Assembly (NCBI RefSeq): GCF_000143415.4
Contig: NW_003314313.1
Span: forward strand, 709,430-773,429
DNA from: Selaginella moellendorffii
Taxonomy: Eukaryota > Plantae > Lycopodiophyta
Reading direction: 5' to 3'
Length of the DNA stretch: 64,000 bases
Shown here: positions 1 to 64,000 of the stretch, in pieces
Layout of the letters: the number at the start of each line of letters is the position of its first letter
How positions within the stretch are numbered: position 1 is the stretch's first letter
Made by a program: the position numbers and the translations under genes
Notes under the pieces: model-generated
The model's input: the letters and a program-made list of their open reading frames with translations, nothing else
Told to the model about the DNA's origin: nothing
Database searches by the model: none

Positions 1-960
1 TCTTCATTCATCAAGTGCTACAAAGCATTCTACATCCCACCAGCGAGCCTTTGAGTACCTGGTAGCCTATTTGACCTTGCATAGGCCAAAAACATCTATG
101 GCTGCCGTGACAAAGGCCTAGACCAAGTGTGCTGTATGTTGGTCCAGCATAGGCATGTTCTATAGCTAAGACTCTCAAAAAAATTCTTGAAACTTTGGGA
201 TGTCCTGCAAGTGGAGATGGAAGTTTGGAGACATGAGGTGGACTTGTAGTGTTGCCTTGGAATAGTAGTGAGATGCCAAGTGGGTGGTGGTTTGAAATCT
301 TGGAATCTGGAAAGTCCTAGAGGTGGTAGTCAACCATAGTGTCAGTTGCAGCTTGCGAGATAAGAGCATAGTCGTTGGTGTTGACACTATTCCACATCAT
401 GCACCTATGGTAGGCCAATGTTCAGTGTCATTCACAATGAGCAGCTGCATTACCATGCAAAAGTTGAGAAGTTTGATGCCATATGTTGCTTGGTGCTTTG
501 GTCAGGTCACCTTTTTGCTTGACCAGAGTCTTGCTTGATCCTGTACACATGTTAAAGTCCCCAAGCATTGCAATTGTGGCTTGTGTGTGGCACTGTTCGA
601 TCATGTGGGCCAGATGGTTGAAGGGGTGACTTTCATTGCCAAGAAGTAGCAGCTAACCACAATTAATTTTTAGGTGGCATTCAATTGATGCTTGAGTATA
701 TTGAAGGTCATGGAAGACTTTCTGGACTAATTGGTGTATAGCTTGTTAGACATATATGCAAATCCTGGTGTTGGACTCTCCCTCATATTTGCTCATTTTG
801 CTCAACTTACTGCTGTGATCCATTATCAGCCCTTGGACATTTCATGCTCCAATTTAGATTCGCATGTCCTGATTGAGTGGGGGCACTCCCTAGATGTGTG
901 CTCTATTTCCTTTGTGAAGCTGTCACCTATTAGCTACTCCAATAATATAGCAATTTAAAA
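1..960 (-). mobile_element. Highly degenerate retrotransposon pol-like remnant
   Basis: No long ORF. Composition and stop-riddled frames resemble the other decayed gypsy remnants here, with a weak integrase-like 'DFPDSK' fragment on the minus strand near 300-330. Confidence 0.25.
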
Positions 961-1444
961 GTGACTATATGCATAATATTTTTGCATGCAACTCAAAACA
1001 AAAAATATATGTGCACATGTGTAAATATATAATGCTCCTATACACAATCACATATGCTAATCTACTTTATTTTCCTCAAGATGTAAATTTTCCTTTAATT
1101 TGTTTAACAAAATTTATTTGTTTTTATTCTTTTCCATTTTGTAGCAATGAGCAAATAGAAGAAGCAATAAAGCAAGATTTTCATACTCAAAGTAAGTGGA
1201 AGCAATTAGGCAAAATGTGGCAACATCAGTTTTTGCCTTTTACAAGGTGAAAATAGATTTGTAGATTGGAAAACTACCTACCTTTTCAGATCCAATAACA
1301 TAAATATTTTGCTCTAGTTTGTTCTAGTCCAAAGTTTCCCCAACAATATTTGGGGATAATGATACTTTGTAGACTGGATAAGAACACAAAGTCGGCTGCT
1401 AACAAATTAACTACTAAATCTCTAACTTGAACTCCCATGCTCCT

Positions 1445-1750
1445 CAGTCAACCATCTTATAAAAGCAAAACTGTCCGTTGCTGAAAATTTTCCTGGTAGG
1501 CTTTTGCTTTTTGCTTTTTTGTACCAACAAATAATATCTCAGAACCAAGAGTTTCAAAGCATCGAGATGCCCGTATGGCTGCCCTTCTGAACGGACGAAG
1601 GATACGAACACGATCGTTCTCAAATAGTAGTTGTACTGTCTTCAATGTACAAACAAGTTTTCATGTTTTAAAGTGCCATGATGGAGTTCTTCTTCCTGGT
1701 AGCAAAATTTGACTCCTCTAAACTTCAGGACCGAGATGTGGCTGTTTTAT
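1445..1750 (-). pseudogene. rps2: Ribosomal protein S2-like fragment (organelle/bacterial type), frameshifted
   Basis: ORF 1457..1645 contains 'GSEILFVGTKKQ', matching the S2 signature G-x-ILFVGTK-x-Q. A downstream 'RWL' in another frame matches the S2 'RWLGG' motif. Confidence 0.4.
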
Positions 1751-2318
1751 ATAGTTCTTCTGACCTTATGGGAACTTTTCTGGTCGACATAGAGTGGTTG
1801 TAAGTGTTGGGAGGCAGGCGTTGGAAAATTTATTGCGAAAGCTACCAGGAGACTGCTACGTTACGGATTTTTTTCCCCTGGCTGGTCTTCATTTGTGTGA
1901 AGCTGAATTTCGATCCTTGGACACTCTAGACTGGCACACTCAAGGAAGGCTACAGTCTCTTAGGTAATCTCCCAGAGATGGACGATTGATTATAGGAGAG
2001 AACAAAACTTCCACTTTCAACATTTAGCTTGAAGAGAAAAGAAGAAAAAATTATCCACCTCCCAGAGTGAACAAAAAAAAAAAAATCCTCGAGTCTGGTA
2101 AGCAGCTGCTTCTAGTTATGTTACAAAATGGACATACTTAGCTGCAGAACCTCTCTCTTGGTTTTTCTCTGACTCGATCGATCTTCTTTCGACAGCTTTT
2201 CTCGCTGCTGCTCCAGGCCCGGGCACAAACCTCAGTTTATCTGTGCTTTCCACCCCGCTCCCCCCCAGGTATTAAGAAAGTTTTTTAATTCCCATCTTTC
2301 GTGTCTCTGGATCGATCG

Positions 2319-3449
2319 CTACCCTGGACCTCCACCGAGAATTTTCTTGAGCCCAGCCTTTTGTTCCAGCGATAGCCTGGGTGGAAACCTTATGTCGAAT
2401 CTAATCTTGAGAACTCCCTTCTTCCCTGGCTCCTTTGCAATCGGCATTCCTTCCTTGTGTACCACCTTCTCGTAACCCGGGTGAATTATATCTGTGATTG
2501 GTACGCTGAGAACTCTCCCGTCTAGAGTGTGGATGACTGCCGTGTATCCCGTAAGTGACTCGGAGAGTGAGATTCGCTTCACCACTATGAGGTCGTTCCC
2601 ATCGCGCTTGAAAACTTCGTGAGGTCTCTCGTCGATGACGAACACAAGGTCTGCCGGAACAACGTTTGGTTGTTCGTTGCCTTTCTCTGGGAAGGTGATC
2701 CTCGTCCCTTTTTTCCACCCGGGCTTTACATCGATCGTCAGTATCTCTTCTATGGGAGCAATCTTCCTGCAAGGCAAAGCGAGAAAGTCTCAAAAACTCT
2801 TTTTTCTTCTTCTTGAGAACAACTTACCCAGTAGAATCGACAACGTTTCTCGAGATCTTCATTTTCCTGGTGGAGCCATTGTAGAGCTCATCGAGCGTGC
2901 ACTGGAGCTTGTTCTCCACCGGCGGAGCCTTGCGGCTGGAAGTGGCTCCCTCGGCACCAAACGATCGGAAAGAATTCTCGGTGCCTCCAAATCCTCCAAA
3001 CATTCCATCAAAGGGGCTGCGACCACCGCCAGCGCGGCCACCCATGGATCCAAACGGGCTGGAACTCCCAAAAAACTCGGCAAATATGTCCTCGGCGTTC
3101 CTGGGATTGAATCTAAAGCTTCCATTCCCTTGCTGCGGTATTTGCCCCTTCAATCCCTCCTCTCCATACTGATCATACACTTGACGCTTTTGAGGATCGC
3201 TAAGAACCTTGATAAGAACAGGGAACAAAGCAAACAAAAAGAAAAGGAAAACTAGTGTAAATTGAGAGAATTGAGAAGATCTGGCCTTACCTCGTAAGCC
3301 TCGGAGATCTGCTTGAACTTGGCCTCGGCCTCCTTCTTGTTGGTGGGGTTCTTGTCCGGATGCCATTTCATGGCCAGGCGGCGGTAAGCCTTCTTAAGAT
3401 CGTCGTCGCTCGCATTCTTCCCGACCTTGAGGACGCTGTAGTAATCCAT
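2319..3449 (-). CDS. Type II DnaJ/Hsp40 co-chaperone (DNAJB-like), 3 exons: 3449-3291, 3207-2828, 2766-2319
   Basis: J domain with HPD motif (MDYY...[10 protein letters not shown]), G/F-rich linker and C-terminal peptide-binding domain ([19 protein letters not shown]...EGMPI). Two GT-AG introns (83 and 61 nt) join the three ORF pieces in frame. Confidence 0.95.
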
Positions 3450-4308
3450 TGATGGAAGAGGCGGCCGAGGGCTGGCGATCGATCACAGCTCTCGCATTCT
3501 CTGGTTCCTCTCTGTGCCCGCAGCCATGGATTTGCAAACCCTACCCAGAGGTCCACCTAGGGTTCCAACACAAACGGAATTGCTGTTTTACCTTTTGTTT
3601 TTTCCATTTTAGGAAGTCATTTCAAAATTAATTTCTGACAATTACACTTTAGTTATTTAGTAATAAAATTATGTTTATATTGCGAATATCAGATTAATAA
3701 ATCAAGAGATAAAGAAGTAATTATTATTATTGCATTTTTTTTAACCATGAAACATCACATAACTTCATATATTTCGTAATTACAAATGAAGAAGAAGGTT
3801 GAAAATTAAAGAATGATTTAGAAAGAATGAAAATCTAACAAATTTAATTGGTACATAAGCAATAATTTTCAAATTGTCTTTAAAATTACTGAATTCTTTA
3901 TCATTTAAACTAATAAACATAATTTTCCAAGAGACTTTATCTTCAAACACTCTTCAAGAATTAAAACCACATCATTCTTAAACACACTAGTTTTATGTTT
4001 CATGGAAGGTGTTGCAAAATTTTGTATAAATAATTTATGAAATGAAATAAATGAAATATTGATGTAAGAAGCACATTTTACATTAGCAAAACTAACAGCA
4101 CACTAAAAAATAAAGTAGCACTATAGGCATATCTTACATAAAGAATAGTAGTAACATCAACATAATCACATCTTATATTTGTGAGTTATAGATATGGATT
4201 TCATTGTAGACTTAAATAATGAACACTATGGAGTAGCATTTATAAATCATAATAACACAGTCCTTTGATACCTTATACATATATACACACCACACGATAT
4301 ACATATAC

Positions 4309-4488
<180 letters not shown>

Positions 4489-4529
4489 ACACATGTATAT
4501 ACATGTATATATATATATGTGTGTGTGTG

Positions 4530-4705
4530 TGTGAGGGCCAAATGTACGATTACAATGCCATATACTAATATTAGCGTAGTGGGATTTTAGTAGCCGTCGG
4601 ATTGATTTCAATCCAGAGCACTCGCTCTTGTATATAAGCTAGGGTTTTTGGGCTAATTGATATATATATTTTTTATATTCCCTTTCCATATTCTAAGCAC
4701 TCACA
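4530..4705 (+). mobile_element. 5' LTR (~176 bp, TG...CA) of gypsy family A, followed by PBS TGGTGGAGA (tRNA-Ala-like)
   Basis: TGTGAGGGCC...CACTCACA, homologous to 27959-28122 and 38728-38901. The leader 4706-5440 is homologous to 28123-28800. Confidence 0.85.
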
Positions 4706-5459
4706 TTGGTGGAGATAAAGGGCAACTTCCACCAATAAAGGACAACTTTCATTGTCCCTGAGAAGTGTTTGAATTTAGGATTTTGGGTTTAGATTTAGCT
4801 TTTGCATCGTCTAGATTTAACTTTTTCCATTTCCTTTCTTTTGTTCTTTCCTTTCAGGATTTTAGTTTAAATCTAGCTTTTCAATTGTCTAGACCTCCCT
4901 TTCCCTTTAGTTTTTTCTCATTTCCCTTCTTTTGCTCTTTCCTTTTCATTTATCTTCATGGCAGAGTAATAATGTCCTCCTTTGAATCTAGAGTAGTAGT
5001 TAGTGCAATTGCTTGATGCCATGTAATTGCAATTGAACAACCAAACTTAGTTGATAGCAGCATTCATGGCACGTGGTACAACTTCTCATGCTCTTGGTGC
5101 CAATCCTTGCGTTTGGCCGGAGATCTTTCATAGGAATCCTAGGGATGATGTGTACCATTGGTTCAATCACTTCACAGTGATTGCCACATATCATTCTTAA
5201 GATGATGCTCAATGTTTGCGTGAGTTTTCCACGTGTCTCCAAAGGACAGCATTGTAGTGGTACAATGGTTTGAGTGCAGCCACCTGTGGGGATTAAAGTG
5301 TTCTCCTAGATGTCTTCAAACGTGCATTCAGACATGCCAATGATTATGAGAATGCCTTCCAACAATTGCATCGTCTTCGTCAAGGGCCATTTGAGTCGGT
5401 GATGCATAAATTGCTTTGTATTGTGAAATTGTGAATGGCTCATTAAATCAGTAATAGTG

Positions 5460-7850
5460 AGTGGCAAGCTCCAACATCTCGTCGCAACATTCAGTGCTTC
5501 CTCGGAATTGCAAACTTCTACCGCAAATTCATCAAGAATTATTCGAAGATCGTACTTCCACTCACCCAGCTCACTCATCTCAACAAAAATTTCAAGTGGT
5601 CTTCTGAAGCTGAAGTGCCCTTCTAGAAGCTGAATAAAGTGTTCACCTCTGCTCCTATCATTTCCTTTATCAACTTGGTAAAACAATTCTTCATTGAAGC
5701 AGATGCCTCTGATTTTGCTCTTAGATCCGTCCTCTCCCAGTTTGGCAAAGAGAACCTCCTCCATCCAGTTGCCTTCCATTCAAGAAAGTTCCTTGCTCCC
5801 GAAATCAATTACGAGATTCATGATAAAGAACTTCTCTTGATTGTGGAGTCTTTTGAAGAATGGCGACACTTCTAGTTGTGGTCTATAACGATCACAAGAA
5901 TCTCACTTATTTTCAGTCAGCTTGTGTCCTCAATTGGCTCTAAGCTCGTTGGTCCCAAGTCCTCTCACACTTCGACTTCATCATCACTTACCGGCCAGGT
6001 TCCCAACAAGGTAAGCCTGATGCCCTCTCTTGGCACTCCTATCCCTTCCAAGGGTGATCCCGAATTTGATCAACAACAACAACTCCTCATGGGCCCTGAA
6101 TGTCTGAAGATCCTGGAAGCAATACTCTACCCTACTCCAGTGGATACAAGTATCATTGATTCTGTTCTGCAACCTTACCATTGGATTCTTTGGCACAAGA
6201 CATCTTCAACCAGTTGAATGGAGGTTCTCCTTCAAGTTTTGCTGCCAGATGCGATTACGATCAATTTTCAACTCATGATGGCTTGATCTATTGGAACAAC
6301 CTCCTCTACATCCCTGCCACCAACCCAAGACTCCTCGTTCTCCAATCCTGTCATGACACTCCAGTATCTGGCCATTTTGGTACACACAAGACCGTGGAAT
6401 CACCTGCAATTGTTCCAAGAAACTGCGACATCTCCTGTATGGCCTCCTCCAGCCACTTCCAATTCCAGCTGCTCTTGAAAATCCATCTCTATGGACTTCA
6501 TCACCAACCTTCCACCATCCAATGGTTTCGATGCCATTCTTGTGGTCGTGGATCACTTCACCAAGATAGCACACTTCCTTCCATGCACCAAGATGATCAC
6601 CAATGAAGAAGCAGTTCAACTCCTCCTTAGAGAAGTTTTCAAACTTCACAGGTTTCCCGATGATATTGTAAGTGATTGTGGTCCCCAGTTCATCACCAAG
6701 TTCTGGAAGCACTTCATGGAACTCCTGAAGATAAAATGCAACTTATCTTTGGGATATCATCCTCAATTTGATGGGCAATTGGAATGAACAATTCAGACTG
6801 TCAAGCAATATCTCTAGTGCTTCATCAACTACCAGCAAGATGATTGGACACAACTCCTACCATTTGCTGAGTTCTCCTACAACAACATGGTCCACACATC
6901 CATGAAACAAACACCATTTTTCTCTCTTCAAGGCTACCATTTGCAATGAATATTCCAAGAAACCAGTACTACACCAGCCAATCCCTATGCGGAAGACTGC
7001 TCGACTCAACTTCAATGCACTCATCATGATCTGAAGCAACATTTGCTTGAGGCACAAGAACGTCACAAAATTGCCTCCAATTGACATTGCATACTGGCCA
7101 CAGAGTTCAAGGTTGGTGATCAAGTTTGGTTATTATGACGCAATATCCAGACTACTCGTCCCTTCGGTAAATTTGACTACCAACGCCTTGGTCCCTTTTG
7201 CATCTCCGCTCGCATCCATGAGGTCACATACAAGCTGGATCATCCTCTGACTATGCACCTACATCCTGTCTTTCACATTTCCCTACTAGAACCGTATGTC
7301 GCTAATGACATTCCAGGTCGCATCATTCCCGCAGCTCTAGAGATCCAGATTGATGGTTATTCAAAGTACAAAGTTGCCAAAATCCTGGACTCCAAGATCC
7401 TCTGACAGCAGCTGTACTTCCTCGTCGACTGGGTTGGCTACTCACCAAGCGATCGAACATGGAAACCTTTGAAAAATTTAACAAACTCTCCAGGTAAAAT
7501 CTCTGACTTCCACAGGTGATATCCACTCAAGCCCAGTCCAATGACTTGTGGAACTCGTCATGGAAAAGGGGGGATGGTACACAAAACATTCCTAAGAATA
7601 TTCCCTGTAAGATTCCAGGAATATTCCAGGTGTGCCAAAGAAGCTTCTTCAGCAAGTTCCAAGAAGCACCCCAAAATCCTTCACAAAGAAGTTTCCCCAA
7701 AATAGCCAGTGACCAAGTTCAACATACTATCTTCATTCCCGATTTAGTAAGTTCGTACTCATACCTGATTTAGCAATGTCCAGAACCTTCTAGAGCACGC
7801 TAAGGACAACTATATAAGGAGAGTTGCACCCAGGGTTTTGGCATTGCTAC
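5460..7850 (+). mobile_element. Decayed chromovirus-type Ty3/gypsy pol 3' half (RT end, RNase H, integrase, chromodomain), PPT and probable 3' LTR
   Basis: Motifs FFIEADASDFAL, HPVAFHSRKF, YEIHDKELL, GHFGTHKT, MDFITNLPPS...VVVDHFTK, YHPQFDGQ, HPVFHISLL and a chromodomain-like tail. Polypurine tract at 7562-7574. Many stops and frameshifts. Confidence 0.85.
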
Positions 7851-7852
7851 TC

Positions 7853-8220
7853 GCTCTGATACCAAATTGTAAGTCACAAAATTATCCGAAGCACCTATGT
7901 CAATAAAGATCTTAACAAAGTTACCTTCAAGCTTCCCTCGGAGGGCTAGTAGATGTCGCAAACGACTCTCTACCAAAGTTGCTCATGTAATAAGGCCAAT
8001 TTTGGGCTTAGTCTTCTAGTCTCCAGTATAGGGTCTTCCTTCTTATACTGGATCTTGTTCTTGTACTTCTTGCTGCTCATAATCCTGTTCCTTTTCATAT
8101 TCTTGTTTAGTCATGGGCATCTTGCTGTCTTGAATACATCCATATTCCCGCTCCCTCTATCTAGGCCCGTGACGCCAAGCGGTCAAGGCAGATTGTCAGA
8201 ACCCCACTGGTCTCTACCAT
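7853..8220 (-). mobile_element. PBS (tRNA-iMet, TGGTATCAGAGC on minus strand, 7853-7864) and adjacent LTR fragment of a separate element
   Basis: gctctgatacca at 7853-7864, followed by TGTAAG at 7868 (a CA terminus on the minus strand). The right boundary is approximate. Confidence 0.55.
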
Positions 8221-8229
8221 TCTCTTGAA

Positions 8230-9650
8230 GTACCTCAGTAGAAGTGGGATAGTATCTCAATGGATTTTGTAATTGGATTGCCCACCACTCCACGTGGAAA
8301 TGATGTTATCTAGGTTGTTGTGGATCGATTGGCGAAAATGGCACACTTCTTCTCTGTGAAGATGATGGCTAAAGACTTCTGATCTTGCTCAGGTGTTTGT
8401 GAGAGAGCTCTTCTGTCTATATGGCTTGCCTCAGCCAATATTATTAGTGATCGTGATCCAGAGTTTACTTCGAAGTTTTGGCAGGTAGTATTCATGAAGT
8501 TAGAGACGAAGTTGAGCATAAGTAATGGTGAGCATCCACAATTTGATGGGCATATGGAATGAATGGTGTTAGAGGACATGTTGAGATCATTCATAAGAAA
8601 TCTCAAGAAGCATGCTGTTTGGGAACAGTAGTTGCGTTTGCACACAACAGTGGTTAGAATTCAACTATTGGGATGTCTCCGTTCATGGCAATGTATGGTT
8701 AAGAACCAAAGACTCTAGTGGACCTCAGCTTGTCATCGGTCAAGGTGCATCATGCTCAGCAGTTTCTGGGTCATATGCAAGAGACCTTGGAGTTGGCCAA
8801 GTTAAATATGCAACAAGATCAGGAGCGAGACAAGCGATTGGCTGATGAACATCGCCAGCACTGTGAGTTCAAGGTGGGTGACAAGGTGTTCCTCCTGACA
8901 GAAGTCTTTGAAGGGTGTCAGAAATCCCAAGCTTTCTCTTCAGTATTGTGGACCGGGACAATCTTGCATCGTGTCGGGAGCCTTGCCTACAAGTTGGACT
9001 TGCCTGCTGGAGTTAAGATGCATCCAGTCTTCCATCTAAGCCAGTTGAAGGTGTGCCTGCATTCTGGTGGTGACTTTAATCAGTCCAGATGCCAACAATC
9101 GATGTCTAAGTTAACGTCGGACCTGCTGTGGTTTTGGCCAAGTCAAATGCGCTGGAAGACTTTCCAAGAGCTGCTCATTCAGTGGAATGGTTATTCTGTT
9201 GATGGATGCTATATGGGAAACTGAGGATGATGTGAAGAGGGTGTTTCCTTCATACTCCTATGATCTAGAGAATATTTCAGAGATATGAGTGTTCATTCGT
9301 GCAGCATTCATGGAACATTCATGATCTCTTTCCTATGATGTCCTGACTGTTTGTCCTGGATTTGAGAAGCCCGTTTGTTTCTCCAGTGTAGCCGATTGCT
9401 ATGCTAAGACGCAATTGTTTGTTGTGTCTCGTTCATAGTCGTTTTCTGTGGACGGTATTTGAGATCGTCTAGCTTGGCCGTTCTCGGGACTCAAAACATG
9501 AATTCGGAAATCCGTTTGATTTCCAAGGGCGACCATTTGTTGCTCAGGTTATGAGGGAGGGGAGAATGACACAACCTTTATGTGCTAAAGGTGGTGGTGG
9601 AATATGGAATATTTCATATGAATATTCCCTGATTCAATGAGTCTAGCCCT
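8230..9650 (+). mobile_element. Second decayed gypsy integrase/chromodomain remnant with PPT (9553-9566) and LTR start (TG at 9567)
   Basis: Motifs SMDFVIGLP, VVVDRLAKMAHF, IISDRDPEFTSKFW, FKVGDKVFL, AYKLDLP..KMHPVFHLSQLK, LLIQWNGY. GAGGGAGGGGAGAA is followed by TGACAC. Confidence 0.8.
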
Positions 9651-11190
9651 AAAGATGTAGGGTGGTTTGGGGCCGTATGCTCCTCCTCTGCGTGTTCGTT
9701 TCACATTTGCTTCATCGCAATCTAGCATTTTCGAGATTTCTCCAAAGGTTCCTTTTCAATTCTCCATCATGAAAAGAACAGTAATGGATCTTTAAGAGGA
9801 GACGACGGAACGAGCAGAAGAACAGCTCAGCATTCTCAAAACTGACTGGATCTGAGCTAGCTTTGCTTGTGGCTTACGGCATTTTAGCTGATAAATTATG
9901 TTCAAAAATGCAGAAAACATTAATATATATGATGATTGGCCATTTTTACTGGAGGGGTCCAACTTGGAGCTTGGGGATGTAATTCAAATTACCTTATGGG
10001 CTTGATCCAGAAGTCTGCCTAGCTCTGCTTCCATGAAATCTGATCTTATTCACAATCATCAAAAAGAGCCATTCACAAACATCAAAAGATGGTCTTCCTT
10101 ATGAATCCAGTGAATAAGAAACCTGATGTGGCCTCAATGAATTCAGAAATTTTTGTGACAGATAAAAAGTATTCCAGGTTACTTATAAAAAGTATAAAAA
10201 GTATAAACAGGTTACTTATAACAAAAGACAAGTGATTTCATTAAATGAAAACTAACTTAGAGACAGCTGGTGAAACAGAAAAGCCCTTTGTTTTAGAGAG
10301 ATTAAACAGGTGTTTATAGACAAAACATAAGATCTATCTCGCACTTCAATGTGAGGGCTGGGACCGGGCCTGACTCTTTATCATGTTCGAGCATATGGCA
10401 TGAACAGTCTAGTTTTGTCTTGCCTGTGTACAAGCCGGGGAAGAATAGAAAAATGGTAAAAATTAATAGAATACAAATACCGCAAAGTTAGTATTAATTA
10501 ATTCATGTTAATCAATCAATCAATTTATTGCAATGGTCTGCTAGGAATATTCTTAGACTAAATTATAACCGTAAACCCATTTGAGATTGTTTATTCGTAT
10601 ATTTGAGACAACAATGGGACCGTACTCATTCTTTGCCATCTACAAACTTGCACCCTGGAAACTTTGTTTTTGACATTTAACTCCTTTAAACCATGACAGT
10701 TAACCAGCTCCAGATTCATTAAGCATGGGGTTAAACACGTTGCCAAAGCACGGTAAGATGCACGTTTGGCTCAGCAACAAGATTCTTTGTGGAAGCACCA
10801 GCGCTACAAGAGCTGAGGATTGTACCAGGTTGATTGCACACTGGCATGGTGCCACCTACCTTGGTACCCGTCCATCCACACCAAACTCACAAACACGTCT
10901 CAAAAAGTAGTCAGTACTTTTGTTGTCAAGTTATGTTTATTAGGAAAATATCTAGAAAATCGAATATAGATGTACCCGTACCATAGTCATGTCCTGGTTT
11001 GGGACCAGTGTATCATCGGGCATGTCGCGACTCGAGTCTGTGAGATATGGTGACATATATCAGATATGCGAGCCTGCTGTGAGCGTCTATCAATATATGT
11101 GGCGCACATGGGCCCAGTGTCACTATCAGGCCAGCCAAACTAGCGACTGTAAAACCCACTTTGCATTCGTTTCTCTGCAGATCCAAGAAA

Positions 11191-13752
11191 ATGTTTCGCC
11201 TTGTTCTCATCACTCTTCTTCTGCTCTTCCTAGTCGCAAGAAGTGCCGAGCAGCAGGATGATCTGGTTCGAACCATCAGCAGTGGCGGGGACAAAGTGAC
11301 GGTGGACTTGAAGCCCTTCTCAATCCGCAGTCCCAACTTTGGCGTGCTAGTGCAGAATGACACTGGCAGCTTTCTCTCATACGACAACATCCCGCCTTCT
11401 CGTACGTACCTGGGTTCAGTAAGAGACCACCCCGGTGCCATGGCCACGGCCTTGCTCAACGTCAACGGAACTCTGTTTTGTCGAATCAGCTTCGAGAACG
11501 GGGTGGAGTGGAGCAGCACCGGAGGCGAGGCCTCGGTGAGGGGAACCACGGGTTGGAACTCGAATCCCCAGTGGCCAACCAGCCTTGTTCCTGCTTCCAA
11601 ATCCGACGCTGTACTCTTCGTAGCGGAAGTCGGAGTGGATGCTACTTACTTGTACTACCTTTCAACAGGTTCTAGCGTCGAGAACACAGTGAACATGGCA
11701 GAGTTCTCCATCCTGTCTGCGAATATGCCCTTCCTCCGAGATGCTTCCATTCTTCACACGATTGGGAAAGTGGTGATCCGTGCAACTCAGTCCCAAGATC
11801 CATATGGAAACCCCAACACCGGAGTCCTGCTCGACAGGGTGGAGAAACAATGGAAAGGTGCTATTGCTTCCGTGGTAGGCAACACTCACAAGCTCTGCTT
11901 GGTTGCCCATCCTCGGGCTAATGGAGGCCTGGCATGGGTAGCAACGGCGGCTAAGCCGGTGGGATACTCGGCCATCAGCGCTACTGCAAACGGAGATTTC
12001 ACGGTCATCTGGAGGCACGAGGCTGGTCACAACTGGGGATCTAGCCACTACGAAGGTGGTGGACGGCCCGAGGGACCGACTATCATGTCTGACAACCAGC
12101 TCTCCCGTTTCTCGTCTTCCGAGCTTGCCAAGATCCTGCGCTACAAGTCTGGTGTTCCTCGCCTTGCAAGCAACATTACGGTTGCCCGTCCACCCCGTGC
12201 GAATATGGATGCGATCGACATCCCGCAGAATTGCACCTGTTGCACTTGCTTCAAGAGCCTGGACGTTCTGGCCAACGATCTGGATGCCGACGACAAATCA
12301 CTCACGATCGCCTCGGTCCAGTCTCCTTCGGCTTTGGGCAGTGCCACTAGCATCTCAAACTCTAGCAGGAACCAGATTACTTACACGCCGTCTTTGGCAG
12401 CAGGATTGTTCCTCGACCATCTCAAGTACACTATCCAGAATTCCCTCTTGAGAAGCTCTACAGGATATGTAACCCTCCGTCCCGCTGCTCTCCTGGGCTG
12501 GTGGAAGATGGATGAGGCGAGCGGCTCGAAAGTGCAAGATTCGTCTGGGCATGCAGCGAATGGGGCACTCAAAGGAGGATCCTGGAACAACGGCAATGGG
12601 CTTTCCTTTGGAGGTGCAGGGACGGTGTCGCTCGGCGCAAGTCCCTCCATCAGAGGCAAGACATCCTTCTCCATCGCCTTGTGGATATACGTTACCAGTA
12701 CTTCAGACCAAGTCATCATCCAGCAAAGGAGTCCACCGAGCAGGATCACAAGTGGCTCCGACGGAGGATATCAGCTCAGTCTGTTTGAAGGCAAGCCCCG
12801 GTTCTGGGTGTTTTCGGACTCCGGAGATCAATTCAGATTCTCTGCCTCAGCTGCCATCAACGACGGTGGATGGCACCACATCGTAGCCGTTCGTGATCAG
12901 GCCGAGGGCCAGATCTACATTGATGGCAAGCTATCGGCCTCTGCAAGCGGCGACATCAAGTATTTGGATGTAACTATCCCCGTGTTCATGGGTGCTGATG
13001 CGCGCGACAACACCTCATTCCTCACGGGTTCCTTGATGGGGGCAAAGATCTACAGCCGAGCTCTAGAACAGGAAGAGATCCGGTATCTCAGCACCTGGCC
13101 AGAAGCTCTCGTGGCATGGTGGAAGCTGGATGACAAGAGTGGAGTCTCTGCAAAGGATTCGTCCTGGAACGGAGCAACCGGGAGCATCGAGGGATCAACG
13201 ACGTGGAATCCCGACGGCGGACTTACCTTCGACGGCGCTGGCAAGGTGGCGCTAGGAACAAAACCCTCTCTGTCTGGCAAGACATCCTTCTCCATCCATG
13301 CGTGGGTGAAGGTGCCCCCAAGTGCTGGTAAAATTTCACGAGCGATCATCATCCAGCAAAGGAGCCCGCAAAGCAGCACAACAAACGGTTTCAATGGCGA
13401 ATACTTGCTCTACTTGGTCCATGGCAAGCCTCACTTCTTTGTGTATGGGAATTCTGCGACTCAGTTCGACTTCTCTGCGTCTTCTGCCATCAACGACGGC
13501 GAGTGGCACCACATTGTGGCCGTGCGTGATAACGGTGTGGGGCGGATCTACATTGACGGCGAGCTGTCAGCTTCTAAAAGTGGCACTGTGGTGAGGAGCT
13601 TGGATGCATCTATCCCGGTGTTTCTGGGTTGGGATTCTCGCTCGGGCAATTCCTTCTTCACAGGTTCCTTGAAAGGTGTCAAGATTTATAACCAGGCTGT
13701 GGCACCCAACTTTGAGGCCGAGCGTAACACCATGCTCCTGGCATCAGCATAA
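11191..13752 (+). CDS. Secreted metzincin (reprolysin/M12B-like) zinc metalloprotease with Ig/cadherin-like domain and two LamG-like domains, 853 aa, intronless, copy 1
   Basis: First ATG is at 11191 (the ORF track starts at an upstream TTG). Signal peptide MFRLVLITLLLLFLVARS. HExxHxxGxxH = HEAGHNWGSSH (12016-12048), then Met-turn PTIMS. 'LDVLANDLDAD...ITYTP...YTI' is an Ig/cadherin-like repeat. Two LamG-type repeats (WWKMDE..DSSG..FSIALWI..NDGGWHHIVAVR..IYIDG..KIYSRAL). Confidence 0.9.
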   Translation: MFRLVLITLLLLFLVARSAEQQDDLVRTISSGGDKVTVDLKPFSIRSPNFGVLVQNDTGSFLSYDNIPPSRTYLGSVRDHPGAMATALLNVNGTLFCRISFENGVEWSSTGGEASVRGTTGWNSNPQWPTSLVPASKSDAVLFVAEVGVDATYLYYLSTGSSVENTVNMAEFSILSANMPFLRDASILHTIGKVVIRATQSQDPYGNPNTGVLLDRVEKQWKGAIASVVGNTHKLCLVAHPRANGGLAWVATAAKPVGYSAISATANGDFTVIWRHEAGHNWGSSHYEGGGRPEGPTIMSDNQLSRFSSSELAKILRYKSGVPRLASNITVARPPRANMDAIDIPQNCTCCTCFKSLDVLANDLDADDKSLTIASVQSPSALGSATSISNSSRNQITYTPSLAAGLFLDHLKYTIQNSLLRSSTGYVTLRPAALLGWWKMDEASGSKVQDSSGHAANGALKGGSWNNGNGLSFGGAGTVSLGASPSIRGKTSFSIALWIYVTSTSDQVIIQQRSPPSRITSGSDGGYQLSLFEGKPRFWVFSDSGDQFRFSASAAINDGGWHHIVAVRDQAEGQIYIDGKLSASASGDIKYLDVTIPVFMGADARDNTSFLTGSLMGAKIYSRALEQEEIRYLSTWPEALVAWWKLDDKSGVSAKDSSWNGATGSIEGSTTWNPDGGLTFDGAGKVALGTKPSLSGKTSFSIHAWVKVPPSAGKISRAIIIQQRSPQSSTTNGFNGEYLLYLVHGKPHFFVYGNSATQFDFSASSAINDGEWHHIVAVRDNGVGRIYIDGELSASKSGTVVRSLDASIPVFLGWDSRSGNSFFTGSLKGVKIYNQAVAPNFEAERNTMLLASA

Positions 13753-14364
13753 ATACCATATATATGCTATGATATATTTTGAATATATATTAAATATATT
13801 GAATATTAAATATATCTAATAAATATTATAATATTTATATTTTATCATTCCTTCCAAAGGAACAGGAATTCACCCGCAATTTCTGATGCTTTTTGCCTCA
13901 GCGAAAACACTGTAATTTACTTGTTTGAAAGTATGGGAGTGAGGATTCGACAGAATCCGAGGTCCAAGCAATGCAGGTTTAGAGATTACTTCCCAAACGG
14001 CAAACGACTACTCTAGGTAAGTCAAATTTGAATTTTGACAAAAAGAAGCAAGAAATTCACGAGCTGAATGTGATCGGTTCAAGCAGGAAGAATATCCCTC
14101 AAACAAAGTGCAATTATTTTTAAAAAATATATAAAATGTCTTCTACTTTAGGGTTCTTCAGTGAAAATGCGCTCAAGATCCGGCTGGAAGGCTTCTGCAA
14201 TGAATTGGTATGTATCCGATAATCGTTGGATTCGTCCGGTTCTTTTCTGATCATTTTTCTTCGTTTTTGGTACAGTTCAAGGTGGATTGAGTGAGAGCTC
14301 AATACGAGCTCAATACATTTTTGGTACGGTTCAATGCGAGTTCCTCTTCTGTTCAATCATACAA

Positions 14365-14985
14365 GGTTGTGATCAGGATGAACTGGACACCGACTAGATG
14401 CGCAAGTCTAAGGGTTCTAGTCGCCTACTGCTTCGTCCACATACCACGAATCAGGTGTGAACTAGATTTAGTTTGTAAATTGTGGATGAAGGTTTCGGAA
14501 ATACTTTGCTACAGTAGTAAATCAGGTTTCTCAAGTTGGTCACACTGGACTAATTGGAGGAAGTGTTCCTCTGTTTGATGAGGTAATTGGATATCTTTTA
14601 ATTTTCCAAGAATGTTGCAATTTGATATATAATCAAGCAGATTATACTGAATCTCGGTGCCATGAACTCAACCCTTTGCTTTTGATGAGGTAAACCTTCT
14701 TCGTTCTTTAGTTTTTTGTTATTAGTTGATCTTCAGTCACTCATAATAGATCAGTATTGTCATCCATTGCCTACTGTAAATGAACTGTTCTATCTCCTCA
14801 TCGAGATCACAAAGGTGCAGACGAAAGCTCACGCAATTCGTTACAGCAGAAGCCCTAAATCCGTAAATAATCAGCACTTGGTTTTTTTCTGATAAGCTTT
14901 CCCTTACTAGGTGCAATTGATGAAGAACATGAAGAAGCTCTTGGATCCTAAAGGCATTCTCAACCCTTACAACGTTCTTGCGTAA
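14365..14985 (+). pseudogene. D2HGDH: D-2-hydroxyglutarate dehydrogenase pseudogene (N-terminal and last exons, centre deleted)
   Basis: Exon remnants with splice sites: MRKSKGSSRLLLRPHTTNQ/VSEILCY, TGLIGGSVPLFDE, IILNLGAMN, KAHAIRYSRSPKS/VQLMKNMKKLLDPKGILNPYNVLA*. In-frame stop and frameshifts. Confidence 0.8.
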
Positions 14986-15629
14986 TAGTCGGGAACTTTC
15001 AGACAAATCTTCGACAAATTCTGAAAATACAATTTTCTAAAAATCGATTTAGAAACAAGCTCAAATTGTCCTGAATGTTACTTAAAAAACATTTAAGTTT
15101 TTGGTCGCACCAAAATGGCGGCAGGATTTTTCCGGCCGCACCAGCTGTGCAACTGGAAAAATCCTGCCGCACCTTCTAGCATCGACTTGGTGAGCGCATT
15201 CAGTGCCTTTTGGGCCGCACTCTTCTCCACCAGAATGAGAGGAGGCATTCTTGATTGTTGATCCATAGCTGAAGACTGCTCACTAATTCCTCAACTCACC
15301 TGGATGATCGATCGACGCCTCCTCTAAGCGCGAATACAAATGCACCGCCATAGCCAGGCTTCTAAAATTAAGGCCTACTTAATAATGATTTATGTCAGAA
15401 AATCGCTTGCCCTAATACCCTGTTTTACGGTTCTATACTTGGAATAATCTCCAAATAATTATGTCACCAGGTAGGAATAAACCTATCCCCAGGTTCGAAT
15501 CCTGGCAACCCCCTAATTTTTTGTTTTAGTTTAGTTTAGCTGACTTGCATACTAAAATACGCTTTAAAATCGTATAGTTTATCAATATTAATTTAGGGCA
15601 AGAGGCATGAAAATTTGACTTTGAAGGGC

Positions 15630-15950
15630 ATCGGCGCGCCGATCCTTTGAGATCTCTACAGAAGCAGAACACACGAAATACGTCCCGCTGAGGCATGACA
15701 CCGAAAATCTGACTAGCCTCGTCTGCGTGACCGTTCCGGGCATACAACATCAGCATCGAGTTCCACGACACCAGATCCCGCTGCGGGGATTCCTCGAACA
15801 CCGCCCTCGCCTCCTCCACGCAATTCATCATCCGGAAAGCATGACATTCCAAGAAACCAGATCCCTCACCGGGAATCCGAAACGAAACATCTGTCTGTGG
15901 CTCTGTCCAGATGCCCATTCCGGGCATATCCAAAAGCATCCAGGCGGCCA
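15630..15950 (-). pseudogene. PLS-type PPR gene fragment
   Basis: ARAVFEESPQRDLVSWNSMLMLYARNGHADEASQIFGVMPQRDV and VRDLVSWNVMLSG in different frames. Confidence 0.75.
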
Positions 15951-15974
15951 GGTTCCAGTTTGCCGCGAACTCTC

Positions 15975-16720
15975 TACTCGGCCGTCGTTGTCAGGCGGAG
16001 CAGTTAAACTGGGAACGTAGGCAACGTTCCATACGGACTCTTCTCGGTTCACGTTCCAACGAGGGACGTGCAAATGCCAAGCACGAGTGTCCAGATTGAA
16101 GGCCACCGGTCGGTCCAACAAATGGAGAAAGAGCATGTTGTTAGCCCGTTTGCAAGGAAGCAGGTGATGGGGCTCCACGTTCCTGCACAAGCCTCTCACA
16201 TCGATGCTGGACACAATCGTCCACTCCAGCTGCTGCTCATCAGCTTCTTCATCGGCCGCCTCCACGATGACCATCCACTTTGGAGCGAAGCAAGGCCTTT
16301 GTTTCCCCACAACCACAATGCCTGCTGCCATCAGCTTGGACCGGTACATGAACGGGTCCAGCCTGCCATACACCGATCCCGCATCATCCGAACCTCCTTC
16401 CGGCGGCAGTGGGGGCAACGACTTGAAATGCCAAAACGCCCATGCGTCCCTTGCCCGGCTGTAGCCCCTGATTGTGTAGCCCAAACTCACTGAGTCGCAA
16501 CAGGAGGCGTATTGCGCGTATTGCACGTCCACCTGAAAAAACACCCGGTAATTCGTGGTGGTTCTGGTTCGTGGCCATCCTCGTCGGACACCCAAAGAGA
16601 CACCGACACATAGCCCAACACGACTAAGTCGCAGGAGCCGCAGGACAGCAAAAACTTCTCCTGCAGCCGTCTTGGGCAACCGCTTCAAGGCGCCAGTCAT
16701 GGGGTTCATGACTGAAAACC
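15975..16720 (-). pseudogene. F-box family gene 3' fragment (inverted paralog of 23345-24190)
   Basis: Shares WFSVMNPMTGALKRLPKT...NVAYVPSLTA with the F-box pseudogene at 23013-24190, but lacks the F-box N-terminus. Confidence 0.75.
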
Positions 16721-18689
16721 AACTTGCATCATTGGATGACAATTCCTGCTGACATATCGAATTGCGTCAGGACAAGGGAGAGGCATGATATCTTTGTTGT
16801 GTTCACTCTTTTTAAGCAAGAAGGGTTGGGGGGAAGCTGCCGAAGCAAGAGAAGGATTCATAGCTGAGGTATGCCTGTCTTGATGCGTTTACACATATCA
16901 TCGTCTAACTGCTGGACTATGCCCAGACTGAAGTAGAAGAAGACCAACGAAAAAGAAGGAACGAAGAAGGGCCAACGTGAGGCTGAAAATATGACTGTGG
17001 AAGCATACACAGCATTAGTGCTGGCTTTCATTAAGCATCATGTCCTTCCAGGCCAAATAACAAAATTACCTCGTCTCTTTGATCACGAGCAGTCCTGCTT
17101 TGCAACAGGAGCTTGTGTCTTTCCAGCCACCATCTTTTGCAGCCCACTCCCTGCTCTTGCATGTCCCACACCATGGCCTGTAACTTCTTTGCCATGATCA
17201 GCCAAAGTGACTAGTCAATGTTGCAGATGAGTTTCTACCTGAACGTGCATGGAGATGACCATTGCATTGAAGATTCAGTCCTGAATCCTCTAAGTCATCC
17301 CTGGAGCCAGTGTCCACTCGCATGCTCTTCCACGGCCACCAGTTGATCACGGGTGGTCATCTGAACTTGTTCCAATCCATCTGTTTCTTCATTCACAATC
17401 ACTACTGAGTGATCTGAAGCTGCTGCCAGCTTCTCTGTGAGTCAGTGCTGGGAATTTCGTTTGCACTGATGTCTTTGCACTTCCCTGGCTCTCTACCTTT
17501 GGCAGTCTGGTATAAGGAATTAAGAATACAACTCAATAAAGCAAAGGAACTTTACCGTCCATGTTCACGTTTGTCGTTGTAGTTCACACCCCATGACTTT
17601 TTTAAAGTCGACTGGATCGCACATCGCTCCCGGTTGGGGTTGCCACATCAGTCATGCGGTGCTGCTCTCTGGACACAAGTAATAAAAGGATAAACCAAAC
17701 CATGTGGCAAATGCTTTAGATAAAGATGCTACCATGATCTACCAAGTTCTCGAAGAGATTGGCTGCCTCGTCTAGCCTACTGTGGTACTCCCAAGGCATC
17801 ACCTGGCCAGCAGAGATTTCATTTGGCCACCTTTGATCTACCTTCGGATTTTTCCTGCATCTGAGGTGTCCACGTTAGAAAGAAGAGAAAGATCAGACAA
17901 GCAAAACCAGGACTGAAGTTTAGGGTATACAGCCTGGCAGGCGCAGTTAATTTCATAACTTCTCAATACTATCTCATACACATCCATACTCCCCGCTAAC
18001 ATCCGCCACATTTGGAATTAATGCCTGAACCGTTGCTTTCACGTAGAATTGGAAAGCAGTCGAAACGCTCCATGAGGATGTCATTGTAACCCTCGTACTT
18101 CTTCCAGTTTGTTTGGCTTGGGTTTATGTAGGATCGTACTTGTCAACCGGCGATGTCGAAATCCAACGTCAGGTACCGTACATAGATATTTAAGTTCTGA
18201 TTTGAGAAGAGGGAGGGGAGGGTTCAGGAACTTCAGAAACTGAAACCCAAGCGCATCAATTTCCGTTCCACATCTTACCCACAGTCCTCCAACAAATGCA
18301 GGACGCGACCTCAATCTCGTACTCTATTCTCGTCGGACGACGCCCACACATTCCACAGTTGATCTCGATGCTTTGTCTGGACAATTCCTACAAATGCCAT
18401 CAAAGAGTAAAACACCAATTGCAAGTCTTTGCAAAGAAGCTAATACGTTAACGTTACCTTCGCAATCTCCTCATAAAGAGAGCTAGTTGATCCTCTCGCC
18501 GTCCTGCAGATTGAGCTCCACAGGAGGACGTCGAGCTGGGAACTGCTTCATTGTTACCATACACCTTTACGTCGATCCAATCGTCCACACTAAATTGCTA
18601 GAAGAGCTGCACGAACCAGCACAATTTAACCCTCCAGATGCATATCTTTTTCAGGAAGTGACCATCTGCATAGAAACACAATAGCCTCT

Positions 18690-18907
18690 TACGGTGATTT
18701 CCAGCCCGTTGATGGCCCCGATGATCGGCTGTGATCACTTCTCCATCTGAATCACCGGATCGGCAGATTCATCCTTCACATCCCCTTTGAAAACTTCCTG
18801 CACGGCGGTCAAATCCTGCACCAAAGCCAAACAAAGATCGATGATCGATCTTGACTCAGCAGCAGAATCGCATTTACCACTCCAGAGAAGAAAGCCCTTC
18901 CGGAGCC
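18690..18907 (-). pseudogene. Enoyl-CoA hydratase (ECHIA-like) fragment, copy of 20985-21200
   Basis: SGRAFFSG / DLTAVQEVFKGDVKDESADPVIQMEK..PIIGAING, with the intron retained. Confidence 0.75.
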
Positions 18908-19299
18908 AGATTCAGCTGCTTCCAGGGGCCGCAGCTTCCCAAGTAAGGCTTCGATTCTTCTCTGATAAGAAAGGAGGTTCAGGAGCTCACTTATCGCGGA
19001 CATCCGACTCTCATGATCATCAGCAAACTTTGTACATTGAAATTCTGGCAAAGGCGGCAAGGTAAGCTTTGCAAGGCTTTTTAGTAAACAAATTAATCAC
19101 AGTTTTCTGTAATACGATCGAAAAGATTGTTTGCAAAAGCATCGCGATACAAGAAACTGCACAAGAAACTGCGCAACTCATGGCGATTGGAGCATCTCAA
19201 CACTGCGTGAACTTTATCCGGATCAACTGTGGTTCCTGTTGCAGCAAGTCTAAATCCCAGGTACGCCACAAAAGCAGTGCCACCATTGTCCGATGTTAA

Positions 19300-20240
19300 C
19301 GACCGATTCTTTTGCAGAAATCAATAACGATTGTGGAGTTTTGTTTGTAGGTGACGATGCCCGCAGTAGCCACCTCTTATCGTCCTTCCTCAAAAAGTAT
19401 GTATTTGCAAATGCGTCGTACTGAGGTCAGCCATTGATATGGTTTGCTGAGGATGATTCCCGCGACGTCCATCTCACACACGTCCAGAAGCGCTTCATCG
19501 GAGAACTGTTGATCGAAAACCAAACACGGCACTGTTGTGTGACTCGAAGAACATGGCTCTTCTGCAACCAGATGGTCGAATCTGCTGTTATGGAGCAACA
19601 GAGATCACTTCATCGTCATCCCCCATATTATGATGACAATCTTCTGTGCGTCCTGCAGCAACGTTGGCAATCGAGTACGGCAATCTGACGCTTTGTGGCC
19701 AAACTTTCGACAATAGTTGCACCGGCCATTGAATTTCGCCGCATCGCCACTTCCGGATCCCGTGTGAGGTGCTGGACGACGTTCCTGGTCATACTGCAAA
19801 CGCGTAGCTACGGGAGCACGACCGCCAGAAGCACCGGAAGCTGTGTGCACTTGATTCACTCGCTATCGAAACTCCTTCAGTTGTGATTCATGACGAGATG
19901 CCATCAGGTAAGCTTACTTGAAAACTTTCGTCTCTAACTCCTTTCGAATACCAGGTCGAAGTCCCAAGCCATTTCTCTTCTTCGTGTACACCCAACCGAA
20001 TTTGAAGTTCATGGAAGCGATCGGTGAAATCAGTAACGGACTCCTCTGGTTCCTGACAAAGATCCTGCCACTTCATGTACAGCTGCTCTTCGTATTGGTG
20101 AGGTAAGAACCGAGCGAGTAGTAGCTTCTTCAACTGCAAACAAGTCGTAACTGGTTCATGTTCTTTGCGACGAACTCGCGTATCAAACCACCGACTCGCC
20201 ATCTTCCGGAAGTTGAGAGCAGCGAAGTCAACTTGCACAC
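19300..20240 (-). mobile_element. Ty3/gypsy gag-protease remnant
   Basis: Retrotrans_gag-like 'LKKLLLARFLP..LCQEPEESVTDFTDRF', zinc knuckle CNYCRKFGHKASDC, and protease C-terminal-like 'DVCEMDVAGIILSKPY'. Confidence 0.8.
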
Positions 20241-20984
20241 AGAGGTCGCATCCTGCATTTGTTGGAGGACTGTGGGTAAGATGTGGAACGGAAATTGATG
20301 CGCTTGGGTTTCAGTTTCTGAAGTTTCTGAACCCTCCCCTCCCTCTTCTCAAATCAGAACTTAAATATCTATGTACGGTACCCGCCGGTTCCTACATAAA
20401 CCCAGGCCAAACAAACTGGAAGAAGTACGAAGGCAGTTGCAAGGGTTACAACGACATCCTCATGGAGCGTTTCGACTGCTTAATTCTACGTGAAGGCAAC
20501 GGTTCAGGCAGGAATTCCAAAAGTGGCGGGTGTTAGCGGGGAGTATGAGATAGCATTGAGAAGTCATGAAATTAACTGCGCCTGCCAGGCTGTATACCCT
20601 AAACTTCAGTCCTGGTTTTGATCTTTCTAATGTGGACACCTCAGATGCGGGACAAATCAGGTAGATCAAAGGCGGCCAAATGAAGCTGGCCAGGTGAGGC
20701 CTTGGGAGTTTCTGCGTCCAGAGAGCAGCACCGCACGACTGCTGTGGCAACCCTGTTCACTGTCCCATTGTTGAAGAGGAGGATGTTGCGACAGGCCAGC
20801 TCTATCCGGTAAAGATTGGCAACGTCCAGCTTCCTTGAAAGTCGACGACCGGTAAACCCTAAATTTTCTTCCCACTTCTTGTTACTTTGAATGGCGCCAA
20901 TTACAATTAATTGTAAGAATTGCTGTGAGTGTCGATGAACTTGGTCTGAGAACTTGCAACCAGAATGTCACATGCGAGTGAAAT

Positions 20985-21305
20985 CTGGTGATTTCCAGCC
21001 CGTTGATGGCCCCGATGATCGGCTTTGAGCACTTCTCCATCTGAATCAACGGATCGGCAGATTCATCCTTCACATCCCCTTTAAAAACTTCCTGCGCGGC
21101 GGTCAAATCCTGCACCAAAGCCAAACAAAGATCAATGATCGATCTTGACTCAGCAGCAGAATCGCATTTACCACTCCAGAGCAGAAAGCCCTTCCGGAGC
21201 CGGTGATGATGATCACTTTGACCTCCGGATTGCTGTTGAGTTGCCGGAAAATGTTGGCTAGATCCGTGCTCTCTAGAAATTTTGAGCAAGTTTTTGAACA
21301 CAATT
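20985..21305 (-). pseudogene. Peroxisomal enoyl-CoA hydratase/isomerase (ECHIA-like) gene fragment
   Basis: DLANIFRQLNSNPEVKVIIITGSGRAFCSG | intron | DLTAAQEVFKGDVKDESADPLIQMEKCSKPIIGAING (crotonase motifs). Truncated at both ends. Confidence 0.8.
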
Positions 21306-21499
21306 TGCCCTAAAGGGCAGTTGTTTTTTGAAAACAAAAAATATTCTAGAACATTCTTTAAATATCCGGTCCGTACGCTCGGGTTTCGGCGCTCGGGAAA
21401 ATGTCGGACTCGTTCAGTTTCTGTTCTCCAACAGCAGTCGGTAAGTCAGATCAATTTTCCATATTTTGAAAACTTAGAAGACCATGAAAGATCTTGAAC

Positions 21500-22200
21500 T
21501 TGGAAGATGATGAAAACTTACTGGTTACCACTATGTTGGTGATCAATTTCGTTGGAAGAATCAATCATCAGGCCCCGTATTCCGTATTTTTGGAGCAGCT
21601 CTTGCTCGATCTAGCAGTCTTTCATTCTCACACCTGCATTGAGAATAGCTATAGATTTGTTTCTTGAAGAAGATCGTACCTGATGAGGTAGACGTTATTA
21701 TCCAGCCATTCCAAACCAGCAGCATACTCTTCCGGAAGTAATCTTGGTATGGATCCTCCATACCTGTTAAGAACGAGTTGAAATCTTAAATGAATGATGA
21801 ACAGAAAAATTCTTCTTGCTTTGCCTGGAAAAACAGTGACCTCCAAGACGTAACACTTAAATTGCATCCTACAGAAACCAACCTTATTCTCCATTGAACA
21901 AAGAGCAAAGATCCAGTTCTTGGAGTGATTAAGATTGCAAACAAGATCATCGATCCACTCGCTTTTCCCTGAATTTGGTACTCCAGTCACAACTGTTACT
22001 GGAGTACCAAAGAAACAACAATCATTCATAAGCTGCGAACAGGATACTTACTAACTAGAAAACTGGAAAAGCCCGCGGATGCAGCGTCCAGCAAACCTTC
22101 TTTTCCTACATTGAGCATAGCGGAAACTACAGCGGATTTTACCTCGTTTGCATCCTGAACAAATGTGTCGGCTTGGCGAGGAAAGAACTGCAACGCCATG
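21500..22200 (-). pseudogene. Twinkle-type organellar primase-helicase gene fragment (several exons)
   Basis: Walker A 'VTVVTGVPNSGKSEWID', 'FALCSMENK', 'GLEWLDNNVYLIR' and an upstream 'QDANE' TOPRIM-end motif. Disrupted. Confidence 0.8.
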
Positions 22201-22734
22201 ATGTGTGCTTCAGCCAGGCCGACGTCTTTTCTGGATCAAACATCCAAAATGTGGATTGTGTCGTCTGATCCTCCTCCTCCACCCATCCCGCGGCACATTT
22301 CACAGGACGCAGGCTGCGGCCCTGCAGACGGATTGATTAAACTCACCAAAGCGCTCTGGTTAAACCCTAGAACCCTAACAGGGTTTAGAACTACGGTTTA
22401 GCTCAGCGCCTTAAACTTGTTTAAACAGGTTTAGGGCTTAGGTTAAATCCACCTCGGCGAAGAATATACCTTCGATTTTATCAACTCTTGTAAACAAACT
22501 TAGCGACTAAGTAATTTGGATTTGTTCCCTTTTTCATTCGATCATATAGTAGGGGTCGGCAAGAAGAAACGAAGCATGGGATCTAGAGAGTGGATCATCC
22601 AGGGGGTGGTGGATTGCAAGTTGGAAAAGAAGGTAGGCGAAATGAAGATAAATCTGGTGGCAGAAGAAGCAGGAGAGATGAAGACCGATCTGGGGATTGG
22701 CGCAGAGGCGGAAGCAGGCGAGATTGTAGAAGCA

Positions 22735-22960
22735 GAAACGGCGAGGAGAAGAGAGACAGGAAGAGGAGCAAGAGAAGAAGAAGAAATTACCTAGAAGAAG
22801 AAAAGAGGAGCACGAGAAGCAGAAGAAATGAGCAAGAAGAAGAAAAGAGAGAGAGGAAAGAAGGGGAGAGGAGCAAGAGAAGAAATGAAGAGGAGGAGAG
22901 GAGCAAGAGAAGAAGAAGAAATGAGCAAGAAGAAGAAAGGTGCAAAAAGAGAAGCAGAAA
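22735..22960 (+). repeat. Purine-rich degenerate tandem repeat (GAGGAGCAAGAGAAGAAGAAATGA-like units)
   Basis: Directly visible G/A-only strand with repeated units. Confidence 0.85.
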
Positions 22961-23012
22961 CGCAGTTGAGAGCATGAGGCATGTATTTTGGAAACGCAGA
23001 ACTAGTCATGAG

Positions 23013-24190
23013 ATGGAGGAAGGCGAGGGCCTCCCGCTCCCAATGGAGCTGGTGAGACGCATCCTGGCTGGAATACCCTTCCCTTACATTCCGCCCTTGC
23101 GCCGAGTGTGCAAACAGTGGAGGGTGGCCGTCGACGGACTTGGCAGGATGGAGGACGACAGCCCCGAGCAGGTCTGCATCTTCAGCACAATAAACGTCTG
23201 TGACGATGGTCAGTTTTGGTTTCCGGGGGTGAGGCCGAATGAACAAGGGCGGCATCTCAGTTTGAGGGGCTTCTTGCCTTCTGGTCATTCACCCGTAGCA
23301 TATAGCCGAGGCCTGCTGGTCCTGTGGCCGAGGGCAAGGATTATTGGTTTTCAGTCATGAACCCCATGACTGGCGCCTTGAAGCGGTTGCCCAAGACGGT
23401 GTCCCAGGAGAAGTTTTTGCTGTCCTACGACTTCTCCCACTCATTCGTGTTGGGCTCTCTGTCGGTGTCTCTTTGGGTGTCCGACGAGGATGGCAGTAAT
23501 TACCGGGTGTTTTTTCAGCCATCTGGAGGTTTATGAATCCCGTGCGCATACCTGGAGGGATGTGAAGATAGAGCCGCCGGAGCTTAAGAGAAGACACGGG
23601 GTGGTGGCTCAGGGTGACATGGACGTGATTTTTGCGCGCACCCTCCATGGCTTGCAATACGCCTCCTGTTGCGACTCAGTGAGGTTGGGCTAGGGGCTAC
23701 AGCCGGGCAAGGGACGCATGGGCGTTTTGGCATTTCAAGTCGTTGCGGAAGGAGGTTCGGATGATGCGGGATCGGTGTATGGCAGGCTGGACCCGTTCAT
23801 GTACCGGTCCAAGCTGATGGCAGCAGGCATTGTGATTGTGGGGAAACACGTTGGTGGTGTGGCCTTCGCAAGGCCTTGCTTCGCTCCAAAGTGGATGGTC
23901 ATCGTGGAGGCGGCCGATGAAGAAGCTGATGAGCAGCAGCTGGAGTGGACGATTGTGTCCAGCATCGATGTGAGAGGCTTGTGCAGGACGTGGAGCCCCA
24001 TCACCTGCTTCCTTGCAAACGGGCTAACAACATGCTCTTTCTCCACTTGTTGGACCGACCAGTAGCCTTCAATCTGGACACTCGTGCTTGGCATTTGCAC
24101 GTCCCTCGTTGGAACGTGAACCGAAAAGAGTCCGTATGGAACGTTGCCTACGTTCCCAGTTTAACTGCTACGCCTAACAACGACGGCTGA
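23013..24190 (+). pseudogene. F-box protein pseudogene (frameshifted); 44-bp tandem duplication at the 3' end (24154-24241)
   Basis: F-box motif LPMELVRRILAGIPFPYIPPLRRVCKQW, with the continuation split across several frames. Confidence 0.8.
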
Positions 24191-24464
24191 GTAGAGATCC
24201 CAGTTTAACTGCTACGCCTGACAACGACGGCTGAGTAGAGAGTTCGCGGCAAACTCCGACCGGCAGCGACAACCTCAATCTCAAGCTCTGCATCGTCAGT
24301 CACAGAATGTGAACTCGGGATCCAAGCTCGGGAAAACAACTACTAATTAATTCTATTAATTCAAAATGTGCATTTAAAAAAAGAAAATCTATTATTCCTG
24401 AAAATATAAAGAAGAGGAAGGGGGAAAAAATATTGAGGTTGAATGTGGTGTTGACGTCGCTGCG

Positions 24465-26060
24465 AAGAACCCTACGAAGAACCTGGCAGTGACCTGTGTC
24501 ACAGTATTTGAGGTCGACTATCCACGACATGTACTTGCTTGCTCCCGGAATGAGCTTCAAGAACGAGGCGTTACCCACCTGCCTAATAACACAAGACGAC
24601 ATACACAAGAACTTTCATGAATCCACCTGCGCGGTTTGTCTTTCCCAGTCGTCGCCTGCCCTCCATCACCTTCCGCCATTCTGAACAAGAACCCTAAAAA
24701 GTTAGACCCTGGAATCTCTCCACTGGGCGCCTAGAACCTAAACATTAAACAGAAATTCGGCCGCCGCGCAGCTCACGCCGCTTCCGCACTCTAAAAGACC
24801 ATGAACAAGTCATATTTTTGTCAGCCTAGTCGTCAAATCTCGTCAAGAAACATAGGCGATTAAAAGTTAAAGCACAAACTTAACTTCGAAGACCTTAATT
24901 TTTAGGCTGCAAATATACTGTAACGAAATTCATATCTTCTTCCATGGCATGGCAACAGACCACAATCTAACTTCCGCCAAACGTGCCTGAAAACCCTAAC
25001 CATGCTGCTGTAAAATTGAAAGTTGGAAGTAGCAAAGACCAGGATGTTCCCTTACCTCGCATTCAGCTCCCACCTCAACACCATAATGAAATGCCACATC
25101 CGTTCCCTGTATTCCGTAGTCACACCCCAAGTGAGGTTTTCAAGCTTCCACAACATAGAGCCGCTAGAATAAACAATGTGTTTGACACAGTTCATCCTGT
25201 CATATGTTTTCTGCCGCCCACCCTTCACAACCGTGAGCCCTACGAAGAACCTGGCAGTGACCTGTGTCACAGTATTTGGTGTCGAATATCCACAACATGG
25301 TATCTAGCCATGTGGATCGCGGGAGACCAACTCGTGAAAGAGGTTCAAGGCGTTACCGAACTGCCCAATAAAACGAGACGGAATACACAAGAGATTTCAT
25401 GAATCCACCTTGGCGGTTTTTCCTTCCCAATCGTCGCCTAAGTTAGACCCTGGAATCTCTCCGCTGGGCGCCTAGAAGCTAAACATTACAGTGCTGAGAA
25501 ACAGAAATCCGGCCGCCACGCAGCTCACGAACGCCTTCCGCTTCCGCACCCTAAAAGACTATGAACAATTCATATTCCGTTAGCATAATCGTCAAATCTC
25601 GTCAAGCCACGACATGGTACTTGCTGAGGTAGCTCACCGTATTATTTTCAGATTCTTGTTGGTCCCGGTTACTCGGCTGCCAGCCATGTGGCTCACGGGA
25701 GACCACCTCGTGAAAGAGGTTCAAGAACGAATCATTATTGACCTGCCCAATAGAACGAGACGAAATACACAAGAGATTTCATGAATCCACCCTGGCGGTT
25801 TCTCCTTCCCAATCGTCGCCTGCCCTCCATCGCCTTACGCCATTCTGAACAAGAATCATAAGAAGTTAGACCCTGGAATCTGCGCCTAGAAGCTAAACAT
25901 TACAGTGTTGAGAAACAGAAATCCGGCCGCCGTGCAGCTCACGGACGCCTTCCGCTTCCGCACCCTAAAGGACTATGAACAAGTCATATCAAATCTCGTC
26001 AAGCCATGTAGGCGATTTAAAGTTAAATGACAATCTAAACTTCGACGACCTGAATTTTTC
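24465..26060. repeat. Three diverged tandem copies of a ~400-bp unit (~24470-24900, ~25240-25620, ~25680-26055)
   Basis: Recurring blocks CATGAATCCACC, GTTAGACCCTGGAATC, CGGCCGCC..GCAGCTCACG and CAAATCTCGTCAAG. Confidence 0.85.
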
Positions 26061-29000
26061 AGGGTGCGAATCTAGTGCAGCGAAACTCATATCTTTGTCC
26101 ATAGCGCGCCGCCATAGCCGCCACTGTTTTTTCAAAAATTTGCATTTTTTTTCGTGGGCTTTGACAAAGGAATTTTTTCAGAAGAAATGACGAGGCATGG
26201 CGGAAGAATACGATACGAGTATATGGTAGAAAGTATAATGTCGAAAGCAATATGGGCTAAGAATACTCAAAAATCTCATTCCTGGTTCAAAAAATCCCTA
26301 AAGTTCCTGAGTCGAGAAGGAAGAGAAGCACAGAAGCGATGGATAGCGAATGAGGTAGGCTGAACTTGCAATGCAAGCACCCTAAAGCGACGTGGTTGTT
26401 GCTAGCAGATTCGCGGGCTCCTATTCCTCATCCAGAGGAGTAACTCGAAGCCTGCTTTGACTGCTTTCGCCACGCAAAAGGTTCGCTTAAGTCGTTTTCG
26501 CTTGGGTTAGTAGCTTAGAAATGGGGATCCTGATCCCTTGACACCGATAACAAAGGGGGAAATGCCGCTGACAACCAACTTCCAACAAGAACTTGTTCTA
26601 ACTCGTTTCTCGTTGACGGTGTAATCAGGAACCTCAGGGCATTCTCAGGGCGCTCGTTAGTAACCAGTTTTTTGCTTCAGGTAGGTAACAGGCATTTCCC
26701 ACTTGGGAGACGAGGAACCAGTTCACTACAAGTACTTCTGATCGACTTCGAAAACTTAAGTTCTCGCCATTTCTTCAGAGCTGCCTTTGCTGTTTGAAAA
26801 CATGTTCTTTGTCGTCTGTTGCATGAGAGAGCAATGGATCGATCGAAGAAACGCGAGAGCTAGTATCGTTGACGGAGGAGTGAGCCGCGATTGTCGAATC
26901 ATTGTACTAGTTCAATCAAGCATCTTGAATGCACTCTTGCTGCACCTCTAAGCCTCCGAGGACTTGGTCACAATAACTTGAGCGATGAGAACAGATATTG
27001 TGATTGGTTGTTGCATCTCTGAGTTCACATGCTGGTCAATAAGTTGGGGAATCGACCTGGGTTGGATGCAGGTCTACGGCTTCAACTATAAAGAACAACA
27101 GAAGACACGCTGACATCACATGAAACCTGCGACGACAGGAATTCCGCCATTTTTTAGATAAAAATTTGATTTCGATTTCTAACCTGATTAAGTTCTTGCA
27201 GAAAGATGGATACCGGACCACTCGATCTTGCGAAACAGTGGACGCCACAGCTGGTGGCAATAGGATACAGGGATAAATGTGTGCCGAATTCACTTGTGCA
27301 AGGGAAGCGATTGCTGCACGACAAGATCAGGAGAACTGAGAGGGAGTTGCTTGAGGAGTGGGAAGGCGCATCTACGGAAACCAGAACGGAGGAGCCGTTC
27401 CAATCTGGGATGCGTCTACCGTTTTCTGAAGAAGGATCACAGCGCGCTACTGTACTTCGCTCTAGTAGGGAGAGGCCACTGAAGCTTGCAACATTTTCGC
27501 ACGACTCGGTTTACTACAACACGGGGCTCGTTCAGCTTTGCAGCGGCAATCCTCTTGGCTGCTCGATCGTTTCAGAAAATGTTTCAGAGCAAGAAGCTGA
27601 TTGCGGTGCTGGTTGGACAGGGAAGATACAGGAGGCTAGTTCTTCCATCAGGTACGTTGAACTCCTCTTTGACAGGTGCTGCTGCGGTTGCAGAGAACGT
27701 CGAGCTTCCCTTTTTTGGGAATGGGAAATTGGGAAAGCTGGTCATGCTCTCGATAAGTCTGGCGAAGAAGTGCCTGCAAAACGCGCTGTATCTTCTCGAT
27801 TGCAGTGACAAAGCTGAGGAAGCCAGTGCTCAAGCCAAGGAGGGAGAAAAGCTCGCAAACAATGAATCTTGTGTTGTGCCTGGAAAATCTGATTCAAGCT
27901 CTGAATCACGTGCTTTGTTTGGTTAGGCACAAAACTTGTATAGGCATTTATCTATTTTTGTAGTATTATTATGACCATATATTAATATTAGCATAGTGGG
28001 ATTTTAATAACTGTTGGATTAGTTTTAATCGGGACCACTCACTCATATATATAAATTAGGGTTTTTAAGCTAATTAATATGCACATTTTTTGTATTTCTT
28101 TTCCATATTCCAAGCACTCACATTGGTGGAGATGAGGGGCACCTTTCCTTGTCCCTGAGGAGTGTTTGGATTTGGGATTTTGGTTTAGATTTAGCTTTTG
28201 CATTGTCTTGATTTAACTTTTTCCATTCCCTTTCTTTTGTTCTTCCCTCTCAGAATTCTGGTTTAGATTTAGCTTTTCCATTGTCTTTCTTTTTAGTTTT
28301 TTTTCATTTCCCTTTTTTTGCTCTTTCCTTTTCATTCATCTTTATGGTAGAGTAGTAGTTTCCTCCTCTGACTCTAGAGTAACAGTTAGTGCAATTGTTT
28401 GATACTATATGATTATAATTGAATAACCAAACTCAATTGATTGCGGCATTCACGGCACGTGGTATAGCTCCTCCTTCTCTTGGTGCCAATCCTCGCGTTC
28501 GGCCAGAGTTCTTTCATGGGAATCCTAGGGATGATGTGTACCATTAGTTTGATCACTTCACAGTGATTGCCACATATCATTTTTGGGATGATGCTCGACG
28601 TTTGCATGAATTTCCCACGTGTCTCCAAGGGACGGCATTATAGTGGTACAACGGTTTAAGTGCAGCCACTCGTAGGGATTAGAGTGTTCTCCCAAATGTC
28701 TTCAAATACACATTCGGGCATGTCGACGATTGTAATGATGCCTTCCAGCAATTGCATCTTCTTCGTCAAGAGCCATCTGAGTTGGTGATGCAATTTGGCA
28801 TTCGTTTCCGAAACTTCTTACTTCGTGCAAAGCCAAATATGTCAAAGTGGATCAAGTTAGGAATGTTGTGGCTAGCACTTCATCAAAATCTTGTCGGATT
28901 TATGCATGCACTTGCTCCTACCACCCTTGACGATGTAATTCACTTGGCACAATGCTATGAGATATCGCCTCTTCCACTTTTTGCTACCTGTCCTTTAGCT

Positions 29001-29277
29001 CCACTTCCTATGGGTGATGGTCCTGTTCCAATGGAAGTTGATGCTGCTGCTGCTTGAGTTCAAGGACAAGGACGAGGCCATGGTCGTGGCAGTGATGTTC
29101 ATTGTTGGGTGTGTGATGAAGTTGGTCATACTTATCAGTATTGTTTGCATTTTCCAGATTGGTGACCTCCATTTCCTAGGTGGAGACCTTGGTGTCAACA
29201 AGGTCTTGTTGGTGGTGCTACAGTGGAAGGTCTGGACACTGAGATGCATTTGGGAAATGAGGAGTTATGCGAGTAAT

Positions 29278-32200
29278 TGTAAGCAACTAATTTTTCCATT
29301 CTACTTTAGTCACTTAACCACACCTTCGACCACTTGGAGACCCTTCTCTAAGTCAATCCCACTACTCCTTCTCGAGTAGTTTCAATTTCTATCGATTGAA
29401 TATTTGCACCTTGGAACTTTTACTCCTTGACTTTTGGAAGTCAATTTCCTAGGTGTCTCCAACACCTTACATTGCACATATTGTGCAACTCCACTTCCCC
29501 CTCCTAGGAAGTTCTCTACTTGAGGGCACCGTCATCCTCTCTTCTATTTCGTGCCACCTGGGCACTAAGTTCCAGTTATCATACTTTGTGCTAGGGCTGT
29601 CCATGGCCCTATCATTTGGCTACCTTACCGCTCCCTCCCTTGGAGCTTCCCCATTCGCCAAATCGGAGCAATTCGGAATCCATCCTTGGAAACACACTTC
29701 CTTTCCCGCAATTTGTTAGCGTCCAACACTTTGCCACTTGGATTCCTTTCAAGGCCCTATCTTGGCCACTCATCTTTTGCTCCTATCCATTGATTGTTGC
29801 ACCAAGCAACACCGAATCTCTACCTCCCTTCTTGAGGTATTCTTTTGATTCCATAGCAAAGGCTCTACTTTGCCAAGACTAGGGTGTTCCCCCTAGTAAG
29901 TCTCTTTAGCATTTTCTGCTGTGGGCTCTATCCACGGCCCAACTTTGTAACCACCCCATGGGTCTCTTATAGAGACTACTTTCCTTGGACACACTATGCC
30001 ATCACAATGACATAGTTCATTTCCCTAAGGTGTTTTTCCCACTTGGTCACCTTGACCAAGCCACACCATCATCAATAGTTCAAATCAACACTTTGAACTA
30101 GGAACCTTATTCCTTAGCCCAAACAAAGACTTTGTCTTTGTTTAGCCATAAGATCACCTAGTGATCTCATCTTGACCCCTTAATAGGTCTATCAATAGGA
30201 ACTAGGTCTTCCAGACCCTTCTAAGTTGTTGACTATGACCCCGGGGGCATCCCCCACACTTGGCGGTGTGCCCAAGCTAGCCCTTTCGGCCAAGGATCTA
30301 TATCAACTGAGACTTGGGTGTCCCCATCTCATTTACCACGTCCTTGGTGCCCTTTGCACCAAAGTGTTCAAGTTAGATATGCCAAGCTTTCACTCTAAGC
30401 AATCTAACCGTGCATCACAACTCCGGGGCATCCCCCGCTTGGCGGTGTGCCCAAGCCAATCTCCTTATTGAGAGTCCATGACCACTGAAATATGAGTGTC
30501 TTCATATTCCAAACCATCACCACGCCCTAGTGATTTGGGACTCGAACCCAAGCACTAGAGGGTCGGGACTCGAACCCAACCTCTGTATATGCATCTACAG
30601 ACGGCATCACCCAAGATGCCTGGCGTGACCCTCCACGCCGGTGCACCAACTTCTACTCAAAGCGCGCTATAGATCACAGCTTAGGAACTTAGTTCTTCCA
30701 CATTGCCAAGTCCTCTCACTTGACACATCTGTGATTATGCATGGACTCCTCCATACTTGGCCCCATGGCCCACCCTTTTGAAGTTATCACCTTCAACTAG
30801 GGTATTTGTTCCCCCGACTTGCCAACCTCGCTTGGCAAGTCCTCCAACCAACGTAACATGGTTCCTGCATAAGCGTGAAAGTCCTTGACCATCGACTTTC
30901 ATTCAAAGCCCTCTCTTTGAACACTTGGGAACTACTTCCCTAACCTTGATAGCCTTGCCTCATGGCAAGCTTCAAGACCACGCTTCTGCTACGCCACTCT
31001 GGTTTCGCGCGTTCCATGAACCATTTACACTTGGCCTTTCTAGGTACTAAGCTACCTAGAATCATCTTTGGGAACCTTGCAGGAACTCTGTCCCTTAGTT
31101 GCTAAGGCCTCCCTTTTTGCAAGCTTTCTAATTACCATATAGTCTAACATGGACAGTTCCATATTTTAGACTCTCCATGGCATCACAGTTGCTAGCGACA
31201 ACACCCTTGAGCCCCCACTTGATTCTCCACTCTCAGCTGGCATAACCAACCTTAGTTATGCCCTTCGATCCCTATGGTTCAGTTCTATCCCCTTACTTCT
31301 TGCTTTTGGCTTCACACTTTTCCTTTGGTCATTCTCCTCCAGACCAGGAGGATAACTTTGCACTTTCTATCATGCCTTAGCAAGTATTCTTGGGGATGAA
31401 CCTACCCAATAGCCTAGGGAGTGGTTCCTCAATCCGGGTATGCTCACCTTATAATCCCACACACTGGGATTAACGTTGTTGCTTATGGGCCCTTACATGC
31501 CCACCACTAGCCTTGCCAAAATTCCATTTTTGGCTTTGTCCAATTCGGGTAGACAGTCTTCTCCCGTCTCCACCACCTTGGACATTTAGATAGCACCTTC
31601 TATCCATCATTCGCTAGGACTTAGTCCTTTGGGCCTTATCTATTGCCCTCGTGATATCAAACACCACCTCCAGGTGTTCTAGAGTGTTTGGGTGTCCCAA
31701 TGATGGCCCCTTTGACAATGAGCATTCTCTTTTTCGATATTGACTCACTATATCGCAACATAAGCAATTTATCCCTTATAAGGGTATATTTAACTTCCTT
31801 TTCCCAGAAGTCTTAGATAGCTACCTTCTACCAGTTTAACCAATTATTTAGCACCTTTTGCTTAGTTGCCTCATAGTTGTCAAGTCCTACAACTCATTGC
31901 TTGGTGCTTCCACACCTCCATCATTATTCTGGGCCACCACACTCTAACTGCATGCCTTCCAGCTTAGGCTATGCCATTCCCATTTCCGTTGGGATTCCCT
32001 TCGGCAAAGGATTCTTATGAACCCACCAACATAACCTCAAGGTATCACACCTTGGCACATTTGGTGTCTCCCCACTATTGGCTCCACGAGCCTACCTCTA
32101 TGACACTTCTTCTTTGTGTCTAAGTCTTTGCCAAGACCAATACCGCTCTTTCTCATGCCAACCATCCGTTAGCACTGCACCATAGAGGTCACACACAACT

Positions 32201-34851
32201 TTGTGTCAAAGTTGTTTTCTTTTTGGGAACACCTTTCCGACGGCTTTAGCATGGCACATTTTGCCATCGATGAAATACCCTCTGTTCTCATCCTTGGATC
32301 CTATGAACCCCCCATCCTTCGTGAAGTACCACACACCTCAGTCCAAATGCTTCCATCAGTCCTTAGGACCATTCCTTGACTCTACTTGAGTCATCCAATA
32401 GTTTTGAACTTGGGTAATCCACAGACCCGTAAGGTCCTACTTGTGGGGCACTAGCTCACTGGAATACACTTCTTGCATTCATGTCCTCACTCACAAGGAT
32501 TATTTTCACAAGTGTTACTCTGACACTTGATTTTGTTCTCTGGGGCAACCTTTGCCCCTTAGGACTACTTGTCCATGTGCTGAGAATACCAACTCATCTC
32601 TAAGTACACCCCCAAACTCCTTGGGTTGTTCCAGCATTTATTAGAGGTAGCCCCGTCTACCATTTTGAGGACTTATGTCCTCTTCTGTGTTTGACCTCCC
32701 ATGGTCATCAATTCCGGTCTCAAAGTTATGAGCACCAGCCTCAACTATATGAGGGTAATCTTGTGACTCCTTTATTGTTTTGGAGTCTGCATCTTTTCCA
32801 TGATCCCAACTATAGTTGTTTACCACAATTATATTACCCCGTTTTCTACGTCAAATGCTCATCTAGATCACATCCTCAACTCTCTAAGGAAACCCTTATA
32901 CTGTTCCCAAGATCCCAAAGTCATTCCCTTATTGGCCCTTTTCTATCCACCACCTTGCCTACAAGTTCACATGTGAACTATAGTGGAGAGCCATGTCTTC
33001 CTGACTTGCTACTCCTCAAGGACAAGCCCACTCCTAGGACTTTCCGATGCCAACACTAGTGGTGATATACTTCAGCACCAATAAAAGTCGGACTAAGGAA
33101 CAACTCCGATACCAAGTTGTAAGCGACTAATTTTTCCATTCTACTTTAATCACTTAACCACACCTTCGACCACTTGGAGGAGTCTCATTCACAACCTCCT
33201 CAAGTCCAATTCAGGACTTGGGACTTGCTAGCCTCGAGAATGACACCCATGCCACTCATCCCTTACACTTAGTCCAAGTGCTCCACATGTCCAGTCCCAA
33301 GACCAACACCCAAATGTACCACTGACATACCGGCCTATTACACTAAGGCCATGCCTATTCACCTTGCCAAACTAGTGGTCCAATACCACTTGCATCACAA
33401 ACCCGTCTCTCCAAGACGGGGCCATCCGACCACGAGTGGTCATCCCAGATCCACTCCTCAGCATCCTTAGGATACCCATAGATATGGGGAATAGCCTTCC
33501 CCAATATCCCTTCATTAGTTCCTACCAAGCCCCTTTTCTGTCCATGGCCATGTTCGCTAACACTGCCACTCGATCTAGGACCACAGGCCCGACCACTAAG
33601 TCCCATGGTCCTCCAGGACTTCTTCACCATGTGACTGTATCCTTAGTCACTACACTAGAGGACTACTCTTCCTCCTTTCCCCCATTTGGGACTCTAGGAC
33701 AACATTTCGGAACACCGTGGGCCTACGCGAGCCCTGTGGGTACTCTCCCCGCCTTCCGCTTTTAGGTGCTCTATCCATGGGATTAGAGCAAGGTTCCATT
33801 GAGCCACGCCTGGTATCCAAGTAGGTAGTGCCACCCGCACTTGGACTGGGAGCATCGGCCAGTCGATCTCCCGGGGGAACTAGAGCCGGCTCTTGAACAC
33901 TTCACCAAGCTACCCCGCTTGTCGGTCCGTATTCACTCTAGTCTTGGACTTCTCAGTGGTCAGTTCATCACCCAACACTGGGTCTGGCCTTCCTAGGCCA
34001 AACTGGCCTTTCCTGGCCAAACTGGCTCCACTGCAGTCCTCCCCCTTACTATACTTTTGGAGCTCACCAAACCCCCCAGGGTCTGGGAGACGAACGCTTT
34101 GGGCTTTCACCCTCTCAGACTTGAACTTGGACTCGGACTCGGACTCGGACTCGGACTCGGGCTTGGTCTCGGCCTCCGCCTCGGTCTCGGTCTCGGTCCC
34201 GGTCTCGGTCCTGGTCCCGGTCTCGGTCTCGGTCTCGATCTCGGTCCCAGTCTTAGTCTTGACCTCGGACTCCATCTCGGGTCCTTCTCGGACTCCATCT
34301 TGGATTCCATCTTGGGTCCATCTCGGACTCCATCTCAGACTCCACCTCGGACTCCATCTCGGACTCCATCTTGGTCCATCTCAGACTCCAACTCGGGTCC
34401 ATCTCGGACTCCACCTTGGACTCCATCTCGGACTCCGTCTCGGTCCATCTCGAACTCCACCTCGGACTCCACCTCGGACTCCATCTCGGACTCCACCTTG
34501 GACTCCATCTCGGACTCCGTTTTGGTCCATCTCAGACTCCATCTTGGACTCCACCTCGAACTCCAACTCGGACTCCACCTCAGACTCCAACTCGGGTCCA
34601 TCTCGGACTCCATCTCGGACACTTCCACGTGTCATGTGTTGGTCCTTTCGGGTCCCTTTTTGGAGCCTCGCTTATTGCTCGCTTCGTGTTTGTTCCTCGA
34701 GCACTTTGTTGGGAGTTCCACTCCCACTCTCGACCTTCCAAGTCAGAGCTTTTAGTCCAAACGTGTTACACTCGTTTGGCTTTTGCTTCGGCCACTACCA
34801 CATGGCACCCTTCCGGCTCCACTTTGGGGCCTAGGGATTTTGTTTCTCACA
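29278..34851 (-). mobile_element. Nested LTR retrotransposon in opposite orientation, with 5-bp TSD GTAAT
   Basis: GTAAT at 29273-29277 and 34852-34856, TG...CA ends. The first ~62 bp (29278) repeat at 33118. An iMet-like PBS (TGGTATCGGAG, minus strand) lies just left of 33118. The internal region is heavily decayed. Confidence 0.88.
34123..34620. repeat. Minisatellite of CTCGGA/CTCGGT hexamers and CTCCA(T/C)CTCGGA 12-mers inside the LTR of the nested element
   Basis: Directly visible; explains the repetitive ORFs at 33893-34877. Confidence 0.95.
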
Positions 34852-36996
34852 GTAATGGAGGGACCTTACACGAATAAGTCAGTGATTCCTCCATCTTTCT
34901 TTCAAAAGTATCATCAAGGGATTCATTCGGCACCAGTTCATCCAATATTTACTTTCCAAGCTCATTTTTATAACAAGAGGTCTCCTATTATTTTCTCCGT
35001 GTTGGTTGATACAGGTTCAAGCTTATCTTCTATTGCTCGATCTATTGCCATATGTTGCTATTTACACTTGCATTATGTAGTGGAGCCAATTTTTATTCTT
35101 TATAGCAATGGCCATACACATGCATGTGCACGAGATGAGGCAAACCTAGTTGTGCGTGCAAGTGATCTCGAGCTTGGGTTATAGTCAAGCTTTTAACCTC
35201 ATCCTTGGTATGGATTGATTGTAGTACAATAATGCCAAGTGTGACTTTGAGGCTTCTCCCCTTTGTCTTATCCTACCTTATATTTCATCTATTCCTCTCA
35301 CTTCAATACCTCTTCATCCCTCTACTTCTACCTCTGCTTCCATTACTTTTGTCCCCCCACTCCTTCGTATGTTTCCATCTTTCTTTGCTCTTCCCTTTTC
35401 AGATCCCTTCGATAATCTTTGTGTTGCAGTGGTTGACCGGCTCATGAATGAGTATTCTGATCTCTTTATTTTTGACCTATCGTTTGGGGCCAAGATTGCC
35501 ACATGTCATCCTATTCCAATCGGGGATGCGCGTCCAATCAAGGTTCTTGTTCGTCATCAGTCACCTAAAGAAATCAAGATTTTACATGTAAATATCAAGA
35601 AGATGTTAGAGAAGGGTGTTATTCAGAAGTCGTGGAGTCCTTAGGCATTTGAACCTTATCTTGTGACGAAGCCTAATGGGAGTATTTGTTTCTGCATTGA
35701 CTATCGTTTGTTAAATAAAGTGACGATCCCGGATATGTACCCTCTTCCTCACACTGCTGATCTTTTAGATCGTCTAGGGTGAATTCGTTGGTTCACCAAG
35801 CTAGATCTTGCCTTTGGGTACTGGCAAGTACCGATGGCCAAAGAAGATATTCCTAAAACTGTTTTTCATACATCGTTTGGTTTGTACGAGTTCTTGGTGA
35901 TGCCGTTTAGTTTGAACAATGCTCTAGCAACTTTCCAGCGGATGATGGACGAGGTTCTTTATGATATGCCACAATCCAAAGGCATTGTTGACTTCATTGA
36001 TGATGTCTTAATTCACTTGGAGGGGACATGGGAGGAGCATATTCATGATGTTTGTAAAGTGTTGGATCGGCTATGGGACATTGGCTTAAAATTGAAGTAG
36101 TCGAAGTGTGTGTTTGGGTCTAAGGACACAACTTACCTTGGGTACCGTATTTCTTGTGAGAGTTTGCAAGTTAATCCTGACAAACTTGTGGTTGTTTTAA
36201 AGTTCCCTACTCCAAAATGTGTGAATGATGTGTAGTGCTTCTTAGGCAAGGTACAATATCTTGGTCATTTTGTGGATCATCCTTCTGACCGCACTACATC
36301 GTTGCAAGCGTTGCTGAAGTTAGCAATGTCATCTGTCATTTGGTCTCCGGATTGTGAGTGGGCATTTGTGGATCTCAAAGGGCTGTTGATGACTCCTCTA
36401 ATTTTGGTATATCCTGACTACACTCAACCTTTTATTTTGTGTGTGGATGCTTGTGATATTAGTCTTAGAGGTGTGTTGATGCAAGGGAGCCCGAGTGTGC
36501 CTGGTCAGCATCATCCCATTGCATATATAAGTTGTATGTTACAACCAGCAGAGGTGAACTACTCCACAACAAAAAAAGAGTGTTTAGCAACAGTTTAGGA
36601 TTTCAAAAAATTTCATATATATCTACATAGTTCTCAAACGTTACTTAAAGGTGATTATGTTGCCGTTATTTCATTATTAAACCGAAAGAACCTGGTTAGT
36701 CGTACTGCTCAGTGGGCTTTGAAGCTTCAGATATATGATTTTTATGTTATTCATCGCCCTGGGAGTTCTATGGCTAATGCTGATGCCCTTTCTCGAGCTC
36801 TTCTTCTTTCTACACTCTCTTCTCATGTTTTAATGAGCTTGTTGTTCCAGCATTTGTGGATTTTTTAGATGAGGATTCTATGCCATCGGCAGTTGCTGTA
36901 CTCAATGTTTAGTGTCCGCAAGGTGTAGAGCAAGATCTACTTTCTTTTGATGAGGTTCATGAGGCTCAAAAACTTGAGCTATGGATATGAAGGCTT

Positions 36997-37427
36997 TGAG
37001 ATGAGTTTGAGAATCTGGAGAACTACAAAATCACCTCTACAATGATCTTGTGAATCCTCTCTAATCTAAACTAGATCCAAACATAAAAGGGAAAGAAATA
37101 CTTAGCCATGTGTTGTTGCAAAGATGTTGATGCTGAGATTGATGCACATCTCACAGCCTTGATCCCTAAAAGGCAATGAGCAAGATAGGCATAGAAGAGA
37201 AGAGTAGATGTTGAGCAAGTGGAGTGTATGTTATTATGGCCAAGGATATAAAAAGACAGAAAGGGGATAGGTTTGGCATGCTATCACCAGCCTATATAAC
37301 CACTACATGCCCAGTCATCCAAGTCAGGAATTTAGACCGAGAGAAATCCTAATCTCAATTTCTGACTCAGGAAATGCCTTTGTGTGAAAATCACGATGCA
37401 AAATGCATGTACTAGAATCTTACATCA
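36997..37427. mobile_element. ~430-bp insertion (solo-LTR-like) splitting the host pol between RNase H and integrase
   Basis: The host frame 'EVHEAQKLELWI.RL' resumes as 'VDDLPFRHLYSQYHLEDGLLY'. Ends are TGAGATG...CATCA; the TSD is ambiguous. Confidence 0.55.
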
Positions 37428-39345
37428 TTTGTTGATGACTTGCCATTCCGGCATTTATATTCTCAATATCATCTTGAAGATGGCCTTCTTTATTTTGTGG
37501 GGACGGATCTTAATGATCATTTACGGCTGGTGGTGCCTTCTGTCTTTATTCCGCGGTTTCTCCATGCCTACCACAATTCTTTTGTTCTAGGTAGCCATAT
37601 GGGACATCGTCGTATGACCAAGAAGCTGCACAAGTCTTTCTATTGGCCGGAAATGCAACTTGATGTTATCCTGTACATGCGTAGTTACGTTTGGTGCCAA
37701 GCTCGTAATACTCCCCCTTGTGTTGCGGAAGGACAGTTGGAGTCAATTGCAGTTTCTCATCCATTTGAGTTGGTGGTGTTTGATCTTATGGGATCTTTTC
37801 CACGATCGACTACCGGCAATGAGTATGTTATTATTGCTTCTGACTATTTGACTCGTTGGGTGGAAGTTAGTGCTCTTGCTAGTGCCTCTGCAACTGCTGT
37901 TGGATACTTCCCCTTCAATTGAGTGGTGTTCCAGCATTCTTGTCAGGAGCGGATTCTTTCGGATAATAGTCCTACATTTATGGTTGAGGCATTTCATGTT
38001 TTGACGTCTCAGTTGGGGATATATCACACTTTCATGAATGCTTATCATCCACAATCAAACGGTCTGGTAGAACGGCACATTCGAACGTTCAAAGGGATGA
38101 TCGTGAAGTATGTGAACTTTAAGCATTCGGATTGGGATGGTTGTTTGCCGTCTCTTTAGTATGCATATGTCATAAGGGTGTAAAGTTCTCTTGGTACTTC
38201 ACCATAAAAACTCCTATATGATCATGATCTAATATTACCAATGGAGTTGGGTTTACCTTTGCGATTGCCACGAGCTGCTAATTCTAGGTTATAAGATCAG
38301 TATTTGACAAGCATTCTTCCACTTGTCCGAGTAGAGTCTATTGAACACTTAGGTCACGTACAAGTGGGACAACAATGGCGTTACAACTCCCATCATCATC
38401 CATATGCGGAATACAAAATGGATGACTTGGTGTTAGTCCGTTTTCCCCATCTTACGATATGTGGTTTATCTAAAGGGCTCCTTGCTAAATGGAAAGAACC
38501 GTATCAGATGTTGTGGCAAGTTTTTATGAGGTTTGGCATGATGTCTAACAGGCCAATCCTCTAGAGATTGTGCATGTGTAGTGGTTGAAATGCTTCATAC
38601 AAAGGGATTAGGAGCAAATAATACCACATATAGATCTGCCAATGCCTCCTCCTAATGTTCCTCCAAATCCCAGCCCATCTACAAGAGAACCCTGATGGTT
38701 TTCCATTATTCCGAGAGAAGGGAATGATGTGAGGTCCAAGTGTACAGCTATGATGTTGTATATTAATATTAGTGTAATTGGATTTTGAGTTATCGAATTG
38801 GTTTCAATCTGGACCACTTACTCTTGTATATAAGCTAGAGTTTTTGGGCTAATTGATATGCATATTTTCTGTATTCCCTTTCCATATTCCAAGCACTCAC
38901 ACAATTAATTTTTAAATTCAAAAATTAAAACCAAAGCCCTCCTTTGAGCACACAATGTGCCACATCAACGAATAGGTTTGTGTAGGTCAACAGGTGGTCA
39001 ATGTGCCATGTTGGGGATCATCCAATCCATCATACACTTCCGACCTGCCACAAAAAACTAAATTCTGCTTTTCAGAAATACACAGTTTAGGCCAAGTTTT
39101 GTTAGAAACTTTAACAAGATATTTTTGAGAGGCAAATTATTTAGGACCTATTCCCACCTACCATTAAATTAGCCCAATAAACTTCCATGAGCTTAATTTA
39201 GTTGATTAATCTAGGGAAAATTACAGAAACACCCCTAAAGATATTGTATTTACAAAAAGGTTCCCAGAAGTTTGAAAATTACAAAAATGCCCCTGTGAAG
39301 TTTGTGTATTTATTAATGCCTCTGCCATGTCTCTGTCGTCAATCT

Positions 39346-42039
39346 TCACGAACGATTCGAATGCCACCTTTCCGGTCTCCACATCTCTCCACGTCCGGCA
39401 AGCAGCCAGGAGTGTCCTCCAAGTGAGCGCACTCCTTCGTCGTCCACAGCCCGGTGAAAGACATCCAGGACCTTCTCGGCGTCGCCCTGGCGGCTGTATC
39501 CAGCTGCTAGAGCGTTCCATGCTATCAGATCTCGAGTTTGAGCTGCGTCAAACGTCTGCTGTGCGTCGTTCATACTTCCGGCTTTTCCAAACACGTCCAC
39601 CATGCTGTTGGAGAGCACAATGTCTTTCTCGGCTCCATATCTGTATACTTCCCCAACAATGGCTTTAGTGACTTCCAGCGATCCCACAGAAGAGCTTCCC
39701 TTGAGCACGGGGACGAAGACTCGAGCATCTAGAGCACAGCAGGCCTGACCGAGTTTCAGTTTCATTCCCACAAAGAGCTCCAAAACTTTGTTTCCATCAC
39801 CACATTCCGCGTACCCCGACATGAGCACTGTCCACGAGACTACATCAGGGTGTGGCATGCTGTCGAAAACTCGCTGGGCGTCCACCAGACTCCCACACTT
39901 GGCATACATCTCCATCAAACTGCTGTCCAAAACGAAGTCCCAGTGTCGAAGGAGTTTGGATGCCGGGCAATGGATAGCAATCCCTTTCTCCAGTGACGAA
40001 ACTTTGACAGCCTTTCCATCCACCTGAGTGGCCTCTTCCCTTGCAGCGACGCGGATGCAAGCCTTGAGTGCTGCTGTGACAATGCTCGAAGACGTGAGCG
40101 CATGCCCCTCGCATATCATACGTTGGAACAGCTCTAGTGCCGTGTCTTCCTCTCCGCAATCGACACAGGCCAGAACCAGCGAAGTCCACGACATGACGTC
40201 GTGCGAGCACATCTGGTCGAAAACTCTTCGAGCATCCATCAGGCTTCCACTTCGCGCGTAAGCGTCGACTAAGGTGCTCGCCAAGATCACGTCCGTCTTA
40301 AAGTAGTTTCTCGAGTCTCCATGAAGAGCCAGTATTCTCTCCAAGCATTTCAGCTTGACCAGCTTTCCATCAACCTCCACGGCCCCTTCCTTGGTCGCCA
40401 AGCCGAGACAGGCCTTCGACACAGCAACTAAAGCCATAGCATCTGGAACGAGGCCACTGTTTTTCATCTGAGAAAACAAATCCAAAGCTACCTCTGCTTG
40501 GGAGTTATCCACGTATCCCAGCATGAGCACCGTCCACGACACCAGGCTGTGGCAAGGCATGCTCCTGAAAACTCTCTCAGCCTCCACCATGCTTCCACAC
40601 TTGGCATACATGTCCACGAGAGTGTTCGACAAAAACTCGTCCCTCTCGTATCCTTTCTCCGCGGCCTGGATGTGAATCGCCATCCCCTTCTCCAGAGAAT
40701 CCACTTTCACCATCTTCCCTTCAAAGCTTGTGGCTTCTTCTTTCGCTGCTAATCCAATGCAGGCCTTCAAACCTGCGACAAACGTCAAGGAATCCGCTGT
40801 AGTAGCGGACGCAAAGCTTTCCAGCGCCAGCTCTGCTTCTCCATTGTCTACGTATCCCACCAGTAGCGTGTTCCACGAGACCACATTGTGGCAAGGCATC
40901 CTGTCGAAAACTCCTCGGGCATCAGCCATGCTCCCACACTTCGCAAACATATCCACCAGAGCATTTCCCAGGAAAACATCCAGCACTCGTCTCGCTTGGC
41001 GATGGATTCCTCTCCCTTTTCCCAGAGTGCTAACTTTCACAGCCGTTCCATCCAAAGCTTCTCCCCACTTTTCTCTCCCAGCCAAATCGGAGCAAGCTTT
41101 CACTGCTGCGCCAAAGCATCGACCATCCGGCTTGATCTCTCCAGCTCCCATACTGCCAAAACCCTCGAGTGCTAGCTCACTCTCCCCGTTTGCTACGTAC
41201 CCGAGCACTAGAACAGTCCACGAGATGACACTGTGCCGGGAGCTTCTATCGAAAACCATGCGTGCTTCCACCATTCTTCCACAGTATGCGTACATTTCCA
41301 CCAGCGAGCTCGCTACGTGATCATCTTTGCCGCTTCTCTTAGCTCGAGAGTGGATTCTCATGCCTTGTTCCAGAGCTTCCAGCTTGATCATCTTCCCACC
41401 GATGAGTCTCGCTTCTTCTCTGACCGCTAGAGCAGAGCAAGCCTTGAGCGCTGCAAAGAATGTCCCGGAATCCGGTGCGCAACTTTGGCTTTCCATCCAT
41501 GAGAAGGCTTCCAGAGCACGAGATTCTTCGCCATTCTCTGCGTGTCCCAAGATGAAAGTGTTCCAGGCCACTACATTGTGGCAAGGCATCCTGTCAAACA
41601 CCCTCCTCGCCTCAACCAGGCTGCCACACCTCCCATACATGCCGATCAAGCTGCAAGAAACGTAGAGATTGGAGCAAACCCCGCTCTGGATGGCGCGATC
41701 GTGGAGCACCCTTCCCTTCTCTAAATCCTTGGAGCTCCCGCAGGATTTCAACCCCGAAAGGAGCTCCGCTGAGCACCCTGTGCTGTGACCCCGGCATTGT
41801 CCCAATCTGTGGCAGTACCTGTGGAGCGCGGGTCGAAGGAAATGCATCCATCCGTCGAGCGCCAAAAGAATCTTTGTCGAAGAACCCTGAAATTCCGAAG
41901 ATCTTCCTTTAGGGCACTTTAGGGCTCCTTCCATCCTCTTCGCAAAGTAACACGAGGAATCGCAATGTCGGGAGACAAGGCTTTGAGTCCATGGGAATTT
42001 GATGTGGCGCGTTTTAGTTTCTTTTGATATACGAACCAT
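39346..42039 (-). CDS. PLS-class pentatricopeptide repeat protein (organellar RNA-editing factor type), intronless; E domain out of frame, so possibly a pseudogene; true start uncertain
   Basis: Repeated PLS triplets (SLIGMYGRCGSLVEARRVFDRMPCHNVVAWN; ALVDMFAKCGSMADARGVFDRM). The E-domain-like 'TWRTLLAACRTWRDVETGKVAFE' lies in another frame (ORF 39221..39520). Confidence 0.85.
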   Translation of the reverse strand: MVRISKETKTRHIKFPWTQSLVSRHCDSSCYFAKRMEGALKCPKGRSSEFQGSSTKILLALDGWMHFLRPALHRYCHRLGQCRGHSTGCSAELLSGLKSCGSSKDLEKGRVLHDRAIQSGVCSNLYVSCSLIGMYGRCGSLVEARRVFDRMPCHNVVAWNTFILGHAENGEESRALEAFSWMESQSCAPDSGTFFAALKACSALAVREEARLIGGKMIKLEALEQGMRIHSRAKRSGKDDHVASSLVEMYAYCGRMVEARMVFDRSSRHSVISWTVLVLGYVANGESELALEGFGSMGAGEIKPDGRCFGAAVKACSDLAGREKWGEALDGTAVKVSTLGKGRGIHRQARRVLDVFLGNALVDMFAKCGSMADARGVFDRMPCHNVVSWNTLLVGYVDNGEAELALESFASATTADSLTFVAGLKACIGLAAKEEATSFEGKMVKVDSLEKGMAIHIQAAEKGYERDEFLSNTLVDMYAKCGSMVEAERVFRSMPCHSLVSWTVLMLGYVDNSQAEVALDLFSQMKNSGLVPDAMALVAVSKACLGLATKEGAVEVDGKLVKLKCLERILALHGDSRNYFKTDVILASTLVDAYARSGSLMDARRVFDQMCSHDVMSWTSLVLACVDCGEEDTALELFQRMICEGHALTSSSIVTAALKACIRVAAREEATQVDGKAVKVSSLEKGIAIHCPASKLLRHWDFVLDSSLMEMYAKCGSLVDAQRVFDSMPHPDVVSWTVLMSGYAECGDGNKVLELFVGMKLKLGQACCALDARVFVPVLKGSSSVGSLEVTKAIVGEVYRYGAEKDIVLSNSMVDVFGKAGSMNDAQQTFDAAQTRDLIAWNALAAGYSRQGDAEKVLDVFHRAVDDEGVRSLGGHSWLLAGRGEMWRPERWHSNRS

Positions 42040-43507
42040 TATTGAGAACTCAGTGATGTAAATGATACTATAGACTGTATTTTTTATTTCTTTTACATCG
42101 GAAAAATATCATTTTTCAAAACTGTCAGAAATTTTCTGTATGTGATCTACTGTTGTTGAGAACCAGGAACGACATCAAAAAACCTTATTGGGAATTTCTG
42201 GCAACTTCGTTTGGGCACATAGAATTTCCAAATGAAAACGATATAAACAAAAATTATATACACGATATATCATGTCTAAACGATGTAAATGATACTCTAG
42301 ACTGTATTGTTTATTTTTTTACATCGGAAAAATATTATTTTTTAAAAACAGCCAAAAATTTTCTGTGTAGTAGTCAGTTACCATTGTTCACAGCCAAGAA
42401 AGATTTAATTTTTATCAGAAAACCACTTCCAAGTTCCAAGCTTCTAACAGTCTTTTTTCTGCTCTCCGAAAGCTGAAGCCAAACACCAAGCATGAAGAAG
42501 GTGCGCGTTTGCAAACGCCAAATTATGCTCCAAACGCGTTTGTCAGCTACAAACTTAAAAAACCTAAAAAAAAGAAAAGATTCTTAAAGCATCTTTTAAA
42601 TATTCAGATATTCTATAGAATATTTTTTGCATTCACTCACCGTGACCCGGCCACGTGGCGAGATGCGGCCTTTATGCCACGTGGCTCATTTCGAATGGAG
42701 GTGGTAGTTTTGCTGCCACGTTGCCAAAGCACGGTAAGATGCACGTTTGGCTCACCAGCGCTACAAGAGCTGAGGATTGTACCAGGTTGATTACACACTG
42801 GCATGGGTGTATATTAGTGGGATTAAGCACCTGACGTGAACTTGTTTGTTTTGCTTGGAAGGTTTACGTCAATCATCTGTCAATCCCGGCGCTTACACAT
42901 TCAAACTTGATAGGCCTTGTGTGTTTAAGCCAATCATGGCCAAGTTCATGTTGGACGTCTTGCCCAGCGAATCAAGCCTCCCAACTTAAAAAGGAACTTG
43001 TGATTTCTTGTCAAGTGTTTATTTCTCTGCTGGTTTGCTGGATTTGAAGATCAGTGCTGGTCATTTTGAAAGCGGCACTGGAGCAATGCAAGATATTCGT
43101 ATCTAAGTACCTGAAGATCCCAAGCTCTCACCACAGATCTAGATGATAAGCAGCGCTGACCTGGATATATGTGCCACCTACCCGTCCATCCACATCAAAC
43201 TCACAAACACGTCTCAAAAAGTAGTCAGTACTTTTGTTGTCAAGTTATGTTTATTAGGTCTACGGAGTCCAAACTTTGGAAAATATCTAGAGAATCGAAT
43301 ATAGACGTACCCGTTAGTCATGTCGGGCATGTCGCGACTCGAGTCTGTGACATATGGTGACATATATCAGATATGCGAGCGTGGCTGTGAGCGTATATCA
43401 ATATATGTGGCGCACAGCCTTCGCTTGGGCCCAGTGTCACTATCAGGCCAGCCAAACTAGCGACTATAAAACCCACTTTGCATTCGTTTCTCTGCAGATC
43501 CAAGAAA

Positions 43508-46069
43508 ATGTTTCGTCTTGTTCTCATCACTCTTCTTCTGCTCTTCCTAGTCGCAAGAAGTGCCGAGCAGAAGGATGATCTGGTTCGAACCATCAGCAGT
43601 GGCGGGGACAAAGTGACGGTGGACTTGAAGCCCTTCTCAATCCGCAGTCCCAACTTTGGCGTGCTAGTGCAGAATGACACTGGCAGCTTTCTCTCATACG
43701 ACAACATCCCGCCTTCTCGTACGTACCTGGGTTCAGTAAGAGACCACCCCGGTGCCATGGCCACGGCCTTGCTCAAGGTCAACGGAACTCTGCTTTGTCG
43801 AATCAGCTTCGAGAACGGGGTGGAGTGGAGCAGCACCGGAGGCGAGGCCTCGGTGAGGGGAACCACGGGTTGGAACTCGAATCCCCAGTGGCCAACCAGC
43901 CTCGTTCCTGCTTCCAAATCCGACGCTGTACTCTTCGTAGCGGAAGTCGGAGTGGATGCTACTTACTTGTACTACCTTTCAACAGGTTCTAGCGTCGAGA
44001 ACACAGTGAACATGGCAGAGTTCTCCATCCTGTCTGCGAATATGCCCTTCCTCCGAGATGCTTCCATTCTTCACACGATTGGGAAAGTGGTGATCCGTGC
44101 AAGTCAGTCCCAAGATCCATATGAAAACCCCAAGACCGGAGTCCTGCTCGACAGGGTGAAGAAACAATGGAGCGGTGCCATTGCTTCTGTGGTAGGGAAC
44201 ACTCACAAGCTCTGTTTGGTTGCCCATCCTCGGGCTAACGGAGGCCTGGCATGGGTAGCAACGGCGGCTAAGCCGGTGGGATACTCGGCCATCAGCGCTA
44301 CTGCAAACGGAGATTTCACGGTCATCTGGCGGCACGAGGCTGGTCACAACTGGGGATCTAGCCACTACGAAGGTGGTGGACGGCCCGAGGGACCGACTAT
44401 CATGTCCGACAACCAGCTCTCCCGTTTCTCGTCTTCCGAGCTTGCCAAGATCCTGCGCTACAAGTCTGGTGTTCCTCGCCTTGCAAGCAACATTACGGTT
44501 GCCCGTCCACCCCGTGCGAATATGGATGCGATCGACATCCCGCAGAATTGCACCTGTTGCACTTGCTTCATGAGCCTGGACGTTCTGGCCAACGATCTGG
44601 ATGCCGACGTCAAATCACTCACGATCGCCTCGGTCCAGTCTCCTTCGGCTTTGGGTAGTGCCACTAGCATCTCAAACTCTAGCAGGAACCAGATTACTTA
44701 CACGCCGTCTTTGGCAGCAGGATTGTTCCTCGACCATCTCAAGTACACTATCCAGAATTCCCTCTTGAGAAGCTCCACAGGATATGTAACCCTCCGTCCC
44801 GCTTCTCTCCTGGGCTGGTGGAAGATGGATGAGACGAGCGGCTCGAAAGTGCAAGATTCGTCTGGGCATGCAGCGAATGGGGAACTCAAAGGAGGATCCT
44901 GGAACAACGGCAATGGGCTTTCCTTTGGAGGTGCAGGGACGGTGTCACTCGGCGCAAGTCCCTCCATCAGAGGCAAGACATCCTTCTCCATCGCCTTGTG
45001 GATATATGTTACCAGTACTTCAGAACAAGTCATCATCCAGCAAAGGAGTCCACCGAGCAGCATCACAAGTGGCTCCGACGGAGGATATCAGCTCAGTCTG
45101 TTTGAAGGCAAGCCCCGGTTCTGGGTGTTTTCGGACTCCGGAGATCAATTCAGATTCTCTGCCTCAGCTGCCATCAACGACGGTGGATGGCACCACATCG
45201 TAGCCGTTCGTGATCAGGCCGAGGGCCAGATCTACATCGATGGCAAGCTATCGGCCTCTGCTAGCGGCGACATCAAGTATTTGGATGTAACTATCCCCGT
45301 GTTCATGGGTGCTGATGCGCGCGACAACACCTCATTCCTCACGGGTTCCTTGATGGGGGCAAAGATCTACAGCCGAGCTCTAGAACAGGAAGAGATCGGG
45401 TATCTCAGCACCTGGCCAGAAGCTCTCGTGGCATGGTGGAAGCTGGATGACAAGAGTGGAGTCTCTGCAAAGGATTCGTCCTGGAACGGAGCAACCGGGA
45501 GCATCGAGGGATCAACGACGTGGAATCCCGACGGCGGACTTACCTTCGACGGCGCTGGCAAGGTGGCGCTAGGAACAAAACCCTCTCTGTCTGGCAAGAC
45601 ATCCTTCTCCATCCATGCGTGGGTGAAGGTGCCCCCAAGTGCTGGTAAAATTTCACGAGCGATCATCATCCAGCAAAGGAGCCCGCAAAGCAGCACAACA
45701 AACGGTTTCAATGGCGAATACTTGCTCTACTTGGTCCATGGCAAGCCTCACTTCTTTGTGTATGGGAATTCTGCGACTCAGTTCGACTTCTCTGCGTCTT
45801 CTGCCATCAACGACGGCGAGTGGCACCACATTGTGGCCGTGCGTGATAACGGTGTGGGGCGGATCTACATTGACGGCGAGCTGTCAGCTTCTAAAAGTGG
45901 CACTGTGGTGAGGAGCTTGGATGCATCTATCCCGGTGTTTCTGGGTTGGGATTCTCGCTCGGGCAATTCCTTCTTCACAGGTTCCTTGAAAGGTGTCAAG
46001 ATTTATAACCAGGCTGTGGCACCCAACTTTGAGGCCGAGCGTAACACCATGCTCCTGGCATCAGCATAA
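43508..46069 (+). CDS. Secreted metzincin metalloprotease with Ig-like and 2x LamG domains, 853 aa, intronless, copy 2
   Basis: Same architecture as 11191-13752, HEAGHNWGSSH at 44333-44365. I count 16 amino-acid differences from copy 1 and no indels. Confidence 0.9.
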   Translation: MFRLVLITLLLLFLVARSAEQKDDLVRTISSGGDKVTVDLKPFSIRSPNFGVLVQNDTGSFLSYDNIPPSRTYLGSVRDHPGAMATALLKVNGTLLCRISFENGVEWSSTGGEASVRGTTGWNSNPQWPTSLVPASKSDAVLFVAEVGVDATYLYYLSTGSSVENTVNMAEFSILSANMPFLRDASILHTIGKVVIRASQSQDPYENPKTGVLLDRVKKQWSGAIASVVGNTHKLCLVAHPRANGGLAWVATAAKPVGYSAISATANGDFTVIWRHEAGHNWGSSHYEGGGRPEGPTIMSDNQLSRFSSSELAKILRYKSGVPRLASNITVARPPRANMDAIDIPQNCTCCTCFMSLDVLANDLDADVKSLTIASVQSPSALGSATSISNSSRNQITYTPSLAAGLFLDHLKYTIQNSLLRSSTGYVTLRPASLLGWWKMDETSGSKVQDSSGHAANGELKGGSWNNGNGLSFGGAGTVSLGASPSIRGKTSFSIALWIYVTSTSEQVIIQQRSPPSSITSGSDGGYQLSLFEGKPRFWVFSDSGDQFRFSASAAINDGGWHHIVAVRDQAEGQIYIDGKLSASASGDIKYLDVTIPVFMGADARDNTSFLTGSLMGAKIYSRALEQEEIGYLSTWPEALVAWWKLDDKSGVSAKDSSWNGATGSIEGSTTWNPDGGLTFDGAGKVALGTKPSLSGKTSFSIHAWVKVPPSAGKISRAIIIQQRSPQSSTTNGFNGEYLLYLVHGKPHFFVYGNSATQFDFSASSAINDGEWHHIVAVRDNGVGRIYIDGELSASKSGTVVRSLDASIPVFLGWDSRSGNSFFTGSLKGVKIYNQAVAPNFEAERNTMLLASA

Positions 46070-46681
46070 ATACCATATATATGCTATGATATATTTTGAA
46101 TATATATTAAATATATTGAATATTAAATATATCTAATAAATACTATAATATTTATATTTTATCATTCCTTCCAAAGGAACAGGAATTCACCCGCAATTTC
46201 TGATGCTTTTTGCCTCAGCGAAAACACTGTAATTTACTTGTTTGAAAGTATGGGAGTGAGGATTCGACAGAATCCGAGGTCCAAGCAATGCAGGTTTAGA
46301 GATTACTTCCCAAACGGCAAACGACTACTCTAGGTAAGTCAAATTTGAATTTTGACAAAAAGAAGCAAGAAATTCACGAGCTGAATGTGATCGGTTCAAG
46401 CAGGAAGAATATCCCTCAAACAAAGTGCAATTATTTTTAAAAAATATATAAAATGTCTTCTACTTTAGGGTTTTTCAGTGAAAATGCGCTCAAGATCCGG
46501 CTGGAAGGCTTCTGCAATGAATTGGTATGTATCCGATAATCGTTGGATTCGTCCGGTTCTTTTCTGATAATTTTTCTTCGTTTTTGGTACAGTTCAAGGT
46601 GGATTGAGTGAGAGCTCAATACGAGCTCAATACATTTTTGGTACGGTTCAATGCGAGTTCCTCTTCTGTTCAATCATACAA

Positions 46682-47314
46682 GGTTGTGATCAGGATGAAC
46701 TGGACACCGACTAGATGCGCAAGTCTAAGGGTTCTAGTCGCCTACTGCTTCGTCCACATACCACGAATCAGGTGTGAACTAGATTTAGTTTGTAAATTGT
46801 GGATGAAGGTTTCGGAAATACTTTGCTACAGTAGTAAATCAGGTTTCTCAAGTTGGTCACACTGGACTAATTGGAGGAAGTGTTCCTCTGTTTGATGAGG
46901 TAATTGGATATCTTTTAATTTTCCAAGAATGTTGCAATTTGATATATAATCAAGCAGATTATACTGAATCTCGGTGCCATGAACTCAACCCTTTGCTTTT
47001 GATGAGGTAAACCTTCTTCGTTTTTTAGTTTTCTGTTATTAATTGATCTTCAGTCACTCATAATAGATCAGTATTGTCATCCATTGCCTACTGAATGAAC
47101 TGTTCTATCTCCTCATCGAGATCACAAAGGCAGCGTTGTGTGCAGACGAAAGCTCACGCAATTCATTACAGCAGAAGCCCTAAATCCGTAAATAATCAGC
47201 ACTTCCTTGGTTTTTTTCTGATAAGCTTTCCCTTACTAGGTGCAATTGATGAAGAACATGAAGAAGCTCTTGGATCCTAAAAGCATTCTCAACCCTTACA
47301 ACGTTCTTGCGTAA
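46682..47314 (+). pseudogene. D2HGDH: D2HGDH pseudogene, duplicate copy
   Basis: Near-identical to 14365-14985. Confidence 0.8.
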
Positions 47315-48179
47315 TAGTCAGGAACTTTCAGACAAATCTTCGACAAATTCTGAAAATACATTTTTCTAAAAATCGATTTAAAAACAAGCTCAAATTGTCC
47401 TGAATGTTACTTAAAAAACATTTAAGTTTTTGGTCGCACCAAAATGGCAGCAGGACTTTTCCGGCCGCACCAGCTGTGCAACAGGAAAAATCCTGCCGCA
47501 CCTTCTAGCATCGACTTGGTGAGCGCATTCAGTGCCTTGGGCCGCACTCTTCTCCACCAGAATGAGAGGAGACACTCTTGATTGTTGATCCACTCACTAA
47601 TTCCTCAACTCACCTGGATGATCGGTCGACGCCTCCTCTAAGCGCGAATACAAATGCACCGCCATAGCCAGGCTTCTAAAATTAGGGCCTACTTATGTCT
47701 AATTCCCTGTATTTCCGGTTAAGCAGGTTTTACGGTTCTATACTTGGAATAATGTCACCAGGTAGGAATAAACCTATTCCCAGGTTCGAATCCTGGCAAC
47801 CCCCTAATTTTTTGTTTTAGTTTAGTTTAGCTGACTTCTCTCCAAGTCCGTGAATGCTTTTTGTTTAAATCGTATGAACGCTTTAAAATCGTATAGTTTA
47901 TCAATATTAATTTAGGGCAAGAGGCATGAAAATTTGACTTTGGTTTTAAGTTAAGGTACTTGGCTGCTATGACGGCGTCCTTGTGAGTCTTAGAGCTGAT
48001 AAAAGACAAGCCCATTCCAGTTCATCTGGCTGGTAAGGTATACTAAGCAGCAGAGCTTCAGCATCTCTCAAAGAACTCGCCCGCCCTAACAAATCGATCA
48101 TGCAGCAATAATGTAGGCTTCAGCCCGTGATCAAACATCAGACTCACAAAGCAAGACCTACCAGCCTCCAGCTTCCCGA

Positions 48180-49378
48180 TCCGGCTAAAGACAACAGAAA
48201 ACATGTCTCGTCCGGCAACTTGCTAAAGGTTTCCATGGCGTGCCTGGGATACCCGTTCTGGGAATACCCAGCCAGAAGCAATGCCTTTCCGGGTCATCTG
48301 CAGCTGAAATGCCGATGCTTGAGTCATATCTCCGACTTGGACATAAGTGGCCAGCATCGCCGTCCATGACACAGAGCTCCACTCGGGCATCATTTCAAAG
48401 ACGCGCTCCGATCCTTTGAGATCTCTACAGAAGCAGAACACACGAAATACGTCCCGCTGAGGCATCACACCGAAAATCTGACTAGCCTCGTCTGCGTGAT
48501 CGTTCCGGGCATACAACATTAGCATCGAGTTCCACGACACCAGATCCCGCTGCGGGGATTCCTCGAACACCGCCATCGCCTCCTCCACGCAATTCATCAT
48601 CCTGGTGTTCTACGCGGAAAGCATGACATTCCACGAAACCAGATCCCTCACCGGCAATTCGAAACGAAACATCTGTCTGTGGCTCTGTCCAGATGCCCAT
48701 TCCGGGCATATCCAGAAAGCATCCAGGCGGCCAGGTTCCAGTTTGCCGCGAACTCTCTACCCGGCCGTCGTTGTCAGGCGGAGCAGTTAAACTGGGAACG
48801 TAGGCAACGTTCCATACGGACTCTTCTCGGTTCACGTTCCAACGAGGGACGTGCAAATGCCGAGCACGAGTGTCCAGATTGAAGGCCACTGGTCGGTCCA
48901 ACAAGTGGAGAAAGAGCATGTTGTTAGCCCGTTTGCAAGGAAGCAGGTGATGGGGCTCCACGTTCCTGCACAAGCCTCTCACATCGATGCTGGACACAAT
49001 CGTCCACTCCAGCTGCTGCTCATCAGCTTCTTCATCGGCCGCCTCCACGATGATTATCCACTTTGGAGCGAAGCAAGGCCTTGCGAAGGGCACACCACCA
49101 GCGTGTTTCCCCACAACCACAATGCCTGCTGCCATCAGCTTGGACCGGTACATGAACGGGTCCAGCCTGCCATACACCGATCCCGCATCATCCGAACCTC
49201 CTTCCGGCGGCAGTGGGGGCAACGACTTGAAATGCCAAAACGCCCATGCGTCCCTTGCCCGGCTGTAGCCCCTGATTGTGTAGCCCAAACTCAATGAGTC
49301 GCAACAGGAGGCGTATTGCGCGTATTGCACGTCCACCTGAAAAAACACCCGGTAATTCGTGGTGGTTCTGGTTCGTGG
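48180..49378 (-). pseudogene. Fused F-box 3' fragment (49378-48770) and PPR fragment (48750-48180)
   Basis: Duplicates of 15630-16570. The PPR part is longer here (ERVFEMMPEWSSVSWTAMLATYVQVG). Confidence 0.75.
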
Positions 49379-49529
49379 GGCACCTGCCATCCTCGTTGCC
49401 AGCTTTGTCCCAATCGGGTCGAAGGAAATTGTCGAAGAGCCCTAAAAACTGTCGACTTTGATGATCTAAGGCGGTCTAGTGGAGGACTTCCTCTTCTAAA
49501 GGGCTCGCAAAGATACCGCTAGCTCCCAC

Positions 49530-50075
49530 CGATACCGAAACACCGTCCAGAGCCTCCACGCTTGCGCGGTATGTGGTAGCGTCATCGTCTACGTTTGTCA
49601 CTCACCGGTGGATGATTCTCTTTCCTTTGAGCGAAGAGATCGCGATGGAGGGATAGTTGAGATTGCTGGAAGCCATTTGTCGTTGTGTGAAACAGATGGT
49701 TTCAAGTTCGTGAAAGTGGAGACGTTTCGTATTTCCTGCCTCAATCCACACAGAAAGTTCGTGAATTCGGGTGCCTTGGCATTGTAGACGAGGCCCGGAT
49801 GAGCAGCCGCGTTTGGATTGATGTGGTCTCCACCGAAGGTGCCGGAGAGCAATGCTGCGTCTTTGATCGGCTCCCCAGAGTTATCAGTGACAAGAGAAAA
49901 GAATCGATTGTTTTCTTCTGGAAAGCACATAGTGTTACCTGTAGTTACGATTGCCGAATTGATAGCGGCTGGACTCCATTCGGGACGGTATGCCTTGAGC
50001 AGTGCAACGATCTCAGAGACATGCGGACAAGACATGGAAGTTCATAATACAATATTGCGTGTTGTTTGCGAAAGC
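49530..50075 (-). pseudogene. Subtilisin-like serine protease (subtilase) C-terminal fragment; further copies at ~53596-54102 (-) and ~58760-59270 (+)
   Basis: Catalytic-Ser motif [29 protein letters not shown], then [18 protein letters not shown] and the fibronectin-like 'IIHR.VTNV'. Confidence 0.85.
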
Positions 50076-50079
50076 GAGG

Positions 50080-50332
50080 TGGAGTTGCTGTGGGAGCATT
50101 ATATGTGCCTGGTGGATCTGCTGGCTGGGGACGCTGCCAGGACGCCGAGGAGCTCGTGGAGAGGATGCCGTTCGAGCAGTGCGTCACGGGCTGGACGACG
50201 CTGCTGAGCGGGTGCCGGATGCATGGCGACGTGGAGCGGGCGGAGCGCGCCGCGGAGATGGTGGGTGAGCTCGAGCCGGCGCGCAGTCCATCCTCATGCT
50301 TGGAGCTCTCGCAGAGAAGGACTGGGACATGA
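50080..50332 (+). pseudogene. PPR C-terminal (last repeat and E domain) fragment
   Basis: EHYMCLVDLL..DAEELVERMPFEQCVTGWTTLLSGCRMHGDVERAERAAE. Confidence 0.8.
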
Positions 50333-50689
50333 TGAGCTTGATCAAGCGACACCTCCAGTGAGGTGACGAGTTTCTTCTTTCTTCGAGGATTTAAAGCTTC
50401 CTTTTGTGGCATCGAGAAATCAGCCACTTGGGATGGAAAGCCATGGCTGCTACTGCTGCTGCTGCTCTGGGAGGCGAGATCTCGATGACCAACAAGACGA
50501 GGAGGAGGGAAATTTTTGCGGCTCGGTCATCAAATGCATCGCCCAAGTCGGGCAATCAGGCACTGTGCTGTTCGAAGGGCTCTCCAACTTACATTCAAGA
50601 GTTTGAGAGCCGGAGCAGCGCAGACGAGGTAACTCTTCCAGAGCTCGAGCGAGAGAACTTGACATTCCTTGTTTGTGCTGTTCCAGGTG

Positions 50690-51725
50690 AGAAGCGAGCG
50701 CCACGGTCGATCACGTCATCCGAAACGATCCCTCGCTCCTCCTCATGGTGGGCGATCTCACATACTCGGATCAATACATCACCAATGGCACTGGATCGCC
50801 CTGCTTTAGCTGTGCACTTCCAGACGCGCCAATCCGGGAGACTTATCATCCCCACTGGGATCACTAGGGGAGGTGAGAGAGAGAAAGACTATAAATCCGC
50901 AATCCAATCCCTGATTTCCTTGCTCCCAGATTCATGGAGGAGGTGCCAACCACGAGATCGAGCCCCAGGCATTGGGCAAAACATACAAGGCCAGGTTCTC
51001 GGTGCCTCCTGGATCGAATTCCAGCCTTTAGTTCTCGTTCGATGTCGGCGGCATCCACTTCCTGATGCTGGGAGGATCGCGTCAACAGGCTCCTCACGCC
51101 CTGGATCGTGGCATCCGCCGTGGTACAATAGCTACAGCTCCCACTACCGCGAGGTCGAGTGCATGCGTCTCGAAATGGAGGAGCTTCTCTACAATGCCGG
51201 CGTCGACATTGTCTTCAATGGCCATGTAAATCCCTCTCTCTTCTCGATCTCGACAGGAATCCTCGGTGTTCTTCCAGGTCCATGCCTTAGAACGAGAGTG
51301 GACACGGAGGACGCTGACGATCGCCCCAAGCCTGAGGACAACGTACCCCAATTCGGTGGAGTTTGTGCTCAAAACTTTGGCTCTGAGCCAGCGGCGAATC
51401 AATTCTGCTGGGACAGGCAGCCGGAATGGAGCGCGCTGCGAGATGGAAGCTTTGGTCACGGCCTATTGGAGGTAACCTCGAGAGTTCAACCTCTTGATTT
51501 TGCTCTTTTTCTCTTTAGGTGAAGAACAATACCCATGCCCTGTGGACGTGGTACCGCAACCAAGATGTGTATGGTGATAGTCACCTTGGAGACATTGTGA
51601 AATCACCGCAGTGCCGGAACTATCCTGCTTTCCAAGCTGACGAAAGATCGGGTGGAAACAGTGGAAGTCCCTCCAGGATCTTGGGAGCTCTAGCCATTTT
51701 GATGGCAACGCTTCTAGAATTTTGA
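50690..51725 (+). pseudogene. Purple acid phosphatase (PAP15/PAP23 phytase-like) pseudogene; inverted copy at ~55969-58250
   Basis: Metal-ligand motifs across frames: VGDLTYSD, ANHEIEP, HPPWYNSYSSHYREVECMR, VDIVFNGHVHA, SFGHGLLEV/KNNTHALWTWYRNQD. Confidence 0.85.
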
Positions 51726-52688
51726 AAGTGCAGAAGTTAATAAACATTAGCATATGAAAAGAATTATCGCGAGTGAATTCCAGTACAATTGGAGAGGGAA
51801 AAGCTAACTGGAAGTCTGGTTTCCAGCCATCCAGTCAAAACTGCCGCTTTGCATGTCGACGTGGCGGTTCTTCAGTGGTTGACATTTTCTCGGCAGCATA
51901 TATACGATATCAACACAAACGCTGATCATATCATCGGTCTCTCTTTGATAGATTATCTTTGCAAGAGGAACTCTAGATCATGTCTCGCGCACTAAGTTTT
52001 TTCTTCTTCTTCCTCTTGGTGGCTGCTACTGTGACCTCTCGGCCAGTGAAGAATGAAACAGGTACGCCTGTTCTTCAATCTCGATTGAATATGCCTCGCT
52101 TGGATTTGATGATCTCTGTGTTTCTTTTGAAACATCATGGTCCATGTCTGCACTCGCTTGCATGTGTGTCTGTCCAAGCACGTAACCTGATTCATACGTG
52201 ATTTAAACTTTTTGTCTTTTACAGTGATGGCTAAGATTGCTAATCAGCTGGATTGGTCGTCATTGTCCAATTCCACCCCAAAAATTGCCGAACCAGAGGT
52301 AAAATAATCCTGTATTTGAAGACAATATTCTTGACATGTATGATCGTGTGTTGTCAATCATCTTTGGTGATCAGGAGCAGCAAGCCCATGTTGACTACAT
52401 TTATGATTTTAATCCTTGATGAAACGGCACATTAATAAGGAGGGATCATAGGCTTTAAAATTCTCATAATATACCTTTAATATAAATCGATTTGTCTTTG
52501 TAGTATTTTCATTATACAAATTGAAAAAAAGTTGTACAAGTAATATTTTCCAGTCTGTCTTAAAAGCCCCACAACTTCCGTGAGTAAGTTTTATTGATCA
52601 GACGTGCCAAACAAGGAGAGATCATGTGGGAGATCACTCAGTTATTCATCTTTCATCATATGGATATAGTTTGATCATCCAAAAGGAT

Positions 52689-53117
52689 CTAGCAGCACTG
52701 GAGAACTCCCTCGACGTTCTGGATGCAATCGTCGAGGTTGCGAGTGGAAGAGACGAGAACGCCATCCCCGCGGTTGCAACGGGCAGCCACGTTGAGCCCA
52801 TTGAAGCTGATGTTGATGCATCGTGAGGCAAAGTTGGATGAGCAGTCGAGGACACCATTGCTGCTGCCCACGCAATTGTTCACATCGATGGAGGCGTTCC
52901 TCCTTTCCATATTGGATGTGCTGCAAATGGCTCTCATCACGGTCGAATTCCTGTCGAAGGTGATATCAGTGCAGGATCGAGAAAACTGGCAAGCCTGTAA
53001 GAGTAAGATATCCAAATTGTGAGCTTCTTGCGGGACAATCGAATGAGAGTTTCTTACCTGGGTGATGGAGAGGGTCGAGACCAGCATACACAGGAAGAAA
53101 ACCTCGCGAAATGCCAT
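52689..53117 (-). CDS. Secreted cyanovirin-N homolog (CVNH) lectin, 121 aa, 2 exons (53117-53058, 52994-52689)
   Basis: Signal peptide MAFREVFFLCMLVSTLSITQA and a 63-nt GTAAG...TTACAG intron. Two CVNH half-repeats: FSRSCTDITF..RAIC..ASIDVNNCVGSSNGVL and NFASRCINISF..ARC..SSTRNLDDCIQNVEGVL. Confidence 0.88.
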   Translation of the reverse strand: MAFREVFFLCMLVSTLSITQVRNSHSIVPQEAHNLDILLLQACQFSRSCTDITFDRNSTVMRAICSTSNMERRNASIDVNNCVGSSNGVLDCSSNFASRCINISFNGLNVAARCNRGDGVLVSSTRNLDDCIQNVEGVLQCC

Positions 53118-53199
53118 AATGAGATAGAACAAGAAATAACCAAGAAGAAAATGAGTAAACAACTTTAACTAGAGATGAGTTGAGCTCTGGAAAGGCCTT

Positions 53200-53209
53200 G
53201 TTTATATAG
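53200..53209 (-). promoter_or_regulatory. TATA box of the CVNH gene
   Basis: CTATATAAAC on the minus strand, ~85 nt upstream of the ATG. Confidence 0.6.
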
Positions 53210-54289
53210 TCCTGGGAGCGACGCTTATCTTGACGACTCAGCAGTAAATGACTCCACATTGCGGCTTGAATGCAAAATTTCTACGTCGACTACATTGCTA
53301 TACACGTAAATATTGAAATTTAGCTCAGTTTATGATTTTTCAACGTTCCAGCCAGCTATACACGGTGACATTTTTATGAGTTTGCGTGTTTCTTTTAATT
53401 TGCTAGACTATAAATGGGACCTTTTTGGGGCAAGACCGCTACGAAGAGACTCCAGGAGACATCGATTTCTACGTGCCCATAGATAGAATCGCGAAGATTA
53501 TCCAGTGTGTCCACACTGCTGGTAGACGTAAAATCGAAAAGCACATAAATTCCTCCAAAGATGAAGGATACTTTATCTTTGCAAGCCATTTAGAAGATAC
53601 CGGAGCCTCCACGCTTGTTGCTCGGTACGTGCTAGCGTCGTCGTCTACGTTTGTCACTCGCCGGTGGATGATCCTCTTTCCTTTGAGCGAAGAGATCGCG
53701 ATGGAGGGATAGTTGAGATTGCTGCGTCGTCGTGTGGAATAGATGGTTTCAAGTTTGCGAAAGTGGAGACGTTTCGTATTTCCTGCCTCAATCCACACAG
53801 AAAGTCCGTGCATTCGGGCGCCTTGGCATCGTAGACGAGGCCCGGATGAGCAGCCGCGTTTGGATTGATGTGGTCTCCACCGAAGGTGCCGGAGAGCAAT
53901 CCTGCGTCTTTGATCGGCTCCACAGAGTTATCAGTGAGAAAACCTGCTGCAAAACAAGAGAAAAGAATCGATTGTTTTCTTCTGGAAAGCACGTAGTGTT
54001 ACCTGTAGTTACGATTGCCGAATGCGGCTGGACTCCGGTATGCCTTGTCAGAGACATGCGGACAAGACATGGAAGTTCATAATATTGCGTATTGTTTGCG
54101 AAAGGTCTCCCACCAAGAAAAGGAAACCATAATGCGTATTGTCACTCCCATTCCTTGGTGGGAGACAAGGCTTTGAGTCCATGGGAATTTGATGTGGCTC
54201 TTCTTGGTGCGTTTTATACACAAACTCTTCAGGTCTCACGTCAACCAAGTCTTTCTTCTCTCTATGGCAGCCAGAGATTATTCTCAGGA

Positions 54290-54650
54290 ACCAAAGACGA
54301 GCTAAGCTCCGGCAGTGCACATTCTTATGTAACCTCTTGCTATCACTACATGCCCGGTTTGGGCACATTGACGAGGCGATCAAGGTCCTTCACTCGATTC
54401 AGGATCCCAATGTCTTCTCTTCGAAAATCCTGTTACGGGCCTTTTGCGATGACAATTGCGTTTCTGGGGAGGGAAAAACCTTTGATTCTTTACAGGAGAG
54501 GGTGGACTACGATGGTGATCGCATATGCCCGCATTGGGCATATTTTGCGGCAAAGTTTCTCTTCACGGGCCACGGCGCAACCAGGTGAAATGCCTCTCGT
54601 CCACCGCGAGGTCTTGTTCAACGGATGCTGTCCCAGGGACAAGTCAAATT
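54290..54650 (+). pseudogene. PPR gene fragment (related piece inverted at ~56350-56600)
   Basis: MLSLHARFGHIDEAIKVLHSIQDPNVFS and WTTMVIAYARIGH. Confidence 0.7.
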
Positions 54651-57194
54651 AATCTCAGTTGCTACTCGAGTACGTACTGCCGCACAGGTCACGTCGCTGG
54701 TTGGAATTCATGGTTTCGTGCCTCGAGATCTTCCTTGGAGAGGAAGTTTTTCGATGAAAAGTTCATCCTGCTAAACCCCAAGACGTTGGAGCTCACGTTG
54801 GCGACTGAAAGTCTTGACATGAAACCACTGGTGGACTTGACCAGTTGACTCTAGCTCGATCAAAGGAAAGACACCGAAAGAGATCTGGACTGCCAGACGA
54901 ACTAACAGAAGTAAGAAGCGAATGCTATCTCACAGGCATGGCAAGAAGCGTCTACTCGTTAAAGAAGTTTACGAATTGCTTAATTCCTGCTCGGCAGTGG
55001 ACAAGGGCTGCGAGCTTCGTGCAGATTCATGGTGGCGTGGATGAAACTGCAGCACAGCACGAGGAGAAGCCAAAATAATGTTTGATTGCTAAAAAGGATC
55101 AAATCTCAAAAACACAATGCTAGAAGCATCAAATTCATGATCACGGGCATTCTTTTTGTATTGTGAAGAACATTGCTCTTTCAATTTGCTTAGGACCACA
55201 AACTGCAACTCAAGTCCGTCCACACGGAAGAGCCATCCAGCAGGCTGTCATCCGTCCAATTAAGTAGCTGGTAAGATGCTTCGTTTTGGACTAATTGAGA
55301 AAACTCTCCGTTTTCCCCTTTTTTCCCAGTGGTATTTAGGTCATGTTTAGGGTTCATCGTTGAAAGACATAATTGGGTTGGCCCCTTGGCCGGTCCGGTC
55401 CACTCTGCCCAGGTAGAACGCTTCGCACCTCTCTCCACCAAGTTCGTTTAGGTAGGGCTTTTCTTTGCGTTAGCAATAAGAGAGTAGATTTGCTGGGGAC
55501 AAGAAAGCGAAGCTGCTTGCAACGAGCTAATCAACAATAAAAGAAGCCAGTGATAGTCAATACGTTCAAACAATTCAAAAAATCAAAGTCCTAAACAACG
55601 GGCCAAGGAACTCTCAACGTGAAGGGAAACTCACTGATGTGGACAACGCTGTGTGAATACGAACAAAACTAATGATCATTGAAAGTGAAGATACTTACTT
55701 AGTGCGCGAGACATGATCTAGAGTTCCTCTTGCAAAGAAAATCTATCAAAGAGAGACCGATGATATGATCAGCGTTTGTGTTGATATCGTATATATGCTG
55801 CCGAGAAAATGTCAACCACTGAAGAACCGCCACGTCGACATACAAAGCGGCAGTTTTGACTGGATGGCTGGAAACCAGACTTCCAGTTAGCTTTTCCCTC
55901 TCCAATTGTACTGGAATTCACTCGCGATAATTCTTTTCATATGCTAATGTTTATTAACTTCTGCACTTTCAAAATTCTAGAAGCGTTGCCATCAAAATGG
56001 CTAGAGCTCCCAAGATCCTGGAGGGACTTCCACTGTTTCCACCCGATCTTTCGTCAGCTTGGAAAGCAGGATAGTTCCGGCACTGCGGTGATTTCACAAT
56101 GTCTCCAAGGTGACTATCACCATGCACATCTTGGTTGCGGTACCACGTCCACAGGGCATGGGTATTGTTCTTCACCTAAAGAGAAAAAGAGCAAAATCAA
56201 GAGGTTGAACTCTCGAGGTTACCTCCAATAGGCCGTGACCAAAGCTTCCGTCTCGCAGGGCCGCAGGGCGCTCCATTCCGGCTGCCTGTCCCAGCAGAAT
56301 TGATTTGCCGCTGGCCCAGAGCCGAAGTTTTGAGCACAAACTCCACCGACGAGAGGCATTCCACCTGGTTGCGCGCGGCCCGTGAAGAGAAACTTTTCCG
56401 CGAAAGATGCCCAATCCGGGCATATGCGATCACCATCGTAGTCCAGGTCACCACGTCCCTCTCCTTCAGAGAATAAAAGGTTTTTCTCTCCTCAGAAACG
56501 CGACTGTCATCGCAAAAGGCCCCTAACAGGATTTTCAAGGAGAAGACATTGGAATTCTGGATCGAAACACCTTGACAATATGGCCAAATCGGGCAGCATT
56601 TGAGTTCTTATCGTCGTTGAGCAGCCTTCTTAATGACAAGAAATTAGAACAAATTGAAACACACTCAAACCTGAAGACGTTGTCCTCAGGCTTGGGGCAT
56701 TTCCCCGGATCGTCAGCGTGCTCCGTGTCCACTCTCTTTATATTGCCGCCATCGCCCACCACGATGTAGAGCGCGGGTCCAGCTCGTAAGTGTAACTCTG
56801 TTCTTCCTCTCATAGGGATGGACCTGGAAGAACACCGAGGATTCCTGTCGAGATCGAGAAGAGAGAGGGATTTACATGGCCATTGAGGACAATGTCGACG
56901 CCCGCATTGTAGAGAAGCTCCTCCATTTCGAGACGCATGCACTCGACGTCGCGGTAGTGGGAGCGGTAGCTATTGTACCACAGGAGCCTGTTGACGCGAT
57001 CCTCCCAGCATCAGGAAGTGGATGCCGCCGACATCAAACGAGTAATAAAGGCTGGAATTCGATCCAGGAGGCACCGAGAACCTGGCCTTGTACGTTTTGC
57101 CCAATGCCTGGGGCTCGATCTCGTGGTTGGCACCTCCTCCATGAATCTGGGAGCAAGGAAAACAGGGATTGGATTGCGGATTTATAGTCTTGCT

Positions 57195-58042
57195 TGTTAG
57201 CAGTGGAGAGACGCACACGAGGAGGAAGAACTCGCTGTATATTCAACTGTATATGGATGATACTTACTGCCACGTGGGCATAATCACATGCCACATCATC
57301 TCTACCTCTAACATTCTCATTCACGATCAAGCGGTTGATCCAAGTCTTAATCTAAGCCTGAATCATGCCTAGTTAGTCTAAGATGATGAGCATAGAGAGC
57401 TGGTGAGAAAATCATAAGAAAAACTCATCAATCAACCCAAAACTTGGTTCTTAGTCTTGAACTTGCTTGCACGCTCTTTGCTTTTTGCTATGGTTTCAAT
57501 CTTGCCACTAGCATGTGGTCTTGGCTGTGAACTGCCATGCTCCCACTTCTACTGCTACCAGGCACTTGAATCTCCATAAGCGTCTTTCCCAATTGCTAGA
57601 AATTCCTGCAAAGAATTGTTATGCAATGTTCTTGAATCTTGTTTGATCCAATTTTTAATGTGGGTTGCTGAAATTTCTCAATCTCCCACTGGCTTTATGC
57701 TCTGCTTGCTACAGCTTGCTGCTCAGCACATCTGCACGGCCTGGTGCCTTGATGCAACACCTCAACCATCTAATGCATCTAACAAAAGCTTCAACATTGC
57801 AAAAAAAGATTGCAATCAGGAGGCTCATCCTCCTCCTCATCACTGGCCTCCTGGTCAGCAAGTGCCATGCCCAGGATCAAGGAGCCAACTGCTCTAATAT
57901 CATGTTAGTAGCGGAGAGACGTGCACGAGGAGGAAGAACTTTCTCTCTGTACTCTCTATTGAACTGTATATGGATGGTACATATACATGAACTTACTGCC
58001 ACGTGGGCATAATTACATGCTACATCATCTCTACCTCTAACA
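57195..58042 (-). mobile_element. TRIM-like miniature LTR retrotransposon (848 bp; LTRs 57195-57313 and 57903-58042)
   Basis: Both LTRs are bounded by TGTTAG...CTAACA. Degenerate iMet PBS (TGATATTAGAGC, minus strand, 57891-57902). Flanks TTGCT/TTGCC give a 4/5 TSD. Absent from the left-arm copy of the same locus. Confidence 0.82.
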
Positions 58043-59369
58043 TTGCCTCCCCTAGTGATCCCAGTGGGGATGATAAGTCTCCCAGATTGGCATGTCTGGA
58101 AATGCACAGCTACAGCAGGGCGATCCAGTGCCATTGGTGATGAATTGATCCGAGTATGTGAGATCGCCCACCATGAGGAGGAGTGAGGGATCGTTTCAGA
58201 TGACGTGATCGACTGTGGCACTCGAGTTGTGAGTGAGTCCCAGATCATGGGAGCTCAAGATCTCCCTTCTCACCTAGAACAGCACAAACAAGCAATGTCA
58301 AGCTCGAGCTCGAGCTCTGGAAGAGTTACCTCGTCTGCGCTGCTCCGGCTCTCAAACTCTTGACTGTATGTTGGAGAGCTCTTCGAACAGCACAGTGCCT
58401 GATTGCCTGACTTGGGCGATGCATTTGATGGCCAAGCCGCGAAGACGTCCTCCTCCTCGTCTTGTTGGTCATCGAGATCTCGCCTACCAGAGCAGCAGCA
58501 GCAGCAGCAATAGTAGCCATGCCTTTGGCTAATTTCTCGATGCCACAAAAGGAAGTAATCCTCCTCGAAGACAGAAGAGAACTCTCAAACTCGGCGCGCT
58601 CCGCCCGCTCCACGTCGCCATGTATCCTGCACGCGTCATCCAGCCCGTGACGCACGGCTCGAACGGCATCCTCTCCACGAGCTTGGAGCCAGCCGCAGCG
58701 TCCCAGCAGATCCACCAGGCACATATAATGCTCCCACAGCAACTCCACCTCGCTTTGGCAAACAATAAGCGATATGGTATTATGAACTTCCATGTCTTGT
58801 CTGCATGACTCTGAGATCGTTGCACTCCTCAAGGGATACCGTCCTGAATGGAGTCCAGCCGCTATCAATTCGGCAATCGTAACTACAGGTAACACAATGT
58901 TCTTTCCAGAAGAAAACAATCGATTCTTTTCTCTTGGTTTGCAACAGGTTTTGTCACTGATAACTCTGGGGAGCCAATCAAAGACGCAGCATTGCTCTCC
59001 GGCACCTTCGGTGGAGACCACATCAATCCAAGCCTCGTCTACAATGCCAAGGCGCCCGAATTCACGGAGTTTCTGTGTGGATTGAGCCAGGAAATACGAA
59101 ACGTCTCCACTTTCGCAAACTTGAAACCATCTGTTCCACACGACGACGCATGGCTTCCAGCAATCTCTCCATCGGGATCTCTTCGCTCAAAGGAAAGAGG
59201 ATCATCCACTGGCGAGTGACAAACATAGACGACGACGCTACCATGTACCGAGCAAGTGGAGGCTCTGGACGGTGTTATCGTATCGGTGGGAGCTAGCGGT
59301 ATCTTTGCGAGCCGTTTATGTCAAGCGAGTCCTTCGCTAGAGACAGTTGACAGTTTTTAGGGCTCTTCT

Positions 59370-60146
59370 GAATTTTAGGGTTCTTCGACAAAGATTCTTT
59401 TGGCGCTCGATGGATGGATGCATTCCCTTCGACCCGTACTGGGACAATGCCTGGGTCACAGCACAGATTGCTCAGTGGAGCTCCTTTTGGGGTTGAAATC
59501 CTGCGGGAGCTCCAAGGATTTAGAGAGGGGAAGGGTGCTCCACGATCCTACGTTTCTTGCAGCTTGATCGGCATGTATGGGAGGTGTGGCAGCTTGGTTG
59601 AGGTGAGGAGGTGTTTGACAGGATGCCTTGCCACAATGTAGTGGCCTGGAACGCTTTCATCTTGAGAATGGCGAAGAATCTCGTGCTCTGGAAGGCTTGT
59701 CATGGATGGAAAGCCAGGGTTGCAGACCGGATTCCGGGACATTCTTCGCAGCGATCGAGGCTTGCTCTGCTCTAGCGATCAGAGAAGAAGTGAGACTCAT
59801 CGGTGTGAAGATGATCAAGCTGGAAGCTCTGGAACAAGGCATGAGAATCCACCCTTGAGCTAAGAGAAGTGGCAAAGATGATCACGTAGAGAGCTCGCTG
59901 GTGGAAATGTACGCATACTGTGGAAGAATGGTGGAAGCACGCATGGTTTTCGATAGAAGCTCCCGGCACAGTGTCATCTGGTGGACTGTTCTAGTGCTTG
60001 GGTACATTGCAAACGTGGAGAGTGAGCTAGCACTCGAGGTTTTTGGTAGCATTTGCAGATTTGGCTGGGAGAGAAAAGTGGGAGAAGCTTTGGATGGAAC
60101 GGCTGTGAAAGTTAGCACTCTGGGAAAAAGGAGAGGAATCCATCGC
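59370..60146 (+). pseudogene. Degraded inverted copy of the 5' part of the PPR gene at 39346-42039
   Basis: MIKLEALEQGMRIH, EMYAYCGRMVEARMVFDRSSRHSVI and EALDGTAVKVSTLGK are shared. Deletions and stops; truncated by the next element. Confidence 0.9.
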
Positions 60147-63100
60147 TATATCAACCAAAAACCCAAGCTCAGGGGACTCCACTTTGAACCTAGGGCTGCA
60201 TTGGAGCCATAGATTAAATCATGCACAGCATATAGTATATGCTAGCAGTTAGAACCACTAACCTTTCAAAGGGGGGAATCCAAATTGTGGATCCCTATCT
60301 CCATTCCATCATTTTTTTATCAATTCACAGCATTCTTTCACTTGTCCTTCTTCTCAGCCCTTGGGGATCGGGCCATTTTCTCTTTTTTTTTCTTTCTAAC
60401 AATAGATTTCCAGCAAAGAGGAGTATCAACACCTCTTCATTTGGCAACCACGGCTTTTGAATTCCCCTTCAGGTTCACAAATTCTTCCGTTCTTTCTCCA
60501 TTCTCTGTGCGCAGATAGCAAGAACGATCAAGCAATCTATCCAACTCGCTAAAATTCACTACCCAATTCGCCACCCAATTTGCCACCCAATTCGCCCAAA
60601 TTCAACAAGCAAATGCCCCCACCAACCTGGATCAACGGCGTCCAAGTGGTCGCCGCCCAACGCAATAGAGGTAGACGCTTCCCAGAGGAGATCTTTGAAG
60701 AATCTGAAAGCTGTCTCTCAAGATCTCCGAGTCCAATCACCAACAAAGACCACCAACAGCCCTCTTTGACAAGAAACTCCAATCTACCAGCAACTTCATC
60801 AGCAAATGCCCTCAGTAGCTTCATTGGTGAACTCCATCTCCAAGCACAAGACCACCCACTCCAAGCTCGAGACATCAACCAGCACGCTTGACACAAACCG
60901 ACACCACTGCCGAAATGAACCCATCTTCCATGCTGTTGTCGACCCAGCAATCCTAGTGTTCCAACACAATTCCAAATCCTGCGCCCACTCCAAACACTAC
61001 ACCAACGATGAACCCATCACTTTGTTACCCAATATTGGACAACTTGTCGAGGGACAACTTCACGACACACCACCGATTTTTCGACAACCCCTCCGACAAA
61101 GTCAGCAGCTCAACACTGAAACGACAATCTAAACTCGGTTCGAAATCAACACGTTCACTGCAACAACTCTCGCCAATCACGCCATTGCCCAATCCGGACT
61201 CGAACAACTCGACGACATTATCGAAGAAATCATTCCAGACAAACTCGAATATCCAAAACTCTTCATCGAACTCCATCTCGGCACCAACAAGTGGAAGACC
61301 AGTTTGCATACTGCACCAGCACACTCGACCCAACACAACTTGGCTGAACACAACCCAACCCAACATGCACCACCGTTGATATTTGCACTGAAAAGAAAGA
61401 ACAAGCTCACAACAACTTTATCGACAATTGGCCCGCCAACAGTCTTCCCAAAGTTCAGCCCGAACTGCATGATTGACTGCAGACACGAATCTGACACTGA
61501 CAACTAGTAGAAGAATGCATGTATCCAAAACCACGAAGAACATCCAGCAAGTCGGAAGAAGACCAACAATGACTTATCCGATGTTTAGATAGAGATTTGA
61601 AGAATTTAGAAATGAAGAGAAAGAAAGACCAAGAGAAGTTGAATCAAGTTGTTAGACCCTCCAAGAGAGAGAATTACATCCGACACGAATTATTACCGCA
61701 AGCTAACTCCGACGAACCAGTATTAGACATCCACGAAGAATACAACTACTACACAACACCACCGGACACACCACCGGCAGCACCCTCGACAGCACCCACT
61801 GAAGTGCCCGAGCCTGAATCAATACCCTCGACAGCACCCACCTAAGTGCCCGAGCCTGAATCAACACCCTCAACGGCACCCACCAAAGTGCCTGAGCCCA
61901 ACCAAACATTCGAGCAGTTGACATAGACTATGCCCGAGCAACAAAACATTTTTCAAGCAGCATACAACCACTTCAAAGGTACATTCACCAACCCCATCTA
62001 CAGTGACAATGAACGACCAAGTTTCCCGCCCAGCTTCACAGACTTCACCAGATCAGCACCCTTTTCGCCATACCGACCGATCTTCACAACACCAATATAT
62101 CCCACATTTGCTTCCAACATCTACCGAAGCCCGCTATCAGCAAGACCTTTCGAACATGGTTTCGACTTCAACACGCCGACGAGACAACAACTCGACTTCA
62201 CCAATTACAGTTGCACTCCGATATACCCAGTCAACAGCAGTAAAGACGAACAACCCGAATCGTCCAATAGTCAAGCACTTGATGTCAACAACTCACACCG
62301 AACTGCTGAACAGCTACAATCATCCAACAACAATGAGATCGACGAACCAATCATCGACGACAACAATCTTCCACAGCAATCACAGTCACCACACAACTAT
62401 ATGTTCAAAGAACTCTTTAACAATTTAAAAGAACAACCACAACCAACACAACATAACTCCGACAAGTATGTCGACAACAAGTTCGAGCACCATCTTCCGA
62501 AAATCAACACCGGCAAGCAACCCGATACCGACGACGATGTCAACGACACACCCGAAAACAGTCCCAACACAGAAGAACAAACAGAGAAGAGTCCACTTAA
62601 AAACAACAACAATTCACCACCTTCCTCTTACACCAACTTTGCCGTCAACCCGACAACCCCTTGCTACAAATCACCTTAGGACTCCATAGTGACAACCTGA
62701 CAAAACAACCTTGACAATACCGACATTACTACCAACAGCAAATGGCAGTCACTACCGCTGTTGCCAACATACCTGTCGGAAGATATGTCTCCTATCCACT
62801 ATTTCATGGTCTGAAGTCAGAAGATGCCGAGAAACATGTTGAACAGTTCCAAGAAGCAATTCGAATCAATGGCCAGACGACCGAACTTCCATACTACTTC
62901 CGATGTACCCTTCGAAAGAGAGCCAACAAATGGGCTCAAATGCTTCCTCAAAATACAAGTTTCGACGACCTCACACTCAAGCTCGTAGACCGATTCAAGT
63001 CTTCCCTCACTCAAAGCCAACGACTTCACAAGATCCAAAAACTCAAGCAGAAGTCTAGTCAATCCATCGATGACTACACTCAAACCTTCACTCGACATGC

Positions 63101-64000
63101 CAGCAAATGTGGCAACAGTGCCACCGAAACATTACTTTACCAATGGTACATGCAAGGCCTCTGACGATCCCTCTGAGAAGTGGCAACACACATCAACGTT
63201 GCCACTTACCTCGAACTCACAAGAGCCCTTCAAGATGTTCAAGCTCGACGAATGACAGCACAAGTAGATCACACAGATAACTCAGATTCTGATAGCAGTT
63301 CCAATGACGACTCCAACGATGAACTCAGAGAGAGCACCAAGTCAAAAATTCAGAAACTCAGGAAAACAATCAACAAGCTCAATGGAAAAGCCAAGGCCGA
63401 CATCAAAGAATTTCGATCTGGAATTTGGTGTACTAAGTGCAAGAACGAAGGACATCCGGCAAGTGACTGCAAGCTCCAAATCTCCAAATGCCAGATCTGT
63501 ACCAAAGAAGGTCATGACGCAAAGACTTGCAGATTTCGAAATTCTCCAGAAGTTCGACAAGTCTCGAACTATCCCCGACAGCAGTTTCGACAACCATATC
63601 CAAATCAATACTTCGGCAATTACCAGCCACCACCTCTGACAAACTGGAGACCACCGAGAAACAACTTCCAACACCAGAGTCGACAATGGAATGATCAACC
63701 TCGCTAAACAACTACAACGATCGACAATACCCGCTGAACCAGAACTACCCGGCAAACCGCAACAACTACAACCAAGGATACCAACAATACCCAAGATACT
63801 AGAACTGAAGATACCAAGGCCAAGGTTATCAAGACCAGGGCTACCAAGGCAACTACAACAATCGACCATGGCAACCTTGACTTCAAAACCAAGGCAGTCC
63901 GCCAAGACTTGGTCCGCCGCCTCCTCGACAACAAGATCAGAACCAGCAGCAACCACCAATAACAAGGATGGTCGAGACCGACGAACTACCTTATGCCAAC
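60147..64000 (+). mobile_element. 5' part of an LTR retrotransposon: probable LTR (~60147-60514), long leader with extra ORF remnants, gag (62742-63707, interrupted by TGA codons) with two zinc knuckles
   Basis: Gag-like FHGLKSEDAEKHV..LRKRANKW..LKQKSSQSIDDY, plus CTKCKNEGHPASDC and CQICTKEGHDAKTC. Strong C/A strand skew. LTR limits are tentative. Confidence 0.75.
61783..61898 (+). repeat. 42-bp tandem repeat, ~2.8 copies (PSTAPTEVPEPESI)
   Basis: Units start at 61783, 61825 and 61867. Confidence 0.9.

What the first reader, a model, noticed from the sequence alone, without database searches (positions are those of the whole stretch)
11191..13752. Bacterial-style secreted metzincin protease with Ig-like and tandem LamG domains in a plant genome: candidate horizontally acquired gene
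Seen: a 2.56-kb intronless ORF with signal peptide, prodomain, complete zinc-binding motif HEAGHNWGSSH, Met-turn, a 'DVLAND' Ig/cadherin-like repeat and two LamG-type jelly-roll repeats. It is embedded between plant gene remnants and plant gypsy elements. Established: the usual land-plant metzincins are matrixin-type MMPs, whereas reprolysin-like domains fused to DVLAND repeats and LamG_3 domains are typical of secreted proteins of environmental bacteria. Inference: a bacteria-to-plant transfer giving a secreted, possibly glycan-targeted protease for apoplastic defence or extracellular protein scavenging. I do not recognise it as a described plant family.
Basis: partly seen in the sequence, partly recalled or inferred. 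Interest (0 to 1): 0.9.

Follow-up and report, generated by a model that had tools for sequence, protein, structure and literature searches.

The report
Bacterial zinc protease gene in spikemoss
The spikemoss Selaginella moellendorffii carries several intact, apparently transcribed copies of a secreted zinc protease gene whose only close relatives are in soil and water bacteria (Verrucomicrobiota), so this is a fairly clear case of a plant keeping and using a bacterial gene.

Summary
Window 11191-13752 (+) is an intact, intronless 853-aa ORF with these parts:
- signal peptide
- beta-rich prodomain
- ADAM/adamalysin-fold catalytic domain with HEAGHNWGSSH and a Met-turn
- Big_9 Ig-like domain
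- two LamG_3 domains

The genome is Selaginella moellendorffii. The two copies are GenBank "hypothetical proteins" EFJ16751 and EFJ16755. Further copies lie on two other scaffolds.

All other relatives I could place are bacterial. The best are 50-56% identical in the protease and come from Luteolibacter, Haloferula and Akkermansiaceae. Trees put the spikemoss clade on a long stem inside that group.

Contamination is excluded. The gene sits among gypsy remnants, a PPR gene and an F-box gene, at three or more loci, with host-like GC3.

The copies are under purifying selection:
- dN/dS is about 0.3.
- The ORF has no indels, against about 14 expected from its flanks.

An intron-bearing relative turned up in a contig from a likely vascular-plant WGS run.

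The scan found this family before on other DNA (s1-337366). I found no paper describing it.

The parts
11191..13752 (+). Copy 1 of the gene: intronless 853-aa CDS, stop codon included. It matches GenBank EFJ16751 (SELMODRAFT_445106), whose 5' gene model is wrong.
11191..11253 (+). Signal peptide, aa 1-21 (MFRLVLITLLLLFLVARSAEQ). It has a basic n-region, a Leu-rich core and an ARS/A-type end.
   Evidence: Judged by inspection; no signal-peptide predictor was available. AF2 gives a helix at aa 2-15.
11254..11595 (+). Beta-rich prodomain, about aa 22-135. It superposes on the prodomain of zymogen ADAM17.
   Evidence: Z 23.8 over model residues 21-330
11596..12183 (+). Catalytic domain with the adamalysin/ADAM (M12B-like) metzincin fold, about aa 136-331.
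12016..12048 (+). Zinc-binding motif HEAGHNWGSSH (H276, E277, H280, H286).
   Evidence: H276, E277 and H280 are invariant and H286 is His in 64 of 68 homologs.
12085..12087 (+). Met-turn methionine, M299.
   Evidence: Met in 65 of 68 homologs.
12256..12477 (+). Big_9 bacterial Ig/cadherin-like domain, aa 356-429, containing 'DVLAND'.
12487..13092 (+). LamG_3 domain 1, aa 433-634.
13099..13716 (+). LamG_3 domain 2, aa 637-842. It is 52% identical to domain 1.
43508..46069 (+). Copy 2 of the gene: 853 aa, 98% identical to copy 1. It matches GenBank EFJ16755 (SELMODRAFT_421556).
10865..16574 (.). Duplicated unit, first copy: the gene, about 330 bp upstream and about 2.8 kb downstream.
43179..49378 (.). 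Duplicated unit, second copy.
39346..42039 (-). Plant PPR gene (897 aa), 1.1 kb from duplicated unit 2. It ties the locus to plant nuclear DNA.
   Evidence: PPR E=9.6e-63
8718..9224 (+). Ty3/gypsy integrase remnant (SH3_Tf2-1) upstream of copy 1.
37440..37922 (+). Ty3/gypsy integrase remnant (Integrase_H2C2).

Best explanation
This is a nuclear gene family of Selaginella moellendorffii that descends from a bacterial gene. The donor was most likely a Luteolibacter/Haloferula-like member of the Verrucomicrobiota.

The transferred part kept the bacterial module order: signal peptide, prodomain, ADAM-fold zinc metalloprotease, Big_9, then LamG. It ends just after one LamG type, which now occurs twice in tandem. 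After integration the gene took on host-like codon composition. Recent segmental duplication of a 5.7-9 kb unit spread it to at least three loci, two of them in this window.

Likely working (inferred):
1. The protein enters the secretory pathway through its signal peptide.
2. It is made as a latent zymogen, with the beta-rich prodomain covering the active-site cleft as in pro-ADAM17 and profragilysin.
3. The prodomain is removed.
4. The enzyme cuts extracellular (apoplastic or microbial) proteins, using Zn held by H276, H280 and H286 and the general base E277.
5. The Big_9 and two LamG jelly-rolls tether it to a protein or carbohydrate ligand.

Shown here: sequence, fold, conserved catalytic residues, bacterial ancestry, plant genomic context and purifying selection.

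Inferred: secretion, zymogen activation, substrate and biological role. Transcription is also inferred.
For: Anatomy:
- Pfam domains.
- The AF2 model of aa 1-345 has pLDDT 92.
- It matches zymogen ADAM17 at Z 23.8 over 286 residues, prodomain included, and snake-venom/ADAM catalytic domains at Z about 21.
- H276, E277 and H280 are invariant in 68 homologs. H286 is His in 64 of 68 and M299 is Met in 65 of 68.

Bacterial ancestry:
- Searches of 5.8 billion clusters and 1.84 billion representatives find one plant cluster. The next hits are 50-56% identical.
- All named relatives are Luteolibacter, Haloferula, Akkermansiaceae, Verrucomicrobiaceae or Abditibacteriota.
- The loci of the top hits are bacterial (RuvX, UvrC, DnaB, RecA, ABC transporters). 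The RecA next to P0002 falls in a 90% cluster with Luteolibacter flavescens RecA.
- The spikemoss clade has 100/100 support and a stem of about 0.9 substitutions per site. It is nested among these bacteria.
- The AU test rejects exclusion from the Luteolibacter/Haloferula-like clade, p=0.027.
- The alignment with bacterial P0006 is co-linear from the prodomain into the first LamG domain.

Integration:
- PPR, F-box and gypsy neighbours.
- Two copies in the window and a third locus on GL377572.1 with shared flanks.
- Five gene models on three large scaffolds.
- GC3 is 0.62, against 0.58 for the neighbouring PPR gene and 0.77-0.91 for bacterial kin.

Selection:
- dN/dS is 0.27-0.36.
- dS of 0.025 matches flank divergence of 0.023.
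- There are 22 synonymous against 21 non-synonymous variable sites, p=1e-4.
- The ORF has no indels, against about 14 expected from the flanks, p=8e-7.

Transcription (indirect):
- Eleven runs from three studies have contig sets of only 15-31 Mb. They hold 100% of the ORF's sampled words, but only 0.71-0.80 of the wider stretch 10800-14300, which is about the ORF's share.

Precedent: the bacterial GH25 muramidase in Selaginella (PMC4241558).
Against: - No exact sister lineage is resolved. The protease-only tree is a polytomy.
- The long stem means either an unsampled donor or fast evolution after transfer.
Transcript ends, strand and level are therefore unknown.
- No biochemical evidence exists for activity, secretion or substrate.
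- Only three recent paralogs were available for dN/dS, so the test covers only the last 2% or so of divergence.
- The residue after the third zinc His is Tyr, not the Asp of canonical adamalysins.
Confidence: 0.82

Rival explanations
1. The transfer is older, or indirect. One acquisition in an ancestor is shared with at least one other vascular plant, or the gene passed between eukaryotes. S. moellendorffii would then have inherited the gene vertically rather than acquiring it itself. This changes the timing, not the bacterial origin.
For: Contig L080 (Logan SRR7121812) carries a homolog with these features:
- A 138-nt, 26% GC, GTAAGT...CAG insertion. Removing it restores a gapless alignment to bacterial kin.
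- GC3 of 0.52-0.61, against 0.77-0.91 in bacterial kin.
- A 38% GC 3' flank.
- An end 22 aa after the same LamG type where the Selaginella gene also ends (11 aa after). Bacterial kin run on for more than 500 aa.

The concatenated tree puts L080 next to Selaginella with 81/78 support. Neighbouring accessions SRR7121815 and SRR7121816 are vascular-plant WGS runs of the Ruili Botanical Garden project.
Against: - L080's protease is 76% identical to bacterial P0006 but only 55% to Selaginella. In the protease-only tree it groups with P0002-P0006, with SH-aLRT 91.
- AU tests cannot choose between the two placements, p=0.30 and p=0.14.
- The species behind SRR7121812 is unknown. That project rooted its tree on ferns, so it may hold no lycophyte.
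- The contig could come from an organism living on the plant sample.
Confidence: 0.3
2. The gene is integrated and transcribed but no longer works as a protease. It may be a binding protein or a relic on its way to decay.
For: - The stem to the bacterial kin is long, 0.9 substitutions per site.
- The C-terminal domains were remodelled: LamG was duplicated and the Fn3-like and other modules were lost.
- A Cys cluster, QNCTCCTCF, was gained.
- Earlier scan notes describe a dead papain fused to LamG in this genome.
Against: - All zinc ligands, the catalytic Glu, the Met-turn and other family-invariant residues (R275, W282, E294) are kept.
- dN/dS is about 0.3 and the three copies have no indels.
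Confidence: 0.1
3. The ORF is bacterial contamination or a chimeric misassembly in the reference genome.
For: The gene is intronless and all its domains are of bacterial type. Plant assemblies do sometimes contain bacterial contigs; P0006, for example, sits in a very fragmented NCBI assembly.
Against: - Two copies lie 32 kb apart inside one window, with a PPR gene, an F-box gene and gypsy remnants between and around them.
- A third locus shares about 9 kb of flanks.
- There are five gene models on scaffolds of 0.4-3.9 Mb.
- GC3 is host-like, and the gene is only 50-56% identical to any bacterium.
- The gene is held by 20 runs from 7 studies of the same organism.
Confidence: 0.02
4. This is an ancient eukaryotic or plant gene inherited vertically and lost almost everywhere, or the bacteria took it from plants.
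For: ADAM-fold proteases are widespread in animals and fungi (from my own knowledge). The structure's best match is human ADAM17.
Against: - Sequence identity to ADAMs is only 13-19%, against 50-56% to Verrucomicrobiota.
- 1343 homologs at E<=0.001 form a diverse family that is bacterial wherever named, and the plant clade is nested within it.
- The Big_9 and LamG_3 architecture is bacterial.
Confidence: 0.03

Closest known systems
Multidomain secreted 'M12 family / LamG-like jellyroll' proteins of Verrucomicrobiota. Examples are Luteolibacter ambystomatis KBB96_17450 (P0015), Haloferula helveola (P0069) and the metagenomic P0002-P0006. None is characterised.
   Same: - The module order is the same: signal peptide, prodomain, reprolysin-like protease, Big_9, LamG_3.
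- Protease identity is 50-56%.
- The active-site block WRHEAGHNWGS.HYEGGG.PEG.TIMS.N.LSRFSSSEL is nearly identical.
- The LamG(b) domain is 51-54% identical.
   Different: - The bacterial proteins are 1300-2400 aa and carry extra modules: an Fn3-like domain, He_PIG, PA14, a third LamG, DUF1349 and autotransporter-associated repeats.
- The plant protein has 853 aa, ends right after LamG(b), has that LamG twice and has a Cys cluster before Big_9.
- GC3 is 0.62 in the plant gene against 0.77-0.91.
Adamalysin/ADAM family (MEROPS M12B): ADAM17 zymogen, snake-venom metalloproteinases
   Same: - The catalytic fold matches at Z about 21, rmsd 2.2-2.9 A over about 185 residues.
- The prodomain and catalytic arrangement matches pro-ADAM17 at Z 23.8.
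- It has HExxHxxGxxH and a Met-turn.
   Different: - Identity is only 13-19%.
- Tyr follows the third His, where adamalysins have Asp.
- There are no disintegrin, Cys-rich or EGF domains.
- There is no conserved prodomain Cys for a cysteine switch; position 97 is Cys in only 12 of 68 homologs.
- The Pfam Reprolysin models score at or below their cut-offs.
Fragilysin (BFT) of Bacteroides fragilis and CpaA of Acinetobacter, both bacterial adamalysin-like metzincins
   Same: - They are bacterial secreted zymogens with an ADAM-like catalytic fold.
- Profragilysin matches both prodomain and protease (Foldseek E about 1e-10 to 1e-8).
- CpaA is the best PDB match by sequence (E=5e-4; NCBIfam E=7e-5).
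   Different: - These matches are very weak.
- The accessory domains differ.
- Both are virulence factors of animal pathogens with known targets. Nothing comparable is known here.
GH25 muramidase of Selaginella, a bacteria-to-plant transfer (Metcalf et al. 2014, PMC4241558)
   Same: It is a bacterial secreted hydrolase gene acquired by the Selaginella lineage and kept. The paper reports it in 5 of 6 Selaginella species tested.
   Different: It is a different enzyme class with a different donor. For the protease, the distribution across Selaginella species is not yet known.
Plant matrix metalloproteinases (matrixins, MEROPS M10A)
   Same: They are secreted or apoplastic zinc metzincins made as zymogens (from my own knowledge).
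   Different: No Peptidase_M10 hit appeared in Pfam. The fold family differs (adamalysin rather than matrixin), there is no PRCGxPD cysteine switch, and the gene is of bacterial rather than plant ancestry.

Membership tests
Metzincin clan (MA(M)) zinc endopeptidases | Extended zinc motif HExxHxxGxxH with three His ligands and a catalytic Glu | tested here: met
   HEAGHNWGSSH at aa 276-286. These residues are invariant or nearly so across 68 homologs.
Metzincin clan (MA(M)) zinc endopeptidases | Conserved Met-turn below the zinc site | tested here: met
   M299 in 'PTIMS'. Met in 65 of 68 homologs.
Adamalysin/reprolysin family (M12B) | Adamalysin-type catalytic fold | tested here: met
   VIA-align Z 20-21 to many SVMP and ADAM catalytic domains, and Z 23.8 to pro-ADAM17. 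Foldseek probability 1.00.
Adamalysin/reprolysin family (M12B) | Asp directly after the third zinc His (HExxHxxGxxHD) | tested here: not met
   Residue 287 is Tyr. Across homologs it is Tyr in 51 and Phe in 11 of 68. This is a distinct adamalysin-like subfamily, not canonical M12B.
Adamalysin/reprolysin family (M12B) | Significant match to the curated family models | tested here: inconclusive
   Reprolysin_3 scores 23.3 bits against a 22.4 cut-off (just passes). Reprolysin_5 scores 24.8 against 27 and Reprolysin_2 scores 16.8 against 27 (both fail).
Adamalysin/reprolysin family (M12B) | Cysteine-switch prodomain, with disintegrin and Cys-rich domains (ADAM/SVMP P-III) | tested here: not met
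   No such domains in Pfam. Prodomain Cys97 is not conserved, being Cys in 12 of 68 homologs.
Plant matrixins (M10A) | Peptidase_M10 domain and PRCGxPD switch | tested here: not met
   No Peptidase_M10 hit at E<=0.1, and no such motif in the sequence.
LamG_3 / concanavalin A-like jelly-roll | Match to PF13385 above the cut-off | tested here: met
   173 bits against a 27.6 cut-off, in two stretches.
Horizontally acquired bacterial gene in a plant nuclear genome | Nested within a bacterial clade in a phylogeny | tested here: met
   The AU test rejects exclusion from the Luteolibacter/Haloferula-like clade at p=0.027. That group was named after the tree was seen.
Horizontally acquired bacterial gene in a plant nuclear genome | Absent from other plants (patchy distribution) | tested here: inconclusive
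   No other plant protein appeared in three searches. Unannotated Selaginella genomes could not be searched, and L080 may be a second plant copy.
Horizontally acquired bacterial gene in a plant nuclear genome | Physically joined to host DNA, not a contaminant contig | tested here: met
   Within the assembly: PPR, F-box and gypsy neighbours, three loci and duplicated flanks.
Horizontally acquired bacterial gene in a plant nuclear genome | Maintained by selection and expressed | tested here: met
   Selection. Expression is indirect only, from the word shares of transcriptome-sized run assemblies.

The most novel reading that the evidence does not exclude
The same Luteolibacter-type protease gene has been domesticated in more than one vascular plant. 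The intron-bearing, codon-ameliorated copy in L080 ends within about 10-25 residues of the same point after the same LamG type.

This could reflect one old transfer that plants have inherited since, with S. moellendorffii evolving fast and remodelling the C-terminus. It could instead reflect two parallel captures of the same bacterial gene.

Either way there would be an undescribed plant family of ADAM-fold extracellular proteases of verrucomicrobial origin, and one member shows intron gain after transfer.
Probability: 0.35. Interest if true: 0.7.

Novelty: new member of a known kind. Interest (0 to 1): 0.55.

Why it matters
Bacteria-to-plant gene transfers that give an intact, selected and expressed multidomain enzyme are still few, and most concern metabolic or cell-wall enzymes. 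To my knowledge, land plants were not known to have ADAM-fold metalloproteases.

This case offers:
- a rather well-defined donor group (Luteolibacter/Haloferula-like Verrucomicrobiota, common in soil and the rhizosphere);
- several recent paralogs for population and expression studies;
- a testable enzyme with an obvious inactive control (E277A).

It adds to the GH25 lysozyme case as evidence that the Selaginella lineage repeatedly kept secreted bacterial hydrolases, perhaps for use against microbes. If the intron-bearing relative proves to be a plant gene, the family also shows how a bacterial gene gains introns and loses modules after transfer.

Tried and rejected
I have no read-level view of transcript ends, strand, or junctions with the flanks. 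After that I sent no stretch containing 13781-13816 to any search tool and worked beside it.
- **The search for related loci on GTDB genomes** mostly returned unrelated LamG_3 proteins, because the peptide patterns came from the LamG half. It did not help with the donor.
- **Cysteine switch** was rejected. Cys97 is not conserved.
- **Link to the 'dead papain + LamG' and 'secreted LamG' genes** noted earlier in this genome. A search with both LamG domains in the right length range returned no Selaginella protein, so I see no sign that they derive from this gene.
- **Short Logan hits P0072/L086 and P0079/L087** were checked for eukaryote-like features. Nothing clear appeared.
- **The species behind SRR7121812** could not be found. 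Only the project could be inferred from neighbouring accessions.
- **DNA alignment of the 3' ends** of the Selaginella and L080 genes was too diverged to show a shared breakpoint.
- **Literature searches** for the locus tags and for Selaginella with metalloprotease, Laminin G or HGT found no description of this gene.
Full report
**1. Observation**

The ORF listing gives one long ORF, 11161..13752 (+), with the first ATG at 11191, encoding 853 aa.

Pfam finds the following:
- two Laminin_G_3 domains (E=4.5e-51)
- a Big_9 domain at aa 356-429
- reprolysin-like M12 models around aa 149-289, at or near their cut-offs

The zinc motif HEAGHNWGSSH is at 12016-12048 and the Met-turn Met at 12085-12087. 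The N-terminus MFRLVLITLLLLFLVARSAEQ has the look of a signal peptide by inspection.

It lies in a duplicated unit, 10865-16574 against 43179-49378.

**2. Whose genome, and is the gene really in it?**

The best database hit is a 90% cluster of five S. moellendorffii 'hypothetical / Laminin G domain-containing' proteins. These five models lie on scaffolds of 0.40, 1.45 and 3.9 Mb.

The two window ORFs equal EFJ16751 and EFJ16755 except for those models' mispredicted 5' ends. The third locus, on GL377572.1 (L001), shares about 9 kb of flanks with copy 1.

Around the two copies lie:
- an 897-aa PPR gene at 39346-42039(-)
- an F-box ORF
- Ty3/gypsy integrase and gag remnants
- a CVNH-domain ORF

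The ORF's GC3 is 0.62. The neighbouring PPR gene has 0.58 and the bacterial relatives have 0.77-0.91. Twenty runs from seven studies of the same organism hold the stretch. I therefore reject contamination.

**3. Ancestry**

- A word-index search of 5.8 billion clusters with the full protein returned 63 non-Selaginella hits.
- An exhaustive HMMER search of 1.84 billion representatives with aa 1-345 gave 1343 hits. Only the Selaginella cluster was above 56% identity.
- A search aimed at short fragments found no closer plant sequence.

Every hit that carries a name is bacterial: Luteolibacter, Haloferula, Akkermansiaceae, Verrucomicrobiaceae or Abditibacteriota. The loci of the best hits, P0006 and P0002, are plainly bacterial, with RuvX, UvrC, DnaB, RecA and ABC transporters. 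The RecA beside P0002 falls in a 90% cluster with Luteolibacter flavescens RecA.

The alignment to P0006 is co-linear from the prodomain into the first LamG domain. The active-site block is almost identical.

Trees:
- An ML tree of the protease region (72 rows, LG+C20) gives a 100/100 Selaginella clade on a stem of 0.93 substitutions per site. It sits in a polytomy of these bacterial sequences.
- Adding Big_9 and the best LamG gives 646 columns and 19 rows. The clade then falls inside a 99/99 group of Luteolibacter/Haloferula-like proteins, near P0002-P0004.
- An AU test rejects a tree that keeps it outside that group, p=0.027. I named that group after seeing the tree, so the p-value is indicative only.

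**4. Domain history**

The two Selaginella LamG domains are 52% identical to each other. Both are closest to one particular LamG, which I call 'LamG(b)'. It is the second LamG of P0002-P0004, at 45-54% identity.

The bacterial proteins have another LamG type and an Fn3-like module before LamG(b). After it they have He_PIG, a third LamG and DUF1349. The plant gene therefore lacks everything after LamG(b) and has that domain twice. Whether the donor already looked like this is unknown.

**5. Is it maintained and used?**

- Among the three paralogs dN/dS is 0.27-0.36.
- dS (0.025) equals the divergence of the duplicated flanks (0.023).
- The flanks carry 16 indel events in 2.9 kb and the 2.56-kb ORF carries none. 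About 14 would be expected, Poisson p=8e-7.
- There are 22 synonymous against 21 non-synonymous variable sites. About 24% synonymous would be expected under neutrality, p=1e-4.

For expression, eleven runs from three studies have contig sets of only 15-31 Mb, which is transcriptome size for a genome of 100 Mb or more. They hold 100% of the ORF's sampled 31-mers. They hold only 0.71-0.80 of the 3.5-kb stretch around it, which is roughly the ORF's share. Genome-sized runs hold about half.

This pattern fits an mRNA with short UTRs. 

**6. How it probably works**

AlphaFold2 with a 68-sequence alignment gives a confident model of aa 1-345, with pLDDT 92 and pTM 0.91. It contains a beta-rich domain at aa 25-117 and an alpha/beta catalytic domain at aa 142-330.

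Structural matches:
- human ADAM17 zymogen, prodomain included (Z 23.8, 286 residues)
- snake-venom and ADAM catalytic domains (Z about 21, rmsd 2.2-2.9 A)
- profragilysin

Sequence identity to these is only 13-19%.

H276, E277 and H280 are invariant in 68 homologs. H286 and M299 are nearly so. The residue after the third His is Tyr, not the Asp of canonical adamalysins, and there is no conserved prodomain Cys.

I conclude that the protein is a secreted latent zinc endopeptidase of an adamalysin-like, mainly bacterial subfamily. It is presumably activated by prodomain removal, and its Big_9 and LamG domains presumably tether it to a ligand. Substrate and role (defence against microbes, wall-protein turnover or scavenging) are inferred only.

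**7. An unexpected relative**

The LamG search found P0227 on a 3.4-kb Logan contig, L080 from SRR7121812. The ORF upstream of P0227 on that contig is a protease-Big_9-LamG homolog.

Between the two ORFs lies a 138-nt segment at 1968-2105. It has 26% GC, begins with GTAAGT and ends with CAG. Removing it joins the frames. The product then aligns without a gap to P0002 and P0004 across the junction, inside an Fn3-like module.

Other features of L080:
- Exon GC3 is 0.52-0.61, against 0.77-0.91 in the bacterial kin, although the protease is 76% identical to P0006.
- The 3' flank has 38% GC.
- The gene stops 22 aa after LamG(b), much as the Selaginella gene does.

Papers cite the neighbouring accessions SRR7121815 and SRR7121816 as WGS runs of vascular plants from the Ruili Botanical Garden project. 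L080 is therefore probably a gene of a second eukaryote, likely a vascular plant.

The concatenated tree puts it weakly beside Selaginella (81/78). The protease-only tree puts it with P0002-P0006. AU tests cannot decide, p=0.30 and p=0.14. One shared old transfer and two parallel transfers both remain open.

**8. Known or new?**

The gene models have been public since 2010 as hypothetical proteins. Searches for the locus tags and for topic words found no paper on this gene.

Transfer of bacterial secreted hydrolases into Selaginella has a precedent in the GH25 muramidase (PMC4241558).

This scan had already flagged and followed up the same family on another piece of this genome, with the same reading (s1-337366).

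I class it as a new member of a known kind: a lineage-restricted bacteria-to-plant transfer. It is notable for bringing an ADAM-fold protease into a plant and for the possible second, intron-bearing plant copy.

Noticed in passing
L080:1-3425 (Logan contig of SRR7121812); intron-like segment at L080:1968-2105: A homolog (protease, Big_9, LamG, Fn3-like, LamG) is interrupted by a 138-nt, 26% GC, GTAAGT...CAG segment. Removing the segment restores a gapless alignment to bacterial kin. Exon GC3 is 0.52-0.61 and the 3' flank is AT-rich. The gene ends 22 aa after LamG(b), much as the Selaginella gene does. It is probably a second eukaryotic (vascular-plant?) copy; the species is unknown.
   Followed up: partly
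window 52692-53162 (-): An ORF with a CVNH (cyanovirin-N homology) lectin domain, E=3.4e-20. The family has a patchy distribution (from my own knowledge).
   Followed up: no
window 12226-12252 (+), aa 346-354: A Cys cluster, QNCTCCTCF, lies between the protease and Big_9. It is conserved in all Selaginella copies and absent from bacterial P0006 at that position. It may be a new disulfide or metal site gained after transfer.
   Followed up: no
window 15828-16742 (-) and 48482-49390 (-); partial inverted copy at 23654-24197: An ORF of 302-304 aa with no Pfam match travels with the protease gene inside the duplicated unit. A third, partial copy lies elsewhere in the window. It may be part of a repeat that mediated the duplications.
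   Followed up: no
P0001 (EFJ06728), on another scaffold of the same assembly: This allele or paralog model has a 6-aa insertion near the C-terminus and reads on for about 100 aa beyond the usual stop. It may be a gene-model artefact or a real variant.
   Followed up: no
It is another gene of non-plant appearance close to the protease locus.
   Followed up: no
run X32 ('organism F'): A 2024 run labelled as a different organism holds 35% of the ORF's exact 31-mers. This points to a very close relative or a mixed sample.
   Followed up: no
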